A stretch of 64,000 nt of DNA, taken from IMG/VR virus record IMGVR_UViG_3300042992_000089. The stretch is one strand, 5' to 3'. A program made the position numbers and the translations under genes. This document shows positions 1 to 64,000 of this stretch, piece by piece. The notes under the pieces are model-generated. The model was not told the origin of the DNA. It saw only the letters and a program-made list of their open reading frames with translations, and ran no database searches. The DNA comes from a virus (Duplodnaviria > Heunggongvirae > Uroviricota > Caudoviricetes). Numbering within the stretch: position 1 is the first letter of the stretch; every line of letters starts with the position of its first letter.

Positions 1-2
1 CA

Positions 3-1688
3 TCTGGTTCATCAGCTACATCTGGTTCATCAGGCACTGGAGGAACTAGTGGATCTAGTGGCACATCAGGTAGCTCTGGTCTTGCTGGTGATAGATATGC
101 TACCTTCTCAACTACACCTTTTACTTTAGGTAATGCAGGTACAATAACAGTAGGAACTGGCTTAGCATACACAGTGGGTCAATCTGTGCTCATAGCAAAT
201 AATCAATTTAATTATCAACATAGCGTAGTTATTTCATATATTTCTGGAACAGGAGCTTTACAATTTGCAGCACCTGATGTATTAGTAGGATCTGGAACAT
301 ATTCTATCTGGTCTGTTAACCTTGTAGGTGCAGCAGGTGGTGATGGTTCTAGTGGAACATCAGGCTCTTCTGGTACCTCTGCTACAAGTGGGTCTTCTGG
401 CTCAAGTGGTAGTTCAGGTACAAGTGCTACTAGTGGATCTAGTGGAACTAATGGAAGCTCAGGAACATCTGCATCTTCAGGTACTTCTGGCTCATCAGGT
501 ACTGATGGTAGTTCTGGAACTGCTGGTACTTCTGGTACCTCTGGCACAGCTGGTTCTAATGGAACATCAGGAACAAATGGTACTGATGGTAGCAATGGTA
601 CATCTGGTACCTCTGGAACAAATGGTTCATCTGGAACTGATGGTTCATCAGGTACTAATGGATCTTCTGGAACAAGTGGAACGTCTGCATCAAGTGGAAC
701 GAGTGGAACAAGTGGTACAAGTGGAACTAATGGAACATCTGGATCGTCTGGTAAAGATGGTAGTACAGGTGCAGCTATTGCTAACTGGTATGGAGAGTTC
801 TCTAGTACACAAACACAACCATTGCTTGGAGTGAATACTCCTACAATATGGACGTTTGACACTACAAGTTTATCTTATGGTATTTCTGTAGTGGCTAGCT
901 CAAGAGTAACAGTTTCACATCCTGGTCAATATGAATTCATCTTCTCAGCACAGGTTAGTAAAACAACATCTCCAATTGCTGAGGTACAGATATGGCCTAG
1001 AATCAATGGCTTTGATGTAGCTAATTCAAATTCATTTATAGAAATACAGCAAACAGAGGTGGAATACATTCCTACTATTGCTTATATATTTAATCTACAA
1101 GCTAATGATTATGTACAGTTTGTCTTTGCATCTGCTGATTCAACAGTTCAACTTGTTGCTAAACCTGCACAAGTTTCTCCTTATGCATCTCCAGCTGCTC
1201 CTTCAATAATATTAACTGCTAAGCAAGTGGGTGTTGCTGTTTCAGGTACATCTGGTACAAGTGGAACAACTGGCACATCTGGTACTTCTGCATCAAGTGG
1301 AACTTCTGGATCTTCTGGAACAAGTGCTAGCTCAGGTACATCAGGTACAGATGGTAGCTCAGGCACTGCAGGTACTAGTGGTAGCACAGGTACATCAGGT
1401 ACTGCAGGTACGTCAGGATCATCTGGAACTTCAGCTAGCTCTGGTAGTGATGGATCATCTGGCACTAGTGGCACTGATGGAAGTTCTGGTACGAGTGGAA
1501 CGAGTGGAACTAGTGGAACTGATGGGTCTTCTGGAACAGCAGGAACAACAGGTACAGCAGGAACAACAGGAACTAGTGGTACTGTAGGTACATCTGGAAC
1601 ATCAACAACAAGTCTTGGTACAAGTGGAGATTCAATCACTATACCTCCTTCAGAAGGAACTACAACTACAACAACCACTGCACCTTAA
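3..1688 (+). CDS. Collagen-like fiber protein, 5' partial. Gly-X-Y tracts (X,Y = S/T/D/A/N) flank a central C1q/BclA-like jelly-roll domain; poly-Thr C-terminal tail.
   Basis: The open frame is unbroken from window position 3; the GTG at 174 in the ORF track is internal. It reads [16 protein letters not shown]... with Gly at every third residue. The central segment IANWYGEF...PGQYEFIFSAQV...NDYVQFVF...QVG has a C1q/TNF-like pattern that also closes the 16891 ORF. The protein ends TTTTTTTAP. Confidence 0.75.
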   Translation, partial: SGSSATSGSSGTGGTSGSSGTSGSSGLAGDRYATFSTTPFTLGNAGTITVGTGLAYTVGQSVLIANNQFNYQHSVVISYISGTGALQFAAPDVLVGSGTYSIWSVNLVGAAGGDGSSGTSGSSGTSATSGSSGSSGSSGTSATSGSSGTNGSSGTSASSGTSGSSGTDGSSGTAGTSGTSGTAGSNGTSGTNGTDGSNGTSGTSGTNGSSGTDGSSGTNGSSGTSGTSASSGTSGTSGTSGTNGTSGSSGKDGSTGAAIANWYGEFSSTQTQPLLGVNTPTIWTFDTTSLSYGISVVASSRVTVSHPGQYEFIFSAQVSKTTSPIAEVQIWPRINGFDVANSNSFIEIQQTEVEYIPTIAYIFNLQANDYVQFVFASADSTVQLVAKPAQVSPYASPAAPSIILTAKQVGVAVSGTSGTSGTTGTSGTSASSGTSGSSGTSASSGTSGTDGSSGTAGTSGSTGTSGTAGTSGSSGTSASSGSDGSSGTSGTDGSSGTSGTSGTSGTDGSSGTAGTTGTAGTTGTSGTVGTSGTSTTSLGTSGDSITIPPSEGTTTTTTTAP

Positions 1689-1712
1689 TAATAAATAAAT
1701 AAAGAAATAAAA

Positions 1713-4547
1713 ATGCCTTATAGTAACATTACAATAACCATTCAGACAGGTCTTACGTTTATTCCTGGACAATATGTCCAAGTGATACATGATGAGAACA
1801 ACTATATGTTTGGTCAAGTTGTATCATATAATTCAGGAACAGGACAATTCATATTTGAACCAGTTAGTTATTTAGGAGCTGGTACATTTACTAGTTGGAC
1901 TGTTGTAACTTCAGCTGCTCCTGGTGAGGATGGAACAAGTGGTACGTCTGGAACTGCTGGATCTAGTGGTTCAACAGGAACCTCAGGTTCTAGTGGAACT
2001 GATGGTAGTTCAGGAACAAGTGGAAGTGCAGGTACTAGTGGCACTGATGGCTCTAGTGGTACATCAGCATCTTCAGGAACAAGTGGATCTTCAGGAACTG
2101 ATGGTTCATCTGGAACATCTGCTACGTCTGGATCTACTGGTACAAGTGGATCGAGTGGATCAAGTGGTTCATCTGGTAGCTCAGGTACTTCTGCTTCTAG
2201 TGGATCTTCTGGCACATCTGGAACAGATGGATCTAGTGGTACATCAGGAACAGATGGCTCAAGTGGAACTGCAGGAACTACTGGTACATCAGGTACGAGT
2301 GGTAGTGATGGTTCTTCTGGTACAAGTGCAACAAGTGGCTCATCTGGTACGTCAGCTTCTAGTGGTTCCTCTGGAACTTCTGGTTCAAGTGGTAGTGCAG
2401 GTACTGCAGGTCTTTCTGGAGACTTATATAAAACAACATCAACTACATCATTAGCAATAGGAACAGGTACAAAGAATCTTACTGTTGGTACAGGTTTATC
2501 TTACACAGTGGGACAGGTTGTAGTTCTTGCTTATGATCTAAGCAATAGCATGGGTGGTGATATTATATCTTATAATTCTGGATCAGGTGCAATGTCTGTA
2601 AACGTAACTGCTACTACTGGTAGTGGTACTTATGCAGCATGGGATGTAAACTTAGGTGGTGCTGCTGGAGGTGATGGATCTTCAGGTACTAGTGGTGCAG
2701 ATGGTATTGATGGTAATCTTGCTATATGGAGATTCTCTACAAACACAGATACAAGCACAGACCCAGGTAGTGGATATTTTAGATTAAACTCTGCAACATG
2801 GGGAGCAAGCGTAACAGCAATTGCTATTGACAATCAATCATACTCTCCAAGCGTAAACTTTGGTACATACCTAGATACATTACAGAACAACTCTATTATA
2901 AAACTTGTATATGTTAGTGATAAGAATACATTCAAGATTTTAAGAATAGATGCTCTTCTTCCTAATCAAACAGGATTTGAAGAATTCACTGTAACACAAT
3001 TAGGATCAGGTGGTACAGATCCTAATGATAATGATCAATTCTATTTTGAATTTAATGGTATAAGTGGATCTTCTGGTACTTCAGGTACGAGTGGAACATC
3101 TGGCACTACAGGTACTAATGGTTCGTCTGGTACTGATGGTTCTTCAGGAACGTCAGGATCAAGTGGAACTTCAGCATCTAGTGGTACGTCAGCTTCCTCT
3201 GGTACATCAGGTACATCAGGCACTGATGGGTCTAGTGGAACATCTGCTTCTAGTGGATCAAGTGGTACTGATGGATCGTCTGGTACTTCTGGTACTGATG
3301 GCTCATCTGGTACAAGTGGATCGTCTGGCACTGATGGATCAAGTGGTACTAGTGGTACTTCTGCTTCTTCTGGAACTAGTGGTTCAAGTGGAACAGATGG
3401 CTCTAGTGGAACAAGTGGAACAACAGGAACAAGTGGAACATCAGGTTCTTCAGGTACTAATGGAAGTTCTGGTACATCAGCTTCAAGTGGTTCTTCTGGT
3501 ACAGATGGTAGTTCTGGAAAGAATGGATCATCTGGAACTAGTGCATCTAGTGGTACAAGTGGTACGAGTGGATCAAGTGGAAGTTCAGGAAGTAGTGGAA
3601 GCTCTGGAACTTCAGGATCTTCTGGTTCTTCTGGTTCTTCAGGCTCTTCTGGAAAGGCTGGTTCATCAGGTACATCTGGAGCCAATGGAGCTACAGGTCC
3701 TCAAGGTCCAACAGGTGGACCTGGCCCAACTGGACCACAAGGAGCAACTGGACCACAAGGTGCAACAGGTGGACCAGGCCCTACTGGTCCTCAAGGTGCA
3801 CAAGGACCACAAGGTGCAACAGGACCACAAGGACCTCAAGGTCCAGGTGGGCCTCCAGGACCAACAGGACCAACAGGACCACAAGGACCTACAGGTGTTG
3901 TTGGTGGATTGAGTCAAGGTGTACAAACATATGGTTCTGTTGTAACAACAACAGCTAATAATGGATGGGCTGGTTATCAAACAACAACAGCTGGTGTATA
4001 TCATCAATTGATGTCAGCTGGTGGTGATTATGGATTGTATTCTAATAGTTATAGCTGGGGACATTATTATAGTGCTGGTAACAATGGTTGGGGTATTCGT
4101 GGAAGCACCACTGTAAACTGGGCTGCTTGTACTACGAATGGTACAATGTATTATACATCAGAGTCTTATGCTACATATAATATGTTTGCTGTATCCTTTG
4201 TACCTACTTCTGATGTTAGACTTAAAGAAAACTTTGCTCCATTAGAAAACTCTCTTGATAAACTTAAAGGCTTACAAGGTGTATCTTATAACAGAATTGA
4301 AGATATTACTAAGAGAAGAGAGATTGGTTTTGTAGCACAAGAGGTTGAGAAAACATTGCCAGAGTTTGTACATTATCATGAAGATACAGATGTATATGGT
4401 ATTGCTTATGATAAGATGACAGCTTTACTTACAGAAGGTTTGAAAGAAGAAGATCAGAAAGTAGATGCTATAGAGGCAAGAGTCTTAACTTTAGAAGCCA
4501 AGATTGCAACATTAGAAACACGTTTAGGTAACTTAGAAAATATATAA
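1713..4547 (+). CDS. Tail fiber / collagen-like protein with a C-terminal intramolecular chaperone (peptidase S74-like) domain
   Basis: It has long GSS/GTS Gly-X-Y tracts and a true GPQ/GPT collagen tract ([25 protein letters not shown]...) at about 3690-3900. The C-terminal 112 aa, [29 protein letters not shown]...[15 protein letters not shown]...[10 protein letters not shown]...[18 protein letters not shown], match the self-cleaving endosialidase/tail-fiber chaperone signature (DxRLKxN ... GxIAQEV ... PE ... LLxEAIKEL ... coiled coil). A repeated 70-aa globular cassette sits at the N-terminus and again around residues 240-330. Confidence 0.8.
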
Positions 4548-4549
4548 TT

Positions 4550-4945
4550 ATGTCAAAAGAATATAGATGGGGGATACAGGATTTAAAGATAGCTAAGTCT
4601 GCTGATGGATTAACAAATGTAATAAAGAAAGTTTATTACAGAAGAAGTCTTAAGCAAATTGTAAATGATATACAACATGATGTTCATTACTTTGGTGAGT
4701 TTAAATTAGCTCCTGCAAATCCTACAAGCTTTACAGAATATCAAAATCTCACTCAGGAACAAATATTTACATGGTTAGATGCTATTCTTCCTGTAGATTT
4801 TATAAACTCTAGGTTGGATGATTACATGGCTAAGAAGCTTGAGAAAGATGAACTTGAAGCATTCCAACTTCCTAATCGACTAGTCACTGAAGAAGTAGAT
4901 CCTACAAAACTTCCAAACTCACCAGGAGGTCAGATAGGAGAATAA
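4550..4945 (+). CDS. Hypothetical protein; position suggests a fiber-associated or assembly protein
   Basis: Its ATG overlaps the fiber gene stop (TAATTATG). I see no recognisable motifs. Confidence 0.5.
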   Translation: MSKEYRWGIQDLKIAKSADGLTNVIKKVYYRRSLKQIVNDIQHDVHYFGEFKLAPANPTSFTEYQNLTQEQIFTWLDAILPVDFINSRLDDYMAKKLEKDELEAFQLPNRLVTEEVDPTKLPNSPGGQIGE

Positions 4946-4952
4946 AACAATT

Positions 4953-4984
4953 TTTGGAAAGGGTGCAAGGATTAACTATCTTTG
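4953..4984 (+). promoter_or_regulatory. Candidate Bacteroidota-type promoter: TTTG -33-like element plus a TATCTTTG -7 box
   Basis: TATCTTTG at 4977-4984 lies 18 nt upstream of the ATG at 5003. TTTG at 4953-4956 lies about 21 nt further upstream. There is no SD. Confidence 0.35.
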
Positions 4985-5002
4985 TACCCTTAATTATTTA
5001 AT

Positions 5003-5605
5003 ATGAAAAACAAAACATTAGTCTTTCCTCAAAAAGAAATAGATGTTCAAAACTATTATTGGTTTAAACATGGATTTGATGATAATGCATTGAATCAAAT
5101 TTATCAAGATGTTGCCACTCTTCCTTTTATGGATGCTGGGACAGGAGATGATAATATTCAGGATAAGAAGGTAAGATCATCAAAGATAAAATGGATTCCC
5201 CAAGAAGATAAGTGGGAGTGGGTATATGCAAGATTAATGGGAATGATTGTCGAAGCAAATAAATCTTTATGGAACTTTGATTTACATAGTGTATTAGATA
5301 ATATTCAATATACAGAATATCATGCTGAGGATGGTGGACATTATGATTGGCATCAAGATCTTGGACCAGGTTGGTTATCAAGAAGAAAGATAAGCATCAC
5401 TGTACAATTATCTGATCCTAGTGAATATGAAGGAGGTGAATTAGAATATTGGAAAGGTGGTCCACCTGAAAATGCAGATAAAGCACCTAAAGGAAAAGGA
5501 GTTGTATTTATATTTCCTTCATACATGATGCACAGAGTGACACCAGTTACAAAGGGAGTGAGAAGATCATTGGTATTGTGGATAGGAGGAATTCCTTTTA
5601 AATAG
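5003..5605 (+). CDS. 2OG-Fe(II) oxygenase, prolyl 4-hydroxylase-like (P4Hc-like)
   Basis: It carries the HxD...H...RxS triad in canonical spacing: HYDWHQD, GGELEYW, PSYMMHRVTPVTKG, RRSLVLWI. Its size (200 aa) and layout resemble the small viral/bacterial P4H-like enzymes. Confidence 0.7.
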   Translation: MKNKTLVFPQKEIDVQNYYWFKHGFDDNALNQIYQDVATLPFMDAGTGDDNIQDKKVRSSKIKWIPQEDKWEWVYARLMGMIVEANKSLWNFDLHSVLDNIQYTEYHAEDGGHYDWHQDLGPGWLSRRKISITVQLSDPSEYEGGELEYWKGGPPENADKAPKGKGVVFIFPSYMMHRVTPVTKGVRRSLVLWIGGIPFK

Positions 5606-6689
5606 GAAGTTTAGACATAACATCATTTACTGAAATACTCTTATGACATTCAAAATGTCTAGGAGTATTTTCATTTTCAGGACACCACATCCAGTCTCCT
5701 TTGTTAAACTTGAACATAGGATTGTTCCAACATCCATTACATACATCCTTATTAGTTATGCGTATACAGTTGTTTTGAAACTCATGGTCTTCTGTTGTGA
5801 AGTTAGATATCATAACTCCTTGCTTACCTAATCCCCAATTGAGCCAACTGATTCCACTAGATAATCCTATGTATGTATCTGCATACCACAGATAGTTCAT
5901 TACATTCTCAAGAGATGTATCTTCTAACTTCTCTGCTCCATAGTCATCTGCTTCCTGAGATAGTTCAAACACTCTATATCCTTTAATCTTTAGTGTTTGT
6001 ATTAGTTCTGGCCAGTAATACCAGTGCTTACACTGAGCTGTAGATCTAGTGGAGATACAAATATATTCATTAACTGCAGGTCTTTCTTTAGGAGTGAATG
6101 CAATCCTAGGCTGTAACTCTTCATGCTCTAAGCACAAGATATTACTAGCTGCCTGTTGTAATGGTATAGTGGCAGGATGTACAGGTTCTTTTGATTCATC
6201 CCAATACCAGCCAATCTCCATCATTGCAATTATATTAGGAACAGACTGTCCTCTTCCTACAAACTCTAATTCAGGATATACATCTTTGAATAGTTCATTC
6301 CTGAACGTGGATACAATAACATGACAATCATACACTTCTTTAAACTTTAAACAATAGGGCATCCAGGCAATGCTATCTCCTAATGATTTACTTTCAAAAG
6401 ATATAAACACTCTCTTTCCTTTCACCTCATCTAATATGTTGATTTGCTTAACTGTACGTCCTTGGTATTTGACAAAGATGGCTATGTCAGATAGATACTT
6501 TCTATTAAGTCTAGCCCATGCTCCTGGCTTTAGTTTTGTTTCATAGATAGTTATGTGTTGATCTGTAAACATACCATCCACCTTACCTTTTCTATCTACA
6601 AACTGTATATCATACTCTCTATCTTTTCCTTCGTCTCCTGTTAGTTCAAAGTATAAACCATTAACATGGTGTAAGTTATATGTTATCAT
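5598..6689 (-). CDS. Glycosyltransferase, TibC/BAHT-like (autotransporter O-heptosyltransferase-like, GT9-related)
   Basis: It has the SLGDSIAWMPY...FKEVYDCHV motif typical of the TibC/AAH heptosyltransferase family, and a C-terminal Cys-rich CNGCWNNP...CPENE...CHK segment. Confidence 0.55.
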   Translation of the reverse strand: MITYNLHHVNGLYFELTGDEGKDREYDIQFVDRKGKVDGMFTDQHITIYETKLKPGAWARLNRKYLSDIAIFVKYQGRTVKQINILDEVKGKRVFISFESKSLGDSIAWMPYCLKFKEVYDCHVIVSTFRNELFKDVYPELEFVGRGQSVPNIIAMMEIGWYWDESKEPVHPATIPLQQAASNILCLEHEELQPRIAFTPKERPAVNEYICISTRSTAQCKHWYYWPELIQTLKIKGYRVFELSQEADDYGAEKLEDTSLENVMNYLWYADTYIGLSSGISWLNWGLGKQGVMISNFTTEDHEFQNNCIRITNKDVCNGCWNNPMFKFNKGDWMWCPENENTPRHFECHKSISVNDVMSKLPI

Positions 6690-7264
6690 TTCTCTGTATT
6701 AAAAAAGAATGTTTGAAATAGTCTACCATCTTGTAGATCTTTGCCAAAGTAATCCAAAGATACATGGAATAAGTCACCTCTATATAAAATAAGTCTGTTA
6801 TATACATTACCTATTCTATCTACCATCTCCCACTTTGTATAATCCATACCTTCAACATGTGGTGCTGCAGTTTTTGTTTCTTCTTCTGTATGTTCAGTAT
6901 ATATCCAATTCTTAAGACCTGTTTCTTTGTGTCTAAAGATACCTGTGCCTGAAGACAAAGGAGCATCAGGAGTAAGATAGCACACACCTGCCCAATTTGT
7001 AGTGCCATCACTGTGAATCCATGATCTATCTTGTGCTGTTGTGTATTGGAAAGCACCTGAATTATCATCTCCCCACCAAACTACATCACCTGCAAAGGGT
7101 CTAATATTATCTTGTATTATTTGTTTAATACTATCATTTAGAAAAGACTTAGTTCTTCTACCAGGATAGTTACCAGACTCACCAAATTCTTGACTCATAG
7201 CAAACGCTCTCACCTCATCTGGGTTATTGTAAAAGTCTGATATGGATAACATTTCTACTCTCAT
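6686..7264 (-). CDS. Hypothetical protein, possibly a cupin/2OG-oxygenase-like fold
   Basis: WIHSDG (HxD) and a later LFHVS His give a weak resemblance. Its start overlaps the neighbour in an ATGA arrangement. Confidence 0.3.
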   Translation of the reverse strand: MRVEMLSISDFYNNPDEVRAFAMSQEFGESGNYPGRRTKSFLNDSIKQIIQDNIRPFAGDVVWWGDDNSGAFQYTTAQDRSWIHSDGTTNWAGVCYLTPDAPLSSGTGIFRHKETGLKNWIYTEHTEEETKTAAPHVEGMDYTKWEMVDRIGNVYNRLILYRGDLFHVSLDYFGKDLQDGRLFQTFFFNTEK

Positions 7265-8283
7265 AAGTTGTTGTATGCGTTTATATATAATTGTCTTGTT
7301 CTGTCTGATGTATATCCTTCATTAATCTTCAGTATGTTATAATAATACTTAGCCAAGATTTTAGCTACATTGTCCCAGCTATATTCTTCACGTCTATCTA
7401 ATATAGCCTGTCTACGTTCTTCATAGTTGTGTATTACATTTACAATACCATCTACCACAGACTCTGTTGTAATTTTATTAATCACATGCATACCAGGGAT
7501 AGGTTTACTACCTCTATAAGTTCCCACAATAGGAACTCCACATGCTGTAGCTTCCATCAATGTTAGATTAGGATGTCCTGCTTCTAGCATAGATGGATGT
7601 ACAAAGATTGTACTAGATCTGTATAACTCTCTAGTCTCATCATCTGTAGGGTTTGTTAACTTTAAAGTTAACTTTGGATAATCCAATAGCTCAGAATGTA
7701 TCTCAAAGAACTTGTTGTTATCAGGATGCCCAGCTATTGTAATAGGTAGGTTTAATAACTTAGCTGCTTCTATACCAAATCTAAATCCTTTTCTATCATA
7801 TCCAGAATCACCTGCTAATCCATTGTTAGCTAACATTAATAAAGAGTGTGGTCTTGGTGCATAGTCAGGAGTAAAGAATTCTGTATTAGCCCCATGTGGT
7901 AGATAGAATAATTTATCTGTAGCATCAAAGTAATCTATAAGATATTCAGCATGCGTAAAAGATATAATGCTATGCTTCATAGCCTCTAGGTTTTGCTTAA
8001 ACACCCAGCTATCTTTACCATACCATTCTGTGTGGTGATCATGTAGAGAGTATACATAAGGTATACCTTTATCTCTACAATATAAAGCTTGATTAGCTAA
8101 ATGAGCATGAACAATTGTGTTAGGCCATTTCTCTAAGTCATTCATATATTTAACATCTACAACATGTCCTTGTTTCTCAAGGGCAACCTTATATTCCCAT
8201 GTAAGCCTTTCAACAGCTCCCCATCCATTTGGTGGTATGGTGATTAGTCCTGTTGCTACATGTACTGATTTTATTGGTTCCAT
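7261..8283 (-). CDS. Glycosyltransferase family 4 (GT-B fold)
   Basis: The C-terminal MEATACGVPIVGT matches the GT4 E-x7-E/ACG motif, and the N-terminal domain is typical of GT4. Confidence 0.7.
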   Translation of the reverse strand: MEPIKSVHVATGLITIPPNGWGAVERLTWEYKVALEKQGHVVDVKYMNDLEKWPNTIVHAHLANQALYCRDKGIPYVYSLHDHHTEWYGKDSWVFKQNLEAMKHSIISFTHAEYLIDYFDATDKLFYLPHGANTEFFTPDYAPRPHSLLMLANNGLAGDSGYDRKGFRFGIEAAKLLNLPITIAGHPDNNKFFEIHSELLDYPKLTLKLTNPTDDETRELYRSSTIFVHPSMLEAGHPNLTLMEATACGVPIVGTYRGSKPIPGMHVINKITTESVVDGIVNVIHNYEERRQAILDRREEYSWDNVAKILAKYYYNILKINEGYTSDRTRQLYINAYNNL

Positions 8284-8945
8284 TTGGTTCTAAATTTAAT
8301 TTCATCAATTCTAAACTTCCTTTCTTTCTCTTCACTCATACCTCCCACATTTAATGTTTCCATATGACAGACAATAGAATGTCTTACAAGAGCATGTTTA
8401 ATACCAGCCTGCTTTAGTCTTTCTGCATAGTCGTTGTCTTGATAGTACATATCAAACAACTCATCAAATGGTAAGATCTTATCTAGTGCAGACTTCTTAA
8501 TCACTGTACACCAACCTTGTAATGCTTCTGTCACAGCATAAGATTCATGATACTTACTATCAGTTCCTACAAAATGATTAGGGAACCATCTAGCATATAA
8601 CAATGGGTCTTTAGGAGAGAATGCTTCTATGTCTTCTCTGTAGTCATGTACCTTCATCATCTCTGAGAACCACCATCTTTCATAAGCTACATCATCATTA
8701 GATATAACCACCCAATCACCTTGGCAATATGTAAATGCTATGTTTAAAAACTTGTTGTAGTTAAAAGAATTCTCAGGATGTATATAGTTATGAATACGTG
8801 CATACCTATTTGGATCTTGTGTACCTGAGTCTACTAATTGCACACGAAACCTAAAGTCAATCTCACTATCATGCAATGTATCTATTGTACGTTGTGTCAG
8901 AGCCACATTAGTGCTATCTGTTAATATGATTACATCTATTGTCAT
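8271..8945 (-). CDS. Glycosyltransferase, GT-A fold (GT2-like)
   Basis: VVISNDDVAY is a DxD-like motif in a roughly 220-aa GT-A sized protein. Confidence 0.5.
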   Translation of the reverse strand: MTIDVIILTDSTNVALTQRTIDTLHDSEIDFRFRVQLVDSGTQDPNRYARIHNYIHPENSFNYNKFLNIAFTYCQGDWVVISNDDVAYERWWFSEMMKVHDYREDIEAFSPKDPLLYARWFPNHFVGTDSKYHESYAVTEALQGWCTVIKKSALDKILPFDELFDMYYQDNDYAERLKQAGIKHALVRHSIVCHMETLNVGGMSEEKERKFRIDEIKFRTKWNQ

Positions 8946-11605
8946 TTCTTTCTGAATGATTTATGTGTATTGTCTATTAAAGAAAATCCATCTGCTTGGG
9001 TAGTAAGTCTTTTCTTAACCATTCCCATTTGAGGCCCTGCAAAGATACTATTAAAATACATATCAGCAGCATCCCATTTGTGTGTTCTTAAGTTGTTCTT
9101 TAAAAACTTAGCTGCCTCTTTTGGAAACATAATAGATTGTAAACCAATGATATGATTGGTTACATACATTTCATTATTGATATCTTTAACAATAGGTGAT
9201 TGTGGCCAGCCATGTTCTAGTGTATCAGCATCTCCAAAAGACATATAGTTTATGTTGTTTGGTACCAATAAGTGTGCACATTCCTCAACTTTTCGTACGA
9301 AAAAGTGTATGTCTGTCTCAATGATACAATCTCCTTCACACACCATTAAGAAGTCACAATCATGAAACTCTGTTAAGATGGCATTCTTAAATGCTTCGTA
9401 GCATCCATAATGTGCTGGGGTAAGTGCAGTGCCATACTGTTGAATTTGTTGCTCATTGAAGAGTTCCATTGAAACACAATCTGGTCTGAGACAGTTATGC
9501 TTGGGTGGTAATGACTTATAGGGCTCGTTAAACTGTATGACATATTCCCAGCCATGGTCTTTGACTCTTTCAAGGGATGCTCTACTTTGTTGTTCTCTTT
9601 CATCATTTAATGTGGTTTGTATATGAACTAATTTAATCTTAGGTCTTTCGTTCTTCCATTCAAACTTTCCTGTGTGTTGGTACTTATGTAAGTTATCTTT
9701 GGTCAGCTTAAACTCTTCCAACTTATATTGAACATCTCCATCATAAAAATCCATTTTAATATCTATAGGATCTCCTTTGAATTCAAACTGATAAACAAGT
9801 TCATGGTTCTTAGCTGGTATTATTCTTTTCCACATGTAATCTTCAATAGATACATAGATGTTTCTATAGTCTCTGTTATATGTAAAGAAGTAGAACACAT
9901 AATTGTTTGGTTTTCCAACAACAGGGATGATAGAATAATACTCACTATTTGATGCTACACCTAATCCACTGTGAACTAACAAGGTATCCTTATCATTAGT
10001 AACTAACTGTATATCATTTGGGTTGAAGCTAAAGATAACCTTTGACAAATAGTCTTCTAGATAGTTCTCACATCTTCTTCTCTTACACACTTCGTTCCAT
10101 TCTTCTGGTGTACGCACATCATCAAACTCTTTCAAGAAGAAGTCTGTGTCAAACATAATACCATTGGTCTGAATTCCCTTACCCTGTGGAGTGGGTAGGG
10201 TAGCAGCATATAACTTTTTATCTGTTCTGAATGCATCATTTACTGCAGGGATATCTCTAGGATCTAATACAACATCATATGTAGTATAGAAGAACCTCTT
10301 AAACCCAAGCTCTTTAGCAACCTTAGCTGCATTAAATATATTAGTTAAGACAGTCAATGACTGGTTACTATTCTTCAATCCATTGATGTTGATCTCAGCA
10401 AAGTAGTCTGGTCTGTCATTGTAAAACCTGGTGTAATAACTGTGATGAGTCAAAGGATTATGCACATCGTATATATAACAATCCACCATGTTTTGAATGT
10501 CTATATCTACAGGATAGTGAGACACTAGTATAATCTTTCTACCCAATGGTTTAAGACTATTGATAGTATCCTTAGTCCATTGAATCCTATCCTTAATGTT
10601 TGGATAGGTGCCTAAGATGATACACTCTTCTTCCATTACATCTAAGTTTAATTTTTTGATAATATTGGTAGCATCACTACCAAGATCTCCAGTTAAATAA
10701 ACCATGTTCTCTTCATTGTTATATTTGTTACAGTATACATCTAGATTATACATCACTTTGATCAAGTCATCATATTCCATGGCTTCTTTAATAGCAATAG
10801 GATTTAACTCCTTGTTACCTCTATCTCCCTTTGATGGAAAGAAGAATACATCACATGCTTTTAAGAAGTCACTTACATCATCACGCTCTCCCCAGACAAC
10901 ACAGTTGTTTGGTTTATTAGCCATCAGTGGCTTCCAATAATTCTCAAAGTTACCTGCTTGGTTACCTAGGAAGTGAAACTTCACCTTATAGTTCTTAAGT
11001 CTTTCTGCTAGTTGAAATGCATAAGCTTGATTCTTTCTAGGTGTAAATAGTCCTACAGTTACAAAGTGTTTGTATTCAGGATCTAAGCCATAGTCTTTTT
11101 GTCTTTCTACTTTATTTCTAACCTTCTTATCAATAGGATATTCAATTACTTCTGTAGGTACATCTAAGTCTATGTATTGGAATGAGTTGTAAGAGCTAAC
11201 AAATATAAACTTGTCAGGCATCCATCTCTTGTGCTTAGGATTGAATGAGCTGTCATGCGTAGTCTCTGATATCTTCCAAGTTCTATTATCTGAATAGATG
11301 AATGCAGAAAGCTTGTCGTCCATGAACATCTCAGGAAACTCTTCCATCACTATAACATCTGGATTGAACTGTTCAATAATTCCAGACAGTTCACCATACT
11401 TATCTTCTCCTAAAGAATGGAAGTTAACTCCTTCTGTAAGCATTTGAATGATCTTGTTTCGCTGTACAACAAATGACCATGCTAGAAATGAATACTCTAC
11501 CACCTTAATTTCAAAGTAATCTTTTAACAGTTCCACTTTGTTTACTGTTACCTGAGGAGCCCCTCCTGTTGATAGGTGAGGAGTGATTATTAATAGCTTT
11601 TTCAT
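8942..11605 (-). CDS. Large multidomain glycosyltransferase: N-terminal GT4 module plus additional C-terminal transferase-like domains
   Basis: The N-terminus MKKLLIITPHLSTGGAPQ plus FFFPSKGDRGNKELNPIAIKEAMEY matches GT4 N- and C-motifs. The C-terminal 300 aa (GCYEAF...FLMVCEGDCII) look like a second nucleotide-sugar transferase domain, possibly GT25-like, but this is unverified. Confidence 0.6.
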   Translation of the reverse strand: MKKLLIITPHLSTGGAPQVTVNKVELLKDYFEIKVVEYSFLAWSFVVQRNKIIQMLTEGVNFHSLGEDKYGELSGIIEQFNPDVIVMEEFPEMFMDDKLSAFIYSDNRTWKISETTHDSSFNPKHKRWMPDKFIFVSSYNSFQYIDLDVPTEVIEYPIDKKVRNKVERQKDYGLDPEYKHFVTVGLFTPRKNQAYAFQLAERLKNYKVKFHFLGNQAGNFENYWKPLMANKPNNCVVWGERDDVSDFLKACDVFFFPSKGDRGNKELNPIAIKEAMEYDDLIKVMYNLDVYCNKYNNEENMVYLTGDLGSDATNIIKKLNLDVMEEECIILGTYPNIKDRIQWTKDTINSLKPLGRKIILVSHYPVDIDIQNMVDCYIYDVHNPLTHHSYYTRFYNDRPDYFAEININGLKNSNQSLTVLTNIFNAAKVAKELGFKRFFYTTYDVVLDPRDIPAVNDAFRTDKKLYAATLPTPQGKGIQTNGIMFDTDFFLKEFDDVRTPEEWNEVCKRRRCENYLEDYLSKVIFSFNPNDIQLVTNDKDTLLVHSGLGVASNSEYYSIIPVVGKPNNYVFYFFTYNRDYRNIYVSIEDYMWKRIIPAKNHELVYQFEFKGDPIDIKMDFYDGDVQYKLEEFKLTKDNLHKYQHTGKFEWKNERPKIKLVHIQTTLNDEREQQSRASLERVKDHGWEYVIQFNEPYKSLPPKHNCLRPDCVSMELFNEQQIQQYGTALTPAHYGCYEAFKNAILTEFHDCDFLMVCEGDCIIETDIHFFVRKVEECAHLLVPNNINYMSFGDADTLEHGWPQSPIVKDINNEMYVTNHIIGLQSIMFPKEAAKFLKNNLRTHKWDAADMYFNSIFAGPQMGMVKKRLTTQADGFSLIDNTHKSFRKK

Positions 11606-12301
11606 TTATGTAAATCTCTTTTTGTATGGATTATCAATTGTCTGATCTTCTACTGTAATATTTAAAAAGTTAAAACCTTGTAATGGACCACTAAGATACC
11701 CTATCTTGCCTGAAAAAAAAGTATTAAATGCAAGGCTTATTCTAGTTTTATCATCACTTGTTGTTGGAACACTATGTTCTGTAGTAGATGGGAATAGAAC
11801 AATATCTCCTTTATTTACAGGGAAATAAGCTTCAACACAAGTATACATGTTTTGTTCTTTTGCCTGTATTTGTAAATTATTAGGCAATGCTCTTCCAAAC
11901 ATTATCTTATCTGTATTCTTATCTGCATTGAAATATAAACATCCACTAATTATACTGTTTGGATGATGGTGCTGATGATGTGATTGTTCTTTCTTTGTGT
12001 AATTAAACCAAGACTGAGTTATAGATAATTTAAGTCCTTCTGGATTTATAGGATTATACACGTTTATCAAGTAATCATTAAGAATGGACTCAATGAATAG
12101 TTTTACATTACTAAGTTTAGGATTGTTTAAAACATACAAATTGTGTGTTGTAGAGTTTGATGAATTTCTAAATACATCACTTTCATACTCATATGCACAT
12201 TCTATTTCTTCATTAGTAAAGTCTCTATTGATGTTATTTAATAAAACAGGGATAGGGAAGATTGGTACTATTACTCCTCCTTGGTTTTGTTGTTCTGACA
12301 T
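11606..12301 (-). CDS. 2OG-Fe(II) oxygenase (TIGR02466-like family common in marine phages)
   Basis: The pattern HHQHHHPNSIISGCLYF ... GDIVLFPS ... H ... RISLAFN matches the conserved H..HPxS..SG.YY / FPS..xH / RISISFN signature of that family. Confidence 0.6.
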   Translation of the reverse strand: MSEQQNQGGVIVPIFPIPVLLNNINRDFTNEEIECAYEYESDVFRNSSNSTTHNLYVLNNPKLSNVKLFIESILNDYLINVYNPINPEGLKLSITQSWFNYTKKEQSHHQHHHPNSIISGCLYFNADKNTDKIMFGRALPNNLQIQAKEQNMYTCVEAYFPVNKGDIVLFPSTTEHSVPTTSDDKTRISLAFNTFFSGKIGYLSGPLQGFNFLNITVEDQTIDNPYKKRFT

Positions 12302-12302
12302 A

Positions 12303-13229
12303 TTATAAATTATTATTGATTGCGTGAATTACTTGTTCTACAGATGGATGACATTCAAAAGTTTCTTTCTTCTCTAAGCATCCTATTAATGGTTGTACAT
12401 AATCTATTGTTGGCCAATACTCAAGAGCATATTTCATATTAGAATTACAATGTAATCCACAACCTCCTCTTACATATATGTGCTTGCCTTCTTGTCTATG
12501 TGGTGTACGAAACTCTGGATTGATAGGAGATCCTAACTCAACAATGTCAGTTTTGGTTGTGCCTGCTAGATGTAGAATACCTGAGTCCATGGTGATAACA
12601 ACCTTAGCATTGTTAATGAGATGCCAAGTTTGAGCGATGGATGTCTTATTCATAAGGTTTATAACGTTATCGTCCATCTTATGTACAGGTTTGTTTACAT
12701 TAAAGAATCCTGTCTCAGAACTATCCTTACCAACTGCCACCACTTTGTAGCCCCATTTATTTAATTCATCAACTAGTTTAAGCCAGTTCTCTTGTGACCA
12801 AGTTCTATTGGGCCAGCTATTAACAGGATGTATCACAGCATATCTACCCTCTACAGAAACATTAGGTTCTTCTGTAGGCTGATAGAAACATTCTAATTCA
12901 TCTTTTCCAAGCATAAATCCTAGATGTATAGCATGGAACTGCCTAATATCCATCATGTTGTGCTTCATCTCTATACCACGCTCATCTTTCTTACCCACTA
13001 GATAGAATGAATTATGTATAATGTAATTACTTTGTATGTACGTCATGTCTATAGAGCTAGCTTTGTAGCTCTTTTCTACATAAGGGTTCATCTTAAACAA
13101 CTCAGGCATCTGAGAGATGACTATAATCTTTCTTTGATACGCATCATGAAGCTTTTTAATAGTGGGGGTGGCACAGATAAGATCACCCAATCCATTACAT
13201 TCTTCTAGATTTAAACAAACTGGTTTCAT
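12303..13229 (-). CDS. Glycosyltransferase family 9 (ADP-heptose:acceptor heptosyltransferase-like)
   Basis: GLGDLICATPTIKKL, WPNRTWSQENWLKLVDEL..GYKVVAVG and VITMDSGILHLAG are the classical RfaC/RfaF-type GT9 motifs. The track ORF begins at a TTG at 13391 with a junk N-terminus. I place the start at the ATG at 13227-13229 (MKPVCLNLEEC...). Confidence 0.75.
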   Translation of the reverse strand: MKPVCLNLEECNGLGDLICATPTIKKLHDAYQRKIIVISQMPELFKMNPYVEKSYKASSIDMTYIQSNYIIHNSFYLVGKKDERGIEMKHNMMDIRQFHAIHLGFMLGKDELECFYQPTEEPNVSVEGRYAVIHPVNSWPNRTWSQENWLKLVDELNKWGYKVVAVGKDSSETGFFNVNKPVHKMDDNVINLMNKTSIAQTWHLINNAKVVITMDSGILHLAGTTKTDIVELGSPINPEFRTPHRQEGKHIYVRGGCGLHCNSNMKYALEYWPTIDYVQPLIGCLEKKETFECHPSVEQVIHAINNNL

Positions 13230-13246
13230 CTGTTGGTTATTTAAAA

Positions 13247-13263
13247 CAAAGTTACTATATTTG
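13247..13263. promoter_or_regulatory. Divergent candidate promoter pair (TAnnTTTG boxes on both strands)
   Basis: TAACTTTG on the minus strand at 13254..13247 lies 17 nt upstream of the GT9 ATG. TATATTTG on the plus strand at 13256..13263 lies 24 nt upstream of the ATG at 13288. This is a strand-switch point. Confidence 0.4.
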
Positions 13264-13287
13264 TTGGAAATAAAAAACATTTTTACT

Positions 13288-13656
13288 ATGAAAATTGAAG
13301 TTTCTGTGGGGGAAGTTGTAGACAAATGGACTATACTTTCTATCAAAGCTCTGAACATTACAGACAAAGACAAACTAGTTAATGTTTTCAAAGAGAAAAC
13401 TTATCTAAATGATGCTGTACATCCTGAGATATTACATGATCCTTTGACAGACATGTTGCTTGAAGTTAATAAAGCTCTTTGGAAAGTGGAAGATCTTATA
13501 AGAGACTTTGAAAGAGCTAATAGTTTTGGAGAAGAGTTTATTGATTTAGCTAGATCTGTCTACAAGTTGAATGATAAAAGAGCACATATTAAAAAAGAAA
13601 TTAATATTAAGTATGGGTCTGACTTTGTAGAGGAGAAATCCTACCAGCCCTACTAA
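13288..13656 (+). CDS. Hypothetical protein
   Basis: This is an ATG-initiated ORF. The track version starts at a GTG at 13162 that overlaps the divergent promoter and is probably an over-extension. Confidence 0.5.
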   Translation: MKIEVSVGEVVDKWTILSIKALNITDKDKLVNVFKEKTYLNDAVHPEILHDPLTDMLLEVNKALWKVEDLIRDFERANSFGEEFIDLARSVYKLNDKRAHIKKEINIKYGSDFVEEKSYQPY

Positions 13657-13787
13657 AAAAATATTTGGTAGTTTCAACTTTTTTACTTAGTTTTGCCAGG
13701 AATTAGATAGCTTAACTTAAATAGGTCTTTCTGACCATATTATACACTCATGTCCTGGGTGTATTTTTATTTCTACAACTTACTATA

Positions 13788-14108
13788 ATGACGACAAAAC
13801 AACAGAGTTCTGTTATTGCAGAAATTAAAAACTGGCTATTTCCTGGTATTGTTACAATCATTGGGATATTTGCTGGTATGACGTTAAAAGACATCAAAGA
13901 TGACTTAGCTGAGGTAAAGTCAGATGTCAAAGCCCTAATGGCTCAATCTAATGTAGACAAGACACGTATAGACAACTTGGAAAGAGTAGTTTATAAAACA
14001 GCTACTTCTTTTCCTACTAGTATTCCTATAGAAACAAGAGTATTTAGAGAGATGGCTATGCTTCCTAACAATAAATTAATTATAAAAAATGAAAAAGTTC
14101 TTCTCTGA
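13788..14108 (+). CDS. Small membrane protein with one TM segment, holin or antiholin candidate
   Basis: WLFPGIVTIIGIFAGMTL is a TM segment followed by a charged coiled tail. It lies immediately upstream of the lysis genes. Confidence 0.4.
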   Translation: MTTKQQSSVIAEIKNWLFPGIVTIIGIFAGMTLKDIKDDLAEVKSDVKALMAQSNVDKTRIDNLERVVYKTATSFPTSIPIETRVFREMAMLPNNKLIIKNEKVLL

Positions 14109-14340
14109 TCTATTTGATGATAACAATTCTATTAATGAGAAGGCTGTAATTGGATTTGCAGCTTTTATTATGATGATTATATTTGCTGTAGCAGACATTG
14201 TTACAGGGGCTATGAACCAACCATTGTTAGTTAATGAGTTTATATTTGACTCATTCAAAATATTAACAATAGCTTGCTTTGGTATAGCATCTGTTGATAA
14301 GTGGATAAACAAAAAAAACCAAAATGAATCTGATGAATAA
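14089..14340 (+). CDS. Holin candidate (two TM segments, charged C-terminus)
   Basis: The two hydrophobic segments are AVIGFAAFIMMIIFAVADIV and ILTIACFGIASV, and the protein ends KKNQNESDE. It sits two genes upstream of the endolysin. Confidence 0.45.
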   Translation: MKKFFSDLFDDNNSINEKAVIGFAAFIMMIIFAVADIVTGAMNQPLLVNEFIFDSFKILTIACFGIASVDKWINKKNQNESDE

Positions 14341-14926
14341 AATACTAGGTGCTATCATAGTTATACTATTGATGATTTTGTCTTTTGAAAAGAGTGGATG
14401 TAACGCTCCTCAAATAAAAGCTGACACTGTAACATTACATGATACAACTTGGCAGATACATGACTCATTGATTATCAAGAAGTTAAAGATCAAAGAGGTG
14501 ATTCATGACACTCTTCCTCCTGAATACATAGCAGACACAAACTACCCTAAACTTAAAGCACAATATGATGCATTAGTTGTTTCCTATTTAGCAAAGAATA
14601 TCTATGCTGACACAGTGAAACTAGATACTTTGGGCTATGTAGCTGTAGCTGATACAGTGTATAAGAATGAGATACATAGTAGATCTTACAAATACAACTA
14701 CAAGATTCCTACAGTTACTGTGACAAACACCATTACTAAATATGCTCCTGCTAAGGGGGCTCTGTTTATGGGTGGTGGGATTGCAGGTAACAAAAATGGT
14801 GTAGAATTGTTACAGGGAGGATTCTTATACAAATCTAAAAAAGATAAAGTTTTTGGATTAAACCTTGGTATAAATGGCAATAGTCAAATTATATATGGTG
14901 TTCAATCTTATTGGAAAATTAAATAA
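14324..14926 (+). CDS. Secreted or envelope protein with an N-terminal signal anchor
   Basis: The N-terminus MNLMNKILGAIIVILLMILSF is a signal-like hydrophobic segment. It lies between the holin candidate and the endolysin. Confidence 0.45.
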   Translation: MNLMNKILGAIIVILLMILSFEKSGCNAPQIKADTVTLHDTTWQIHDSLIIKKLKIKEVIHDTLPPEYIADTNYPKLKAQYDALVVSYLAKNIYADTVKLDTLGYVAVADTVYKNEIHSRSYKYNYKIPTVTVTNTITKYAPAKGALFMGGGIAGNKNGVELLQGGFLYKSKKDKVFGLNLGINGNSQIIYGVQSYWKIK

Positions 14927-14928
14927 TT

Positions 14929-15534
14929 ATGAACTTAGATAAATTAAAAGGACACATTCCTGATGGAGTGATTGCTCAGATTCCTGCTGTGCAGGAGAAG
15001 TTTGAGATCAATACACCTTTACGTTTAGCTCATTTCCTAGCACAAACAGGACATGAGTCAGGTGGATTCAAAGCTGTTACAGAAAACTTAAACTATGGTG
15101 CTGCTGGTTTACAGAGCATATTTAAGAAATACTTTACTGCTGAGAGTGCTAAGGAGTTTGAACGCAAACCTGAAAAGATTGCTAACATTGTCTATGCTAA
15201 TCGTATGGGTAATGGACCTCAAGCAAGTGGAGAAGGATTTAAGTTTAGAGGACGTGGTTACATCCAGTTAACAGGAAAGGATAACTACACTGCTTTTGAT
15301 AAAGTGGTAGAGGATGACATCTTAGCTAACCCAGAACTTGTAGCTACAAAGTACCCACTTTTATCTGCTGCTTGGTTCTTCCATAAGAATGGATTACATA
15401 AGATTGCTGATGAGGGAGCTACAGATGCTGTGGTAACCAAGGTGACTAAGCGTGTTAATGGTGGTACAATTGGTCTTGCTGATCGTATCAAACATTTTAA
15501 TGAATACAACAACCTTTTAAATGGTAGTATATAA
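14929..15534 (+). CDS. Endolysin, glycoside hydrolase family 19 (chitinase-like lysozyme)
   Basis: AHFLAQTGHESGGF and FRGRGYIQLTGKDNY are hallmark GH19 endolysin motifs. There is no signal peptide. Confidence 0.8.
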   Translation: MNLDKLKGHIPDGVIAQIPAVQEKFEINTPLRLAHFLAQTGHESGGFKAVTENLNYGAAGLQSIFKKYFTAESAKEFERKPEKIANIVYANRMGNGPQASGEGFKFRGRGYIQLTGKDNYTAFDKVVEDDILANPELVATKYPLLSAAWFFHKNGLHKIADEGATDAVVTKVTKRVNGGTIGLADRIKHFNEYNNLLNGSI

Positions 15535-15680
15535 TGGCTAACGCTAAGAAAAAACCTAAAGCAATGCGTAGCAGACGCTCTGGAGTTAAAAAAGCAGAAC
15601 TATTAAAACATAACAGTGAGGTATTGTACAATGTATGGACAGCACTTAATGCTCAACAAGTTTTAAAAAACTATAAATAA
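15534..15680 (+). CDS. Small basic protein (48 aa)
   Basis: Its ATG overlaps the endolysin stop (TAATG), and its stop overlaps the next ATG. The N-terminus MANAKKKPKA resembles the lysine-rich family at 20568-23418. It is not in the ORF track because it is shorter than 60 aa. Confidence 0.4.
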   Translation: MANAKKKPKAMRSRRSGVKKAELLKHNSEVLYNVWTALNAQQVLKNYK

Positions 15681-15982
15681 TGGCAGCAAAAAAAGAAACA
15701 AACATTTCAGCAAACCCTTTACCTATATCGTTTAAGGAGTTTGCTAAAAACCCAATAGTGGGCACCCTTTTCTTGGTGCTCATTGCTATTTCATACCTGT
15801 ACATAGACGTTCGTACAACATTCAAAGAGCAGGCAACTTCTCAGAATGTACGTATTGATAAGGTGGAAACTAGATTGGATAGAGTGCAGGAAGCACTTAG
15901 AGTGAGTGATTCAGCCAAAGCTGTAACTAGTACTCAGTTACAGACATTACAACAATTAGGAGCAATTAAAAAGCTTAACTAA
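15680..15982 (+). CDS. i-spanin-like protein (N-terminal TM plus coiled coil)
   Basis: The TM segment is IVGTLFLVLIAISYLYI, followed by a helical region. It lies just after the endolysin. Confidence 0.4.
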   Translation: MAAKKETNISANPLPISFKEFAKNPIVGTLFLVLIAISYLYIDVRTTFKEQATSQNVRIDKVETRLDRVQEALRVSDSAKAVTSTQLQTLQQLGAIKKLN

Positions 15983-16323
15983 TGAAATACTTATTAATCA
16001 TATTAATACCATTCATCTATGGGTGCCAAAATACAACTGCTCAAAAAATTGATAGCTCTGTTGAAGAAGACAGGAAGTTTGAACAACTTCTTAACGAAGT
16101 TGAAACAAATACTAAAATAAGCCTACAGGTTCAAGCCAAGGCTAGTGAGACACAAAAGAAGATTGTAAAAGAAACAGTTCAAAATATAACCAACCTCAAA
16201 GAAGAGGTTACCACTCTCAAAACAGAATTAAATGAAGCTAAAGCAGCTCTTGATAGTGTTAGCATTGACACTGGTATCAGTTTCATCTTATTGCCAATAC
16301 CCAAAGACAAGAAGAATAGGTAA
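15982..16323 (+). CDS. Lipoprotein-like coiled-coil protein (o-spanin candidate)
   Basis: MKYLLIILIPFIYGCQ is a signal peptide ending in a Cys (a lipobox-like IYGC). Its 3' end overlaps the next ORF in another frame. Confidence 0.4.
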   Translation: MKYLLIILIPFIYGCQNTTAQKIDSSVEEDRKFEQLLNEVETNTKISLQVQAKASETQKKIVKETVQNITNLKEEVTTLKTELNEAKAALDSVSIDTGISFILLPIPKDKKNR

Positions 16324-16648
16324 AGATTCTGTAGTCATTATGACTGTAGAACAGGGAGATCAAATCAATACTTTGTATAAAAACTACAGAGCTCAGATAG
16401 ATCTCTTAAAGGTTGATACTCAATTAAATAGAGTAAAGATTGACTCCTTGCAAAGAAAATATGATAGTCTTGGAAGACTAATGTATGAAGCTATGCAATA
16501 CAAATGGAAGTATGAAGCAAACAGGGAGATATTCTTGAGTCAAGAGAAAGATCAACGTGGTAGAGATAGGTTACATGAAATATCTAAAGGACTATTAATA
16601 TTAATTGTTCTTATACAATTTGGTACAATTTCATCATTACATAAATAA
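16232..16648 (+). CDS. Protein with an N-terminal lipoprotein-like signal and a C-terminal TM segment (unimolecular-spanin-like topology)
   Basis: The N-terminus is MKLKQLLIVLALTLVSVSSYCQ, the middle is coiled coil, and the C-terminal TM is GLLILIVLIQFGTI. It overlaps the preceding ORF out of frame. Confidence 0.4.
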   Translation: MKLKQLLIVLALTLVSVSSYCQYPKTRRIGKDSVVIMTVEQGDQINTLYKNYRAQIDLLKVDTQLNRVKIDSLQRKYDSLGRLMYEAMQYKWKYEANREIFLSQEKDQRGRDRLHEISKGLLILIVLIQFGTISSLHK

Positions 16649-16653
16649 CCAAC

Positions 16654-16782
16654 ATGGCAAAAGCAAAAGGAGCATCAAATGCTAAGAAAATTACCTTTGG
16701 AAAACGCAAAGGAGGAAAGGCTACTAAGTTCAAAGGTCCTAAGGACAAAGCAACTAAGCCTTACAACAGACAGGGCAGATAA
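16654..16782 (+). CDS. Small basic protein (42 aa)
   Basis: MAKAKGASNAKKITFGKRKGGKATKFKGPKDKATKPYNRQGR begins at an ATG at 16654 and is absent from the ORF track. It belongs to the same K-rich family. Confidence 0.35.
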   Translation: MAKAKGASNAKKITFGKRKGGKATKFKGPKDKATKPYNRQGR

Positions 16783-16863
16783 TAACTAAAAAAGTTAAAA
16801 CACTTATAACTAAAATTGTTATTGTAAATTATTGACAGTCATTGTTAATAGTAAAAAGTAACA

Positions 16864-16871
16864 TACCTTTG
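16864..16871 (+). promoter_or_regulatory. Candidate -7 box TACCTTTG
   Basis: It lies 19 nt upstream of the ATG at 16891, with an AT-rich upstream stretch. Confidence 0.35.
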
Positions 16872-16890
16872 GGCATTAATTTTTTCAATC

Positions 16891-17859
16891 ATGGCTATAC
16901 CAAGCAGACAGATAGGATGGGGAACAGAAGAAAACCTTTTATGGCAAATTTCTAAGCAATTAGAAGCTATAAATGGTGTTGCATATAACGCAGGTGGTGG
17001 TGGTGGCACTGGTACCTCTGGTACAAGTGGTGCTGCTGGTTTATCAGGAACATCAGGAACTAGTGGTGTTGTAGGTACGTCTGGAACTTCAGGTCTTTCT
17101 GGTACATCTGGTATCAGTGGTACCAATGGTATCAGTGGTACTAATGGAGTTAGTGGAACAAGTGGTACTTCAGGAATTGATGGAACTTCTGGTATAGATG
17201 GTACTAGTGGAATAAATGGAACAGCTGGAACTTCAGGTGATAATGGTTCATCAGGAACAAGTGGCGAAACTGGTACTTCTGGTATAGATGGTACTTCAGG
17301 AACATCAGGTGAATCAGGTACTTCAGGAGTAAGTGGTACAGCTGGAACAGCTGGTATTGCAGGAACTGCAGGAACTAGTGGAGTTAATGGGGTTGTTGGT
17401 GGTTATTTAGGATCTTTCTATGATACTACAAGTCAAACAGGTCTTGCAGGAGCTGTTCTTACAATGGGTCTTACTAATTCAGATTCTTGGAATAATGGTG
17501 TTTCACTTGTTTCTGGTAATCAAATAACAATAGCTAATCCTGGTGTATATAATATACAATTTAGTGCACAGATGGTAAAAAATGCTGGTAACACTGCAAC
17601 GCATGCACACATTTGGCTATCACAAAATGGTACAAATGTACCTACTAGTGCTTCTCAATTAGGATTTCCTTCTAACTCTGTGTATGTTGTAGCAGCTTGG
17701 AATTTCTTTTTCAAGACAACAGTGGCTAATGAATATGTACAGCTTAAATGGGAAATAAATAGTAATGTAAACGATGCAATAGTTATCCAATCAGCTGCAG
17801 CTACAGGAAATGTTCCTGCTATCCCTGGTCTAATTGTAACAGTAAATCAAGTAGGATAA
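16891..17859 (+). CDS. Collagen-like protein with a C-terminal C1q/BclA-like jelly-roll domain
   Basis: The N-terminal module is [25 protein letters not shown], followed by [13 protein letters not shown]... Gly-X-Y repeats. The C-terminal domain, [12 protein letters not shown]...[13 protein letters not shown]...NEYVQLKW...QVG, is homologous to the central domain of the first fiber ORF and has a C1q-like pattern. Confidence 0.8.
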
Positions 17860-17871
17860 AATATATTAATA

Positions 17872-18009
17872 ATGGCAATACCTTCACAACAAATAGGCTG
17901 GAGTCAAAAATCTAAATTGCTTTGGCAAATATCTAAGCAATTGGAATACCTTACAGGTATATTATATAAAGGTGGGACGACTACTACAACCACTACAGCT
18001 ACTCCTTAA
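17872..18009 (+). CDS. Small paralog of the N-terminal module of the 16891 protein, with a poly-Thr tail
   Basis: [45 protein letters not shown] (45 aa) begins at an ATG at 17872 and is not in the ORF track. Confidence 0.45.
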   Translation: MAIPSQQIGWSQKSKLLWQISKQLEYLTGILYKGGTTTTTTTATP

Positions 18010-18035
18010 TAAAGAGAAACCAACAAACTACATAT

Positions 18036-19052
18036 ATGAAGGATCTTAAATTTATCTGTGCACAACCAGATGATGTCTACTACACATGGCAAGTACATCT
18101 ATGGTTGGAAAGCTTGAAGAAGCTTGGACACTCAGACAAGGCAATTGTTTTAGTGTATACACCTAGTTTTAGAGAATACAATGGCAAATGGGAGAAGATC
18201 ATGGAACTGTATCCTGAAGCAAAGTTTGCTTTCTACAAGGATTCAGGAGACGTAAGTCAGTATTTAGGAGTTTATATTCCTATTCTACGTCCTTACTGCT
18301 TAATGAGATATTTCCAGGATAATCCTGATATGGTTACCAAAGCAGTGTTTTACTGTGATTGTGACGTAATCTTTACAGATAAATTTGATGTTGACAAGTT
18401 TAAAGATGATGATATAAACTATCTATCTGATACAAACAGTTACATCAATGCTTCATATTTTGATAGTAAATTAAAAGATGTCTTATTTGATAAGGTGGAA
18501 GAGTACCAAACTAGAGATGTCTTAGCTGAGCTTACAAGCTTAGTGGGTATAACAAGAGAGATAGCTGAAGCTAACAATGATCACTCAGGAGGAGCTCAGT
18601 ATTTCTTAAAGAACATAGACTCTAACTTCTGGAAGAAGGTGATGAATGACTGTATATTAATACGTGTCTACCTTCAGAATATAAACAAAGAGTTCTTTAA
18701 AGATGAGAACACAGGGTTCCAAAGCTGGTGTGCAGATATGTGGGCTGTGTTATGGAACATTTGGCTTAGAGAACAAGAAGCAAAGAACATTCCTGAGATG
18801 GAATTCTGTTGGTCTTCAGATCCTATAGAGAAGCTTGATAGAACAACAATATTACATAACGCAGGTATTACAGGACAGAACACAATGGGATACCCTGCTT
18901 TCTATAAAGGAGCATATCACACTGGTAAAGATCCTTTTCTAGATACACACATACTAAAAGTGCTTAGTGATGAGACTACTAAAAAACATGCTAATCATTA
19001 CTACACTCAACAACTAATAGAAATAAAAAACAAATATAATATAAATTATTAA
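18036..19052 (+). CDS. Hypothetical protein (possible nucleotide-sugar transferase fold, weak)
   Basis: It is 338 aa with FYCDCDVIF, a DxD-like motif. I see no firm family match. Confidence 0.45.
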   Translation: MKDLKFICAQPDDVYYTWQVHLWLESLKKLGHSDKAIVLVYTPSFREYNGKWEKIMELYPEAKFAFYKDSGDVSQYLGVYIPILRPYCLMRYFQDNPDMVTKAVFYCDCDVIFTDKFDVDKFKDDDINYLSDTNSYINASYFDSKLKDVLFDKVEEYQTRDVLAELTSLVGITREIAEANNDHSGGAQYFLKNIDSNFWKKVMNDCILIRVYLQNINKEFFKDENTGFQSWCADMWAVLWNIWLREQEAKNIPEMEFCWSSDPIEKLDRTTILHNAGITGQNTMGYPAFYKGAYHTGKDPFLDTHILKVLSDETTKKHANHYYTQQLIEIKNKYNINY

Positions 19053-19054
19053 TT

Positions 19055-19294
19055 ATGGCCCAGAATACTAATCGCCCTCTCAAAGCCTATGTACGCTTTG
19101 ATGGTACTGGAAGAATCGTTCCAAGTAGCCTAATTCTAAGAAGAAAGAAACCAAAAGTGGGTAAGTGGGTAGAGATCCCAGCTTATGAATGCTGCAATTA
19201 CGTTCCTACCACTACCACTAGTACAAGTAGTACTACAACAACTACTACTACAGCTACTCCTACAACAACAACAACTACAACTGAACCTCGTTAA
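19055..19294 (+). CDS. Small protein with a conserved core and a poly-Thr/Ser tail (paralog A)
   Basis: It reads LKAYVRFDGTGRIVPSSLILRRKKPKVGKWVEIPAYECCN followed by TTTTSTSSTTTTTTTATPTTTTTTTEPR. Confidence 0.55.
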   Translation: MAQNTNRPLKAYVRFDGTGRIVPSSLILRRKKPKVGKWVEIPAYECCNYVPTTTTSTSSTTTTTTTATPTTTTTTTEPR

Positions 19295-19306
19295 AATTAA
19301 ATAAAC

Positions 19307-19552
19307 ATGGCAAATAGCAATAATAGATTAAAAGCATATGTACGTTACGATGGTACAGGACGTGTCATAGCAGGTAGTTTGATCTTACAAAGATTCAAAC
19401 CAAAGGTTGGTAACTGGCAAGAGATAGATGCAAATGAGTGTTGTAATCCTCCTACTACAACTACAACATCTACTAGTAGCACAAGTACAACTACTACTAC
19501 TACTAGCACTTCTACTAGCACAACTACCACAACAACAACTAGTCCTGGATAA
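19307..19552 (+). CDS. Small protein with a conserved core and a poly-Thr/Ser tail (paralog B)
   Basis: It reads LKAYVRYDGTGRVIAGSLILQRFKPKVGNWQEIDANECCN followed by a 40-aa T/S tail ending SPG. It is a tandem duplicate of the previous gene. Confidence 0.55.
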   Translation: MANSNNRLKAYVRYDGTGRVIAGSLILQRFKPKVGNWQEIDANECCNPPTTTTTSTSSTSTTTTTTSTSTSTTTTTTTSPG

Positions 19553-19566
19553 TAAAACCAAACAAC

Positions 19567-19971
19567 ATGGCAAAATCATTATTCCCTGAAGAGATGATGA
19601 AATCAGGGGAATTAAACTTGGAAACAATAGCTGGGAAGCTTACATATTTCCATGAGCAACTACACCTATTACATTGGCAGACAAAAAGTTATGCTGAGCA
19701 CCAAGCTTTAGGAGGATTGTATGATTATGTACATGACTTTAAAGATGGTGTGATAGAGAAGCTTATGGGTTATACAGGTAAACGTCCTGGTGTATATAAA
19801 ATAGAAGCATTGAGCGGTGCAGACTCTAATTCAGTTGTCACAGCACTAATGGACTTCTCTAGTAACTTAAAGAGATATGCTGAATCAAACAGCTATCACG
19901 ATATAGCCAATTTAGCTGATGCCCTAAGTGGTGAAGCAGCAAAAACTAAATACTTATTAACCTTGTCTTAA
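19567..19971 (+). CDS. Hypothetical protein
   Basis: This is an ATG ORF whose stop overlaps the next ATG (TAATG). Confidence 0.5.
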   Translation: MAKSLFPEEMMKSGELNLETIAGKLTYFHEQLHLLHWQTKSYAEHQALGGLYDYVHDFKDGVIEKLMGYTGKRPGVYKIEALSGADSNSVVTALMDFSSNLKRYAESNSYHDIANLADALSGEAAKTKYLLTLS

Positions 19972-20264
19972 TGCAAATTAACAAGAAATTTTTTCCTCAG
20001 GTGATGCAAGATAATGAACTTGCTTATTTTGCACACCTTGAGGGAATTATATCCTCAGTTGATGAACTATCTACGTTAGAGATTACTAAAAATCCTAATT
20101 CGTATCACTTTAGATTGGCACCTTCAGTACCCATGTACAATGAAATGTTGCTAGAAGAAATCTTAAAGTTTCATAACATGTTCAAGATTAGACTGAATCT
20201 GTCTAAGAGTATTAAAAGTTCAGCAACTATAACGTTTGAAATAAATTTGGAAGATACGCAATAA
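19971..20264 (+). CDS. Hypothetical protein
   Basis: This is an ORF in an operon-like arrangement. Confidence 0.45.
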   Translation: MQINKKFFPQVMQDNELAYFAHLEGIISSVDELSTLEITKNPNSYHFRLAPSVPMYNEMLLEEILKFHNMFKIRLNLSKSIKSSATITFEINLEDTQ

Positions 20265-20301
20265 ATGCATATCTTTGTGACTAAACCAAAAATATAATTA
20301 T

Positions 20302-20568
20302 ATGGCAGAGATTATTGATTTACAACAACAACAAGGTCCTAAGTTTGATCCAAACAAGAAGTATACGTGGAATATGGATGCAAAGTTTGTATTAGATGGT
20401 GGTGATTTTGGAATGTTATTAAACGCAATGCGTGCAGTTATTAATACAAAGGAAGCACAAACTATTTTATTAGCTAAACAAGCAGGAGATGTTCTTGAAG
20501 AGACATTGGCTGCTGGAGTTGAATCTGGTTTAGTAGTAGAGGTTCCAGAAAATAAATCTAGTTTATAA
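20302..20568 (+). CDS. Hypothetical protein
   Basis: This is an ORF immediately 5' of the K-rich array. Confidence 0.45.
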   Translation: MAEIIDLQQQQGPKFDPNKKYTWNMDAKFVLDGGDFGMLLNAMRAVINTKEAQTILLAKQAGDVLEETLAAGVESGLVVEVPENKSSL

Positions 20569-21038
20569 TGGCAACAATTAAGAAAGCTCAAGCTGGTATT
20601 AAGAAATCAGCTTCTAAAATGGTACCAGGTGAAATGACTGGTAAAATGTACAAGAAGTCTGAAATAGATGAGATTGGCAGAAAGCAAGCTAAAGAGCTAG
20701 ACAAATCTGGTGTGTTTGGTAAAGCTGCTATGGCTAAGAAGAAAGCTTCAGCTAAGACAAATAATCCTTTGAAAGAAATGATTTCTAACTTCTCAGAAGC
20801 TGAAATAAAGAAAGCAAAAGCAGCTACTAAAAAACCTAAATTAACTGCTGCAAAAGTTTCTAAAGCTATAGATGAAGTTGCAGGTATGAAAAATGGTGGT
20901 ATGCTAAAGCGTGCTGATGGTTCATATTCTAAAAGAGGACTATGGGATAACATTAGAGCTAACAAAGGGTCTGGAAAGAAGCCTACAGCTGCTATGTTAA
21001 AACAAGAAAAGAAAATTAAAGCTAAAACTAAAAAATAA
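20568..21038 (+). CDS. Lysine/alanine-rich disordered basic protein (H1-like), array member 1
   Basis: It begins MATIKKAQAGIKK and contains KKAKAATKKPKLTAAKVSKA, GMKNGGMLK and KKIKAKTKK. It has low complexity and its ATG overlaps the upstream stop. Confidence 0.6.
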   Translation: MATIKKAQAGIKKSASKMVPGEMTGKMYKKSEIDEIGRKQAKELDKSGVFGKAAMAKKKASAKTNNPLKEMISNFSEAEIKKAKAATKKPKLTAAKVSKAIDEVAGMKNGGMLKRADGSYSKRGLWDNIRANKGSGKKPTAAMLKQEKKIKAKTKK

Positions 21039-21373
21039 TGGCAAAGGTAAAAAAAGACAGAATGGGTAGTCTTTCAGGAATGAAAGCTTCTGATAAGCGT
21101 GTAGGTCCTGTAGATCCTAATGGTGCTTGGACTAAAGTTCAAGAGGCTACTCTAGCTGATGCTAGAATGAAACCTACATTAAAAAAAGATAAAGAACTTG
21201 GTGCTACTAGTATGGGACGTTCTGAAAAGTCTTATGGTCTTGATAAGAAGACTCCAGCTTACAAAGAAATGAATCCAGCTACATTCAGAAAAGCAGCGTT
21301 AAAGCGTGAATCTGAATTGATAGAAAAGCGTAGTGGTGAAATGGCTCCTAAGTTAAAATCTAAAAAGAAATAA
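21038..21373 (+). CDS. Lysine-rich basic protein, array member 2
   Basis: It begins MAKVKKDRMGS, ends KLKSKKK, and uses a TAATG junction. Confidence 0.6.
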   Translation: MAKVKKDRMGSLSGMKASDKRVGPVDPNGAWTKVQEATLADARMKPTLKKDKELGATSMGRSEKSYGLDKKTPAYKEMNPATFRKAALKRESELIEKRSGEMAPKLKSKKK

Positions 21374-21375
21374 TC

Positions 21376-21825
21376 ATGGCAACAGCTAAAAAGGTTAAAA
21401 AGGCTCAAACTGGAATGTCTGTAGGGACACGTACAACTATGGATAGTAAAACTGGTACCTATGATAAACTTGATAGATTTAAAACTTCTCAAGGAGATAG
21501 ATATTATAGATCTACTGGTAAAGATTTGTATAATTTAGAAAAACAGAATAGTAGAAAAGCTATGATGAATAGTGCTGATTCTGTTAGATATAACACTCTT
21601 ACACCAGAAGAAAAAAAATATATAGCTAGTCAAGAAAATCCTAAAGCTAAAGATGGCAAATGGATTCAAAAAGCTATTAAGAAGCCAGGAGCTTTACGTG
21701 CTCAACTTGGTGCTAAACCAGGTAAACCTATCCCTGCTGCTAAGCTTGCTAAGGCTGCCAAAGCAAAAGGTAAATTAGGTCAACGTGCTCGTTTAGCAAT
21801 GACATTAAAGAAGATGAAAAAATAA
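21376..21825 (+). CDS. Lysine/alanine-rich basic protein, array member 3
   Basis: It begins MATAKKVKKAQTG and its C-terminus KPGKPIPAAKLAKAAKAKGKLGQRARLAMTLKKMKK resembles a histone H1 tail. Confidence 0.6.
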   Translation: MATAKKVKKAQTGMSVGTRTTMDSKTGTYDKLDRFKTSQGDRYYRSTGKDLYNLEKQNSRKAMMNSADSVRYNTLTPEEKKYIASQENPKAKDGKWIQKAIKKPGALRAQLGAKPGKPIPAAKLAKAAKAKGKLGQRARLAMTLKKMKK

Positions 21826-22337
21826 TGGCTAGAATACCTAAGACAAAAGTTTATAACCCACAGAAAGCAGAAGCTTATGTAGGTAAAAGAGTTCTTAGAA
21901 ATGGAGATACACTTCCAGCTATCAAAGGTGCTATAACACCTGTTCCTAATGGTCATCTAATTAAAAAAGATGGTACATCATTAAAGAATGGTGGTAAGAT
22001 AAAATGTTGGACAGGGTATGTTAAGAAGGGTACAAAGAAAAAAGGTGGTAGAATAGTTAACAACTGTGTTAAAAAAACCATGGAAGATGGAGGGAAGGTA
22101 AAAGTAATGGCTGGTGGAGAGAAGCATTTAGTATATAAAAAGACTAGTCCTACAGGAGTTGGAAAAGGTAAGAAGGGTAACATTATGGTTAACCATCCTA
22201 CCAAAGACAAAGGCAAGTGGGATACAATAGATCTTACAAAGATTGGAAGAGCCAAAACTGTTAAACAGGGTGTAGCTTCTACAAAGAAATGGCACAAAGA
22301 TAATCCTGATTACAAATATAAAGGTAAAAAGAAATAG
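21825..22337 (+). CDS. Lysine/glycine-rich basic protein, array member 4
   Basis: It has repeated KNGGK / KKGG / EDGGK / AGGEK / KGKKG motifs and ends YKYKGKKK. Confidence 0.6.
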   Translation: MARIPKTKVYNPQKAEAYVGKRVLRNGDTLPAIKGAITPVPNGHLIKKDGTSLKNGGKIKCWTGYVKKGTKKKGGRIVNNCVKKTMEDGGKVKVMAGGEKHLVYKKTSPTGVGKGKKGNIMVNHPTKDKGKWDTIDLTKIGRAKTVKQGVASTKKWHKDNPDYKYKGKKK

Positions 22338-22339
22338 CT

Positions 22340-22729
22340 ATGGCTACAATTAAAAAAGCTTCTCTAAAACCAGTAGATAGTTCTAAGAAACCTGGTTTGG
22401 CTAAACTCCCTAAGGAAGTTAGAAATAAAATGGGCTACCAAAAAAGTGGTGGTTCTACACCAGCATGGCAACGCAAAGAAGGAAAGAATCCTGAAGGTGG
22501 ATTGAATGCTAAAGGTGTAGCTTCTTATAGAAGAGCTAACCCAGGCAGCAAACTAAAGACAGCTGTTACAACTAAACCATCAAAGCTTAAAGCTGGTTCT
22601 AAAGCAGCAAGTAGACGTAAGTCTTTCTGTTCTAGAATGTCAGGTATGAAAAAGAAACTTACATCTGCTAAGACAGCTAATGATCCTAATAGCAGAATTA
22701 ATAAATCACTTCGTAAATGGAATTGTTAA
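22340..22729 (+). CDS. Lysine-rich basic protein, array member 5
   Basis: It begins MATIKKASLKP and is K/S/A/G rich. Confidence 0.6.
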   Translation: MATIKKASLKPVDSSKKPGLAKLPKEVRNKMGYQKSGGSTPAWQRKEGKNPEGGLNAKGVASYRRANPGSKLKTAVTTKPSKLKAGSKAASRRKSFCSRMSGMKKKLTSAKTANDPNSRINKSLRKWNC

Positions 22730-22747
22730 AATATTAAATTATAAAAA

Positions 22748-23215
22748 ATGAAGAAAGCTCAAAATGGAATTGCAAAGATGAAAAAAGCTGAAAAAACAGC
22801 GTTTGGAATGTTATCAGTAAAAAAAGGTATAGATAATAATCCTAATCCTACATTTGCAGATAAGATTGCAGGTGCTAAGAAAAAAGCTATGTCTGGTATG
22901 GAAATGATGAAAATGGGTGGTAAAGCTGCTAAGCAAGCTGCAATAGCAATCGCTATGAAGAAAGCTGGTAAAACTCCTAAGAAGAAAATGCAATATGGTG
23001 GTGAAGCTGCTTCTATGGTACCTAAGAAGATGATGAAAAATGGTGGTATATTATCTGCTCCTAAGAAAGATGGCTTATCTATGCAATTAGGTTCTTACAA
23101 AGATATAATTGGTAAAAACTACAAAGGTAAAAATACAAAAGCTGTAGGTTTAACTAAAGCTAAGTATGGCAAATCTGTGATGAAGATGGGTGGTAAGTGT
23201 AAAAATGGTTGCTAA
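22748..23215 (+). CDS. Lysine/methionine-rich basic protein, array member 6
   Basis: It contains MKKAQNGIAKMKKAEK and three MK(M/N)GGK motifs (MMKMGGKAAK, MMKNGGIL, MKMGGKCKNGC). Confidence 0.6.
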   Translation: MKKAQNGIAKMKKAEKTAFGMLSVKKGIDNNPNPTFADKIAGAKKKAMSGMEMMKMGGKAAKQAAIAIAMKKAGKTPKKKMQYGGEAASMVPKKMMKNGGILSAPKKDGLSMQLGSYKDIIGKNYKGKNTKAVGLTKAKYGKSVMKMGGKCKNGC

Positions 23216-23418
23216 TGAAATCTAAAGTAAGCGTTAAACAAGCAAAGTCAGTAAAGCCAATGACTGCAGGTAAAGCTAAAGGATCAGGTAAACCAAGACC
23301 TGCACCTAAGGTGGCTCCTCCTAATCCAATTAATGGTAATTATATGAAGGAAGCTGATACAAAGCTTAGATTGAGAAGTAAAATGTGGCCTCTTAAACAA
23401 AAGAGACTATCAAAATAA
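23215..23418 (+). CDS. Small lysine/proline-rich basic protein, array member 7
   Basis: An ATG at 23215 (MKSKVSVKQAK...) overlaps the upstream TAA. The track start at 23209 is a TTG. Confidence 0.5.
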   Translation: MKSKVSVKQAKSVKPMTAGKAKGSGKPRPAPKVAPPNPINGNYMKEADTKLRLRSKMWPLKQKRLSK

Positions 23419-23423
23419 AAGAA

Positions 23424-23450
23424 AAGCCCCCAGAAATGGAGGCTTTTTTT
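23424..23450. terminator. Rho-independent terminator between convergent genes
   Basis: AAGCCCCCAGAAATGGAGGCTT forms a 7-bp GC-rich stem with one mismatch, followed by TTTTTTT. It lies 6 nt after the last K-rich gene and 2 nt before the stop of the convergent GT2 gene. Confidence 0.7.
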
Positions 23451-23451
23451 A

Positions 23452-24087
23452 TTAGTCTATTATATCATTTGTACCAAACATTGGTACATGCATAATTCTA
23501 TAAGATAAATTGGTACTTTTTGATTTTTCTCCTTTCCCTTCTTTTGACATACCATATATAAATTCCCAGTCGTGTCCATATATTGGTAAATGTTCTGGTA
23601 ATTTTTTGGCTAGTTCTGTTGTTAATATTATTTCACTATGACCTATTTCACAATTAGCAAATTTTGACACTCTAGCTTTATTAATAGGATCTATGAAGGA
23701 GTCAAAGAACATATAATCTAAATTGGTATTTTCTATTTCTAGGTAATTACTAAAATGACTACTAAGTATAATATCATCATTTGCATAGAATATAAAATAT
23801 TTACCTGTAGCATTTTGTATTGCATAGTTAATTAATTTATATCCACATCCTCCTCCATTTTCTTTAGCATTAAAGAAATGAATAATGTTTCCTTTTTTTT
23901 CTTGTTCCTCTTTAATAGATTGTAAATATCCACTATCAATAAGTTTTTGAAAATCTGGACAACAGTCTCCCATTATAAAGGCTTCCCAATTATTAGTATC
24001 TTGGTCTAATATACATTGTATAGATCGTTTGGTTCTCTCAGGTCTACCATAACAAGCCATACTAATTGTTATTCTTGGCTGCATCAT
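23452..24087 (-). CDS. Glycosyltransferase family 2 (GT-A)
   Basis: ISMACYGRPERTKRSIQCILDQD and FYANDDII are GT2-like N-terminal and DxD motifs. Confidence 0.6.
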   Translation of the reverse strand: MMQPRITISMACYGRPERTKRSIQCILDQDTNNWEAFIMGDCCPDFQKLIDSGYLQSIKEEQEKKGNIIHFFNAKENGGGCGYKLINYAIQNATGKYFIFYANDDIILSSHFSNYLEIENTNLDYMFFDSFIDPINKARVSKFANCEIGHSEIILTTELAKKLPEHLPIYGHDWEFIYGMSKEGKGEKSKSTNLSYRIMHVPMFGTNDIID

Positions 24088-24556
24088 TGTTTCCTATGTG
24101 TTTTACAGGCACTCCTGCATATTTTTGATAAGATTCGAGTTTACTTTTTTTAATAACTACACTATTCATGCCAATCATAATTCCTTCTGGTAAGGTTGTT
24201 TTTTGATGAATAGCTGCTCCCATACCAAGGTTCACTTTATTTCCTACAGTACAAAATCCAGCTAATTTAGAACCAGCACTCATAGTTACACTAGACCCAA
24301 GAATACAATCATGAGCTACATAAGCATGTTTCATAAGATAACAATTATTACCAATTACAGTTTGTCTTTCTGCTCCTGAATCAATAGTGACCATTCCAGT
24401 AAGTATAGTACCACTTTTAATTAAAACACCTTTATCTTCATTCTCTTTACCTTTCCATTCAGGTGGCATTCCTATAACACAATAAGGACCTATGTATACA
24501 TCGTCCTCTATTGTAACGTTATTGCCAATAACAGCTGTACTATGTATTGTTTTCAT
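24062..24556 (-). CDS. Hexapeptide-repeat (left-handed beta-helix) acyl/acetyltransferase
   Basis: It has tandem [LIV]-G-x-x-x-x hexapeptide repeats (VIGNNVTIEDDVYIGPYCVIG ... TVGNKVNLGMGAAI). Confidence 0.7.
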   Translation of the reverse strand: MKTIHSTAVIGNNVTIEDDVYIGPYCVIGMPPEWKGKENEDKGVLIKSGTILTGMVTIDSGAERQTVIGNNCYLMKHAYVAHDCILGSSVTMSAGSKLAGFCTVGNKVNLGMGAAIHQKTTLPEGIMIGMNSVVIKKSKLESYQKYAGVPVKHIGNNDAAKNNN

Positions 24557-25295
24557 TACAGAAGTCTTTTAACATTTTAATATAATCCTTTTCCCAATAA
24601 GGAATAAGGTGAATGTTTCCTGTAGGAACTCTTCCCATAGTTCTTTCTCTTTCAATATGAGCACTATGTCTTTGAATAGCATTAAGTTTCCCAGGTTGAT
24701 CATGGCCCTGTCCACTCATGTGATATCCTCTTCCTCCCCACATATAGAACCAGCTAGCTTCTTCTTTAGGTGGTTTGGCAAATAGTCTACCTCCATGGAT
24801 GTGTAGTCTTTCAATGAAAGTCATATCATATCCAGCATTTTCAAGAGGATGTCCTCCTATTGCTTTCCAAGCTGATTTTCTAAAGACAATACCAGAGTTA
24901 CCTATCCAACCAACATTCTCAATACCTGTGACATGACATAAGACTCCTGTCTCCCAATGAAGAATGTTAACTTCTTCTGTCATATACTTAGCTACGTTCT
25001 TTAAATGATTTGGTAGGGCTACATCATCATCGTCCCATTGACATATAATTTCTCCTTGACATAGTTCTGTAGCATAGTTTTCCTTCTCTCCTATAGTGAT
25101 AAATGTCTCAGACAAATTAACTATCTTAATTCGAGGATGCTCAAATATAAGAGTTTGTAAAGGGTAGTCATTAACTATGATGAGTTCACATTTATCTGCA
25201 GGATAGTCCTGCTTGAGGAAAGATTCAATGCTCTCCTCAAGCGTAGCCACCCTCCCATAAGTTATACATTTACATGATATAAATGGATATTCCAT
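24540..25295 (-). CDS. Glycosyltransferase family 2 (GT-A)
   Basis: ISCKCITYGRVATLEESIESFLKQDYP and QWDDDDV (a DxD) are GT2 motifs. Confidence 0.65.
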   Translation of the reverse strand: MEYPFISCKCITYGRVATLEESIESFLKQDYPADKCELIIVNDYPLQTLIFEHPRIKIVNLSETFITIGEKENYATELCQGEIICQWDDDDVALPNHLKNVAKYMTEEVNILHWETGVLCHVTGIENVGWIGNSGIVFRKSAWKAIGGHPLENAGYDMTFIERLHIHGGRLFAKPPKEEASWFYMWGGRGYHMSGQGHDQPGKLNAIQRHSAHIERERTMGRVPTGNIHLIPYWEKDYIKMLKDFCNENNT

Positions 25296-25296
25296 A

Positions 25297-25587
25297 TTAC
25301 CAGATTTGAATTACATCAAATGGAGATACCAATATTACACGTTCTTCACCATCGTCAGAGATAGGAACTAGTGTAGCTCTGTTTAAAGCTGCTGGATCTA
25401 CCAACACCCAATCTCCCACCTTAATTTCTGTAACAACAGTGCCCACTTGTAACACTTTTAATTTAGACATCTTATTAAGCAATTCTCTTTGTAATGCTTC
25501 TTTTGTGTTCTCGTCTACAATTAACTTACTTGATTCATCTTCCTTAGGCATTTCTAAGTAGATTCTGTTTCCTAATAACTTTGGCAT
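25297..25587 (-). CDS. GroES-like co-chaperonin (Cpn10 fold) candidate
   Basis: It is 96 aa. LLGNRIYLE, KVGDWVLV and ERVILVSPFDVIQI match the GroES layout (IxxL.DRVLV ... GDxVLF ... ILAI). Confidence 0.45.
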   Translation of the reverse strand: MPKLLGNRIYLEMPKEDESSKLIVDENTKEALQRELLNKMSKLKVLQVGTVVTEIKVGDWVLVDPAALNRATLVPISDDGEERVILVSPFDVIQIW

Positions 25588-25589
25588 GA

Positions 25590-25856
25590 TTATTTGTTTA
25601 AATTGTGAAATCTAGTTACATCTTCACCAGTCAGTGTAATTTCTGTTTGGTAAGTATTACGCTCTCTCTTTTGTCCCTTTACTGCTCTTGTTTTAGGATC
25701 AACATCAGGTACGTTTTCTGAACGCTCGTGTAAGTCATCTAATACAAGGATTACTTTGTTTTCATCTACTTGCATAGATCTAATTACCTTGTTTAAGTTA
25801 AAACTGTCTGTGTAGATCTTTCCATCTACTTCTCTTGTGTAAAAGAATAAACTCAT
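25590..25856 (-). CDS. Hypothetical protein
   Basis: This is an ORF with ATGA overlaps to its neighbours. Confidence 0.45.
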   Translation of the reverse strand: MSLFFYTREVDGKIYTDSFNLNKVIRSMQVDENKVILVLDDLHERSENVPDVDPKTRAVKGQKRERNTYQTEITLTGEDVTRFHNLNK

Positions 25857-26299
25857 TGTATTTTGTTTACTTGGTTATAAAATTGCGTTGTTAAATATTG
25901 TAATTCATATGCAAATGCTTCTTCTGTTTCAGAATGAAGTTCCATACCTGCCCAATACATTTTGTATAATGTAGCATGAAAGAATTCATGTGCTACTACA
26001 CCTTTATCTTCTGCATCAGACAACCATATGATAATAGGTTTGCCTTCCTGAGGACCAAATGTAACAGCTCTTGCATCAAAGTCTTTACCAGTCACAGTGG
26101 AGTCTAAATTATCACGTACATATTGTGCAGCATAAGCTGTATCTTCTGTAACTAAGACTATGACATCCATGTCAAAGGTAGACCCTGTTATAAAGACTGT
26201 TTTAGACTGTGAGAAAAAACCTGGCTTAGGTGTACAAGTTGAGTATAAAGTTACAACTACTATTAGTACAGCAAACATAGCCATTAATAATTTATACAT
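25853..26299 (-). CDS. Membrane-anchored putative zinc metalloprotease-like protein (HExxH)
   Basis: The N-terminal signal/TM is LLMAMFAVLIVVVTLY, and HEFFH is an HExxH motif. Confidence 0.4.
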   Translation of the reverse strand: MYKLLMAMFAVLIVVVTLYSTCTPKPGFFSQSKTVFITGSTFDMDVIVLVTEDTAYAAQYVRDNLDSTVTGKDFDARAVTFGPQEGKPIIIWLSDAEDKGVVAHEFFHATLYKMYWAGMELHSETEEAFAYELQYLTTQFYNQVNKIQ

Positions 26300-26690
26300 T
26301 GTATTTCTGTTTTAATTGTTCACGTCTTTTGTTCACCTCTTCATACCTAGTTGGGTCCATCTCTACTTGGTCATGTTCTTCCCATGTCAAAAGTATGATA
26401 TTTTCTTGATCCAGAGAAGCTTCTGGGTATTTACTTTTAGGTAAAATGTGATGAAAGTATGTTGACAGTGCTTCTGATCCTAGAGACGCTCCACTAACTT
26501 CTGATTTGTGAGGTCTTTTCTTCCAGATTTGTAAGAAGAATGTTTGCATTATAACAATGTTATGCATCTCTTCTTCATACTTCTTGATAGGAGTTTTAAA
26601 TCCTTTACTAGAAGGTAATGGTTTTCTAGGTTTGTGCATAAAACAATACTCATTATCACATTTCTTACCACAGGTTTTGCACGTACTCAT
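26292..26690 (-). CDS. Hypothetical protein with an N-terminal zinc-ribbon-like motif
   Basis: The N-terminus reads CKTCGKKCDNEYCFMH. Confidence 0.45.
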   Translation of the reverse strand: MSTCKTCGKKCDNEYCFMHKPRKPLPSSKGFKTPIKKYEEEMHNIVIMQTFFLQIWKKRPHKSEVSGASLGSEALSTYFHHILPKSKYPEASLDQENIILLTWEEHDQVEMDPTRYEEVNKRREQLKQKYNV

Positions 26691-27133
26691 TTGAGACCAG
26701 TTGATCCAAAGCCTCCCTCACCTCTTTCTGATTCTTCCAATTCAGGAACAACATCAAAAGATATAGACAAGACTTCTTCAAAATAAATTTGTGCCACTCT
26801 ATCTCCTACAGCATAAGGAAAGGCTTCATTCTTACGTGGAAATGTTTCATTCCCAATAGATGTAAAGATGGCCATCCATTCACCTCTGTAGTCTGAGTCA
26901 ATAACACCAAAAGAGTTGTTTAACACCCAGTTAAACTTAGTTAAGTTACTGCGTGGAACAATGATGCCTTTGTAGCCCTTAGGTATTTCTGTCTTGAATC
27001 CAAGACCCACTTTTACTTTACCTCCTGTTTCTGTTATGCTGTGAGCATATACATCATATGCAGCAGCGTGCTCGCTACCCTTGATGGGCATGCGAGCATC
27101 TTCTGTAACTTTTTGTAGTTTAATCTTCAACAT
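26687..27133 (-). CDS. dut: dUTP pyrophosphatase (dUTPase)
   Basis: AAAYDV (motif 1), GVIDSDYRGE (motif 3) and FGSTG at the C-terminus (motif 5). Confidence 0.85.
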   Translation of the reverse strand: MLKIKLQKVTEDARMPIKGSEHAAAYDVYAHSITETGGKVKVGLGFKTEIPKGYKGIIVPRSNLTKFNWVLNNSFGVIDSDYRGEWMAIFTSIGNETFPRKNEAFPYAVGDRVAQIYFEEVLSISFDVVPELEESERGEGGFGSTGLK

Positions 27134-28154
27134 CTGCTAATTCAATTTTAGGTTCAATTTGTTTAATCTTGTTTATGATACTTTGTTTGATTTCAGTATA
27201 AAACTCTTCATTGTCTAACAACATGCGTTTGAATTCTTCAAGGTTATACTTGATTTCATTGAACGTCATTGTCTGACCATACTTTCTACCAAGCTCATAC
27301 TCATTTAACAAGTCCATAATCTCTTTCACCTTATCAATACCTACACCATATACAATCTCAAAACTAGTCATTCTAAATGGAGGACTCATTCTGTTCTTAG
27401 CACACTTCACTTTAGTAATGTTACCATAAGTTACATCACCATCTTTAGCAGCTGACTTGCTGACTTCTATACGAGCATCTGATGCAAACTTCAATGCATG
27501 ACCACCTTGTGTAGTAGTAGGATTACCAAACATCACACCAATCTTCTCTCTGTATTGAGAAATGACAATAACGCATGTGTTATTGATAGACATGGCAGAC
27601 TTTAGTTTTGAATACACGCTGCTGTTTAATCTAGCCTTTAAGCCAATTGATGAATCACCCACTTCACCATCCAATACTTTCTTAGGAATTAATGATGAGT
27701 CTGAGTCAATAATCAAAAGATCAACTTCACCAGTCTTAATCATTTCTAATGCAACGTTAAATCCTTCTTCACCACATGATGGTTGAGAGATTAACATCTC
27801 TGATGTATCAACACCAATTGCTTCAAAATAGTTTTTATCAACAGCATGTTCGCCATCAATATAAACTACTTTACCTCCTGCCTTCTGACATTCAGCAACT
27901 GCGTGACCACAGATGGTAGACTTACCTGAGCCTTCCCATCCCATAAGTTCATACAACTTACCTTTTACAAATCCACCAGTACCTAACGTAATCCAATCAA
28001 ATCCAATTGAACCTGTACTGATTACATCATAATGACCATCTGTTTTGGAATCAAGTGCAAGAACTGTACCTGTACCATATGCTTTGTTTAATTTATCCAA
28101 AGCGTCTTGGAGTTTAGAGACACCACTGTCTGTTGGTTTTACTGCTTTCGCCAT
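27120..28154 (-). CDS. recA: RecA/UvsX-family recombinase
   Basis: [10 protein letters not shown] is the Walker A motif, LLIIDS is the Walker B motif, and [28 protein letters not shown] is nearly identical to E. coli RecA [28 protein letters not shown]. Confidence 0.9.
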   Translation of the reverse strand: [344 protein letters not shown]

Positions 28155-28213
28155 AATTGTTAATTTTGTGATACAAATTTAAAACTTTTTGTGCATATTT
28201 CCATCTTTTTTCA

Positions 28214-28252
28214 TTAAAAAAATTAGCCCCTAATGTAGAAACACCAGGGGCT
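28214..28252 (-). terminator. Rho-independent terminator (minus strand)
   Basis: Read on the minus strand, AGCCCCT..14 nt..AGGGGCT is a perfect 7-bp stem followed by AATTTTTTTAATG. It lies downstream of the small gene ending at 28318. Confidence 0.6.
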
Positions 28253-28317
28253 GACACAATTAACGAAAAACAGAGATGCAAACATACGTATATACACGCA
28301 TATAAACGCAAACTATT

Positions 28318-30355
<2,038 letters not shown>

Positions 30356-30375
30356 GTTAATTTGTGTTTTTTAGT

Positions 30376-30412
30376 TAAAAAATGAAGGGTCGCAAATTTA
30401 CTGCAACCCTTC
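30376..30412 (-). terminator. Rho-independent terminator (minus strand)
   Basis: On the minus strand, GAAGGGTTGCAG...CTGCGACCCTTC (an 11-bp stem with one mismatch) is followed by ATTTTTTAA. It sits between the 83-aa gene and the RNR gene. Confidence 0.6.
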
Positions 30413-30438
30413 TTATAAACCAAGAGAATTACAAAATT

Positions 30439-30690
30439 CTATCTAACTAAATTTCTTATTTTGTAACCAAGTTCTGCATCATTTGAATAATCTTTAACTA
30501 ATTTAGTTATTTCTTTATTCTGAGAAATAAGCTTTTGGATGTATAGTGTTGCATCCATCAATTCTTCCTGTAGATGCTTTAGATAGTTATCATGATTGTT
30601 CTGTTCAAGTGTAGTTCCATACTTATTGATTCCTATCTCACTACGCTGAGCATACTTCTCTATAACCTCTAATACTATTTGGTCACTCAT
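30439..30690 (-). CDS. Hypothetical protein
   Basis: ORF. Confidence 0.45.
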   Translation of the reverse strand: MSDQIVLEVIEKYAQRSEIGINKYGTTLEQNNHDNYLKHLQEELMDATLYIQKLISQNKEITKLVKDYSNDAELGYKIRNLVR

Positions 30691-31052
30691 AACTTATCAT
30701 TTAAGATTTGGAATGCTGCTTCAATAGCTGCTTTCTCAGCCAATATTCTTAGTTCATAGTCATTGCTTTCTACATGACCACCATCAAAAGAATATCTAAA
30801 GCATTCATTTTCAAGATCTACACTTATTTGAATATAAATGTCATTTGAATCAAATACATCAAATAATATTCTAGGATTTCCATCTATGAATTTTGCAATG
30901 TATTCATTATCAAACTCTTGTTGTTTTACCAACTCTTTAAACTCTTCTGGAATATCTTCTGTACTTAATGATTCTATCATTTTACTATGATAGAATTCGT
31001 TAACAGTTTCAGCTGCTCGAGGATAAGTTTCTAATAACTCAATTGCTTTCAT
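30687..31052 (-). CDS. Hypothetical protein
   Basis: ORF with ATGA overlap to its neighbour. Confidence 0.45.
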   Translation of the reverse strand: MKAIELLETYPRAAETVNEFYHSKMIESLSTEDIPEEFKELVKQQEFDNEYIAKFIDGNPRILFDVFDSNDIYIQISVDLENECFRYSFDGGHVESNDYELRILAEKAAIEAAFQILNDKL

Positions 31053-31255
31053 ATTCTTTGTTTTAATTGTTTACCACTCTCAGCCCACCAGTCTCTTTCA
31101 AATCTCCATTCGTTAGGTTCTGGGTAGTGCTGCTTGTCTTCATCTACTGAGTCTGCTAAGAGAGCGTTCTTTTCACGCTCCATATCACAGAATTTAATTA
31201 CATCATCTATACCATATTTGGTAATTAGATGGTTTAAGATATCACTGTTATACAT
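31049..31255 (-). CDS. Hypothetical protein
   Basis: ORF. Confidence 0.4.
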   Translation of the reverse strand: MYNSDILNHLITKYGIDDVIKFCDMEREKNALLADSVDEDKQHYPEPNEWRFERDWWAESGKQLKQRI

Positions 31256-31799
31256 GCTCTTTAATTTTATTAAGGTCTAACGTTTCAAATTCCTCAAAGA
31301 AACCATGCCAAACTTCTAGGTCTTCTGGAAGTTGCATTCCTAGTTTATCTTCCCAAAACTGTACAAGATCATCTGTCTTATTAAAGACTCTATATTGCAA
31401 AGATATCTCATCTCTACGCAATCCCTTCTTCTTAATCTGTACAACTTTAGGAAATATTCCTTGAAAAGCAGGAGAAGTTTTAGAATATTTGCCCTGTTTT
31501 ATCAATTCTATATCATTTTTTAATTTAGGATTGATCTCATAAACAACCACTACATAACCATCTTCATAGTCATAGTCATCTATAATGGACTTTGTTCTCT
31601 CATACTCTCCATCTAGAAAAACTCTAAATTTGTCTAGGTTCTCTGGTTTAAAGAGAATATACACAGCATTTTCATACTGTGTATCTCTCATACCATCTTT
31701 TATATATCCATTTACAAATCCATTGTCTATCAACTTTTCTTTGCCAATGCTAAGAGTTGGGACAATGAAAATGCTAGTGATTGTGTGTTTTCTCTCCAT
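31248..31799 (-). CDS. Hypothetical protein
   Basis: ORF. Confidence 0.45.
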   Translation of the reverse strand: MERKHTITSIFIVPTLSIGKEKLIDNGFVNGYIKDGMRDTQYENAVYILFKPENLDKFRVFLDGEYERTKSIIDDYDYEDGYVVVVYEINPKLKNDIELIKQGKYSKTSPAFQGIFPKVVQIKKKGLRRDEISLQYRVFNKTDDLVQFWEDKLGMQLPEDLEVWHGFFEEFETLDLNKIKEHV

Positions 31800-32882
31800 T
31801 TAGTCTAGGTTTACAATGCCATTGTTAATATGATTCTCTCTTGAAATGTTCCACACATCATTCTCTAAAGTCCATTTAAGGTTTTTGATTAGATCTGCAA
31901 CACCTGGATATTCTCTTCCTTTGTATTCAAATCCAAACTCAGCAGCTTCATCAGCTTCTTCGCTCATATTATAGATCAATGGACTCATATAGTTTGTACT
32001 GTCACATACAATAAACTTCATATTTAAAACTTTATAACCTTGATTATCAACAAGATCTTTAAAGTGATAAAGCACTGCACACATGTACAAATAACCCTGA
32101 ATATATGCTCTTCTATATAAATAATACTCTTCATAAAAGTTTTCTACAGACCATGTACATTTTAAATCATATGGCTGAATAGTCTTTCTTTTATGATTTA
32201 CAATCACCTTATCTAACATAGACTTAAATTGATGTCCTAGCACCTCGTAGCCTTCAATTTGTAACTGATTGTATACAGTATAGTCAACATCAGATACAGT
32301 GTTTACAATATCTGCTGTAATAGGATTAGTTTTTAATTCTAGAACAATCTTCTCAGCGTTTTCTATTTCTTTAGTAGTTACCACTGTAAGCTTCTTAGAT
32401 CTAACTTCTCTAATCTCTTTGTAATATATCTCAGCTTCAGATCCTATAAACTTATTTAATACAGCATCTAATTTAATCTTAAATCCTGAATCTGTATATG
32501 CATCTTGTACAAGATCTTCAAAGTTTCTAGTCACTGTACCATCTTCAGCTGTAGCCTCCACTGTGTGTTTATATAATGCTTCTACAAAATCTAACATCAA
32601 ACCAGTTGGTGTAGATATACATGTAGATATATGAAACTTCTCATCAAATAGATGGGGCTCCATTAGTAATGTTTCTACAAGTCTACCTGTAGTGGCTGCT
32701 TTACTTTCTTCGTCCTCAACCACTTGGTTAAGTATATATTTCTTATGGTACTTTTTCCTATCCATGGAAAAGTCCTTTAAACTAGAACTGCTGTCTAGAT
32801 AAATTGCTCTATATTGAGCTTCTGTTTTCGTTTCCCCTTGTATCATTCTTCTTATATTTATACTGTTGTAAAATTTGGTCAT
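31800..32882 (-). CDS. Hypothetical protein; a weak PD-(D/E)xK-like nuclease signature is possible
   Basis: MLDKVIV...IQPYDLK could be a D...(D/E)xK pattern. The start is uncertain because the track start overlaps the next ORF. Confidence 0.4.
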   Translation of the reverse strand: MTKFYNSINIRRMIQGETKTEAQYRAIYLDSSSSLKDFSMDRKKYHKKYILNQVVEDEESKAATTGRLVETLLMEPHLFDEKFHISTCISTPTGLMLDFVEALYKHTVEATAEDGTVTRNFEDLVQDAYTDSGFKIKLDAVLNKFIGSEAEIYYKEIREVRSKKLTVVTTKEIENAEKIVLELKTNPITADIVNTVSDVDYTVYNQLQIEGYEVLGHQFKSMLDKVIVNHKRKTIQPYDLKCTWSVENFYEEYYLYRRAYIQGYLYMCAVLYHFKDLVDNQGYKVLNMKFIVCDSTNYMSPLIYNMSEEADEAAEFGFEYKGREYPGVADLIKNLKWTLENDVWNISRENHINNGIVNLD

Positions 32883-33159
32883 GAGCTGCTCTAATCTTAG
32901 CAGGGACGTTCTTAAAGAACCACCTCACCTCCATTTCATACTCATTACCATACTGGTCTTCGCCCTGAGGATCAATTAACCAAAACTGGTGCTTGATGTC
33001 TCCTTCTTCTATGTAGCCTTCATACCACACTTCTGTAAATGCAGGCTTTCCACTTACAAATACGTTAGTCAGTTCCTTTCTCATCTTTTGTAGTTTTAGT
33101 AGGTTCCCATAAATAAGATAGTAAGTGATATGGCTCTTCACCATACTTTGGTTTCTCAA
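32809..33159 (-). CDS. Hypothetical protein
   Basis: This ORF overlaps both neighbours, so the true start probably lies further downstream. Confidence 0.3.
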   Translation of the reverse strand: MRNQSMVKSHITYYLIYGNLLKLQKMRKELTNVFVSGKPAFTEVWYEGYIEEGDIKHQFWLIDPQGEDQYGNEYEMEVRWFFKNVPAKIRAAHDQILQQYKYKKNDTRGNENRSSI

Positions 33160-33367
33160 TGTACTGTCTGCTTAGACACTTTGTTTTGAGATCTTCTGGT
33201 GTGAGTGTCATCACTTTACCTCTGTACTCAACTTCAAAGTTTTCATTCTTTTGAATGCATTCTCTTACCTTGTGATCAATTAGATCAGCGTACTTCTTGT
33301 CATGAAGCTTTAGAATTGTTCTTTTCATATTTGTCTGTTTTTGTTTTCTTGTCATGGCATTTCTCAC
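33065..33367 (-). CDS. Hypothetical protein
   Basis: ORF. Confidence 0.35.
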   Translation of the reverse strand: MRNAMTRKQKQTNMKRTILKLHDKKYADLIDHKVRECIQKNENFEVEYRGKVMTLTPEDLKTKCLSRQYIEKPKYGEEPYHLLSYLWEPTKTTKDEKGTD

Positions 33368-33725
33368 ACAACACCTGTAATCCAGTCACCTCACAAAACA
33401 ATCTATCTACAAATCCTGGTAGATCTTTTGAAGAGTTTAGACTTCCTGCAGGGACAATGTGATCAACGTTTATCTTTCTCTCTATGAACCAGTTTTTACA
33501 TACATTGCATTGATACTCATACTTTTGTCTCTTATTTGTTCCCTTGTACAATCTGCGTGCCTGAAGCTTAGCTTCTGTAATAGGTTTCCAAAATCTAGAC
33601 TTTTGTCTAAGAGCACTACGTATAAAGCTCCAGAATGCTGATTCTGTCATAGTTCCATGACATCTTGGTTTAACAGCCACTTTTCTAGGTATCTTAGAGA
33701 TTCTTTTTGTTGCGTTCTTTTTCAT
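33300..33725 (-). CDS. HNH homing-type endonuclease
   Basis: CNVCKNWF...VDHIVPAGS...LQVLCEKCHDKKT has the HNH motif with paired Cys zinc ligands. Confidence 0.7.
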   Translation of the reverse strand: MKKNATKRISKIPRKVAVKPRCHGTMTESAFWSFIRSALRQKSRFWKPITEAKLQARRLYKGTNKRQKYEYQCNVCKNWFIERKINVDHIVPAGSLNSSKDLPGFVDRLFCEVTGLQVLCEKCHDKKTKTDKYEKNNSKAS

Positions 33726-33770
33726 AATGTTAAATTAAGTCCAGGAGCATTACACCCCTGGACTACAAAT

Positions 33771-35243
33771 TTAATCAATTTTTACAATTCTCTTAGATAT
33801 TTCTTGTTTAATTTCATCAAGACTCTTAACAATTGTATAAACTTCTACAGCAGACAAAGCAGGTAAGTTGAAATCATACTTCTTAGCTTCTGCAGTGAAT
33901 CCTTGCTTAGCCTTCTCAGCTAAGTTATCTAGCTCACGCACAGCATAAGACTCATCCAACTCAAGAGTGTCAAAGTCTAAGTCATGTAAGATTTCTGTTG
34001 CTTCTTCACGTGGCACAGTCATAATTGGTAAATACTCATAGCATCTACCCTTAGACTGACCAATACCTACCACCTTCATAGGATTGATAAGTACAAGCAC
34101 GCTTGTGTCACCACAACCTACATAATGAATCTCATCACTAGTGAAGTGTAATCCTTCAGCACCACAGTCGTCAGTATTCCAACGACATGATTCCATAGGC
34201 ATATCTACTGGTCTACCAATTCTGATGTCAAATGTTCTTGTGTGAGCATCTGTATATCTATTCTCTGCTCTATTAGGCAAATCGAGATATAGCTCAGTTA
34301 AGTTACCAATCTCTTCACCATGATCTACACGAACAAGGTCTTTGTATATTCCTTGTTCATCACACTCATAACACTGACCACTATCATCATATTCTTCATC
34401 ATATTCAGGAGTTGTTCCTGAACCATCACAATAAGAACATGTAACCATTTCTTCTCTAAACATTGCGTCCATGTGAACCATTTTGTACTCACCATTTTGC
34501 AAGAAGACACTATAGTCATCTGGTTTCTTCTTCCATACAGCTTTCACTTTATTATATGCATTGGACACAAAGTCTACAAGTTCTGTACCTCCATGTAATG
34601 TCACTACGTTTCTCAAAGCTACAAAGAAGCCCTGTTTAGTGATACTAAAGCTATTCTTCTTCAAGAAGTTAAATAACTTATCTGCCACTTCAGCTCTAGG
34701 GTTCAAGCAACACCACATGAAGAATCTATGCAAAGCATTGAATTCATCATTGTCTGTGCCACCATGTCTACCTACCACTTCTAAGAACTCTTCCACTAGT
34801 AATGGAGGTAAGCTTCTGTTGATGCCTTTTAGATACAAAGCATTGTTTTTCATTTCAAATTGCTCAAGGGTAGCTAAATACTCAGCACCTCTTTGAATAG
34901 CTTTAGCTTTCTCATACTCAGCTTCAGCTTTTCTTTTCTCATCTCTAATCTCCTGTGTGCTAACAAGATTAATTAGACAAGCTTCTGTTCTACAGTCTCT
35001 AGCAGCATTGAAATCATCTGCTGTTGCTGGAGATTTAGTAATGATATTACCATCATTCATTACAATAGTCAATGTATCATTAACCATTTTAATGTTTAGA
35101 TAGGGCTTTCCTGAAGGATGATAAGAAGGGGCTACTTGCCCCTCCTCATTATCCAATTCATTAAAAGCCTGCTCAATTTTGTTTTCTACTACCTTTTCAA
35201 TTGTGCGTTCAATAGCACTCTTAAACCATTTTAAGCTTAACAT
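33771..35243 (-). CDS. Hypothetical protein (490 aa) with a Cys cluster (CSYCDGSG...CYECDEQG)
   Basis: This is a long ORF with no recognisable catalytic motifs. Confidence 0.5.
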   Translation of the reverse strand: MLSLKWFKSAIERTIEKVVENKIEQAFNELDNEEGQVAPSYHPSGKPYLNIKMVNDTLTIVMNDGNIITKSPATADDFNAARDCRTEACLINLVSTQEIRDEKRKAEAEYEKAKAIQRGAEYLATLEQFEMKNNALYLKGINRSLPPLLVEEFLEVVGRHGGTDNDEFNALHRFFMWCCLNPRAEVADKLFNFLKKNSFSITKQGFFVALRNVVTLHGGTELVDFVSNAYNKVKAVWKKKPDDYSVFLQNGEYKMVHMDAMFREEMVTCSYCDGSGTTPEYDEEYDDSGQCYECDEQGIYKDLVRVDHGEEIGNLTELYLDLPNRAENRYTDAHTRTFDIRIGRPVDMPMESCRWNTDDCGAEGLHFTSDEIHYVGCGDTSVLVLINPMKVVGIGQSKGRCYEYLPIMTVPREEATEILHDLDFDTLELDESYAVRELDNLAEKAKQGFTAEAKKYDFNLPALSAVEVYTIVKSLDEIKQEISKRIVKID

Positions 35244-35254
35244 GTTTTGCTTTT

Positions 35255-37603
35255 TTAAATTGTTTGTAATTCTTCAATTGTGTCTTGTGTCAATGTCTCC
35301 TCTAAAGGAGCATCTTCTGTTAATATGAGCTTGTAATGCTCTAGGTTTACCTTTTGCTTGTGATACTTAAATAGATCAACAATAGCTGTAATAAAAGGAC
35401 TATCACTATTTCCACTTCTGTATCCCATTCTATCTAATAGTACATTTAAGAATGGTAGCTTAGTAAACACTTCATTAACCTGATTGTAAACTATATATAC
35501 AGGTTGGTCAAACAGGTTATTTTCTTTTGCATGTTCTACAATAAGATTTTTGGTTGTACCATCAGCATAATACATACTGTTATCTCTATGATACTTGTTT
35601 AGTAGTTCTAACTTATCTGCTAGATCATTAGAAATCTCTCTAACAATTTCAATTCTGTTGAATGTTGCTTTCTTATCTTCAAAAAGTCGTTCAATCAAGA
35701 ACTCTGTAGCCATGGTTTTAAATGGTCTGTTTTTACCTTCCATAAATTTATCTATTGTTATCCAGTTATGTAAATCAGCTTTCTGTAAGTTATCTATTGT
35801 AGCTTGGGCAACAATAACAAAGTTTGCTTGTCCATTAAATACTGACCATAGTCTATCTAATTCTTTCTTATCAGACTCTTTACCATAAATGTGTAACTTA
35901 GATGACCTATGGATGTCTTCCATCTTAAATGTTGTAGGAACAAACTTACAATATTGATCAGACATATGTATTTCCATTTTTGTACCCACCTTACCAGAGA
36001 ACTCACCTTTCATTCTTATCTTCTTAGGACCCTTTATAGCTGCAACTGATATCTTCATTCTCTTAGCCTTCTGAGCATCCTTAAATGATTGTGGAATCTC
36101 AATAGCATCTACATCTATAAAGTCTTTAGCATACAGCCCCACTACATATTGAAACTCTTGAATAACTTCTCTCCATTGAGATTTTGGATACATATTAAGT
36201 CCTAATACAGAGTCATAATACTTAGCATAATCTACTTGACCAGTTTTACTTCTAAGTTTAAATGGTGATTTCTTAACAAAATATATGTGTTTATTATCTG
36301 GTAGAATAGTTCTTAGATAGTCTTGTTTACCTTTAGAAAGCTCATTTTCATAAATATATACACCACCAAAGTTATAAGCTGTAAAGTCTGACATTCTTAG
36401 ATACTCGTGATAATAATTTTTCATAGTTTGAAACTTACCAGTAAATCTGTATTTAAACTTGTATTCAGCCAAGATATACTCCTTTGATTTTACAGCAAGT
36501 CTTTCTAAATTCAGCAACTTTATGTTATCTAGTTTAGGCTGTGCTACAGGTGTAGAAGAATGAATTACAAGATCATCTATACAAACTTCATCGTCTGTAC
36601 CCTTGTACCAAGACTTAATATACTTGTTGTTTTTGCTATAGAATTGCATAATAGCTTTGATATCACTTTGTGTAGTGATGGCTTCATTAAACTTTTCCAT
36701 AAATACATTAGCCACTGTAGCTATCTTGTTAAGAATAGTTTCTTTAGCTTCTTGTGTATATCTAATAGCTTCTCTGTTTGGTGTAGGGAATAATCCATCA
36801 CTAAGACTGAATCTCAAAGCCATTTTGATACCTATTCTGCTTATGCCAAGCTTATCCCAATCAATAGGATAACTAACATTGTCTAAACAAAGATGCATGT
36901 CACTATTAGTAGCTAAGCTAGAATATTGGAAATGTTCAGCTCTGTGTATTGTGAAGTCATTGGTAACAGAATAACTACCCATTGGTTCTACATCAAAATA
37001 GACATTCTCAAAATAAGCCAATTGCTCTTTGATTTTATTAACAAAATTGTATCTATCATAGTAGGTTACAGGTACAATCACCTTTACACCATTTGGTTCG
37101 TCTGTTGCCCTTTCGTACAACAAGTCAATACTATTTGTATCTTCTCCTTCGTACATCATGTACTTACGTTCCATACCATCTTTTCTAGCTATAAAGTAGA
37201 AGCTAGAACTGTATGCCAATGGAGCCTTGAAACCAAGACCCATCATACCTAGTTCTGTGTTGCTGTTACGCTTAGTTGACTTACCATACTTACTGATGAT
37301 ATTTACTACATCATCTGCATCTAAGCCAATACCAAAGTCTTCAACAGCAAATTCATATGTATCTGCCTGATTGTTTCTCTTAAATGAAACAATGATAGGC
37401 TTGTCACTTCCAGCTCTTCTGTGACTATCTAGTGCATTGGATGCACATTCTCTGATAGTAGAGCCTATTGAATCTGAATAAAGATTCTTACTTAACATCT
37501 GCATCAGAACCTGAGCAGAATCTAAGTCTAGTGACATTTTCACAGTTTCCTGTGTGGTTCCTTCTTGAAGGATGTGTGATTCTGTTTGTTTTTCGAGTAT
37601 CAT
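35255..37603 (-). CDS. GHKL-family ATPase with an Hsp90-like N-terminal ATP-binding domain
   Basis: RECASNALDSH (N-box, compare Hsp90 ELISNASDALDK), EDFGIGLD (G1, compare DTGIGMT) and GMMGLGFKAPLAYS (G2, compare GQFGVGFYSAFLVA). The protein is 782 aa. Confidence 0.65.
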   Translation of the reverse strand: MILEKQTESHILQEGTTQETVKMSLDLDSAQVLMQMLSKNLYSDSIGSTIRECASNALDSHRRAGSDKPIIVSFKRNNQADTYEFAVEDFGIGLDADDVVNIISKYGKSTKRNSNTELGMMGLGFKAPLAYSSSFYFIARKDGMERKYMMYEGEDTNSIDLLYERATDEPNGVKVIVPVTYYDRYNFVNKIKEQLAYFENVYFDVEPMGSYSVTNDFTIHRAEHFQYSSLATNSDMHLCLDNVSYPIDWDKLGISRIGIKMALRFSLSDGLFPTPNREAIRYTQEAKETILNKIATVANVFMEKFNEAITTQSDIKAIMQFYSKNNKYIKSWYKGTDDEVCIDDLVIHSSTPVAQPKLDNIKLLNLERLAVKSKEYILAEYKFKYRFTGKFQTMKNYYHEYLRMSDFTAYNFGGVYIYENELSKGKQDYLRTILPDNKHIYFVKKSPFKLRSKTGQVDYAKYYDSVLGLNMYPKSQWREVIQEFQYVVGLYAKDFIDVDAIEIPQSFKDAQKAKRMKISVAAIKGPKKIRMKGEFSGKVGTKMEIHMSDQYCKFVPTTFKMEDIHRSSKLHIYGKESDKKELDRLWSVFNGQANFVIVAQATIDNLQKADLHNWITIDKFMEGKNRPFKTMATEFLIERLFEDKKATFNRIEIVREISNDLADKLELLNKYHRDNSMYYADGTTKNLIVEHAKENNLFDQPVYIVYNQVNEVFTKLPFLNVLLDRMGYRSGNSDSPFITAIVDLFKYHKQKVNLEHYKLILTEDAPLEETLTQDTIEELQTI

Positions 37604-37607
37604 GTGT

Positions 37608-37964
37608 CTAGTAGTTTACTGTAATGTTGAATTCTTTGAATATTTCTTTTGCTTCTAGTATTGTTTCTATTGTCTTTTGATCTGTAATGTTATCTCTGTT
37701 TAGTTTAAGAATTCTAGTATCTCTTGGTGTATTTAGAAAGTCTTTCCAAAGATGTTTAATTGTAAACTGTCCTGCTGCTTCACCAAGTTTCTTTACTCTT
37801 TCTTCATGACGTTGTTTACAATATGTAGGAGTAGTATATCTATAATACTGAACTGTACCACCTGCTCCTCTACCAAAATAAATACCAACAGTGAAGTCAT
37901 TACCATTGCTTACTGCTATTAAATCTCCTTTGTGGATGTCTCCACCATGTAATACTGTATACAT
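37608..37964 (-). CDS. Hypothetical protein
   Basis: ORF. Confidence 0.45.
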   Translation of the reverse strand: MYTVLHGGDIHKGDLIAVSNGNDFTVGIYFGRGAGGTVQYYRYTTPTYCKQRHEERVKKLGEAAGQFTIKHLWKDFLNTPRDTRILKLNRDNITDQKTIETILEAKEIFKEFNITVNY

Positions 37965-37974
37965 AATTGTGTTT

Positions 37975-38691
37975 TTAAAATGGTGTGTCTAATAACCAAT
38001 CTATTGATAGATTGTTGTTGTCTTTTAATATTGTATTTACCTTTGTAAATACTCCTTCTGTGTCCCAATCAGTCTGCTTGTAAGAAGCACTGGCTGGATG
38101 ACTTAGTGTAAAACTCCATGTGAATGGAGCAATATACTTTTGATATTTAGCTGCGTCCTTACCTAGGAAGATTACAGGTGCTCCTGTTGTTGCTAAGACT
38201 TCTTCTAACAAATACTTAGTAAAGGGTTCCCACAGATCAATGTGAGAGCCTGCTTTATTAATTTCTGTAGTCAAAGCTGCGTTATACATTAACACACCCT
38301 GCTTAGCTAGGAATGACATATCTGGTGATCTTTCACATGTTACACACAAACCACTATAAAATTCTTTCTCTATAGCATCATAGAATTTTATTAGAGATGG
38401 TTGTAATATACCTGTTGTAGAGCAACTCATTAGAAGACCATCTGCCACATATTCTCCATTCTTTATAGAGTGATAAGGACACATACCTATCATAATCACC
38501 TTCAGCTCATCATATGGTGTCTCATAGAAACACCTATAAACATTCTGAGAGAGAGGAGCAATCTTCTTGCCCCTCTGACTTTCAGATTTGAGATATTTAT
38601 AGATGTTATCACACGCTTCACTTTCAATGAAAGGTTGCATAAACCTATGCCAAGAAGGATGAAACTGATCTTTAAATTTCTCCCAATTCAT
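37975..38691 (-). CDS. Uracil-DNA glycosylase family 1 (UNG)-like protein with a Cys in place of the catalytic Asp
   Basis: VIMIGMCPYH corresponds to UNG VVILGQDPYH, GVLMYNAALT to GVLLLNTVLT, and HPASASY to HPSPLSA. I place the start at the ATG at 38691 (MNWEKF...), which abuts the upstream gene. The track start at 38766 adds 25 aa and overlaps the neighbour. Confidence 0.65.
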   Translation of the reverse strand: MNWEKFKDQFHPSWHRFMQPFIESEACDNIYKYLKSESQRGKKIAPLSQNVYRCFYETPYDELKVIMIGMCPYHSIKNGEYVADGLLMSCSTTGILQPSLIKFYDAIEKEFYSGLCVTCERSPDMSFLAKQGVLMYNAALTTEINKAGSHIDLWEPFTKYLLEEVLATTGAPVIFLGKDAAKYQKYIAPFTWSFTLSHPASASYKQTDWDTEGVFTKVNTILKDNNNLSIDWLLDTPF

Positions 38692-38692
38692 G

Positions 38693-39454
38693 TTAAAATA
38701 TTGATAATTGATTAAATGTTGCTTCTTGAGCTTCCCATGGTGCTGTTGCAATCTCTGAGTATTCATTAAAGAACTTATGTGCTTTGATGTGACTCTCCAT
38801 CCATTGAGCTGGATGTGTTTCTTTCATAGCAAATGTTGTATAGTTGTACAACTCCCATAAGCTATCTTTAGCACCATAATCATGTGTAGGAGCTTTTAAC
38901 TCTCTACTGATGATGTTTAACTGTGTAGATGTAATGAACTGCTCTTCTAGCATCATTCTACCAACTAACTCAGCTTTGGTACGCTTGGTGATTTCTATTT
39001 GCTTCATAGACTCTCTTTGCTTTTGCATAATTGTAAATGCTTCACCTGCTTGTGCAATATATTCTACAATAGCACCTGGTGTAAATGATTGAATCTCACC
39101 TACATGCTTTCTTTTAAACGCACCAAAGTCACCTGATACACAACCATTAGAACAAACTAATATACGTGTACCAATAGCAAACTTTAATGTAAGCTGTTTG
39201 TTGTAGCTATTCTGCCAGCCAATCTGTAATTGCATCTCGCTGTCTGCTACATTGCTGATAGAGAATCTACCATTAGCAACCTGACCATCCACTGCAGAAG
39301 AATAAGTTTCTTTGTCTAACTTGAATCCTGCTTTCTCAATACTGTTTAATGTAAGATCAATCAATTGTGAATGACTCACTGGTTTATATGTACGTGTTTG
39401 TACAGGAACTGGTGTATTCATTATCAGTTCCTTTGTGGTGTTAAATGTATCCAT
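38693..39454 (-). CDS. Hypothetical protein (DUF932-like phage/plasmid replication-associated protein, weak)
   Basis: ORF immediately downstream of the primase-like gene. Confidence 0.4.
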   Translation of the reverse strand: MDTFNTTKELIMNTPVPVQTRTYKPVSHSQLIDLTLNSIEKAGFKLDKETYSSAVDGQVANGRFSISNVADSEMQLQIGWQNSYNKQLTLKFAIGTRILVCSNGCVSGDFGAFKRKHVGEIQSFTPGAIVEYIAQAGEAFTIMQKQRESMKQIEITKRTKAELVGRMMLEEQFITSTQLNIISRELKAPTHDYGAKDSLWELYNYTTFAMKETHPAQWMESHIKAHKFFNEYSEIATAPWEAQEATFNQLSIF

Positions 39455-40458
39455 TATAACAGGTTTTTACTTTTTAAATATGTTTCTATTGCTTGTAATC
39501 CATGGGCTTTTGCAAGGTCAGCCCAATCTTTAATCCCTTCTGCTAGATACTGACGTGGGACGTTAGTATATTCAAAGTCAAACATCTTTGTAATCTGTAC
39601 AGAATTCTGTACACCTACGTCATCTGCATCAAAAGATAGGATTTGTCTGTCAGAGTTAGCTTTTAGATATTCTACATTCTCATGTGAGAAACATCCAAGA
39701 CCTTCGTTCTGGACAGCACAGCTGCAGGGGAATAACTTCTTCATCACCATATAGTCTTTCTTACTCTTGTTGATGAATGCTACGCTGCAGTTCTTTATGT
39801 TCTCTTTACCATCCATTGCTGTGATAGGTACATTGTTAGGCATCCATTTGTGTTTCTTATCTGCAAATGGTCTATATATCTTCCAATACTGTCCCTCATA
39901 GAGATAGCCAAACCTGAGTTCGTTCTCTCCTAGTGGAAATCTTTGCCTATTAAGATATAGTTCTTTGATAGAATAGATATTGTTATCTCTAAGGTCTTGT
40001 ATGTCCTGGTGATACTGGGCCCAATAGTCTAGCTCATCTTGTGTAAACTTTCTAGTCTTTACTTGGATGAGAGAGTATCTCTTCTCTATCTCAGGTTGTT
40101 TATACTCAGATATAATCTTCTTATATTCTCCTGTCATCACACCTGTAGAGAAACCAAGACCAAAGTCTCTATCTATCATCTTCAAAGTATCACTGACGCT
40201 AGGAAGATTATGTAGCATTTGTACAAAGTTGAAACAATCACCACGTTTACTAGTGTCTGTATAGTCTATAAACATAAGATAGCCCAACTTGTTACCAATC
40301 ATGAATGATGGATTGTTCTCATGTCTGAATGGAGAATAGGTCACCCTATTAATCTTCCAGTCTTGGTGAGGCATATAATATCTAAATATATCATACTCTG
40401 ATATCCTGCTTAGAATAGCATCTATGGATATCTTTACTTTTCTTTCTCCACTAATCAT
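39454..40458 (-). CDS. Primase-like protein with a degenerate DnaG-type zinc-ribbon motif
   Basis: YSPFRHENNPSFMI corresponds to DnaG CPFHxExTPSFxV, but Cys and His are replaced. It sits upstream of the helicase cluster. Confidence 0.35.
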   Translation of the reverse strand: MISGERKVKISIDAILSRISEYDIFRYYMPHQDWKINRVTYSPFRHENNPSFMIGNKLGYLMFIDYTDTSKRGDCFNFVQMLHNLPSVSDTLKMIDRDFGLGFSTGVMTGEYKKIISEYKQPEIEKRYSLIQVKTRKFTQDELDYWAQYHQDIQDLRDNNIYSIKELYLNRQRFPLGENELRFGYLYEGQYWKIYRPFADKKHKWMPNNVPITAMDGKENIKNCSVAFINKSKKDYMVMKKLFPCSCAVQNEGLGCFSHENVEYLKANSDRQILSFDADDVGVQNSVQITKMFDFEYTNVPRQYLAEGIKDWADLAKAHGLQAIETYLKSKNLL

Positions 40459-40472
40459 AATGTAAGGTTAAT

Positions 40473-40497
40473 GAAAAGGCCCCACAAGTGTGAGGCC
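40473..40497 (-). terminator. Candidate terminator (minus strand)
   Basis: On the minus strand, GGCCTCACACTTGTGGGGCC is followed by TTTTCATT. It lies downstream of the 291-aa gene. Confidence 0.35.
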
Positions 40498-40519
40498 AAT
40501 TCTTATTTAGAGGGGCACA

Positions 40520-41395
40520 CTAAAAGTCAGAATCATCATCTGCAATCACCTTGTCAGATGCTACTAAATTGTCTCCAGAACTATATTCTTTCAACTCTTT
40601 AAATGTGAAATAGTCTTTACAACCATACTCACCTACTACGTTCAATACAAAACGCTCGTGAGGTTTTAAGTCTTTAGAAGACTTCTGACGTAAAGCACTA
40701 ACTGAGTCAGCTCTATTATAGTCTACCAATCTGAAAGCTTTGATGCTATATGGAGGTAAGAATGCTTTGTTATATACATTCTGATACTCTTTTACACCAT
40801 CTTCTGTTTCTTTACTACTGATAGTCGCTAAAGCTACAACGTTGTTAGCCCATTCACCAATTATTTGTTCTTTAAGTTCTTTAACATTACCCTTAATTAG
40901 TTTGTTAAACTCTAATTGTAATGTAGATTTCTTACTACTGAAGTCAATGTTACTTAACCAAGAGCGTAAGAAGTTATATAAATCTTCTTCACCAACAAAT
41001 GCTACACGATTCTCTCTTTCTTTGAACCATGTTGGTAAGTTGTTTGGACTATCTGCCCAAGTACAACGTCCTACATTATTGATGTATTGTTTCTTTGTTC
41101 CATCTTTATTCTCTTTCTCTTTGTTCTCAATAAAGAAAGTCAATTTGTATTTCTCTTCTGTCTTAACTTCTGCTAACCAAAAGTCAATACGCAATCTAGC
41201 ATTGCCATCTTTGCTTGTACCTAAGTAGTCAGTAGCTTTGCTTTCTTCTTTTAGCTCTCTGCCTAAGACATCAGCATACTCTTCTCTTGTTGGGTTTACT
41301 GCAATCACTTTTGCTTCAAATAGACCAACCTTTTTAGGAAAGTCTTTTTCTTCAAATACTGGGTTTTCTCTTTTTTCTCCTCCAATGTTACTCAT
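40520..41395 (-). CDS. Hypothetical protein (possible ssDNA-binding partner of the adjacent ATPase)
   Basis: This is an ORF adjacent to the Sak4-like ATPase. Position alone is my basis for the SSB suggestion. Confidence 0.35.
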   Translation of the reverse strand: MSNIGGEKRENPVFEEKDFPKKVGLFEAKVIAVNPTREEYADVLGRELKEESKATDYLGTSKDGNARLRIDFWLAEVKTEEKYKLTFFIENKEKENKDGTKKQYINNVGRCTWADSPNNLPTWFKERENRVAFVGEEDLYNFLRSWLSNIDFSSKKSTLQLEFNKLIKGNVKELKEQIIGEWANNVVALATISSKETEDGVKEYQNVYNKAFLPPYSIKAFRLVDYNRADSVSALRQKSSKDLKPHERFVLNVVGEYGCKDYFTFKELKEYSSGDNLVASDKVIADDDSDF

Positions 41396-41416
41396 TTTTT
41401 CTGATTTTAATGTTTA

Positions 41417-42088
41417 TTAATTGTAATATTCGTCAATTGAATCGACTACTTGTTGTAAGTTATTAGGTATCTTGATATCTGCAAACATTCCATCAGGACT
41501 CTTTGCTGGATACTTCTTAAATCTATTAGTTACAAAATTATATGTGGCTGAGCCATCTTTGCTCTCTTCCACGTGTGTGTATAAACACACTGTAAGTAAA
41601 CCTTCTAACACAATTTGGTTATCAATTAACTTACCTGCTGTTTTGATTTTGTATCCTACAATCTCACCACCATCTTCAATAGTTTCAGGGTGTGTAAAAT
41701 AGAACACTTTTAAATCATCACGTAATCTTCTAGCTTCTCTAAATAGTTCCACCATATCTTTAGCCATAATGGTAAACTTGGTGAATCCTACTTCTGTAGC
41801 TCTTGCCAACATATTGAATCCCATAATGTAATTAGAGTCTTCAATAATGATGTTCTTGATGTGTGGTGCTTTCTCTGAGATGGTCTTTAACAGACGTGTA
41901 ATCTCATTTGCATCATCCACTTCTTTGTAGTTTTTACTCTCTGAATTGTACAACTTCTCTGCTCCTTTGAAAGGTAATTCTTTCTTAGCAACATTGATGA
42001 TGTAAGTCTCTTTGGGATCTAAATGTTTCACTGATGTTGACTTGCCAGTGCCTGTAGCACCAACAATTCCAATTAATTTGCTTGCCAT
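41417..42088 (-). CDS. P-loop ATPase, Sak4/AAA_24-like (recombination or replication mediator)
   Basis: The N-terminal Walker A is GIVGATGTGKST, NIIIEDSNY is Walker B-like, and the size (223 aa) is typical of phage Sak4. Confidence 0.5.
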   Translation of the reverse strand: MASKLIGIVGATGTGKSTSVKHLDPKETYIINVAKKELPFKGAEKLYNSESKNYKEVDDANEITRLLKTISEKAPHIKNIIIEDSNYIMGFNMLARATEVGFTKFTIMAKDMVELFREARRLRDDLKVFYFTHPETIEDGGEIVGYKIKTAGKLIDNQIVLEGLLTVCLYTHVEESKDGSATYNFVTNRFKKYPAKSPDGMFADIKIPNNLQQVVDSIDEYYN

Positions 42089-42092
42089 GTTT

Positions 42093-42305
42093 TTACTGAT
42101 TTGTTTCCTCCAAAGGTAACGTAATTTCTTGAGATTTCAAAATATTTTTTTGATGTTTTAACAAATCTGGATTAGCAACAATCTCATTATAAAACGTCTC
42201 TGCAGACTCTCTGTGGGCAAACCATTTGATTGTATAATCATCTGCTTTCACTGCATACATTGTGCCATTTCCTGGATTGATTTCTTCTATTAACTCTAGT
42301 TTCAT
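42093..42305 (-). CDS. Hypothetical small protein
   Basis: This ORF shares its MKLELI N-terminus with the ORF at 52223. Confidence 0.4.
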   Translation of the reverse strand: MKLELIEEINPGNGTMYAVKADDYTIKWFAHRESAETFYNEIVANPDLLKHQKNILKSQEITLPLEETNQ

Positions 42306-43399
42306 AAATATGTTATTTTTTTACTGTCAAAAAACTCTAATGCTTTTCTAAGCCATTTCTTCTCTACATCTTCTGTAGAACAGATGATGTAAATGTGTGC
42401 CTTTTTATCAGGTGTGTTATACTCCATAGCCATGCATCTGTTAATCTTTTGTGCAAGATTCTCAGCGTTGCTATCAAAGTAGTTGATTATCACTCTATTA
42501 AGAGGCTTATATGTAACTCCTGTATTACCTATCTTTACAACAGCCAGGTGATTACCTTTACCAGATGCAAAGTCTTCAAACACTTGTTTGTCACCTGCTT
42601 TGCTATGATATACAGGAATGCCTAATGCATCTGCAATCTTTGTGACACCACAGAATACTAGAATACGCTCGTCTTTATGTTTTGCTAGAAGTTCTTTAGT
42701 CTTGTTAAGTTTTGCAAGACTGTTCTGAACAATTCTCATCCTAGCAAGACGTAAAAACATTGTACTCTTTCTCTGTTTCTCCATCTGATCTATAACCCAA
42801 CCATAAGCATCAAATTGCTTCTTTTCAGTTTTCCATTTGCCTTTATAGTTGTTGTCCACTTTGTTATCTAATGCTACAGAAATCACTTTGATCTCGTAGT
42901 CTGTAATAACACCTTCTTTAATTGCTTGTTCTATGGGATATGTAGCTAAAACTGGTAGCTTTAACTCTAGTCCTAATGTTTCTTCTGTATTTGATGTTAA
43001 AGTTCCTGTAAGACCTAACACTCTTTTGCAACATAATTCCTTTACAGCCTCTATTTGTGCTTCTGAGAGTAAATGTATCTCATCAAGTACAACTAGGTCA
43101 TAAAAGCATTCTGTGTGCTTTTTAATAGATAAATGTGTAGTATAAGTTATATTACTATTCTTATACTTTCTAGTTAAGAAGTCTTGTTCCCATGCTGATT
43201 TAATCTTTAGATCAGGGTAGGCGATCAATATACTAATATCCTTGGGTAATTGCTCCAATATATTGATAGTTGTATATATTTTTCCAAACCTAGGACATAG
43301 ATTAAGAATACCAGACTCTTCATGATCTAAAAATATCTTAGCAAACTGTTGCTGCCTCTTATCTCGTAATGTAAGGGTGTGGGGCTTTTGGTTTGCCAT
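42302..43399 (-). CDS. SF2 DEAD/DExH-box helicase
   Basis: LCPRFGKIYT is motif I (a variant Walker A), LVVLDEIHLL is the DEIH box, and LTGTLTSN is a motif III-like element. Confidence 0.65.
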   Translation of the reverse strand: MANQKPHTLTLRDKRQQQFAKIFLDHEESGILNLCPRFGKIYTTINILEQLPKDISILIAYPDLKIKSAWEQDFLTRKYKNSNITYTTHLSIKKHTECFYDLVVLDEIHLLSEAQIEAVKELCCKRVLGLTGTLTSNTEETLGLELKLPVLATYPIEQAIKEGVITDYEIKVISVALDNKVDNNYKGKWKTEKKQFDAYGWVIDQMEKQRKSTMFLRLARMRIVQNSLAKLNKTKELLAKHKDERILVFCGVTKIADALGIPVYHSKAGDKQVFEDFASGKGNHLAVVKIGNTGVTYKPLNRVIINYFDSNAENLAQKINRCMAMEYNTPDKKAHIYIICSTEDVEKKWLRKALEFFDSKKITYL

Positions 43400-43568
43400 A
43401 GCTTATAATTGTTGTAAATGACCAAAATAAATACTCAGCATTCACAGCTACGTATGGGTCATGTTTTTGTATGTTGTTCATCAAACTGACTGTAGGGAAC
43501 AACACCACTTGCCACCAATGGCTCTTTTTAGTGGGTAATGTATTATACATTTTGAAGTTTAATTTCAT
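43359..43568 (-). CDS. Hypothetical small protein
   Basis: ORF overlapping the helicase start. Confidence 0.3.
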   Translation of the reverse strand: MKLNFKMYNTLPTKKSHWWQVVLFPTVSLMNNIQKHDPYVAVNAEYLFWSFTTIISYGKPKAPHPYITR

Positions 43569-43569
43569 G

Positions 43570-44631
43570 TTACTTGTTTAAAAAGAAAGTTTTATTAATA
43601 ATCTCATTGTATACGTTTTCATTCATATACTTTACTTTTGGTAGCTCTTTGAACATACCAATCTGACCTAGGAAACCTAGACCAATTCTTACATCATCCT
43701 CACCATATGAATTCTTAATGAGTCTTAATGATCTAAAGTACTTTGCACCATACTCATCTCTAAGTTTGTTCAGGTCATATCCTGATGGGTCTTGTACTTT
43801 ATATCTCATAGGGTCAAACAATGCTAGGACAACGTCAGCATCGTTCTGGGTTTGTGAACTGTCAGCAAAGTCTTCCAACTGTGGTTCTACATCACCATTC
43901 TTTAGTCTCATTGGACTAGAAATGTCTCTGTTGAACTGACTGACAATCACAGGACTATAACCATACATATCTCTAGCATATCTAAGCTCATCTGACATTT
44001 TATCTATCAGTTGCTTCTTAGTAGGATAGTCTTTTGTTGGTTTCAATAAACCTATATGATCAATAACAACAATAGTTAGTTCACTCTCATTATTAGGAAT
44101 GTATCTTTTGTTATACTGATCTACATCTTCTATTACACCATTTTGTAATGCATGTTCTTTTAGATGTTTAGATATGCCTATTGGGTTATCTGGTCCATCA
44201 ATGATTGTAATGACATCTTTCATGTTCTCTAAGTAATCTTCATACATCAAGAATAGATCGTGCTCATCACTCGTCATCTTCTCTGTCCAACCTAATAGCT
44301 TTGGCACAGGAATAATTACTCCTTGGTCTAGAAATATCTTTCTACTGACCCACTTGGCATACTTGTACGTTCTACTACGCTCCATTGAGCGATATATGAT
44401 GCGTAACTTCAGTTCTGGAGGTTTGTTATCAATGTACCAATCAAATGGATTTAAAACATAAGCGTCATCAATGAAGCTAGTTTTACCTGATCCAGTGAGA
44501 CCACCCACAAGTGTGTACATAGACTTCCTAATGCCAATGTATCTGTTCAATCTATCAAAGCCCATAGGTATACCATTGTTTCTACCATCTAGGCCAGCTT
44601 GAACTTCTCGTTTTAAATCTTCAAAACTCAT
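43570..44631 (-). CDS. dnaB: DnaB-like replicative helicase (RecA-fold C-terminal domain)
   Basis: LVGGLTGSGKTSF is the Walker A motif, VVIDHIGLL is Walker B, and the layout is DnaB/T7 gp4-like. Confidence 0.75.
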   Translation of the reverse strand: MSFEDLKREVQAGLDGRNNGIPMGFDRLNRYIGIRKSMYTLVGGLTGSGKTSFIDDAYVLNPFDWYIDNKPPELKLRIIYRSMERSRTYKYAKWVSRKIFLDQGVIIPVPKLLGWTEKMTSDEHDLFLMYEDYLENMKDVITIIDGPDNPIGISKHLKEHALQNGVIEDVDQYNKRYIPNNESELTIVVIDHIGLLKPTKDYPTKKQLIDKMSDELRYARDMYGYSPVIVSQFNRDISSPMRLKNGDVEPQLEDFADSSQTQNDADVVLALFDPMRYKVQDPSGYDLNKLRDEYGAKYFRSLRLIKNSYGEDDVRIGLGFLGQIGMFKELPKVKYMNENVYNEIINKTFFLNK

Positions 44632-45254
44632 ATGTCCATTCCTTTAATTGGTTCGTCAGCCTCTTTAATTACCACACCCTGATTGATAAGCTCTATATAG
44701 TTTTGAAATGAGCGTTGATTCAAATAAGTAAGACTGCCTTGCATGTAACTTAATCTATTTGTACCTGTCTTGAAAGAATTCTCTTTCTTTTGCGTCACTT
44801 CATATTCTAATGCTGCTATGAGCTGATCAACTGTGTATTCTCCTTCAGCAAGGATAGCATCTAGTTTTAGTTGGCAGTCATCTTTGTAAACACGCAGTGT
44901 TCTACCACCTGAGAAGCTTTTACCTTTATGTGTAAAGATATCAGTTCCTGGATATGCAGCCCACCATCTCTCAAACTCAGCAAAGGTTTGTGTTTTCTTT
45001 ACAATCTTACTAGTCTTAGCACGTGTGTTCATGAATTCCAATAGATTCCTACCAAGGACTGTAATCTTAAATTGCTCAGACACTAATCCTTTTCTACGCA
45101 ATGTCTGACATAGCATATCTGTCTTTGCTCCTCCTTCAGCTAATGTCTTGATGTCAAATTCTTCATCTATCAGCTTGAGAAGAAATACCATGTCTAATGT
45201 ATATCCATCTTTGAGTAGTTGCTCAAAATGGTAAGGGGTTACTTTGATGTTCAT
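44628..45254 (-). CDS. Hypothetical protein
   Basis: ORF. Confidence 0.45.
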   Translation of the reverse strand: MNIKVTPYHFEQLLKDGYTLDMVFLLKLIDEEFDIKTLAEGGAKTDMLCQTLRRKGLVSEQFKITVLGRNLLEFMNTRAKTSKIVKKTQTFAEFERWWAAYPGTDIFTHKGKSFSGGRTLRVYKDDCQLKLDAILAEGEYTVDQLIAALEYEVTQKKENSFKTGTNRLSYMQGSLTYLNQRSFQNYIELINQGVVIKEADEPIKGMDI

Positions 45255-45468
45255 GTTCTCTGTTTAGTATTTTGTCTTTATCAATTACTACTATCTGAGC
45301 AGGCAGTTTTATTCTTCTAAACTCCTCTTCAAGTATCTGTTGTGTCTCTTGCAAATATACTAAATCTTTGAGAGATTCTCTCTCCCAATCTTCATTAATT
45401 TGTAGATTTTTCATCTTTTTTATATTGTGCGTTGTTCCAAAAGAATGGACATGCCACTGTAATAACAC
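45223..45468 (-). CDS. Hypothetical small protein
   Basis: ORF. Confidence 0.3.
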   Translation of the reverse strand: MLLQWHVHSFGTTHNIKKMKNLQINEDWERESLKDLVYLQETQQILEEEFRRIKLPAQIVVIDKDKILNREHEHQSNPLPF

Positions 45469-45622
45469 CTAGTGTTACATCATGTTCATCTAACATCATG
45501 TTCACTTTATATGGGGGATCTGAAAAATATGATTGTCCCAACTCATCAGGAATTGCTGTATATCTATGACAATTTAGTCTTAACATACAACTACCACCTT
45601 TACAACATGAAATATCTGGCAT
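45395..45622 (-). CDS. Small Cys-rich protein
   Basis: It contains CCKGGSC...C..C..ACPFFW. Confidence 0.35.
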   Translation of the reverse strand: MPDISCCKGGSCMLRLNCHRYTAIPDELGQSYFSDPPYKVNMMLDEHDVTLGVITVACPFFWNNAQYKKDEKSTN

Positions 45623-45623
45623 C

Positions 45624-45899
45624 TTATTTGTTTTTATGATTAATGTATATACGTAGTGTCTTATGTGTATCTTCTATCAAAGCTATCACTTTGGCATTCT
45701 TATCCCAATTGTAATACTTAACTACACCATCTTCTACAACTTCAATTTGTGTAACTAGTGTAGTGTTTAATATATTTTTACTAGGTAGAGGTAGTTTGTT
45801 TAGGGATATGTCCCTTGTACTCATTGGTCTGTGATAAGGATATTTTCCTGACATATGTTTAGTTTTAATTATTCTGCTGCATAACCAAAGAATATCCAC
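45624..45899 (-). CDS. Hypothetical small protein
   Basis: ORF. Confidence 0.35.
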   Translation of the reverse strand: MDILWLCSRIIKTKHMSGKYPYHRPMSTRDISLNKLPLPSKNILNTTLVTQIEVVEDGVVKYYNWDKNAKVIALIEDTHKTLRIYINHKNK

Positions 45900-46426
45900 T
45901 CACCATCTCTTTCTGTTGGTGATTTTTTGTATGTTATCTTAGCTACTAAGTTGTCACCTTTCTCTAAGAACTTCTTGATTACTATTGATGTAGTTACTTG
46001 ATACTTTTCTGTATATTTACGAGCGTCTTTTACAGCATCCCCTTTTGTATCCCATGAACCAATAACATGATCACCACGTTGAACAACATATTTAAGTACC
46101 CACTTCTTCGTACCTGGTGTAACTATGTGCTCCACTTGAGATTGAGTCTTGTTCTTATTACCTACAGGTTGTACAACACATATAGCTGAACAATCACGTT
46201 TGTTCATAGCATGACTATCAAATCTGTCACGTATGTAAGCAGATACATCATTAAACTTACTTTTCTTATATGCTTCTGTTTCATCTCTAAATCCATGGGT
46301 AGTACTAATTGTACCATTGTAGCCATCTTGATGACCATACTCAAGTTCAGCTTCTTCACAAGCTCTGTTATATGCTTCTTCTGCTGTTTTACCACCATAT
46401 CTTGCTTTAAATTGACATGCTCCCAT
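45869..46426 (-). CDS. Hypothetical protein
   Basis: ORF. Confidence 0.45.
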   Translation of the reverse strand: MGACQFKARYGGKTAEEAYNRACEEAELEYGHQDGYNGTISTTHGFRDETEAYKKSKFNDVSAYIRDRFDSHAMNKRDCSAICVVQPVGNKNKTQSQVEHIVTPGTKKWVLKYVVQRGDHVIGSWDTKGDAVKDARKYTEKYQVTTSIVIKKFLEKGDNLVAKITYKKSPTERDGEWIFFGYAAE

Positions 46427-46437
46427 AATTATTTATT

Positions 46438-46623
46438 TTATCTGCCATTCCAGGCAGGTGATGTAAATGAAATTCCTCCTTCTGTTCTATGATTGTTATT
46501 AATCTGATTGTCAGATGGTTCATCGTCTTCTTCATCTTCCCAATCGCAATGATCCCTACATTCAGGACAAATGTCTATCTCAGGCATACGAGAGTATGCC
46601 CCACAACATGTTGAATAAGCCAT
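46438..46623 (-). CDS. Small zinc-ribbon-like acidic protein
   Basis: It contains CCGAYS...CPECRDHCDWEDEEDDE. Confidence 0.4.
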   Translation of the reverse strand: MAYSTCCGAYSRMPEIDICPECRDHCDWEDEEDDEPSDNQINNNHRTEGGISFTSPAWNGR

Positions 46624-46634
46624 AAATTTTAGTT

Positions 46635-47036
46635 TTATTTTACTTCAATGTGATTCCTACCATCATTCCAATAACTTATGTCACCATACCATACAAAGAT
46701 TTCTTCGTCTGGTTGTATGAGCTTTGTAGCAACAAACTCAAATGTGTTGCGTTCTATGTTGGATCTCCAAGCAGCGTTGGCTGTGTCTGAATGATTATAG
46801 AATGAACCAAACCCACCAGCTACCACTTGTTTCTCCCATCCTGATCCACCACCCTGTGGCCAATTGAATCTGTAATCTATGACACAAGGAGAAACTTCTC
46901 CATTCTTCATACCTACATCAAAAAAGGGACACTCTTCTATGATGTCCCCTTCAAATATTACCTTGTCTGCAAATACTCCCCAGCCATGTATGCTGCTTGG
47001 AGCCATGTAGACTTTTGTTGATTGATAGATACGCAT
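46635..47036 (-). CDS. SET-domain protein (putative protein lysine methyltransferase)
   Basis: HGWGVFADKVIFEGDIIEECPF is the N-SET/GxG region, FYNHSDTANAAW matches NHSCxPN, and EEIFVWYGD matches ELxFDY. At 133 aa it is the size of minimal viral SET proteins. Confidence 0.6.
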   Translation of the reverse strand: MRIYQSTKVYMAPSSIHGWGVFADKVIFEGDIIEECPFFDVGMKNGEVSPCVIDYRFNWPQGGGSGWEKQVVAGGFGSFYNHSDTANAAWRSNIERNTFEFVATKLIQPDEEIFVWYGDISYWNDGRNHIEVK

Positions 47037-47038
47037 AA

Positions 47039-47311
47039 TTAATCTTTTATTCTCAAACCAAACTGTAAGTCAAACCATTGAAAGTTTGCCTCAGCTCTTG
47101 ATTTGTTTATTTTAAATACTTTCTTCATTAATGGAATAGCGTAAGCTTTAAACTGATCATGTTGTTCTTGTGTCATAGTCCATTTGCTATACCATTCTTT
47201 AGTCATAAATGCTTCTTGTGTAGACTTACCAATCATTCCTAATTGATAGTCTACTAAATGATCACCTATGTTCTCTCTATTTATCTTTGCCATGCTTTTT
47301 GATTTCTTCAA
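47039..47311 (-). CDS. Hypothetical protein
   Basis: ORF. Confidence 0.4.
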   Translation of the reverse strand: MKKSKSMAKINRENIGDHLVDYQLGMIGKSTQEAFMTKEWYSKWTMTQEQHDQFKAYAIPLMKKVFKINKSRAEANFQWFDLQFGLRIKD

Positions 47312-47501
47312 TTACTTCATCCCAGTATTGTGGATCATTATCTAGTCCAGAACCCATCCACATATCTTTGGCTTTTGTATCCATTATTTCATGTGCTGTT
47401 AGCGATGCACAGTCTGCTGCTTTATATATATCTCCAACTATGGATAAATGATTGAGTACGAGATATGCTGCTTTTACTTTTGCTTCCATTGTGTGTCTCA
47501 T
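47277..47501 (-). CDS. Hypothetical protein
   Basis: ORF. Confidence 0.4.
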   Translation of the reverse strand: MRHTMEAKVKAAYLVLNHLSIVGDIYKAADCASLTAHEIMDTKAKDMWMGSGLDNDPQYWDEVIEEIKKHGKDK

Positions 47502-49453
47502 TAGAATAAACTCATTTGATTAGGATTAACAATAACTTTACGTTTCTTACCTTCTAGTTGTATCTTGTGTATTATGCGTTCAGCACGCTCAATATAATAT
47601 GCATGATTGATGTTGTCCAGAGGATGATCTGATGTTAGATGATTACATACATGCATCACCCAATCACCTGCTTCCACTTGTGATACATCAACAGCTGTGC
47701 TATCTGAATTCTCGTTCTTCACCTTCAGTAGCTTCTCTCCTGTATTAGATACATAATATCTAATCAGCTTGTTATAGACTGTCTTCGTCTCTTTGCTGTG
47801 ACCTTCGTAATGAAAGTCTTTACTAGCTTTCTGTCTGAGACAAAAGTCATATATATTTGTATGATTGCGAATGGTATCAGCCACAGGCACGTCATTAACA
47901 AAAAAATGCTCAAGTGCAATAGGGACAACCCTAGCACTCTTATTTTTGTGTAGTTCAAAGTCTGTAAGGAAGTCACCCTTCTTTTTGATTTCGCCATCTG
48001 TTTTGATTGCTAGATAGTCATTTACTGTCGAGAATATAATCTTAGCATAGTCTGTACGTTCTAACTCATAACTGGTTAGATCCATCCACCACTTGTTAAT
48101 CTCATGCATCTTCTCAACTTTGTCTTTGTGCACCTTGATTGTCACACCATCTGTATTTGCAGATATAATGTTTATACCAGCTAATTCATATGCTTCGATG
48201 AGCATCAGAAGACTTAGTTCTCCTGTGATGGTTGTGAACATTGTGAGCTGTCTGTCATAGATCCAAGACTGCATGTCAGAAGACTTACCATAAACTGAAT
48301 TGACTGCGAGTTTGAGTGCTCCAACAATACCTTTAATCTTTTTATCCTTTTTAGCAAGAGGCTTGAGCTCCAATCTTTTATCAAACATGGTTTTGTATCC
48401 TCTAAGGAACTCAGGGCCCAAATGATGAGGATATTTACCATTATTAATAATGATAGCAGGGTAATAACTGGATACATCCCAATCCACAATAATATAATCA
48501 GCATCAGCTTCAAATATCTTAGGCTTGTTCTCTGTATGTAAGCCACCCTTTGCAAAAGTGTATATGTTGTCATAAAACTCTAATGATTCTTTAAATTCAT
48601 CTTTGATAGTTAGTTTCTCTTTGCTAATTGCTTTTAAGAACTGTTGTAGTTTTGGTGTCTGGAATGTAATGTAATCAGCAATACAATGTCTCACCTTTAC
48701 TTCAGTTCTAAACAAGCCTTTCTTTGGTAAATCAGAATATAATATGTTCTTTTCTTGACAATAGAACTTCTTAATCATCTCATCACCAATCTTACTATCA
48801 GAATAGTTTAAACATGGTATGCCAAACTCTTCTTCAATATCTTGTCTGAGCTCTATCTGATTATTGCCCTTATACAATGGATGCTCAGTTTGACCTATTG
48901 TTACCTTGTAGAACTCATAGGTAGCCATAACATCATTCTTACAATAGTCTTTAGTCAGTTGAATCTCTTCATCTGTCATGTTAATCTTTGTATGATGTAT
49001 AGGCATCTCTTCAATGTTCTCTAGATCCATCTCAAACTCTAGTCGTTTCAGTGAGACCATTCTATTCTTGTTATCATAGTGGTTCACTCTGAATACATCT
49101 ATCTGCTTAAGTGTAAGCCATTCTTCTCTGTACTCAGGAAATACATCATAGTTAGCATCATGGATAATATCAGCAGCCTTTTGTGCTATCTTAGCAGCTG
49201 TCTCAAGAGCTGTGAGCTCATGCCAGTTTTCATAGTTACGCAAGATCCACTCAATCACTTGAGAGTCAAAGCGTAAGTTATTATAACCAACCCAATAGTA
49301 TTCAGGATGTTGTTCAATAAATCTCATATACCCATCTAGTTGGTTCTTATCCTTACTCACTTCAAACTCTGTATAAGTTTTGCTCCCAGGATTATATATG
49401 CCAATGAGGAATAACTCCTGCATTGTCTCAATATCATAGATGAGTATATTCAT
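47501..49453 (-). CDS. Family B DNA polymerase with an N-terminal 3'-5' exonuclease
   Basis: YDIET is Exo I, DWDVSSYYPAII is motif A, KLAVNSVYGKSS is motif B (KxxxNSxYG) and ISANTDGVTI is motif C. The protein is 650 aa. Confidence 0.85.
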   Translation of the reverse strand: MNILIYDIETMQELFLIGIYNPGSKTYTEFEVSKDKNQLDGYMRFIEQHPEYYWVGYNNLRFDSQVIEWILRNYENWHELTALETAAKIAQKAADIIHDANYDVFPEYREEWLTLKQIDVFRVNHYDNKNRMVSLKRLEFEMDLENIEEMPIHHTKINMTDEEIQLTKDYCKNDVMATYEFYKVTIGQTEHPLYKGNNQIELRQDIEEEFGIPCLNYSDSKIGDEMIKKFYCQEKNILYSDLPKKGLFRTEVKVRHCIADYITFQTPKLQQFLKAISKEKLTIKDEFKESLEFYDNIYTFAKGGLHTENKPKIFEADADYIIVDWDVSSYYPAIIINNGKYPHHLGPEFLRGYKTMFDKRLELKPLAKKDKKIKGIVGALKLAVNSVYGKSSDMQSWIYDRQLTMFTTITGELSLLMLIEAYELAGINIISANTDGVTIKVHKDKVEKMHEINKWWMDLTSYELERTDYAKIIFSTVNDYLAIKTDGEIKKKGDFLTDFELHKNKSARVVPIALEHFFVNDVPVADTIRNHTNIYDFCLRQKASKDFHYEGHSKETKTVYNKLIRYYVSNTGEKLLKVKNENSDSTAVDVSQVEAGDWVMHVCNHLTSDHPLDNINHAYYIERAERIIHKIQLEGKKRKVIVNPNQMSLF

Positions 49454-49719
49454 AATTGTTTATTTTTGTTAGTCCATCCATTTGCCATGTGTTCTTAAAT
49501 GCCAAAATCTATGGCTTAACACTGCAACTATTATACCCCAAAATGTATCAGCTTCATATGAGCCTTCTTTAACTATTAGTTTCATATTATCTTTTATATG
49601 TTTTAATGTATTCTTTAATACACCATTTAATCATGTCCCATAGATAATATCTTTGTTTTGATTTAGAAAGCTTGTGTAAGCTTTCATAATAACTAAAATA
49701 TTCATTCATAATTAGAAGT

Positions 49720-49986
49720 TTATTTCTCTTTTACTGATTTCTTAGCTGTTTTCACAGACTTTTTACTCTTATTAGAAATATAGTTCTCTTTACTATCTAA
49801 TAATGTAAGAAACGCTGCACTAATAACATCATATAAATATTTATCTTCAAGCATAGCTGATGCAAATGATGCAGCTAATATTGTTTTATCACCATCGTCA
49901 TCATATAATGTATGTACAGTGCCATCACCTATAGACATAAAGAAATGAGCTTTGAGCTTTGCTATTTGTGCTTTACTTTTTGCCAT
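49720..49986 (-). CDS. Hypothetical protein
   Basis: ORF with MAKSKAQIAKLK N-terminus. Confidence 0.4.
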   Translation of the reverse strand: MAKSKAQIAKLKAHFFMSIGDGTVHTLYDDDGDKTILAASFASAMLEDKYLYDVISAAFLTLLDSKENYISNKSKKSVKTAKKSVKEK

Positions 49987-50070
49987 ATTTATCTTTTAAA
50001 CGTTGATAAACATAAGTTACCATATATGCCCAGCATATCACTGCTAAGACTATTTGAATGTAGAATAAAA

Positions 50071-50280
50071 TCATAAATTTATATTATATCTTTCTAATGA
50101 GATGTTCTTACAGAATCTAATCTCTTTGTTTGTTAATGTCCATATTTGTCCATCATCCATAGCACATGTAAATAAAAGGTTATGCTCCTGGCTATAATCT
50201 ATAACCAAAAAAGCATAACCTTCCATTTTATCAGATACCCTTACTATTGGTATCATTGGATTTAATTGCAGAATCATCAT
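50071..50280 (-). CDS. Hypothetical small protein
   Basis: ORF. Confidence 0.35.
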   Translation of the reverse strand: MMILQLNPMIPIVRVSDKMEGYAFLVIDYSQEHNLLFTCAMDDGQIWTLTNKEIRFCKNISLERYNINL

Positions 50281-50375
50281 CTTTATTTGTATTATCGTCT
50301 ATAAATGGGGCATTTATCCATTCAACTATGATCCATACCCAAACAAGTAATACAAAGATAATAAAATAAATCATG

Positions 50376-50615
50376 TCAATAGTTTTTAAATCTAATAAGT
50401 TTATACTCATCAGAGCTGATATACATATATCTGCGTCCTTTGATGTGTAATCTCTTAGATGGTTTATAATTTGCTTTCACAGCAAATATACTATCTATTA
50501 GTTTAGAACAAGAATTAATTGTTCTTCTATAAGAAGAATCTTGTTGGTCTGGTTCGTACACTGTAATTGTATGTGTGCAATGTGGTTTTGCACTAAAGAT
50601 TAGGCTGTAAGACAT
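50376..50615 (-). CDS. Hypothetical small protein
   Basis: ORF. Confidence 0.35.
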   Translation of the reverse strand: MSYSLIFSAKPHCTHTITVYEPDQQDSSYRRTINSCSKLIDSIFAVKANYKPSKRLHIKGRRYMYISSDEYKLIRFKNY

Positions 50616-50633
50616 GTGTGTTGGTATTAGTGG

Positions 50634-50942
50634 TTAAAAGAAGAATGTCATACCTGTTTCAGATATCTCTATCTTTGTAGGCTTTCTAAACGTAACAGAT
50701 CTTTTAAGAGGCATCTTTGTAGATACTGTCTTTGTCATAACTGGTTGACGTCTAGTGCGTTGTGGTGCCATGTCTAACATTTTAATGTAAACACCATTAA
50801 CTGGTCTGTTAAGACTGTTAGCTACAAACTTTGATAACTTAGCCATGGACATAGGCTTTGCAGTCTTTTTGTTGTCCATCATCATTGTCTTGATTGTTCT
50901 TAATTCCTTCTTGGAATAGTTGTTTGATCCTTTCTTTCTCAT
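50634..50942 (-). CDS. Hypothetical basic protein
   Basis: This ORF overlaps the next ORF in a different frame, so its real start is probably at an internal Met. Confidence 0.35.
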   Translation of the reverse strand: MRKKGSNNYSKKELRTIKTMMMDNKKTAKPMSMAKLSKFVANSLNRPVNGVYIKMLDMAPQRTRRQPVMTKTVSTKMPLKRSVTFRKPTKIEISETGMTFFF

Positions 50943-51240
50943 TTTGCTTTATTTTTTTGTTTAGTAAATACTGTTTTCTTTTAATTCTAGCTTCCTTTCT
51001 TTTCTTATTATGTTTCTTATTAATAGGTCCAGCTTGTTGCTGTCTCAATATTTGTTTTGGTGTTGTATCAAGACTAGTTAGCGTTTCACCTATTTTAGCT
51101 GATAAAGCTGTTCTAGGTTTTAATGGTAAAGGTATATTATGATGACTCATATGACCAGTATCAACACTTAAATCAATCTCTTTCACCAAACGTGGAGGGT
51201 TTTTAATCCTTCTCTTTCTTGTATTTCCTTTTAATATCAT
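50839..51240 (-). CDS. Hypothetical basic protein (K/R-rich)
   Basis: ORF preceded by a terminator. Confidence 0.4.
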   Translation of the reverse strand: MILKGNTRKRRIKNPPRLVKEIDLSVDTGHMSHHNIPLPLKPRTALSAKIGETLTSLDTTPKQILRQQQAGPINKKHNKKRKEARIKRKQYLLNKKIKQNEKERIKQLFQEGIKNNQDNDDGQQKDCKAYVHG

Positions 51241-51262
51241 ACGCTCTTCTATTTTATGTGTA

Positions 51263-51292
51263 ATAAAAAAGCCCTACATTTCTGCAGGGCTC
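51263..51292 (-). terminator. Rho-independent terminator (minus strand)
   Basis: On the minus strand, AGCCCTGCAGAAATGTAGGGCT is followed by TTTTTTATTAC. Confidence 0.6.
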
Positions 51293-51310
51293 TCGCTTAC
51301 TAACCACACA

Positions 51311-51571
51311 TTAACCTAACCTTAATTTATTATCGTCCCATAATGCACTGACATTTAACTCTTTACACCATTGGTTGAACTTTTCACGCTCTGTAGGTGT
51401 AAATGGTTTGTTAATCTTTACAGTGATTTTGGGTCTGTCTTCTGTCTTTTGCTTGTTTTTAAATAATTCTAAGATATTTCTCATAGCTATTTCGTTTTGA
51501 ATGTTAATATTATTCTGTTTCATGGTCTGCATCATTTGGTTCAGGATCATATTCAGTGAGGTCATCTTCAT
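51311..51571 (-). CDS. Hypothetical protein
   Basis: ORF whose start overlaps the upstream ORF. Confidence 0.35.
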   Translation of the reverse strand: MKMTSLNMILNQMMQTMKQNNINIQNEIAMRNILELFKNKQKTEDRPKITVKINKPFTPTEREKFNQWCKELNVSALWDDNKLRLG

Positions 51572-52079
51572 CTAAATCATCCTCCCAATCCTCATCATCA
51601 TCATCATCGTATTCATGCTCATCCACAAAACTTACATGTCTAATAGTCACCTTATCATGAAAAAAGACTACATTTCTATGTATACCTTCTTCATCTTCAG
51701 AGTCAAATACTTCCAATGCTATATCACCATTCTCACCATCTTCACCATAAACATAGGCATTAATGATTTGAACTGTGAGGTCTTCCAAGTCATCAGAACT
51801 ATCACCTTGGTCCCACCAACCTATTTGGTCAGGTGTTGCAAGGATTTCTTCTTTATCATCCTTATTCTGTGTTGGCATAACAATGTATGGCTCAACTGGT
51901 GCACCATTGAAAGCAATGTAGCTTTCCATATCTTGTGGTATGTGTGTTAGTTCATGGAGTTGTAGGTATTCATATACCTGTCCATAAACCACATCCTTTT
52001 GCTTTGATGCAAACCACATGCCTTTCTCTAGTTGTCTAGGCATATATGATTTGAATACAAGTTTAGCTAGTGTAAACAT
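51510..52079 (-). CDS. Hypothetical protein with a highly acidic C-terminal tail
   Basis: It ends DEHEYDDDDDEDWEDDLDEDDLTEYDPEPNDADHETE. It is the first gene after a 140-nt non-coding stretch. Confidence 0.45.
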   Translation of the reverse strand: MFTLAKLVFKSYMPRQLEKGMWFASKQKDVVYGQVYEYLQLHELTHIPQDMESYIAFNGAPVEPYIVMPTQNKDDKEEILATPDQIGWWDQGDSSDDLEDLTVQIINAYVYGEDGENGDIALEVFDSEDEEGIHRNVVFFHDKVTIRHVSFVDEHEYDDDDDEDWEDDLDEDDLTEYDPEPNDADHETE

Positions 52080-52222
52080 ATCGTGTGTTTTTAGTGTATG
52101 TTAGCAAATATAGGTTAATTAGTTAATATAAGGACCCAGCTAGGGGAAGCTGAGCCCTATATATCTCACACAAACTAACCACTAATATTGTATTGTTATA
52201 AAGTCAGGTAATTCGTTCATGG

Positions 52223-52501
52223 CTAAAGTGTGTTAGTTAATTTCTCTTGTTTATATTCTTCCACTGCTATTTTAAGCTTCTCTCTTTGTTGATGAGCATA
52301 ATCTTCAGTGACAAAACTAAGCTCCATCGTGTTATCTGTTCCTGGTTCAGAACAGCGTCCACCATACTTAAGCTTACCTAAATGTCCCCAAAAGTACATA
52401 TCTCTAACCATCTCAATGGCTTCGAGTTCGTCTTCTGTCTCTCTAATAATCTTATAACCACTCAAGTTGTTGTTGTCATCCCTAATTAGTTCTAGTTTCA
52501 T
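52223..52501 (-). CDS. Hypothetical small protein
   Basis: ORF with MKLELI N-terminus, flanked by non-coding DNA. Confidence 0.4.
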   Translation of the reverse strand: MKLELIRDDNNNLSGYKIIRETEDELEAIEMVRDMYFWGHLGKLKYGGRCSEPGTDNTMELSFVTEDYAHQQREKLKIAVEEYKQEKLTNTL

Positions 52502-52852
52502 AATCGTGTGTTTAGAATGTGTGTGTAAAAAGCGAATATATAGCCTAATGTTGCCTCAGCTGTATATTCTTATGTGTATGTCATAACGCAACAAATAAAA
52601 TCCCTCTGTACTCAAATGTATAATCTGTGGTTCAGGCTCATACGTCCTTTATGATAGTCCACCCTACCTCTATGTCTAGACCATAGATTAATTGATTATA
52701 CATTTGTCTATCCTTGGGAAATAGAAATGGTACATTAAATGATTAAATAGCTGTATTACAATTCAATTACCTCCAAGCAAATAAGCTTGATAGGACGTAA
52801 TAGGTCATGCATAACCTTTTACAACTATTTAATCAATATAATAAAGAGCAGA

Positions 52853-53092
52853 CTAATTGCCTGCTCCAATATCCTGAACAAAATAGAACTCACCACCATG
52901 AATGAGTCTAATACCACCATATAATATACCATCTATATGAACAAACTTATCCAACACACCTTGTATTGGCAATTCCATAGACTTAATACTATCAATAGAG
53001 ACTTGTTCACTCTCTATAAAGAAATCATCCTTACTAATAGGACTAATGTTATTGCCAAATAATGTATAGGCAAGTTGTTGTGCGTTATTCAT
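52853..53092 (-). CDS. Hypothetical small protein
   Basis: ORF. Confidence 0.35.
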   Translation of the reverse strand: MNNAQQLAYTLFGNNISPISKDDFFIESEQVSIDSIKSMELPIQGVLDKFVHIDGILYGGIRLIHGGEFYFVQDIGAGN

Positions 53093-53254
53093 ATAAATGC
53101 TATTTAATGCTATATATATTGTATTGTATAGCGTGAATTAATGTATCTTGAAAAGATAGCTAAAAGGGCCTATTAAGCACACACCTCTTCAAACATTCAC
53201 ACGAAATATATTGATTATCAGTGTGTTATATTGTCTGAAGTCTTGATGTTGTAT

Positions 53255-53277
53255 AAAAAAGGGGGCACGAGGCCCCC
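53255..53277 (-). terminator. Rho-independent terminator (minus strand)
   Basis: On the minus strand, GGGGGCCTCGTGCCCCC (a 6-bp GC stem) is followed by TTTTTTATAC. It lies 7 nt after the stop of the 53284 gene. Confidence 0.65.
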
Positions 53278-53283
53278 TTAATG

Positions 53284-53691
53284 CTAGTAAGCAGCTAGTT
53301 CTTCGTAACTAACAGCTTGCTTAGCAGTGCTATCAATTACAAATTCTTCTTCTTCACCACCTTTACCAACTGGTGCACAGATTGTAGTGATCTTACCATC
53401 AAGGCTTTCACAAATGTTAAGCTTCAAAATGGCAGCAATCACGTCTCTTTTAGGTGCCCCATTATCAAGAGCGTTCTTCACAGTCAAGCTAACTCTCTTA
53501 CTTAATGGACAAGTGGTGCTTGTACCATCTTTTAGTGTTAATACCATTGACATTGCTTTGATGACACCATCATTGAACCTGCTGATAGTACCTGGACAAA
53601 ACTTAACGCTTCCACCTGCGTGAAGACTTGCAACTGTTCCCAATTCAGTTAGCTTAGGAGTGCTAACAAACTCTTTGTACATTAGTGCCAT
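53284..53691 (-). CDS. Hypothetical protein (first gene of the minus-strand early block)
   Basis: The ATG at 53689-53691 gives MALMYKEFVSTPK.... The track extension to 53793 runs into the G-rich repeat region and looks spurious. The gene is followed by a strong terminator. Confidence 0.5.
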   Translation of the reverse strand: MALMYKEFVSTPKLTELGTVASLHAGGSVKFCPGTISRFNDGVIKAMSMVLTLKDGTSTTCPLSKRVSLTVKNALDNGAPKRDVIAAILKLNICESLDGKITTICAPVGKGGEEEEFVIDSTAKQAVSYEELAAY

Positions 53692-53717
53692 TGTTTTTCG
53701 TTTTAGGCTGTTAATTA

Positions 53718-54160
53718 ATAGGGGGGATGTGTCGATCCCCCAATTGTAGGAGGGGTGGCAAGCTGGAAGTACCCTCTCCTCCCATGGACACAATAGGGGT
53801 AGGGGGTATGTAAAATTTTTGGTAGGGGGTTGTTAATTGTTCCATGTGGAACATTCTGTCTAAGCAATTGAAGACTAGGGGGTTAGCTGGCCCAAGTGTT
53901 AAATGTTGTGTCACACTTTTTCAAATATTTGTGACAGATTTGGCAAGTTATAACAAGTCTATATTCTGCCAAAAGTCAAGCTATAGCTTTACCCTAGGGG
54001 ATGTTTAGTCAAGGGATAGCTTTACATAATGTGTCTTATTATACCCATAAGCATATAGTTTGGTCTTTATAAGGGACATTATATCTTAGGGCATATAAAA
54101 ATAAATTTGGTGGGTATAAATATTTACCTGTATCTTTGGGGGGGATTTAGGGGGGGCCCC
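53718..54160. repeat. Array of six to seven same-orientation TAGGGG(G) motifs plus palindromes in a 500-nt divergent intergenic region
   Basis: The motifs are AATAGGGGGGATG (53718), AATAGGGGTAGGGGGTATG (53793), GGTAGGGGGTTG (53821), GACTAGGGGGTTAG (53873), CCCTAGGGGATG (53996) and TTTGGGGGGGATTTAGGGGGGGCCCC (54135). A perfect palindrome GGGGGAT-gtgtcg-ATCCCCC lies at 53722-53741. The genome background is about 35% GC. Confidence 0.6.
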
Positions 54161-54195
54161 ATCTAATACCTCTCTATTAATTAAAGCTTTGATAT

Positions 54196-54438
54196 ATGGT
54201 AGTATTATTACTTGGTTGTATTGTTGGTCTCTTGAGTGTGATTGTAGTGGTATGGGGGTTTGTACACTTTGAGGAGTGGGAGATAGGGATAGAGTTTCTA
54301 CCTAAACATTATAACAACTTTGAGCTAGGAATATCGAATAGAAACTACGAGCTGACAGATGGAGGACTAGAGCAAGAGCTTAGAATAGGTCTGTTATTAT
54401 TCACCTTTTTAATCATGTTTAGGAGATTTGATGCATAA
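54196..54438 (+). CDS. Small membrane protein
   Basis: It has two hydrophobic segments (VVLLLGCIVGLLSVIVVVWGFV and LLLFTFLIMF) and is the first gene of the plus-strand block. Confidence 0.4.
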   Translation: MVVLLLGCIVGLLSVIVVVWGFVHFEEWEIGIEFLPKHYNNFELGISNRNYELTDGGLEQELRIGLLLFTFLIMFRRFDA

Positions 54439-54496
54439 TATAGCATTAACTTTTATAATAACTAAAATAGTTATTTGTAGATCGTCCAGATATACA

Positions 54497-54504
54497 TACC
54501 TTTG
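54497..54504 (+). promoter_or_regulatory. Candidate -7 box TACCTTTG
   Basis: It lies 12 nt upstream of the ATG at 54517. Confidence 0.3.
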
Positions 54505-54516
54505 TATCAACTAATT

Positions 54517-54867
54517 ATGGAAGCAAAACCAATTGTACAACGACTAAAGACTTCAGTCAATGACAGTATTGTCATGGCTGAGAAGTATTATAGAATCTTG
54601 TCAGCTGTCAATGACCTGAAGCTTACAAAGAGGGAGATACAATTGATAGCCTTTGCTGCTATAAAAGGGAACATCTCTTATGCTAATATACGTAAGGAGT
54701 TTTGTGAAAGATACGACAGTACGTCCCCAGCCATAAATAACATTATCTCCAAACTAAAGAAGATGGGGATATTTGTAAAGGATGGGACAAAGGTGAAGGT
54801 TAATCCCATCATCTTGCTCAACTTTGAGAAAGATCTTGTATTGCAAATAACTCTAGCACATGGATAA
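54517..54867 (+). CDS. Hypothetical protein (possible DNA-binding regulator)
   Basis: An ATG at 54517 gives MEAKPIVQR.... The track start at 54502 is a TTG. Confidence 0.45.
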   Translation: MEAKPIVQRLKTSVNDSIVMAEKYYRILSAVNDLKLTKREIQLIAFAAIKGNISYANIRKEFCERYDSTSPAINNIISKLKKMGIFVKDGTKVKVNPIILLNFEKDLVLQITLAHG

Positions 54868-55246
54868 GCCTATAAGTATGTCTGTCAAGGACTACCTTGT
54901 TAGGACCCTTGCTGTGAAGATGATGATTTCTGAGAAGACAATTGAGACAGTGATAAACCACCAGTTTCAATCTGCCAACGAGGCGATGGACACAAATAAC
55001 AGTATTGAAATCTCTGGGTTTGGGAAGTTTTATTTCAATGAGAAGAAAGCCAAGAAACGTCTAGAAGACTTGACTAGGAAGAAAAACCTAATGCTTGAGT
55101 TCCTAGCCAGTGCTGAAACCTCAGAACAAAAGAAACGTTCCTCTCAGGTGACACTAGAAAAAACAGAAGCTCTGATCAATTTACTAAAAAGTAAAATTAT
55201 ATATGAAGATCAACTTCTCTCAGATTTACGAGGGCTGGAAGAATAA
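54860..55246 (+). CDS. HU/IHF-like (DNABII family) DNA-binding protein
   Basis: The N-terminal helix MSVKDYLVRTLAVKMMISEKTIETV...ANEAM is followed by IEISGFGKFYF, the DNABII GFGxF signature. Confidence 0.5.
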   Translation: MDKPISMSVKDYLVRTLAVKMMISEKTIETVINHQFQSANEAMDTNNSIEISGFGKFYFNEKKAKKRLEDLTRKKNLMLEFLASAETSEQKKRSSQVTLEKTEALINLLKSKIIYEDQLLSDLRGLEE

Positions 55247-55550
55247 CCTGTTCCCAGCTGATGACATGAAAGAACGCATTAGGGAAATTAGCCAACAACG
55301 TATGGCTATTTGTGATACCTGTGAATGGTGTTCTGAAAACAGACCTAAGAAACCTCGAAGGTTTGATAAGCATTGTACACATTGTGGGTGTGTTCTATCA
55401 GCTAAGACTAGGTGTCTATCTTGTAGCTGTCCTATAGAAAAGTGGGGAGCAGAGATGGAATCACGAGAGGAAGAAGAACAATTAATACAAACAGTATATG
55501 GAAAACAGGGAAGTGAAAATTCAGAAGATTCCACTGGACAGACTAATTGA
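55203..55550 (+). CDS. Cys-rich zinc-binding protein
   Basis: It contains CDTCEWC...CTHCGC...CLSCSC. An alternative non-overlapping start lies at the ATG at 55266. Confidence 0.4.
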   Translation: MKINFSQIYEGWKNNLFPADDMKERIREISQQRMAICDTCEWCSENRPKKPRRFDKHCTHCGCVLSAKTRCLSCSCPIEKWGAEMESREEEEQLIQTVYGKQGSENSEDSTGQTN

Positions 55551-55755
55551 GACTTTAGTTAACCTTTATAACCAGGGAATAGACTATATTGATATATCTG
55601 GAGTACCAGGTGTTGAGTTTGATAGAATGGCTATTGTCTTTACAAAAGACTATATGACAGAAGAAGGAAAGAAAAACTTTGGAGAAGACAGTGAGTTAGA
55701 CTTGGAGATTGGTCCAAGCAAACTAACAGATGACGATATAAACCAGTTAATATAA
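55498..55755 (+). CDS. Hypothetical protein
   Basis: ORF. Confidence 0.4.
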   Translation: MENREVKIQKIPLDRLIETLVNLYNQGIDYIDISGVPGVEFDRMAIVFTKDYMTEEGKKNFGEDSELDLEIGPSKLTDDDINQLI

Positions 55756-55759
55756 TACA

Positions 55760-56044
55760 ATGAGTAAAAAGACTCACTATACAGAAGTGATATCTATATT
55801 ACAAGAACTAAATAAAGACTTCCCTACATACAATTTGGGCAGACACTTAGCTACAGCTCTTGCAGACTATGGTGACATTTGGGGTATAACAGATAAAGAA
55901 CTTGCATTTGCTCTAAGTAAGTATAAGAGTGAGATAGAGATGGATGTACCTCACACAGATGAATCTGAGTTAGAAAAGATTATAAAAGAAGGTATGGACC
56001 TTGATAACATCCTGAAGGAGGAGGAAGAAGATGGCGACTATTAA
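55760..56044 (+). CDS. Hypothetical protein
   Basis: ORF. Confidence 0.4.
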   Translation: MSKKTHYTEVISILQELNKDFPTYNLGRHLATALADYGDIWGITDKELAFALSKYKSEIEMDVPHTDESELEKIIKEGMDLDNILKEEEEDGDY

Positions 56045-56363
56045 GAAAACTACATACGTAAATACAGAGCTTGAATGGGCAGAAGTACAGCTAAAGTCTT
56101 GGAAAGCATACGTTGATGCTAATCCACTACATGAATTGAAAGATAGGATTGAGTGGAAACCTACAGCTAAAGGAGGAATGTTACCTATGGTCATAGCCTC
56201 TATTGAAGCTCAAGGTAAGTTTGTCCAAGAGACAATGAAAAACTACCTAGCATTGGTAGAAGTGGTAGATAAGTTAAGAAACATGGAAGAAGCTAAGGTG
56301 GAAGTGAGAGGAAAAGGTGAATTATCAGGAGCTGCTGCTGAGTTCTTAGCAAATAGAAAATGA
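56031..56363 (+). CDS. Hypothetical protein immediately upstream of terL (small terminase candidate by position only)
   Basis: The N-terminus is MATIKKTTYV, and its stop overlaps the terL ATG (ATGA). Confidence 0.35.
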   Translation: MATIKKTTYVNTELEWAEVQLKSWKAYVDANPLHELKDRIEWKPTAKGGMLPMVIASIEAQGKFVQETMKNYLALVEVVDKLRNMEEAKVEVRGKGELSGAAAEFLANRK

Positions 56364-58402
56364 TAGAACTACAAAATATAGATTACAAAGACTGGTTTAT
56401 AAATCAGAAGCGTATTCCTGATAAAGACTCTCAGGAGTGTAAGCCATTCTTTGACTTTCACAGAGAGCTATGTTTAAATGGAGCCATGATGGGGGGTGTT
56501 TATATCAACCCCTTTTTGTATTGGCACCTAAACATATGGCATACAGAGGTAGATGTAATAGATGAAAGAGGAAGGATTGCACAGAAATATGCCAATCCTT
56601 TTTTAAGAGATAATGAATGGCTTGTGACAAATGAAATTGACAGAGCTCAACAAGAAAAGAGGGGCTTAGTCATTCTAGGTATTAGACGTTTTGCCAAGTC
56701 AGTTTTAGAAGCATCCTATATTGCATGGGGTGCAACCTTTGATGAAAACAGTCAGAATATCATAGCAGGCTTAAATGCCCCAGATATAAAACTGATTACT
56801 GATAAGATTGACAAAGGATTGAATTTCATTCCTGAGTATTGGAGATGGCAGAGAATTGAGGACAACTGGAAGAACCAAGTGACTCTAGGTATAAAGACCA
56901 AGTCTGGTGAACGTATCCCATTCTCTTCCATTCTAATACGTAACCTTGATGAAGGTAATAATGAAGAGGCCATTGCAGGTACAAAACCACGTAAATTAAT
57001 TATAGATGAAATTGGTAAAGGAAACTTTCTTAGAGGCTTACAGGCTGCTATTCCAGGTTTCACTACACCCTATGGCTGGGGATGTAGCCCCATACTTACT
57101 GGGACTGGTGGGGACATGAAGAAATTCATGGATGCAAAGAGCTTAATGTTTGACGTAGACAACTTTAACTTCCTTACATATAATAATAGTAAAGATGACA
57201 AACGTATACATGGATTGTTCATCTCTCATAAATATAGAATGGAGGCAAAGGATGATTCTACACTAGGAGCATATTTGAATGAACCATCCACCTCAGACTT
57301 ACACAATGTAAAAATGCTTGTAAGTGATGAAGAAAAGGCAACACAGATTACTAATGATAATTTAGAAAGACTTAAGAAAGCTGGAGATAGAATAGCCTAT
57401 CTAAAAGAAAAGATGTACTATCCTCAGGAAGTGGATGACATTTTCTTAAATGAGGATACTAATATATTTGATATTGACAGTGCTAAGAGACAGAAGTTTA
57501 GATTGTTGCAACAAGAAAGAACAGGAACTCCTGTTATCTTGTTTAATGATGGAGAGAAGATAGCTCATGAGTTTACAGATAAATTACCCATCTCTAACTT
57601 CCCTCTAAAAAACTCAGACCTAAAAGAAGCACCTGTTGTTATATATGAATTCCCTGTGGATAATCCTCCTTATGGATTGTATGTAGCAGGAGTCGATCCA
57701 TATAGACAAGGTAAGTCTGCATATTCAAGTTCACTTGGATCTGTATACATATATAAAAGGATGCATGAAATTTCAGGTGAGAAGTATCAAGATATGTTCG
57801 TAGCTTCGTATTGTGCAAGACCTGATAAGAAAGAAACTTGGGAAGAACAAGCTAGACTTCTTATTAAATACTATAACGCTAGAACTTTGTGTGAGAATGA
57901 TGATATATCATTTATTGAATATATGAAGAGTAAAGGAGATGCACACTACTTAGAGAAACAACCTGAATGGCTTAAAGAGATTGTTCCTAATACCACTGTA
58001 AAAAGAGATTATGGAATTCATCGTTCAAGTCAGAAGATAATTGACTATCTTCACACCTGTTTAAAGAAGTATATGGAAGCTCCAATCTTTGTAGAGAAGA
58101 ATGACGCAGGTGAAGTGATTAGAGAAGTCTTGGGTGTGAGTAAGATATTTGATCCTGTATTGCTTGAAGAGATTATTCAATACAATGATCAAGGTAACTT
58201 TGATAGAATTATTGCTGCAGAGTTAGCAATAGCACAAGCATTAAAGATGGACCCAATAATGGGTAAGATAGGTGGTACATCAGATGAGAGAGTAGCTTCT
58301 ATGTTCAATAAGAAAAGAGGCAATATACTTTTCACTGAAGCTAGGAACAACATGTTTGGACAATCAAGAAATAAATATAAACGAAATAAATTGTTTTCAT
58401 AA
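56360..58402 (+). CDS. terL: Terminase large subunit
   Basis: GLVILGIRRFAKS is a deviant Walker A, PRKLIIDEIG is Walker B, and the C-terminal half has the terminase nuclease layout. Its size (680 aa) and position before the portal also fit. Confidence 0.8.
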   Translation: MIELQNIDYKDWFINQKRIPDKDSQECKPFFDFHRELCLNGAMMGGVYINPFLYWHLNIWHTEVDVIDERGRIAQKYANPFLRDNEWLVTNEIDRAQQEKRGLVILGIRRFAKSVLEASYIAWGATFDENSQNIIAGLNAPDIKLITDKIDKGLNFIPEYWRWQRIEDNWKNQVTLGIKTKSGERIPFSSILIRNLDEGNNEEAIAGTKPRKLIIDEIGKGNFLRGLQAAIPGFTTPYGWGCSPILTGTGGDMKKFMDAKSLMFDVDNFNFLTYNNSKDDKRIHGLFISHKYRMEAKDDSTLGAYLNEPSTSDLHNVKMLVSDEEKATQITNDNLERLKKAGDRIAYLKEKMYYPQEVDDIFLNEDTNIFDIDSAKRQKFRLLQQERTGTPVILFNDGEKIAHEFTDKLPISNFPLKNSDLKEAPVVIYEFPVDNPPYGLYVAGVDPYRQGKSAYSSSLGSVYIYKRMHEISGEKYQDMFVASYCARPDKKETWEEQARLLIKYYNARTLCENDDISFIEYMKSKGDAHYLEKQPEWLKEIVPNTTVKRDYGIHRSSQKIIDYLHTCLKKYMEAPIFVEKNDAGEVIREVLGVSKIFDPVLLEEIIQYNDQGNFDRIIAAELAIAQALKMDPIMGKIGGTSDERVASMFNKKRGNILFTEARNNMFGQSRNKYKRNKLFS

Positions 58403-60990
58403 TGGCAATTATAAGATACACGAAAGACGCAACAATTAGGTATGCCTACCTTAATATCTTCCCTGATCAGTTCAAGACTGAGAGAGAAAAGATGGATGAG
58501 AGTTGGATTAAAAACACAATGGACTATTTTGCTAACAAGGCATATGCTGAGTATGTTAAGAGCAGAGATACATTTGTTAAAAACTATGACTTAGTAAAAG
58601 GTATTCTAAGAAGAGAAGATTTTTATCAAGAACCAGAAGTAAGAAGTTTTACAGATGTGCTCACAGCAGATTTAGCTCTTCCTGCCTATGTAAAACATTA
58701 TTCTATAATGACCACTCCTATTAACGAGTTAGTAGGAGAAATCTCTAAGAGACCTGACGCATTTCGTGTCAAAGCATTTGATGATGATAGTAAAGCTGAA
58801 GAGCTTGAGTTTAAAACTCAAATGTTAAATGATTATGTAGTTAATACAGCCAAGAGAAAGATATTAGAAAAGGCTGCTATGAATGGAGAAGAGATTGAAG
58901 AGGAAGAATTAAATCAAATGACTTTAGATCAAGTTAAAGATGAATTAGACTCTTATACATCTACAGCAGAAAAGTGGGCAAACCATATTCTTACAGCTCA
59001 GAAGGCTGAGTTTAATTTAAAGGAGAAAGGAGAAGACTCTTTTAGAGATCTTTTAATTTCTGCTAGAGAGTTCTTTCACATATATGAAGATAACTCTAAG
59101 CTTGGATTTAACGTTGAGGTGGCTAATCCTAAGAACACTTGGTTCTTAACTACTCCTGATAGAAAATGGATATCTGATCCTACAGGTCGTGCACAAGGTG
59201 CATATGCTGCTGGTATTGTACAAGTTATGGAATTGTCTGAGATTATTGAATCTATCCCAGACTTAACTAAAGATGAGATTGATCACTTACGTAGTTCATT
59301 ACAAGACTATGGATTGATCAATGTACGTGAATCTAACTTGGGCAATCCTAATGCTATTCCTGGTAATGAATCTATTCAATACGATACATTTGACCCATTA
59401 GTCTTACAGACTAGAATGATTATTGAGTCTGAGATGAAACAGAATGATGATGGTCTTCAGGACTTCTTAGGACTTACATCTAATGTAAGCTCTTTTGGTT
59501 ATAAGTATGTTGTAGTAAGATCTTATTGGATTTCTAAAAAGAAGATAGGTAAAGTTATTTACTTAGATGAGATGGGTAATGAACAGTCTCAACTTGTAGA
59601 TGAAAACTATAAATCTGGAATGCTTCCTACACAACAGTCTTTAGAGTGGGGTTGGATTAACCAATGGTATCAAGGTGTTAAAATTGGTCCAGATATCTAT
59701 CATGTCAAACCTTATAACTTATTACCTTATTGTCCTATCATAGGTCAAACGTTTGAAGTGAAGAACACAGAGGCTAAGAGTCTTGTAGATATGATGAAGC
59801 CTTTCCAAGTTTTATATAATGTGTGTATGAACCAGTTATATAAATTACTTGAGAAGGAAGTAGGTAAGGTTCAGTTAATGTCTATTAGACATATTCCTAT
59901 TCCTAAAGATGGAGATGCTCAAGATGCTCTTGACATTTGGGAAATGGAAGCTCGTAACAGAGGTGTAGTATTTGTGGATGATAGTCCAGAAAACTTAAAG
60001 AGCCCAAGCTCATTTAATCAATACACTAGCTTAGACCTTACACGTACGCAGGAGATCCAAGCAAGATACACTCTAGCACAACAACTTAAGAATGAGTGTT
60101 GGGAATTAATAGGTATGTCAAGACAAAGACTTGGTGCTATACAAGCTAGTGAATCAGCTACAGCAACCAATGCAGCCATTACACAATCTTATGCTCAGAC
60201 AGAACCTTTATTTGTAGCTCATGAATATATCATGGGTCAATTATATCAATCTATTATTGATGCTGCTTTATATGTAGAAAGTTCTAAACCACAATCTACT
60301 ATTTCTTATGTAAATTCTGAAGGAGAATCTGCATTTGTTTCTGTAAATGGTTCAGACTTACGTTTTAGAGATTTAAAAATATTCTTGACTAACAGACCTG
60401 AAGATAAGCAAATGTTTAATGAAATTAGAGGTTTGTCTCAAGCTGTTCTACAAAATGGTGGTTCATTACATGACATCATTGAGCTTTATAGCACTAACTC
60501 TATTCGTCAGATGAAGAAGGTGTTCAAAACTCTTAAGAGCAGACAAGAAGAATTGGAAGTTACTAAGTTACAACAACAACAACAACAATTAGACCAACAA
60601 CAGCAACAAGCTGAAGCTCAACTGCAATTACTTCAACAACAACAAGCTGAGAAGATTGCTAATGATAATTATCAAGCTGAGCTTGATAGAATCAATAAAA
60701 AAGAAATTGCTCTTATTGCAGCAGAGGCTAAGAACATGGGACCATTGAGTGATGAAGATGCTTCTGGTGTTCCTGATGTATTGGAAATCAATAAGTTAGC
60801 TACAGAGGAATCAAAAGCTATAAAAGATTATCAAAGCAAGATGGCTGATATTCAATCTAAGAATAGGATGGCTTCACAAAAACTTGAAGTTGAAAGAGAA
60901 AAATTACAAGTGGCTAGAGAAAACCAAGCAAATGATTTAGCTATTGCTAAGGAAAATGCCAAGGGTAGAGCTGCTAAAAAACCTAAATAA
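58402..60990 (+). CDS. Portal protein candidate (862 aa) with a poly-Gln coiled-coil C-terminal region
   Basis: It lies directly after terL with a TAATG overlap. The C-terminus contains QQQQQQLDQQQQQAEAQLQLLQQQQAEK. Confidence 0.5.
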   Translation: MAIIRYTKDATIRYAYLNIFPDQFKTEREKMDESWIKNTMDYFANKAYAEYVKSRDTFVKNYDLVKGILRREDFYQEPEVRSFTDVLTADLALPAYVKHYSIMTTPINELVGEISKRPDAFRVKAFDDDSKAEELEFKTQMLNDYVVNTAKRKILEKAAMNGEEIEEEELNQMTLDQVKDELDSYTSTAEKWANHILTAQKAEFNLKEKGEDSFRDLLISAREFFHIYEDNSKLGFNVEVANPKNTWFLTTPDRKWISDPTGRAQGAYAAGIVQVMELSEIIESIPDLTKDEIDHLRSSLQDYGLINVRESNLGNPNAIPGNESIQYDTFDPLVLQTRMIIESEMKQNDDGLQDFLGLTSNVSSFGYKYVVVRSYWISKKKIGKVIYLDEMGNEQSQLVDENYKSGMLPTQQSLEWGWINQWYQGVKIGPDIYHVKPYNLLPYCPIIGQTFEVKNTEAKSLVDMMKPFQVLYNVCMNQLYKLLEKEVGKVQLMSIRHIPIPKDGDAQDALDIWEMEARNRGVVFVDDSPENLKSPSSFNQYTSLDLTRTQEIQARYTLAQQLKNECWELIGMSRQRLGAIQASESATATNAAITQSYAQTEPLFVAHEYIMGQLYQSIIDAALYVESSKPQSTISYVNSEGESAFVSVNGSDLRFRDLKIFLTNRPEDKQMFNEIRGLSQAVLQNGGSLHDIIELYSTNSIRQMKKVFKTLKSRQEELEVTKLQQQQQQLDQQQQQAEAQLQLLQQQQAEKIANDNYQAELDRINKKEIALIAAEAKNMGPLSDEDASGVPDVLEINKLATEESKAIKDYQSKMADIQSKNRMASQKLEVEREKLQVARENQANDLAIAKENAKGRAAKKPK

Positions 60991-61520
60991 TGTTTGATAA
61001 ACTGATTGAGATAATAACTAACTGGTGGTTACAACTAACTCCAGTTATTATTGTCAGAGACTATGAAGGAGCTGTATTACTAAGGTGTGGAAAATTCTAC
61101 AGTGTTCTTGAACCTGGACTACATTTTAAGATTCCTTTGTTTGATGAGGTGATAGATCACCATGTAGTAACAACTACCCTTAGTCTTGATGCTCAATCTT
61201 TATACACCTTGGACAAACAAAACATTGTTGTCAAGGGAGTTGTAAAATACAAGATAGCTGATGTAAAGATATTCCTACTTGAGGTATTTGATGCACAAGA
61301 TGCATTGTCAGACATGTCTCAAAGTATAATAAAAAACGTTATTATGTCAATGACCATGGAGGAATGTACAGATCAGGAACTTGACAACACTTTGACAAAG
61401 AAAGTTAGAGTGGAAGCTAGGAAATGGGGAGTTGAGGTTCAACAAGTTACACTTACAGACCTTGCCCCAATCAGAAGTTATAGGTTTATAAATGACAACT
61501 TTCTTAACAAATTAGATTAG
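60990..61520 (+). CDS. SPFH/band-7 (stomatin/prohibitin/HflK-like) domain protein with an N-terminal TM
   Basis: IIVRDYEGAVLLRCGKFYSVLEPGLHFKIPLFDEVIDHHVVTTTLSLDAQSLYTLDKQNIVVKGVVKYKIADVK...KWGVEVQQVTLTDLAP matches the SPFH consensus (GE.GVV.RFGK...PGLHFK.PFID.V....R...L....Q.V.TKDNV.V.VD.VV.YRI.D.........WGIEV..V.I.DI.P). Confidence 0.65.
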   Translation: MFDKLIEIITNWWLQLTPVIIVRDYEGAVLLRCGKFYSVLEPGLHFKIPLFDEVIDHHVVTTTLSLDAQSLYTLDKQNIVVKGVVKYKIADVKIFLLEVFDAQDALSDMSQSIIKNVIMSMTMEECTDQELDNTLTKKVRVEARKWGVEVQQVTLTDLAPIRSYRFINDNFLNKLD

Positions 61521-61639
61521 AGTAAAAAATATTAATGCTATATTATATTGAATAATGGTCAATATAAAGGCTCCTCTCTTTGCTATTAACTTAAGTTACT
61601 TTACTTTTACATACAAAACCAATTAAAACTCAACTACAT

Positions 61640-62923
61640 ATGGCTGAAAATCTAGATATGCCCCAAATGGGTAATTTTAGTATTCAAGATACTATGGATA
61701 TGGGAATGGGAAGTCAAGAGTTATTAAATGACTTGTTATCTCCTGATAGTGCTACATCTAACCCTGATGACATTCAGGATATTAAAGATGAACCTACACC
61801 TGCATCCACAAAGAAAACTACTTCTAAACAACCAGCTACATCAGCTCCTGCTCCAGAAGATGATAAGAAAGAAGAAGCTCCTGTAAAGGACATTCAAAGT
61901 TTCTTATATGGAGATGAAGATGATGAAGATGCTGAAGAAGATGATGACGCTCCTGCAACAGATAAAAAACCAGTTGCAAAAGGTGCTGATAATCAAGAAG
62001 ATAGTAATGAAGATGGTGAAGATGGTGAAGAAGCAGTTCCTAACCAATTCGAAGCTTTATCAAAAGATCTTTTAAAACTAGGTGTCTTTTCACAAGACGA
62101 AGATGAAGAAGAAACAGTTATTGATAGCCCTGAAGCTTTCTTGGAAAAGTTCCAAGCAGAGAAGAAAAAGGGAGCTATTGAAATAGTAAACAACTTCATT
62201 GGTCAGTTTGGAGAAGATTATCAAGAAGCATTTGATGCCATATTTGTAAAAGGAGTTAGTCCAAAAGACTACTTTAGTGCATATAATCAAATCCAATCTT
62301 TCTCTGATATGGATTTAAGCGATGAGAGTAATCAAGTTGCTGTTATTAAACAAGCATTGACAGATCAAGGATTTGAGCCTGAAGATGTTACAACAGAGAT
62401 TGAAAGACTTAAAAATTATGGTGACTTAGAAACTGTTGCTGCTAAACACCACAAAGTCTTGATAAAAAAGGAAGCGTCAAAGCTTCAACAATTAGAGCAA
62501 GATAAACAAGCTCAATTACAACAGCAACAAGCCATCAAGCAACAATACTTACAGAATGTAAACAATGTTTTACAAGAGAAGATTAAAGCTAAAGAATTTG
62601 ATGGCATACCAATTAACCCTAAATTAGCTGGTGAACTACAAGATTTCCTAGTAACAGACAAGTACAAGACAGCATCTGGAGAAACTCTCACAGACTTTGA
62701 TCGTACTATACTGGAGCTGAAACGTCCTGAGAATCATGAGAAGAAGGTCAAACTTGCTCTATTGATGAAAATCATTGAGAAAGATCCTACACTATCTACT
62801 ATTCAAAAGACAGGTATCACCAAAAAGTCTAATGAATTATTTGGTGAGGTTGCCAGACAAGCCCAGAAGAGTTCAGTGAAATCTAAACAGTCAGCTAGAC
62901 CTACTTCTTCTTGGTTTCAATAA
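61640..62923 (+). CDS. Acidic coiled-coil protein (scaffolding-protein-like)
   Basis: It has an Asp/Glu-rich N-terminal half (EDDEDAEEDDDAP...EDGEDGEE), Q-rich coiled coils, and a position between the portal and a capsid candidate. Confidence 0.4.
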   Translation: MAENLDMPQMGNFSIQDTMDMGMGSQELLNDLLSPDSATSNPDDIQDIKDEPTPASTKKTTSKQPATSAPAPEDDKKEEAPVKDIQSFLYGDEDDEDAEEDDDAPATDKKPVAKGADNQEDSNEDGEDGEEAVPNQFEALSKDLLKLGVFSQDEDEEETVIDSPEAFLEKFQAEKKKGAIEIVNNFIGQFGEDYQEAFDAIFVKGVSPKDYFSAYNQIQSFSDMDLSDESNQVAVIKQALTDQGFEPEDVTTEIERLKNYGDLETVAAKHHKVLIKKEASKLQQLEQDKQAQLQQQQAIKQQYLQNVNNVLQEKIKAKEFDGIPINPKLAGELQDFLVTDKYKTASGETLTDFDRTILELKRPENHEKKVKLALLMKIIEKDPTLSTIQKTGITKKSNELFGEVARQAQKSSVKSKQSARPTSSWFQ

Positions 62924-62958
62924 CAAATTTATATAACAAAAATTAAAAAAGTATAACA

Positions 62959-64000
62959 ATGGCAATTCAAACAATTCCAGGTTTAACTGGATTTACTTAT
63001 GCTCGTGTCGCTTCTATGGATAAGCGTGCAGTAGGTAAGTTAACTGATGCAAACCATTTAGAGAGCTTTCACTCTACAGAGCCTGCAGACTATGATAAGA
63101 AGATTATCAGTTTGTACACTCAGAGTTCTCTTTATAGTAATGACTTCTTAGACATGATCAACAAGTCTACTCCTTACTATATTGATAACAACAGTGATGC
63201 TTGGAAATGGCAAGTACAAGTTCCTTACAAATTCCCAAAAATCATTGATGTTCCTACAAGCACATTAGAATTAAACAAACCTGGTATTGATGGTCAAGAA
63301 TTCCAATTGATTATTGATACTAATGAGTTCTCTAAGAATGCAATTATTTCTGTAGGTACTCGTCAGTATGGTCCTCGTTTCTACGTAGTAAAAGATCCTG
63401 TTCCTTGGAACGTAGGTTTCTTATACACTTTCACTTTGGTGAGTGACAATCCTACAGTAGATTTCGTAAGTGCTACATTCTTACAAGTGGGTATCGAACT
63501 AGAATTAGTTGATGCTGCAATTGGTGAATTCGATCAAGACTTATTAGGTCTTCCTCGTTTAGGTGAGCAAATCACAATGTTTGAATCTTTAGGTTCTGCA
63601 TATGGTTATGAGCACAAAATCACTGAGTGGGCTGATGATAAGATGATGAGAGATACAAAAGGTAATCCATTGGATATCTTAGTATACGCTCCTCAAAGAC
63701 GTAACCAATTACCTTTAACTCGTAATGATGTTAAGTGGGAACCATTTATTGAGTTCTGGATGCGTAAGTCTATGTTAGAATTAAAAGTTAAGCGTATGAT
63801 CTGGGCTCGTCCTGGAACTGTGAAGACTAATGGTTCTAAGCAAGAATTAAAGCGTACTTCTGCTGGTGTATATCACAGAATGCGTAACAATGGTAACTTA
63901 GTACAGTACAACAGAGGTGAGTTCACTGCGAACTTAATTCGTTCTGTATTTGGTGACTTATTCTACAGACGTGTGGATGTTAAAGACAGACGTGTTAAAA
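62959..64000 (+). CDS. Structural protein, candidate major capsid protein (3' partial)
   Basis: The ATG at 62959 (MAIQTIPGLTGFTYARV...) opens a frame that stays open to the window end. I call it from position in the head module only. Confidence 0.3.
   Translation, partial: MAIQTIPGLTGFTYARVASMDKRAVGKLTDANHLESFHSTEPADYDKKIISLYTQSSLYSNDFLDMINKSTPYYIDNNSDAWKWQVQVPYKFPKIIDVPTSTLELNKPGIDGQEFQLIIDTNEFSKNAIISVGTRQYGPRFYVVKDPVPWNVGFLYTFTLVSDNPTVDFVSATFLQVGIELELVDAAIGEFDQDLLGLPRLGEQITMFESLGSAYGYEHKITEWADDKMMRDTKGNPLDILVYAPQRRNQLPLTRNDVKWEPFIEFWMRKSMLELKVKRMIWARPGTVKTNGSKQELKRTSAGVYHRMRNNGNLVQYNRGEFTANLIRSVFGDLFYRRVDVKDRRVK

Follow-up and report, generated by a model that had tools for sequence, protein, structure and literature searches.

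The window, the whole stretch of 64,000 nucleotides that was analysed, carries at its left end a group of collagen-like fibre genes followed by a block of oxygenase and glycosyltransferase (GT) genes (Table 1). Judged from its genes, the source is an uncultured aquatic crAss-like phage, because Crass_capsid and P22_portal genes are present in the phage genome (Pfam listings) and two giant genes, of 4145 aa and 1744 aa, directly precede the fibres. Its host probably belongs to the Bacteroidota. GenBank phages were searched by megablast with segments of 9.5 kb and 22 kb from the window, which returned no match, and the phage has no annotated close relative; comparisons were made with a set of about 180 related loci. 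All open reading frames of the first-pass annotation were found at the coordinates it had given, and its domain calls hold with small corrections only, as profile searches matched both the oxygenase domains (PF13640, PF13759) and the GT domains.

Table 1. Fibre genes and candidate modification genes at the left end of the window
Feature	Coordinates	Strand	Profile evidence	Remarks
fib1	1-1688	+	Pfam Collagen, E 1.6e-34; PHROG tail-fibre families	Collagen-like tail-fibre gene, truncated at its 5' end by the window edge
fib2	1713-4547	+	Pfam Collagen, E 5.7e-52; PHROG tail fibre	944-aa collagen-like tail fibre
fib2 Pro-containing collagen tract	3687-3896	+		aa 659-728; proposed substrate of the adjacent oxygenase
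DUF7936 gene	4550-4945	+	PF25590, E 1.4e-11	Small; between fib2 and the oxygenase
Oxy3	5003-5605	+	PF13640 (2OG-FeII_Oxy_3), 57.6 bits (cut-off 27)	P4H-fold 2OG/Fe(II) oxygenase; proposed fibre prolyl hydroxylase
TibC-like enzyme	5598-6689	-	TIGR04414 (hepto_Aah_TibC), 231.6 bits (cut-off 200)	TibC/Aah-family GT-B protein O-glycosyltransferase; proposed starter of Ser/Thr O-glycosylation in G-T/S-S repeats
DUF6445 protein	6686-7264	-	PF20043, E 8e-14	Sole Pfam domain; in some relatives only
GT4	7261-8283	-	PF00534, E 7e-10	GT-B; conserved core; in 20/20 related loci
GT2	8271-8945	-	PF00535, E 2.9e-5	GT-A; variable member; in about half of relatives
887-aa multidomain GT	8942-11605	-		N-terminal GT4, then GT-A-fold region(s); conserved core
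Oxy5	11606-12301	-	PF13759, 75.9 bits (cut-off 27)	2OG-FeII_Oxy_5 oxygenase
GT9	12303-13280	-	PF01075, 61.8 bits	LPS-heptosyltransferase-like; first gene of conserved core
Third fibre-type gene	16891-17859	+	Pfam Collagen, E 1.2e-17; PHROG tail fibre	Collagen-like (G-T/S-S)

Pfam Collagen and PHROG tail-fibre matches confirm the two Gly-X-Y fibre genes recognised at first pass (3-1688 and 1713-4547), and a third such gene lies outside the range then described. All three pass the PF01391 threshold and contain long uninterrupted Gly-X-Y runs. The complete fib1 gene, seen in L001 (15002-17062), encodes a protein of 686 aa in which (G-T/S-S)n tracts without Pro are broken up by globular domains. 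The Gly-X-Y tracts of fib2 are Ser/Thr-rich, and its C-terminus carries a Peptidase_S74 intramolecular chaperone domain (Pfam, aa 833-887, E 3.8e-16). The GPQ/GPT tract previously noted in this gene is real and is its only Pro tract: its 23 triplets hold 16 Pro at the X position, whereas collagen prolyl 4-hydroxylases (P4Hs) canonically act at X-Pro-Gly, and 3 at the canonical Y position (16/19 at X), with 0 Pro in the remaining fib2 Gly-X-Y tracts. The genes of this strand are closely spaced, with gaps of 24 bp between fib1 and fib2, 2 bp between fib2 and the DUF7936 gene, and 57 bp from there to Oxy3; relatives do not conserve the DUF7936 gene at this position.

The TibC-like enzyme and the glycosyltransferase island

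The call of a TibC-like heptosyltransferase is upheld as family membership by a TIGR04414 score above the cut-off, and the TibC structure 4rap matches residues 57-361 of the protein (E 1.2e-40). TibC itself works as a dodecameric ring that transfers heptose to Ser. In TibC, Asp-110 is the catalytic base, Thr-226 and Lys-230 serve the beta-phosphate and Trp-305 the heptose O4, Cys-339/342/358/370 form an iron finger, and Arg-286 contacts adenine N1 (Yao 2014). The window enzyme keeps D105, T217, K221 and W282, at positions invariant or nearly so across 92 sequences, and its Cys4 iron finger (C317, C320, C336, C348) is aligned and invariant. The equivalent of Arg-286, however, is Val, and since this Arg is the adenine contact of ADP-heptose, heptose is doubtful as the transferred sugar. 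Arg occupies this position in 26/27 homologues beside giant ORFs, in 8/22 repeat-linked homologues and in 3/11 phage enzymes. Precomputed Pfam listings, covering about 84 kb of a genome of roughly 110 kb, showed no genes for ADP-heptose synthesis, a weak negative because many of the listed genes have no Pfam entry.

Phage TibC-like enzymes and bacterial repeat-linked homologues form one clade, apart from both E. coli TibC and the giant-ORF neighbours, with bootstrap support of 100/100. The bacterial members directly adjoin genes for proteins that combine a signal peptide with (GTS)n or (GSS)n repeats, on chromosomes of Methylococcales, Arenicellales, Burkholderiales and Pseudobdellovibrionaceae. 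Cultured carriers of this repeat-linked clade include Methylobacter luteus IMV-B-3098 and Methylomicrobium lacus, in which the neighbour is a (GTS)n lipoprotein. In viruses, Ser/Thr-rich Gly-X-Y genes occur at 18/28 loci with TibC and 6/43 without it; as in all association tests here, the loci were gathered via the enzymes themselves and the statistics ignore phylogeny. At ten TibC-bearing loci, Ser/Thr-poor Gly-X-Y genes are the only ones in view. No autotransporter is encoded in the window, and the neighbours of the TibC-like gene are the collagen-like fibres.

Pfam domains, together with the GT-A-fold region(s) of the 887-aa protein, also bear out the GT9, GT4, GT-A (GT2) and multidomain GT calls. 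Gene callers place the GT9 start at 13280 rather than 13391, leaving no overlap with the DUF6165 gene (13288-13656), and the GT9 protein scores below every NCBIfam equivalog cut-off. The core GT9-GT887-GT4-TibC is kept beside fibre genes in 20/20 relatives, and G-T/S-S fibres are found in nearly all of the relatives' loci that reach far enough. Operon membership alone suggests that the remaining GTs, too, would modify the fibres. In two relatives (L003 and L009), ORFs resembling a sulfotransferase and an APS kinase were observed, on motifs read by eye only.

The GT operon could instead be an auxiliary or host-takeover cluster whose products alter the envelope of the infected host (LPS core, O-antigen or capsule), one use being a block on superinfection, and that lies beside the fibres only because this is a hypervariable island. 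Indeed, island gene content varies among relatives, GT9, GT4 and GT2 enzymes are typical of LPS and polysaccharide synthesis, and the weak NCBIfam matches are to LPS heptosyltransferases. GTs adjoining tail-fibre genes are, moreover, routinely taken as modifiers of host LPS, an interpretation given for those of aquatic myophages (PMC7029224). We nevertheless consider envelope remodelling unlikely, given that the conserved anchor of the island belongs to the TibC/Aah family of known protein O-glycosyltransferases (PMC4358343), that the tie of its clade to G-T/S-S repeat proteins extends to the chromosomes of unrelated bacteria, and that the island showed no gene for a flippase, a polymerase or a lipid-carrier GT.

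Oxygenases and proline-bearing tracts

The prolyl-4-hydroxylase-like 2OG-Fe(II) oxygenase called beside fib2 is corroborated by both the PF13640 match and a prolyl-hydroxylase fold. The HxD...H...R pattern of Oxy3, comprising the HxD...H iron triad (H117, D119, H177) and the 2OG-binding basic residue (R187), is invariant in 31 sequences. In an AF2 model with a pLDDT of 90.7, the predicted fold is nearest to characterised prolyl hydroxylases, with PPHD as the best structural match. JGI labels Oxy3 homologues "PKHD-type hydroxylase"; against the NCBIfam PRK05467 models for the PiuC/YbiX PKHD-type hydroxylase, the best Oxy3 score was 62.7 bits, under the cut-off of 143.

Homologues of Oxy3 were found on 80 viral contigs at 39-65% identity; the full homologue sets number 931 for the oxygenase and 3828 for TibC. 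After clustering at 80%, 31/35 informative clusters had a Pro-bearing Gly-X-Y ORF in the same locus, and in 25 clusters this ORF lay upstream on the same strand, at a median gap of 489 bp. Fibres near these homologues include both X-Pro and canonical Y-Pro (G-X-P) types, some of them rich in G-X-P. The association has exceptions: in L005 and L006 the oxygenase adjoins non-collagen fibres, a Pro-bearing tract is absent from the 10 kb upstream in L023, L071 and L101 (L071 having a weak one only), and no Gly-X-Y gene adjoins the more distant homologues of a megaphage, S-CAM22 and HTVC033P. Of the sister-phage loci in which collagen-like genes accompany the GT island, 16/17 with an oxygenase and 0/11 without one have Pro tracts (Fisher p = 5.6e-7, ignoring phylogeny). 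The 11 loci without an oxygenase contain only 2 Pro in 1873 Gly-X-Y triplets, and on the TibC tree the presence of the oxygenase and that of the Pro tract change jointly several times.

Oxy3 and Oxy5 might alternatively be general phage "AMGs" that act on host translation factors, ribosomal proteins or small molecules rather than on fibres. PPHD hydroxylates EF-Tu, not collagen, and OGFOD1/Tpa1 hydroxylate uS12; also counting against action on the fibres, bacterial and phage collagens are known to fold without hydroxyproline (Hyp). The tight, same-strand linkage of the oxygenase to Pro-bearing Gly-X-Y genes across clusters, and its repeated joint switches with Pro tracts in sister phages, argue against such a general role, which we regard as improbable.

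For the other two oxygenase-like ORFs of the first-pass annotation, the outcome was mixed. The one described as TIGR02466-type, Oxy5, is a PF13759 oxygenase but scores 56.3 against that NCBIfam subfamily, below the cut-off of 62.5. Its nearest PDB entries, 3bvc and 2rg4, are uncharacterised, and among 20 TibC-derived relatives (L003-L022) its paralogues occur only in loci that also have Oxy3 (L004 and L010-L013). The third oxygenase-like ORF has an invariant H84-x-D86...H167 in the alignment, consistent with a possible oxygenase, but matches DUF6445 only. No match to PDB sequences was found for it, and in hhalign comparisons its family gave a non-significant result against the Oxy5 family (E 0.034, probability 1.5%) and nothing against the Oxy3 family.

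A proposed fibre-maturation pathway

We propose, with a probability of about 0.6, that the enzymes of this locus mature the virion fibres, hydroxylating Pro and O-glycosylating Ser/Thr. The earlier idea that the locus modifies its own collagen-like fibres gains comparative support from the co-variation of Oxy3 with Pro tracts and from the TibC clade linked to (G-T/S-S)n proteins, with the substrates themselves still inferred. The left end of the window would then be a tail-fibre module that brings its own fibre-maturation enzymes, the products of fib1, fib2 and the third gene forming trimeric collagen-like fibres. Oxy3, directly after fib2 and probably co-transcribed with it, would most likely hydroxylate Pro in the single Pro tract of fib2, just ahead of the C-terminal head and chaperone domain, and this hydroxylation may stabilise or mark that segment. 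In the infected cytoplasm, the TibC-family GT-B enzyme of the convergent operon would most likely start a glycan on Ser/Thr in the (Gly-Thr/Ser-Ser)n repeats, its first sugar being, by homology, a putative heptose. The GT9, GT4 and GT2 enzymes and the 887-aa GT-B+GT-A enzyme of the same operon could then extend this first sugar to an oligosaccharide. Oxy5 and the DUF6445 protein may contribute further steps, and the modifications may affect fibre stability, host recognition or shielding. It is very improbable that the oxygenases and GTs instead hypermodify phage DNA by hydroxylating bases and then glycosylating them, in the manner of T4 or TET/JBP-GT phages, even though other phages use both kinds of enzyme in this way, according to work cited in PMC12619734.

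A wider reading of the fibre-maturation pathway, which we hold tentatively and at somewhat short of even odds, is that phages and bacteria share an unrecognised means of collagen maturation. A distinct TibC clade would O-glycosylate the (Gly-Thr/Ser-Ser)n repeats of phage fibres and of secreted bacterial proteins, and the abundant P4H/2OG-Fe(II) oxygenase genes of aquatic phages, "cryptic" in function, would encode virion-maturation enzymes that hydroxylate Pro of collagen-like tail fibres rather than being metabolic "AMGs".

Relation to known systems and significance

Literature searches on TibC in phages, on heptosyltransferases linked to collagen-like proteins, and on prolyl hydroxylases linked to collagens or tail fibres of phages did not find this system described. 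The locus suggests a phage whose predicted enzymes modify its own collagen-like fibres, an arrangement undescribed for phages. With TibC/TibA and Aah/AIDA-I (BAHT) it shares the enzyme's fold and family, the catalytic Asp, beta-phosphate Thr/Lys, heptose-O4 Trp and Cys4 iron finger, a gene that adjoins one for a long repetitive Ser-rich surface protein and, by analogy, action in the cytoplasm. Unlike these systems, the window enzyme falls in a separate clade, is phage-encoded within a multi-GT operon, and is partnered by a collagen-like protein built of (Gly-Thr/Ser-Ser)n repeats, or by a phage fibre, rather than by a beta-helical autotransporter; its donor may not be ADP-heptose, because the adenine-binding Arg is lost.

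BclA of Bacillus anthracis is an exosporium collagen filament with GPT triplets, a globular C-terminal head and heavy Thr/Ser O-glycosylation, and the same organism has a stand-alone small P4H. The window fibres resemble it as prokaryotic collagen-like filaments with GPT-type triplets and a C-terminal head, and by analogy perhaps in O-glycosylation. The BclA system differs in its rhamnose/anthrose GTs, in a P4H unlinked to bclA, and in its location on a spore surface rather than a virion.

Also among the closest known systems are collagen L71 of Mimivirus, together with its lysyl hydroxylase/glucosyltransferase L230, and the viral prolyl 4-hydroxylase of PBCV-1. Mimivirus L230 and animal LH3 need Y-position Lys and a fused LH+GT, both lacking here: no Y-position Lys for a lysyl hydroxylase occurs in the window fibres. 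The Mimivirus and animal enzymes are of the GT25/LH3 type, whereas the window GTs are of bacterial types (GT9/TibC, GT4, GT2). The "eukaryote/giant-virus-like" description given at first pass therefore survives as an analogy only.

Two precedents come from prokaryotes and their phages. Mycobacteriophage GTs that adjoin structural genes glycosylate the phages' own virion proteins; that system targets the C-terminal tails of capsid and tail-tube subunits with other GT families, and collagen repeats or a hydroxylase do not feature (Freeman et al. 2023, cited in PMC12619734). For bacterial operons in which collagen-like or tail-collar proteins are encoded alongside 2OG dioxygenases and sulfotransferases, Iyer et al. 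2010 (PMC2938197) predicted that the dioxygenases hydroxylate these proteins. The logic is the same, a dioxygenase beside a Gly-rich collagen-like protein, but those operons are bacterial and pair beta-hydroxylase and PhyH enzymes with subsequent sulfation, whereas the window is phage DNA with a P4H-fold enzyme and a TibC-type glycosylation island.

The use of prolyl 4-hydroxylase by viruses "remains cryptic" (survey, PMC9301287), and the commonest unexplained "auxiliary" genes of aquatic phages include those for 2OG-Fe(II) oxygenases and P4HA. If the proposed pathway is correct, virion maturation would become the annotated role of many "AMGs", and a new class of substrate, found in cultured methanotrophs as well, would be added for the TibC family. 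Compact prokaryotic tools for modified recombinant collagens would become available. Hydroxyproline and O-glycosylated collagen would join the receptor-binding structures of phages, with consequences for host range, for stability and for shielding against immune or protease attack.

Collagen-like fibres and the neighbouring oxygenase

The open reading frame (ORF) coordinates of the first-pass annotation agree with the ORF map, and its reading of the fibre genes fib1 and fib2 as collagen-repeat proteins is borne out by Pfam Collagen matches (E = 1.6e-34 and 5.7e-52, respectively). Both match PHROG tail-fibre families, and fib2 ends in a C-terminal Peptidase_S74 domain, an intramolecular chaperone of the kind usual in phage fibres and spikes. 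On the source contigs, the uncut fib1 protein is 686 aa long and its gene is preceded by giant genes (4145 and 1744 aa). The single proline tract of fib2 (residues 659-728) has 16 X-position and 3 Y-position prolines. A motif, PGxYxxxFSAQV..., is common to the non-collagen domains of fib1 (about residues 370-520 of the full protein) and the C-terminus of a third collagen-like gene, suggesting by sequence that the stalk may be followed in both by a common jelly-roll head domain like those of the BclA/C1q type. The conserved 338-aa protein encoded after this third gene has no match in Pfam or PDB, carries a DxD-like FYCDCDVIF motif, and may be another glycosyltransferase (GT) paired with a collagen gene.

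Features of the fibre, glycosyltransferase and associated regions
Feature	Coordinates	Strand	Remark
fib1	3-1688	+	cut at 5' end by window edge
fib2	1713-4547	+	944 aa
Oxy3	5003-5605	+	2OG/Fe(II) oxygenase
TibC-like enzyme	5598-6689	-	GT island
DUF6445	6686-7264	-	GT island
GT4	7261-8283	-	GT island
GT2	8271-8945	-	GT island
GT887	8942-11605	-	GT island, multidomain, 887 aa
Oxy5	11606-12301	-	GT island
GT9	12303-13280	-	GT island
Third collagen-like gene	16891-17859	+	G-T/S-S fibre type
Conserved protein	18036-19052	+	phrog_4417, unknown function
GT2 (another)	23452-24087	-	second sugar cluster
Hexapeptide-repeat transferase	24062-24556	-	second sugar cluster
GT2	24540-25295	-	second sugar cluster
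SET-domain protein	46635-47036	-	133 aa

The genes fib1, fib2, a DUF7936 gene and Oxy3 follow one another on the same strand, with gaps of 24, 2 and 57 bp, respectively. Describing Oxy3 as prolyl-4-hydroxylase-like is well founded, because it matches PF13640 (2OG-FeII_Oxy_3, 57.6 bits) and residues H117-x-D119, H177 and R187 are invariant across 31 homologues. Assignment as a PiuC/YbiX equivalog was rejected, with scores below the NCBIfam cut-offs.

Scanning viral contigs for Oxy3 homologues gave 80 loci (39-65% identity). Most of those with enough upstream DNA have a same-strand, proline-bearing Gly-X-Y collagen-like gene a short way upstream; for example, a 1290-aa protein with 85 Y-position prolines ends 27 bp ahead of its oxygenase. 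Proline occupies the X position in fibres of close relatives (GPT/GPQ/GPN) and in others the Y position (G-N-P, G-T-P), the canonical site (X-Pro-Gly). After clustering at 80% identity, a proline-bearing Gly-X-Y ORF is found in 31 of 35 informative clusters (upstream on the same strand in 25; median distance 489 bp). Exceptions are L005/L006 (L numbers denote related loci), where the oxygenase adjoins non-collagen fibres, and L023, L071 and L101, whose 10 kb of upstream DNA hold no proline-bearing tract beyond a weak one in L071. Distant homologues (megaphage, S-CAM22, HTVC033P) have no Gly-X-Y neighbour, and two are near tail-fibre genes.

Among sister phages sharing the GT island (the minus-strand operon at 5598-13280), oxygenase and proline tracts co-vary: such tracts occur in 16 of 17 loci with the oxygenase and in none of 11 without it (Fisher p = 5.6e-7, kinship ignored), the latter having 2 prolines in 1873 triplets. 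The two traits switch jointly several times on the TibC tree. Since many Oxy3 contigs show no TibC or GT-island gene in the stretch examined around the oxygenase, the link seems to be independent of the island.

Glycine-rich (GGxGG/GNPG) proteins, in place of classical Gly-X-Y fibres, adjoin Oxy3-type genes in Pelagibacter phage HTVC033P (L105, 3859-7931) and in L090-L100, and the TibC gene in L015 (11061-14270). These could be a further substrate class.

A TibC-like enzyme and its repeat-protein partners

Membership of the TibC/Aah family, as first proposed, holds up both by profile (TIGR04414, 231.6 bits against a cut-off of 200) and by structure match (4rap, E = 1e-40). Compared with the TibC sites defined by Yao et al. 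2014 (PMC4358343), the phage enzyme retains the catalytic Asp, the beta-phosphate Thr and Lys, the heptose-O4 Trp and the four iron-finger Cys. The position of Pro-300 is Ser, as in Aah, and that of Arg-286, which in TibC reads the adenine of ADP-heptose (PMC4358343), is Val.

Nearly every related viral locus of sufficient length has (G-T/S-S)n collagen-like fibres beyond TibC. Of 28 TibC-bearing viral loci, 18 contain Ser/Thr-rich Gly-X-Y genes; where no TibC is in view, 6 of 43 do. The Gly-Thr/Ser-Ser repeat is a consistent partner of the phage subfamily.

A scan of 185,579 species genomes with a TibC alignment found bacterial homologues (30-38% identity) in two contexts. Those in Bradyrhizobium, Burkholderia and Paraburkholderia lie beside giant ORFs (1500-3300 aa), the classical autotransporter situation. 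Those in Methylococcales (including the cultured Methylobacter luteus), Arenicellales, Burkholderiales, Acidiferrobacterales and Pseudobdellovibrionaceae directly adjoin small proteins bearing a signal peptide and runs of (GTS)n or (GSS)n and lacking proline. Pairs of a TibC-family gene and a signal-peptide or lipoprotein-like (GTS)n/(GSS)n protein (L115, L120, L124, L128, L129, L139, L140, L142, L147, L173) look like an undescribed bacterial protein-glycosylation pairing.

On a neighbour-joining tree of 92 sequences, E. coli TibC among them, two clades separate (bootstrap 100/100). TibC groups with 26 of the 27 giant-ORF homologues, in a clade without phage or repeat-linked members; the 11 phage representatives and the 22 repeat-linked homologues from bacteria all fall in the other. 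Arg-286 persists in 26 of 27 enzymes of the giant-ORF class, against 8 of the 22 linked to repeats and 3 of the 11 from phages. The clade split, the repeat-protein neighbours and the Arg-286 distribution together argue that the phage enzyme belongs to a distinct subfamily of TibC-type protein glycosyltransferases, and its sugar donor may be other than ADP-heptose.

The convergent operon and its predicted function

The operon convergent with the fibre genes encodes seven proteins, and synteny of its core, GT9, GT887, (GT2), GT4, (DUF6445) and TibC, is kept in 20 related viral loci. Oxy5 stands as an oxygenase (PF13759, 2OG-FeII_Oxy_5, 75.9 bits), but not as the TIGR02466 type once suggested (56.3 against a cut-off of 62.5). 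The DUF6445 protein, initially read as a third oxygenase, has an invariant H-x-D...H pattern; neither PDB sequence search nor profile-profile comparison linked it to oxygenases. A mechanical ORF list starts GT9 at a TTG at 13391, overlapping the DUF6165 gene (13162-13656); on the source contigs, gene callers place the GT9 start at 13280 or 13229 and that of DUF6165 at 13288, so that the two no longer overlap. Some 10 kb past the fibre/GT island there is a small second sugar cluster.

We put at roughly 60% the probability that the enzymes of the locus modify the fibres. Fibre polypeptides would be synthesized late in the cytoplasm, the oxygenase would hydroxylate proline within the single tract of fib2, the TibC-like enzyme would prime Ser/Thr of the proline-free G-T/S-S tracts with a sugar, and the remaining GTs would lengthen it. 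What the analysis shows directly is domain identity, catalytic residues, fold, synteny, co-variation and clade structure; from these we infer the substrates and the sugar, what Oxy5, DUF6445 and the remaining GTs do, and how the phage would gain. Collagen helices are stabilized by hydroxyproline and by O-glycosylated Thr, Mimivirus and PBCV-1 are known cases of hydroxylated and glycosylated viral collagen, and the glycosylated GPT collagen BclA of B. anthracis is analogous to the phage fibres. Remodelling of the host envelope by the GT island, the usual reading in the literature (PMC7029224), is unlikely here, given both the family of the anchor enzyme and its link to repeat proteins in bacteria. 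Hypermodification of DNA by the oxygenases and GTs has no support and is highly improbable.

In two sister phages lacking the oxygenase (L003, 11291-13812; L009, 11264-14556), ORFs between TibC and the fibre gene resemble, from motifs read by eye only, a nucleotidyltransferase, APS kinase, sulfotransferase and extra GT9. This hints at fibre or glycan sulfation, echoing bacterial dioxygenase-sulfotransferase operons predicted to modify collagen-like/tail-collar proteins (Iyer et al. 2010, PMC2938197).

Phage setting and relation to earlier work

The window encodes a terminase, P22-type portal, DNA polymerase, RIIA/RIIB, RNR and UvsX-like protein, and on the source contig its end is closely followed by a crAss-type major capsid gene. 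The terminase is closest to those of a Leptolyngbya phage (40%) and of Cellulophaga phages (32%), and no nucleotide-level relative was found among GenBank phages. We therefore assign the window to a crAss-like phage, uncultured and about 110 kb in size, which is present on dozens of metagenome contigs. The nearest "bacterial genome" matches to the phage TibC (L108-L112, from genome_contigs; 39-60% identity) are binned in Bacteroides, Sediminibacterium and Chitinophaga MAGs and one Gammaproteobacteria assembly (L109); L108 and L112 have the same fibre and GT layout as the window and appear to be phage contigs. The binning weakly hints at Bacteroidota hosts, in agreement with the crAss-like capsid. 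A SET-domain protein (PF00856, E = 4e-13) in the replication module, adjoining the DNA polymerase gene, is a putative protein lysine methyltransferase.

Because the individual genes already carry names from automated pipelines, their identities as such are not new. Mycobacteriophages are a known case of virion glycosylation (Freeman 2023, as cited in PMC12619734), and a Baltic virome study noted the abundance of viral P4HA genes, the use of which "remains cryptic" (PMC9301287). Our literature search turned up no account that links a P4H-type oxygenase to the collagen fibres of phages, and none that ties a TibC-family clade to Gly-Thr/Ser-Ser repeats. With good support from comparative genomics, the proposed fibre-modification locus is a real feature whose function is predicted from sequence.

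Follow-up and report, generated by a model that had tools for sequence, protein, structure and literature searches.

Two collagen-like proteins encoded by an uncultured phage each carry a globular domain, and the locus raises the question of whether these domains are copies of one head, what fold they adopt, and what such a head would do on a phage fibre. The window (the whole stretch of 64,000 nucleotides analysed here, approximately 35% GC) belongs to an uncultured crAss-related phage of about 110 kb. It encodes a GH19 endolysin (14929-15534), a large terminase (TerL; 56360-58402), and a P22-like portal (58402-60990), and no tRNA genes were found within it. TerL shares 40% identity with its counterpart in Leptolyngbya phage Lbo-JY46, 32% with those of Cellulophaga phages phi17:2 and phi4:1, and about 28% with those of crAss-like phages. 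A megablast search of the first 20 kb against GenBank phages returned only a 200-bp collagen-repeat match, indicating that there is no close cultured relative.

The first fibre gene, ORF1, is truncated by the window edge. A listed start at 174 (ORF 174-1688) was rejected because the frame is open back to base 3, where the window begins. The complete gene lies at positions 7916-9976 of a 111,968-bp contig (L014; NCBI GCA_043527995.1, JBFDFY010002903.1) that matches the window at 100% identity over 14,547 bases, and encodes 686 aa, starting with a domain of about 54 aa ahead of a first collagen segment of 34 Gly-X-Y triplets (aa 55-156). The second gene, ORF 16891 (16891-17859), encodes 322 aa, comprising a 34-aa N-terminus, 46 triplets, and a C-terminal head. 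It follows the lysis genes and sits outside any obvious tail module. The features of both proteins and their immediate neighbours are as follows.

3..1688, + strand: ORF1, first fibre gene, 5' end outside the window, which covers aa 126-686 of 686
96..326, + strand: small non-collagen domain of ORF1, about 77 aa (aa 157-233, from the translation), between collagen segments 1 and 2
327..773, + strand: collagen segment 2 of ORF1, 50 triplets in register (aa 234-383), with Ala for Gly in 4
774..1235, + strand: head copy 1, internal in ORF1 (aa 383-536 of the full protein), BclA/C1q/TNF-like jelly roll
1236..1604, + strand: collagen segment 3 of ORF1, 41 triplets (aa 537-659)
1605..1688, + strand: C-terminal tail of ORF1, ending ...PPSEGTTTTTTTAP and a stop codon, with a TTTTTTTAP terminus
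1713..4547, + strand: ORF2, 944-aa collagen-like fibre protein without a head (Pfam Collagen 5.7e-52, Peptidase_S74 3.8e-16)
16891..16992, + strand: N-terminal 34-aa module of ORF 16891, conserved in 33 of 120 close relatives
16993..17397, + strand: collagen-like stalk of ORF 16891, 46 perfect Gly-X-Y triplets
17398..17859 (including the stop codon), + strand: head copy 2, C-terminal in ORF 16891 (aa 170-322), BclA/C1q/TNF-like jelly roll
17872..18009, + strand: 45-aa ORF, a copy of the ORF 16891 N-terminal module with a poly-Thr end, lacking stalk and head

Two copies of one head domain

The ORF1 head (774-1235) translates as AIANWYGEF...PGQYEFIFSAQV...NDYVQFVF...KQVGV and the ORF 16891 head (17398-17856) as GGYLGSFYD...NEYVQLKW...NQVG, followed by the stop codon; both measure about 150 to 153 aa. 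With the Gly-X-Y repeats removed, the two heads align end to end over 151 residues with 28% identity, 46% positives, and 2 gaps (E=6e-15). From 11 diverse homologues, including the ORF1 head and leaving out that of ORF 16891, an HMM was built that recovered the latter in a six-frame scan of the window at E=1.5e-33 (ORF1, 6.8e-59). The sequence-only reading had described the domains as paralogs at these positions, and the translations, the collagen-free alignment, and the HMM recovery all uphold it; the last two also rule out chance similarity or a repeat-composition artefact as the source of the resemblance. The two heads are, with near certainty, paralogous copies of one domain with a TNF-like jelly-roll fold. 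A third copy was not detected by the HMM in the six-frame scan of the window and the 10 kb upstream.

Several columns are conserved across the family, namely, G-x-Y in strand C, a Trp in strand D, a subsequent N-G, (N/G)-(D/E)-Y-V in strand G, and P-x-x-P ahead of the last strand. The pattern proposed from the sequence, GxY.F.....NG...GD.V.L, is a fair match to these columns, although its last motif is properly N-D/E-Y-V. The same reading placed the heads after Gly-X-Y repeats, and repeats do lie directly upstream of both, but the ORF1 head has Gly-X-Y on both sides.

Fold and nearest known relatives

No curated Pfam head family reached its cut-off for either head, Collagen being the only family above cut-off, and the same held for every member of the head family that was scanned. 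BclA_C (PF18573; cut-off 38 bits) matched the ORF 16891 head at 16.1 bits (E=0.01) and gave no match to the ORF1 head. Family relatives scored 25.8 to 33.1 bits (E=1e-5 to 5.6e-8), all below 38, which marks a significant remote similarity as judged by profile, yet one that leaves them outside the curated family; 4 of 11 family members matched, the best at E 1.5e-4. Neither window head matched C1q (PF00386; cut-off 23.7 bits), for which the best relatives reached 15.3 bits (E=0.024) and 1 of the 11 members E=0.0073, and the relatives' matches to C1q and TNF were stray and weak. Searches of the PDB by sequence, with the single domain and with two profiles, returned only noise, such as neuroplastin and designed 'Pizza' propellers, the latter through repeated 6-bit matches; F-BclA (9h38) appeared only at E=0.58. 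By these searches, sequence alone does not connect the heads to solved structures.

Predicted structure does make this connection. AlphaFold2, run on a 137-sequence alignment, gave two all-beta monomer models (pLDDT 94.8 and 94.5, pTM 0.88) with the features of the TNF/C1q superfamily (SSF49842), a ten-strand, two-sheet jelly-roll beta-sandwich of about 130 to 150 residues. Among solved structures, the heads at the C-termini of BclA and F-BclA, two collagen-like proteins of Bacillus (PF18573; PDB 1WCK, 3TWI, 9H38; 13-20% identity), come closest, a ranking that Foldseek left unchanged. The models and the Foldseek comparison, a structural check set beforehand, thus support the original proposal of a jelly roll, and for this fold assignment the predicted structure is decisive whereas sequence profiles alone are weak.

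The resemblance to BclA extends to the layout for one protein only. ORF 16891 has the short N-terminal anchor, collagen, and C-terminal head typical of BclA_C proteins, and the BclA/C1q-like arrangement first proposed for both proteins holds for it; in ORF1, by contrast, the head is internal and is followed by 41 triplets and a tail. The setting also differs, as BclA_C proteins belong to the Firmicutes exosporium or endospore appendages and the window is a phage genome. BclA stands on the Firmicute spore on a stalk of GPT triplets, whereas the window proteins, predicted to belong to a phage virion, have GTS and GSS triplets and no proline. More distant are the gC1q domains of complement C1q, C1QL1, Caprin-2, cerebellin, adiponectin, and collagen VIII NC1 (PF00386), which are 8-17% identical to the heads and, unlike the ORF1 head, exclusively C-terminal.

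Structural matches also include phage proteins, such as the distal 'cell wall binding domain' of the cyanophage tail fibres A4 gp24 (9K09) and A-1(L) gp33 (8KE9). The TM4 gp23 receptor-binding domain (9N6A), the receptor-binding protein head of lactococcal phage 1358, PRD1 P5, and the Sf6 needle knob are further comparable cases. All of these phage proteins are borne on alpha-helical or beta-structured stalks, share 12-16% identity with the window heads, and belong to other sequence families. Collagen stalks are found instead in the side-tail-fibre proteins EPclA-D of Escherichia coli prophages, which, as is proposed for the window fibres, combine a collagen triple helix with a globular C-terminal trimerisation/binding domain (PMC3368898); however, their capping domain PfC (PF06820) is of another family, and their collagen segments are shorter and combined with coiled coils. 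In metagenomic islands, proteins with C1q-like domains have been put forward as putative phage receptor-binding proteins (PMC7468147), and these proteins of environmental phages, together with those of a marine study cited there, appear to be the same kind of object. The two accounts rely on database domain hits and describe neither collagen stalks nor internal or tandem heads. Such heads are already known on phage fibres, and the window pair are further members of a large uncurated family.

The close structural matches of the head are all trimers. From this fold class, together with the triple-helix-type repeats abutting the head, three head chains would very probably form a trimer around a three-fold axis, as in all solved members of that class.

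Family spread and the role of the head

An exhaustive profile search of 1.84 billion cluster representatives identified 7,614 proteins (E<=1e-3), of which 2,446 reached E<=1e-30, so that the family comprises about 7,600 clusters at 50% identity and has no curated model. Reaching it required a profile of distant members, a word-based search with the ORF1 head having given 3 matches. Among the best 143 family representatives with a full-length head, the head is C-terminal in 80 and internal in 63. Runs of at least 6 Gly-X-Y triplets lie upstream in 41 of these representatives, downstream in 19, and on both sides, as in ORF1, in 15, while 96 have no such run on either side; 16 have two or three heads per protein, some without a linker between them. 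The internal head of ORF1 is thus a recurrent layout and not an oddity of this genome, given that 15 of the 143 are flanked on both sides and 63 are internal.

The head of ORF 16891 is 70-89% identical across 120 clusters, in which it is joined to at least five unrelated N-termini and to stalks of 1 to 22 triplets, some of them GPPGPQ; the 46-triplet stalk of the window protein is the longest among those relatives. Judged from sequence, such joining of one head to varying anchors and stalk lengths is the usual signature expected of a binding module exchanged among virion adaptors. F-BclA shows the same pattern, its number of triplets varying while its C1q-like head, which is thought to be adhesive, is conserved (PMC12357932), and the ORF 16891 relatives mirror it. 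An identical ORF 16891 protein sequence is present in 82 indexed blocks of the assembly collection, and the contigs that carry it reach about 112 kb. In GenBank phages, the head domain occurs in 12 records, two of them already annotated as 'complement C1q-like protein 3 roll fold' and 'cerebellin-1 domain'.

Taken as a whole, the locus is best explained by a trimeric jelly-roll adhesin head carried on collagen-like stalks of variable length, a reading to which we assign a probability of about 0.75. ORF 16891 would then be a short virion fibre: the 34-aa module would presumably attach it to the virion, and the stalk, about 39 nm long, would hold a head of about 4 nm at its distal end. In ORF1 the same head would form an internal node, with a stalk of about 43 nm on one side and one of about 35 nm on the other. 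ORF1 adjoins the tail-fibre-like ORF2, which matches PHROG tail fibre families and has a C-terminal Peptidase_S74 intramolecular chaperone in place of a head, and this proximity was counted in favour of a fibre. The head would most likely be an adhesin for a host-surface structure; like the heads of BclA and of C1q type, it may in addition bring the three chains into register.

Adhesion or receptor binding, argued by analogy with the A4 and A-1(L) fibres and from the exchange of N-termini and the location of homologues within structural modules, is only somewhat favoured as the function of the head itself. Per-column entropy over 120 close relatives revealed no hypervariable receptor-contact patch, with modest variation in loops at both ends. 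This modest and unclustered variation, if anything, argues against a receptor tip caught in an arms race, as does A-1(L) gp33, in which the CBD alone did not bind cells and the stem was needed (PMC10966104).

A rather unlikely alternative is that ORF 16891 encodes a decoration fibre of the capsid or neck, such as a whisker or head fibre, which would adhere loosely to surfaces or mucus-like matrices and would not be a tail receptor-binding protein. Its gene stands apart from the ORF1-ORF2 cluster, after the endolysin and small lysis-type genes, and in Acinetobacter phage phiAC-1 the head ends a protein encoded directly after the capsid protein gene. Conservation of the head across many metagenomes on stalks of variable length, as in the spore-surface F-BclA, would also suit a decoration. 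However, in P22-like genomes the head ends a protein encoded in the tail-needle position, after a gp10-like tail gene, and the phage proteins among the solved matches are tips of tail fibres; a capsid-binding motif was not identified. In the other GenBank phage records the head ends long fibre-like proteins.

The head could instead serve mainly as a folding device, a stable nucleus for trimerisation and registration of weak Gly-X-Y repeats, with host binding located elsewhere. The C-terminal domain of BclA gives the BclA trimer extreme stability (PMC8968730), and other phage collagen-like proteins need a C-terminal trimerisation module, such as PfC in EPclA (PMC3368898). The S74 chaperone that replaces the head in ORF2 would fit one trimerising device per fibre, and both the proline-free stalks and the conservation of the head without a hypervariable patch agree with such a role. 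What makes it unlikely as the main function is that the head persists in proteins that offer nothing to nucleate, as in the 96 of 143 representatives without a collagen run of at least six triplets beside it, and close ORF 16891 relatives keep the head with as few as 1 to 3 triplets. Nucleating a stalk, a plausible role in itself, and binding a host are not mutually exclusive.

Several small genes surround ORF 16891. The 45-aa ORF that follows it could be a cap or competitor for the fibre attachment site or a remnant of duplication, and a 52-aa equivalent lies at the same place in a related contig (L011:8652-8810). Further downstream, a 338-aa protein (18036-19052, +) matches phrog_4417 and no Pfam family, and contains a D-x-D-like motif (FYCDCDVIF) recognised by eye; in a related contig it likewise lies immediately after the homologue of ORF 16891, and it may be a glycosyltransferase partner. 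Two overlapping small ORFs (15982-16648, +) follow the endolysin, the first with a lipoprotein-like signal (MKYLLIILIPFIYGC...), and by eye they resemble a spanin pair that would complete a lysis cassette just upstream of ORF 16891. A promoter and terminator scan around ORF 16891 gave no convincing signal with a consensus that may not suit the host.

Collagen-like stalks, possible modification, and the internal head

Both proteins exceed the Pfam Collagen cut-off (PF01391; 27.2 bits), ORF1 at E=3e-33 and ORF 16891 at E=1.2e-17. The three ORF1 segments (34, 50, and 41 triplets) contain an occasional Ala for Gly that leaves the register intact, and the ORF 16891 stalk is uninterrupted. None of the repeat segments contains proline; Ser and Thr make up 38 to 59% (53% in ORF1 segment 2, 59% in segment 3, and 38% in the ORF 16891 stalk), and charged residues are few. 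If triple-helical, segment 2 would span about 43 nm, segment 3 about 35 nm, and the ORF 16891 stalk about 39 nm.

At the DNA level, the repeat units have drifted apart (63-84% matches), yet their periods are multiples of 9 and there are hardly any indels. Preservation of the Gly/Ala register in the face of such divergence points to structural constraint and not to recent slippage, and on this ground the triple-helix reading is retained, so we infer that the proline-free, Ser/Thr-rich repeats form triple-helical stalks. Collagen helices usually owe their stability to imino acids, charge pairs, or glycosylation. Without proline and with few charged residues, a stable triple helix is not assured in the absence of modification. 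Hydroxylation or glycosylation of collagen-like stalks occurs with BclA and mimivirus collagen.

Candidates for such enzymes are encoded between and after the fibre genes.

5003-5605: 2OG-Fe(II) oxygenase (PF13640)
7261-8283: glycosyltransferase
8271-8945: glycosyltransferase
8942-11605: glycosyltransferase (887 aa)
11606-12301: 2OG-Fe(II) oxygenase (PF13759)
12303-13391: glycosyltransferase (GT9-like)
23452-25295: further modification group, with two GT2 genes and a hexapeptide transferase

These modification-type genes densely adjoin the fibre genes (5003-13391 and 23452-25295), and their products may hydroxylate or glycosylate the Ser/Thr-rich stalks or, alternatively, alter the host surface. 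Poly-Thr tracts of the form (ACN)6 are also overrepresented, with 12 observed and 0 expected. Coding tracts lie at the ORF1 C-terminus (1659-1678), in the 45-aa ORF (17977-17996), in two small ORFs (19232-19281 and 19487-19539), and in the portal gene (60570-60586), and they may be targets of O-glycosylation. The two small ORFs (19055-19294 and 19307-19552) are paralogous, sharing an N-terminus (..LKAYVR(F/Y)DGTGR..ECCN..) and ending in Thr/Ser tails of about 30 residues.

It is very unlikely that the Gly-X-Y regions are instead flexible, heavily O-glycosylated Ser/Thr/Gly linkers bearing the heads like beads on a mucin-like string, as their composition, the poly-Thr tails of ORF1 and several nearby small ORFs, and the presence of at least seven glycosyltransferase-type genes and two oxygenases might suggest, because Gly (occasionally Ala) occupies every third position over 34 to 50 triplets despite the diverged DNA, canonical GPPGPQ triplets occupy the corresponding part of the stalk in relatives, the regions score strongly against Pfam Collagen, and in BclA glycosylation and a triple helix coexist.

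With triple-helical stalks, the internal head of ORF1 poses a problem of geometry. The two chain termini of a TNF/C1q-type head would be expected to share one (base) face. With the termini at one face and linkers of 3 to 5 residues (segment 3 begins 3 residues past the last strand of the head), a collagen-head-collagen chain could hardly be a straight coaxial rod. ORF1 might then be a glycosylated fibre that is either folded back as a hairpin, with the head at its spatial tip and arms of about 43 and 35 nm, or bent at an elbow, a proposal that we regard as doubtful. If it were true, the Ser/Thr stalks, poly-Thr tails, and adjacent oxygenase and glycosyltransferase genes would together represent a glycosylated, folded-back phage fibre architecture, of which a literature search found no description. 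What the sequences themselves show is that the head lies inside the chain in ORF1 and that some relatives have two or three heads.

Two fibre proteins of an abundant uncultured phage, hypothetical until now, can thus be given a firm structural label, which can be extended to about 7,600 clusters, for which a dedicated family profile would aid phage annotation and host-range prediction. Only two features would go beyond known biology, namely, the layouts with a head between collagen segments or with heads in tandem, and a possible connection to the neighbouring modification enzymes.

Other modules recur around ORF1. The small domain at 96-326 (GSGTY..W.VNL.GAAGGDG) is found again in ORF2 at aa 1-70 (1713-1922) and aa ~238-318 (2424-2666), directly preceding collagen segments once in ORF1 and twice in ORF2, and it also begins a metagenomic relative (P0001). 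It has no family match and may be an N-terminal nucleation or junction domain. Upstream of ORF1 on the identical contig (L014:1-7746) are two very large genes encoding 1,744 aa and 4,146 aa. The 1,744-aa protein has no PHROG match, and the head domain is absent from both genes, as covered by the last 2.5 kb of the 4,146-aa coding sequence. Finally, the ORFs in other frames over the repeats at 215-862 (-), 328-834 (+), 1181-1678 (-), and 1231-1587 (+) were rejected as by-products of (GGN-NNN-NNN)n, and those at 1868-2215 (-) and 3041-3912 (both strands) are likewise collagen-repeat by-products and not genes. In the public gene call for a near-identical contig (L013), such reverse-strand ORFs were called in place of ORF1.

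Follow-up and report, generated by a model that had tools for sequence, protein, structure and literature searches.

The stretch analysed here, referred to as the window, comprises 64,000 nucleotides of DNA from a virus of the class Caudoviricetes (IMG/VR record IMGVR_UViG_3300042992_000089). The open reading frame (ORF) at positions 1713 to 4547 encodes a fibre precursor of 944 amino acids (aa) and 90.0 kDa. According to the ORF list, it is the sole ORF across positions 4209 to 4547, and no ORF of at least 50 aa overlaps it in another frame; this interval corresponds to codons 833 to 944 (S833 to I944), starting with the TCT codon of Ser833 (4209 to 4211) and followed by a TAA stop at 4545 to 4547. 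From the N to the C terminus, the protein is laid out as an N-terminal domain, a collagen-like block, two globular domains, a second collagen-like block, a tip, and an intramolecular chaperone, and orthologues of identical layout were found in related loci (L001, L085, L088, L089, and L090). The features of the gene and its downstream neighbours are as follows:

1713 to 4547, plus strand: fibre gene (ORF list; Pfam Collagen and Peptidase_S74; PHROG tail-fibre families).
1713 to 1922, plus strand: N-terminal domain, aa 1 to 70, copy 1 of a repeat of about 60 aa that precedes the G-X-Y blocks; presumed virion-attachment end.
1923 to 2426, plus strand: collagen-like block 1, aa 71 to 238 (G-X-Y run analysis; Pfam Collagen).
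2427 to 3056, plus strand: central non-collagen region, aa 239 to 448, kept in the L001 orthologue.
3057 to 3911, plus strand: collagen-like block 2, aa 449 to 733 (G-X-Y run analysis; Pfam Collagen).
3912 to 4208, plus strand: non-collagen tip, aa 734 to 832, presumed receptor-binding domain (alignment, dN/dS, and homology to KVP40-type fibres).
4206 to 4211, plus strand: predicted scissile bond Thr832/Ser833 (invariance of Ser833; alignment to known cleavage serines).
4209 to 4373, plus strand: Peptidase_S74 core, aa 833 to 887 (Pfam PF13884; invariant residues), with core residues Ser833, Asp834, Arg836, Lys838 (4224 to 4226), and Tyr859 (4287 to 4289).
4374 to 4544, plus strand: C-terminal half of the chaperone, aa 888 to 944, a beta-hairpin followed by a long helix; presumed trimeric coiled coil.
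4550 to 4945, plus strand: DUF7936 gene, 131 aa (Pfam PF25590, E = 1.4e-11).
5003 to 5605: P4H-type 2OG-Fe(II) oxygenase (PF13640).
11606 to 12301: 2OG-Fe(II) oxygenase (PF13759).

In pairwise alignments, aa 1 to 70 matched both aa 239 to 315 and the ORF upstream of the fibre gene with z values of 16 to 20 relative to shuffled sequences. Besides this second copy of the repeat, the central region contains a run of seven G-X-Y triplets (aa 316 to 336) and a globular segment of 112 aa. There is no close cultured relative, as a megablast search of positions 1713 to 6700 against GenBank phages returned only a 203-bp repeat match. Word-indexed searches for homologues returned mostly truncated proteins, as assemblies and gene callers break in collagen-coding DNA, and full-length orthologues were therefore rebuilt from contigs. 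Gene callers fragment such genes and mislabel the pieces, and homologue fragments carried the label "prefoldin" from metagenome annotators. The gain for annotation is that a gene model and a predicted mature product of 832 aa are now fixed for the fibre of an uncultured large phage.

The shaft was matched by Pfam Collagen (PF01391) with an E value of 5.7e-52 and contains 144 G-X-Y triplets, with a longest uninterrupted run of 40 (aa 614 to 733). The last 25 triplets (aa 659 to 733; window positions 3687 to 3911) form a Pro-rich run with 19 Pro, 9 Gln, and 10 Thr residues, in which Pro is mainly at X and Gln or Thr at Y, and GPQ occurs eight times and GPT six times; the collagen-like stalk with GPQ triplets named in the preliminary description is thus present. 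From its composition, this distal block may plausibly form a stable triple helix. Block 1 (aa 71 to 238) is rich in Ser and Thr, with GTS and GSS triplets and in-register Gly-to-Ala triplets (ASS and ATS), and such long, Pro-free blocks are of uncertain stability.

A Peptidase_S74-like domain had been proposed for the C terminus of the fibre, and this was borne out by Pfam, by profile comparison with solved domains, and by fold, motif spacing, position, and fragment size. In the Pfam search, PF13884 (Peptidase_S74) matched aa 833 to 887 with an E value of 1.1e-17 and 64.5 bits (gathering score, 22), and the match covered profile positions 1 to 58 of 58 and started exactly at Ser833. The peptides that had been quoted in support (43 residues) and the heptad-patterned C-terminal helix were all located in the ORF. 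Within the 64-kb window, this is the only S74 domain. The C terminus of the fibre also matched more than 25 PHROG tail-fibre families at those families' own C termini, and among the 150 best cluster representatives, nearly all had the S74 match at the C terminus. From the Ser to the end of the protein there are 112 aa, compared with 87 to 144 aa (median, 100) in the 78 of 80 distant viral relatives that carry the motif described below. We conclude that the last 112 residues are an intramolecular chaperone of the Peptidase_S74/endosialidase-chaperone type, a domain that is very common in phages. The assignment itself adds little new biology: some 47,000 representative clusters make up the family, the way the domain works is well established, and fusions to collagen have been reported before.

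Searching PDB chains with the single sequence gave a weak match (E = 4e-4), and a family profile was needed to reach solved relatives. With this profile, the intramolecular chaperone domains of 6F45 (E = 2.3e-16), 8JOV (2e-9), and 7DC3, that of MyRF (2.8e-8), were matched, with S-D-x-R-[LI]-K aligned; even with the family profile, sequence comparison retrieved neither 3GW6 nor T5 pb1. An AlphaFold2 (AF2) model had block means of pLDDT mostly between 75 and 95 in the chaperone part. In model numbering, its elements are helices 106 to 111 and 118 to 123, strands 127 to 131 and 140 to 144, helix 146 to 152, strands 157 to 160 and 165 to 168, and helix 170 to 214, the last with a pLDDT of 90 to 95. 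The modelled chaperone has mixed alpha/beta elements, including beta-hairpins, ahead of a long helix at the C terminus, as in solved chaperones of this type. Four a/d heptads (window positions 4461 to 4544) with V917, I920, V924, L927, I931, L934, L938, and L941 in the core positions were read from the sequence of the helix, the predictor itself having been run on a monomer. When the model was submitted to Foldseek, 7DC3 was matched with a probability of 1.0, a TM score of 0.60 on the target, and an rmsd of 3.9 A over 119 columns, and 3GW6, the chaperone of the K1F endosialidase, with a probability of 0.92.

The domain can be compared with four known systems. The chaperone of K1F endoNF (3GW6), the founding member of Peptidase_S74, shares its Pfam family, fold, and C-terminal position, although the two sequences are too dissimilar for a direct match in the PDB. 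In T5 pb1, an alpha/beta part bearing beta-hairpin "tentacles" lies alongside a trimeric C-terminal coiled coil (PMC4690869), and the modelled order of elements in the window protein is the same. T5-like fibres were matched by tblastn at 30% identity; the T5 chaperone is longer (133 versus 112 aa), its bullet-shaped receptor domain is much larger than the tip described here, and the thin proximal part of pb1 has been suggested to have a collagen fold (PMC4690869). The best solved relative by sequence is gp37 of the S16/T2 type (6F45), which aligned not only from the Ser onwards but also with part of the tip before it (profile positions 79 to 219); its chaperone-type C-terminal domain follows the distal tip as in the window fibre, without a collagen shaft. 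The best structural match, MyRF, is a eukaryotic transcription factor of the ER membrane, in which the domain lies within the chain, ahead of a transmembrane segment, rather than at the C terminus of a fibre. MyRF has a Ser-Lys dyad, a conserved Tyr that lines the cleavage site, and a coiled coil through which it trimerises (PMC8326128), features to which the Ser-Lys pair, Tyr859, and the presumed coiled coil of the window fibre would correspond.

At the residue level, Ser833, Asp834, and Lys838 were invariant among 18 homologues, down to 28% identity, and Arg836 and Tyr859 were conserved. Ser833 and Lys838 form a Ser-x4-Lys pair that aligned with the motif in 6F45, 8JOV, and 7DC3, and Ser833 aligned with the cleavage Ser of S16 gp37, 8JOV, and MyRF (S587A in 7DC3), while Tyr859 aligned with MyRF Y615. 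The pattern S[DNE]xx-hydrophobic-K was found in 78 of the 80 distant viral relatives, 87 to 144 aa from the stop, and a Ser-Lys motif was present in 121 of the 150 cluster representatives. The Ser preceding DVRLK had been singled out as the expected cleavage residue, and its invariance and the spacing of the established dyad (PMC4690869, PMC8326128) are consistent with that role. The same spacing is seen in endoNF (S911/K916; PMC8326128) and in T5 pb1, where the Thr1263-Ser1264 bond is cleaved, K1269 lies at +5, and an S1264A substitution showed the Ser to be indispensable (PMC4690869). Both Ser and Lys are likewise indispensable in MyRF, as shown with S587A and K592A, the equivalents of endoNF S911 and K916 (PMC8326128). 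By homology, we infer autoproteolysis at Thr832/Ser833. The predicted C-terminal fragment, S833 to I944, has 112 aa and 12.77 kDa, which agrees with the size of roughly 12 kDa given earlier and with the fragment of about 12 to 15 kDa released from endoNF (PMC8326128, PMC4690869). The predicted mature chain has 832 residues and 77.3 kDa and ends in FVPT.

Directly upstream of the conserved chaperone lies a fast-evolving tip. In the alignment, aa 734 to about 795 were hypervariable, and the last 38 or so residues before the cleavage site were strongly conserved. Relative to L085, L002B, and L087B, dN/dS was 0.8 to 1.0 for the tip, whereas in the same pairs it was 0.16 to 0.37 for the chaperone, which is under purifying selection. 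Such a contrast is in keeping with a conserved folding module joined to a tip that determines host range, and aa 734 to about 795 are likely the host-range determinant. The tip is similar to the C termini of KVP40-type fibres (33% identity), and its AF2 model contained beta-strands at model residues 54 to 97 with pLDDT below 50 (a monomer model from an 18-sequence alignment). Tip and chaperone occur together on collagen shafts (the window protein, L001, L085, L088, and P0009) and on non-collagen shafts (P0010/L002B, P0011, and L087B); thus, it is the tip, and not the collagen, that the chaperone accompanies. This natural series, in which one tip and chaperone are carried by collagen shafts (941 to 1622 aa) and by non-collagen shafts, could be used to address whether S74 domains nucleate collagen.

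Collagen combined with S74 had been called an unusual combination. It is a minority architecture, seen in 1 of the 150 nearest cluster representatives and in 6 of the 80 viral loci, one of them L003 with 41 triplets; "unusual", however, overstates the case, as the combination recurs, is present in phrog_8745 (collagen segment at profile positions 1382 to 1493, terminal chaperone at 1697 to 1799), and has been published for fibres of polinton-like viruses (PMC12220804) and for Tal extensions of Streptococcus thermophilus phages (PMC9437275). In all of these, the order of domains is that of the window fibre, with collagen-like repeats, a distal domain, and a terminal S74 chaperone. The window fibre differs from the published ones in its unusually long, Ser/Thr-rich, Pro-free G-X-Y blocks with a short Pro-rich distal block, in its two internal globular domains, and in its tip, and identity is at most 37%.

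Taken together, we consider it probable (about 0.87) that the product of the ORF is a precursor giving rise to a trimeric fibre of the virion, most likely a tail fibre, whose C-terminal S74 chaperone would aid trimer formation and then cleave itself off. By homology with K1F endoNF, T5 pb1, and MyRF, the four heptads of the C-terminal helix would assemble into a trimeric coiled coil and thereby put three chains in register after translation. The alpha/beta part and its beta-hairpins would then hold the 99-residue tip while it folds as an intertwined trimer, and the collagen-like shaft would zip up starting at this C-terminal nucleus. After trimer formation, Ser833, activated by Lys838, would attack the Thr832-Ser833 bond and release the 12.8-kDa fragment, so that the new C terminus of the mature chain would be the distal receptor-binding tip.

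The attribution to the tail is one that we infer, and a head, neck, or whisker-type fibre with an identical chaperone mechanism, comparable to the neck appendages of GA-1 and phi29 or the penton fibres of polinton-like viruses, is unlikely. No tail or baseplate genes were recognised among the genes near the fibre, which sits among glycosyltransferase and oxygenase genes, some 50 kb away from those for terminase and portal. A PHROG search of the isolated N-terminal anchor domain, central domain, and tip gave no match, the collagen part also matched phrog_38766 ("virion structural protein, head and packaging"), and S74 domains are documented on neck appendages (PMC4690869) and capsid fibres (PMC12220804). 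Against this, the strongest C-terminal matches were to tail-fibre families and to distal subunits of long tail fibres (S16 gp37, RB49 gp37, KVP40 fibres, and T5-like pb1), a fast-evolving tip suits receptor binding, and the DUF7936 partner of Flavobacterium phage immuto belongs to the tail module, its gene preceding that of the tail sheath by a few hundred bases.

If the fibre trimer forms as we propose, the main client of the chaperone would be the tip; a role directed chiefly at the collagen-like triple helix, in the manner of a procollagen C-propeptide, is improbable. Collagen helices do need a trimerisation nucleus, none but the coiled coil of the chaperone can be recognised at the C terminus, and the pairing of collagen with S74 recurs in independent lineages. 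Nevertheless, tip and chaperone are found at 62 to 64% identity on shafts devoid of G-X-Y (P0010, P0011, and L087B), the helix ends 99 residues short of the cleavage site, with no collagen in between, two further collagen-like genes in the window are without an S74 domain, and collagen is rare among S74 proteins, as noted above. The putative client also differs from that of endoNF, where the chaperone serves a triple beta-helix stalk below the sialidase; here it would be a non-enzymatic tip below a collagen-like shaft.

Retention of the domain as a permanent C-terminal trimerisation knob, degenerate and non-catalytic, has one observation in its favour and is highly improbable. In endoNF, an upstream Arg contributed by an adjacent chain (Arg897) makes cleavage dependent on correct folding, and in T5 pb1 Arg1250, 14 residues before the Ser, forms the folding sensor and oxyanion hole with Asp1239. 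No equivalent was identifiable in the window protein, which has no Arg within 30 residues upstream of Ser833; the nearest, R796 (-37), gives way to other residues in P0010 and P0011. However, such an Arg is not universal in the family, as MyRF cleaves without a stalk Arg (PMC8326128). Loss of catalysis would moreover leave unexpected the conservation of Ser833, Asp834, Arg836, Lys838, and Tyr859, and the domain lies at the extreme C terminus with a fragment length typical of the family. Finally, a chance or low-complexity resemblance has a negligible probability: although the coiled-coil tail alone draws spurious weak matches (Tropomyosin, TRPM_tetra, and DUF7310) and homologue fragments had received the name "prefoldin", this explanation was refuted by the PF13884 match, which lies outside the coiled coil, together with residue invariance, the solved-domain profile, and Foldseek, all in agreement.

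Leads beyond the fibre itself are offered by the adjoining block of modification enzymes and by DUF7936. In addition to the two oxygenases, the block holds DUF6445 and four glycosyltransferases. It is syntenic in all the collagen-bearing relatives (L085, L086, L088, and L089, with 2OG and GT9 genes in L002) and absent from L087, the one related locus with collagen-free fibres; this comparison covers three independent lineages only. The fibre might be the substrate of a phage collagen-maturation pathway, in which oxygenases and glycosyltransferases modify the shafts, the S74 domain acts as a procollagen C-propeptide, and DUF7936 is a fibre-specific accessory, an idea that we regard as rather doubtful. 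In such a pathway, hydroxylation and/or glycosylation of the Pro/Ser/Thr-rich G-X-Y shafts would stabilise marginal, Pro-free triple helices. The enzymes could equally act on glycans of the host surface or on nothing related to the fibre.

In phages of the T2/S16 type, a separate adhesin, gp38, binds the processed tip of gp37. DUF7936 showed no similarity to any solved structure: there was no PDB match by sequence and no significant one by fold (best E = 0.1). In BFVD, only other DUF7936 proteins were matched, and no mention of the family was found in the literature. The ATG of the DUF7936 gene lies 2 nt past the fibre stop (TAA-TT-ATG), and the gene is equally placed in L001, L002, and L085 to L090 and abuts an S74 fibre in nine distant viral loci. 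Strict one-to-one pairing held in nine related loci and failed in a wider sample, where 24 loci had two S74 fibres and no DUF7936, L033 had three fibres and two DUF7936 genes, and L038 had three and one. DUF7936 is a frequent abutting neighbour of S74 fibres and a possible fibre accessory.

The segment 4209-4547 is the 3' end of a lone open reading frame (ORF) at 1713..4547 on the plus strand, which encodes a fibre protein of 944 amino acids (aa), and corresponds exactly to S833-I944 (112 aa, 12.77 kDa). The Ser833 codon occupies 4209-4211 (TCT) and the TAA stop 4545-4547, and no overlapping ORF of at least 50 aa was listed in the other frames across the segment. All peptide strings quoted in a preliminary description of this DNA, which had read the segment as a self-cleaving, S74-like intramolecular chaperone, were found in this ORF. 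The HMM search with Pfam Peptidase_S74 (PF13884, "chaperone of endosialidase") that it had suggested gave a match with E=1.1e-17 and 64.5 bits (gathering score, 22), aligned to aa 833-887 over profile positions 1-58 of 58 and beginning on the proposed Ser. Weak, sub-threshold Pfam matches to Tropomyosin, TRPM_tetra, and DUF7310 all fell within the C-terminal helix. The protein is arranged as follows.

Layout of the fibre protein (1713..4547, plus strand; from G-X-Y analysis)
aa 1-70: N-terminal domain
aa 71-238: collagen-like block 1, Ser/Thr-rich, with in-register Gly-to-Ala triplets
aa 239-448: central non-collagen region
aa 449-733: collagen-like block 2; terminal 40 triplets uninterrupted, last 25 Pro-rich (GPQ x8, GPT x6)
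aa 734-832: non-collagen tip, 99 aa
aa 833-944: chaperone

The S74 chaperone family is very large and well known. More than 25 PHROG tail-fibre families matched the fragment, each at its own C-terminus (best, phrog_5668, E=4e-27), and tblastn found the module in 1,895 GenBank phage records, among them KVP40-type, T5-like, and RB49/T2-type gp37 fibres. When 1.84 billion cluster representatives were scanned exhaustively with HMMER, 47,117 matched at E<=1e-3, of which 3,031 reached E<=1e-10; the S74 match was nearly always C-terminal. The chaperone of the window is real and was rightly read, yet is one more case of a very common, mechanistically understood family.

The analysis establishes domain identity, catalytic residues, fold, position, and selection, and from homology we infer trimerisation, folding order, and the cleavage itself. 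The best explanation, to which we assign a probability of about 0.87, is that the protein is the precursor of a trimeric virion fibre whose C-terminal chaperone cleaves itself. The C-terminal coiled coil would bring three chains into register, the alpha/beta part would grip the tip while the tip folds, and this C-terminal nucleus would let the collagen-like shaft zip up. As the last step, Ser833, activated by Lys838, would cut the Thr832-Ser833 bond and free a 12.8-kDa fragment. An alternative that we consider unlikely places the fibre on the head or neck instead of the tail; it draws on the N-terminal anchor, which had no PHROG match, and on the neighborhood of the fibre gene, where no recognisable tail or baseplate genes were seen.

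The tip and chaperone together (62-64% identity) also occur on shafts free of G-X-Y repeats, namely, the database proteins P0010 (fibre B of viral locus L002) and P0011 and fibre B of locus L087; therefore, it is the tip, not collagen, to which the chaperone is linked. This occurrence, together with two collagen genes of the same window that lack S74, makes it improbable that collagen is the main client of the chaperone. NG86 dN/dS values, which are rough estimates from segments of about 100 codons, were 0.16-0.37 for the chaperone and 0.8-1.0 for the tip (window versus L085, L002B, or L087B). The variable part of the tip spans aa ~734-795, and the ~38 residues preceding Ser833 are conserved. 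The picture suggested by these sequences is of a conserved folding and cleavage module adjoining a diversifying, putative receptor-binding tip.

When the query was aligned with 17 database homologues, spanning 93% down to 28% identity, S833, D834, and K838 were invariant and R836 nearly so. A profile from these 18 sequences matched three solved structures: S16 gp37 (6F45, E=2.3e-16), the putative tail fibre 8JOV (E=2e-9), and the MyRF ICA domain (7DC3, E=2.8e-8), with the S-D-x-R-[LI]-K motif in register in all three. The Ser-x4-Lys pair is an established catalytic dyad (PMC4690869, PMC8326128). T5 pb1 is cut at Thr1263-Ser1264, with Lys1269, and S1264A stops cleavage (PMC4690869); MyRF cleavage is lost in S587A and K592A, equivalent to endoNF S911/K916 (PMC8326128). 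In the window fibre, the scissile bond would be Thr832|Ser833, joining the same two residue types as the T5 site. Tyr859 (in GVSY) is also invariant; its counterpart in MyRF, Y615, is a residue lining the cleavage site (PMC8326128). Although endoNF and T5 pb1 have an upstream gating Arg (R897 and R1250), no equivalent was found in the fibre protein or the homologue alignment; the nearest Arg, R796, lies 37 residues upstream of Ser833 and is replaced in both P0010 and P0011. Work on MyRF indicates that the gating Arg is not universally required (PMC8326128). That the S74 domain stays on the fibre as a non-cleaving knob is very unlikely, as the dyad is invariant.

An AF2 model of aa 730-944 gave pLDDT block means mostly of 75-95 in the chaperone part and below 50 in the tip (aa 734-832). 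The elements of the chaperone part follow the same sequence as in the T5 and K1F chaperones (PMC4690869): a pair of short helices, then a beta-hairpin, one more short helix, another beta-hairpin, and finally a C-terminal helix of 45 residues, which bears four a/d heptads (V917...L941). The best Foldseek match in the PDB was the MyRF ICA (probability 1.0, TM 0.60 on target, rmsd 3.9 A, 119 columns), followed by the K1F "Intramolecular Chaperone" (3GW6, probability 0.92); no other PDB match was significant. A chance resemblance to S74 is negligibly probable.

Coupling of the chaperone to a collagen-like stalk had been called unusual. It is indeed a minority architecture, but its rarity was overstated: collagen plus S74 is recurrent and not new, having been reported for fibres of polinton-like viruses (PMC12220804) and Tal extensions of S. 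thermophilus phages (PMC9437275), and phrog_8745 embodies it. Runs of at least 8 G-X-Y triplets occurred in 1 of 150 nearest cluster representatives and in 6/80 (7.5%) IMG/VR loci encoding relatives, including the best-matching locus, L003 (41 triplets); fibre A of L002 is an additional case. The proximal part of T5 pb1 has also been suggested to be collagen-like (PMC4690869). The phrase "bona fide GPQ helix" was a fair description, given the G-X-Y layout with its Pro-rich distal triplets and a Pfam Collagen match of E=5.7e-52. The Pro-free GSS/GTS blocks are candidate triple-helix segments.

Where the Ser/Thr-rich blocks are interrupted, the break is nearly always one in-register triplet with Ala in place of Gly (ASS/ATS), and the G-X-Y phase is never lost; the pattern is also kept in the orthologue of contig L001. 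Three copies of a ~60-aa domain (consensus ...TVGTGL.YTVGQ.V......N......SY.SG.G........GSGTY..W.VNL) are present, each immediately N-terminal to a G-X-Y block. The copies align with z-scores of 16-20 against shuffles and had no match in a PHROG search; the domain may serve to register or trimerise the collagen-like segments.

Collagen-associated features of the window
2067-2075, 2121-2129, 2193-2201, 3246-3254, 3363-3371, 3480-3488, 3543-3551 (plus): ASS/ATS interruptions
1731-1904 (plus): ~60-aa domain, aa 7-64
2475-2648 (plus): ~60-aa domain, aa 255-312
About 138-317 (plus): ~60-aa domain, upstream ORF
1-1688 (plus): upstream collagen-like gene without S74, ending in a poly-Thr tail; open from the left edge and thus truncated by the window, the listed GTG at 174 not being the real start
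16891-17859 (plus): third collagen-like gene, without S74, with 46 uninterrupted triplets

Homologues appear in databases as short fragments because both assembly and gene calling break down in collagen-coding DNA, which has several open frames on both strands. Metagenome gene calls on L001 lie on the wrong strand, and the remnant that they leave, 178 aa long, is labelled "terminase large subunit-like." Public calls over such DNA were wrong (L001 1824-5935; P0001, P0003, P0012, P0013), with opposite-strand genes, the fibre cut to 121-214 aa, and remnants misnamed "phage terminase large subunit-like protein" or "chaperonin cofactor prefoldin." Orthologues rebuilt by direct reading of contigs had the domain order of the window fibre and 90 to 293 G-X-Y triplets each.

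Rebuilt fibre orthologues, by contig
L001: 1,622 aa
L085/L086: 945 aa
L088: 941 aa
L089 and L090: at least 825 aa

The L001 orthologue (1669-6537) has 293 triplets versus 144 in the 944-aa window fibre (1713-4547), its length excess being due entirely to expanded GSS/GTS collagen-like blocks. Among close relatives, repeat number appears to set the varying fibre length.

The phage is a large, uncultured double-stranded DNA phage encoding rIIA/rIIB, UvsX, RNR, DNA polymerase, TerL, and portal. TerL (56360-58402) shares 40% identity with its counterpart in Leptolyngbya phage Lbo-JY46 and 32% with the TerL proteins of Cellulophaga phages phi17:2 and phi4:1, and megablast of 1713-6700 against GenBank phages found no close cultured relative; judged by these comparisons, it is far from every cultured phage. 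Related contigs of 26-71 kb occur in several ENA/JGI metagenomes. Upstream of the collagen-like fibre genes, L085 1-4899 (plus) encodes two very large proteins of 3,870 and 1,619 aa, the latter without a Pfam or PHROG match. Both are possible additional components of the fibre or virion structure; the corresponding stretch of this phage falls outside the window.

Beyond the DUF7936 gene that follows the fibre gene, and directly adjoining the collagen-like fibre genes, lies a block of ~8 kb (5003-13391; 5003..5605 on plus, 5598..13391 on minus). It encodes two 2OG-Fe(II) oxygenases (P4H-type PF13640; PF13759), DUF6445, and four glycosyltransferases (GT1, GT2, a GT1 domain in an 887-aa protein, and GT9). 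The block is syntenic in collagen-bearing L085, L086, L088, and L089, with 2OG and GT9 in L002, and is absent from L087, whose fibres are without collagen. Its enzymes could modify the Pro/Ser/Thr-rich shafts, a suggestion drawn from only three independent lineages; a phage collagen-maturation pathway built from them is an improbable reading.

The DUF7936 (PF25590) gene begins 2 nt past the fibre stop, and this order recurs in every related locus.

DUF7936 genes
Window 4550-4945 (plus)
L001 6540-6935
L002 3543-3902 and 3916-4266
L085/L086/L088 10001-10396
L087 10001-10366 and 10385-10738

Counts of S74 fibre and DUF7936 genes were 1:1 or 2:2 in 9/9 related loci. Of 80 distant viral loci, 15 have a DUF7936 ORF on the fibre strand and 9 have one abutting an S74 fibre; the pairing is not universal, with two S74 fibres and no DUF7936 in 24. 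An AF2 model (pLDDT 71.5) shows a three-stranded beta-meander and two helices. Fold searches gave no informative match, returning nothing but fellow DUF7936 proteins, among them representatives from Cyanophage S-TIM5 and Prochlorococcus phage P-SSM2, and a literature search returned no paper mentioning the family. In Flavobacterium phage vB_FspM_immuto_2-6A (NC_055915.1; L084 6992-7408), gp043 carries the annotation "lysozyme" but belongs to DUF7936 (Pfam E=1.1e-26) and has no lysozyme family match, and that annotation is probably wrong; its gene sits in the tail-fibre/tail module and precedes the tail sheath gene by a few hundred bases.
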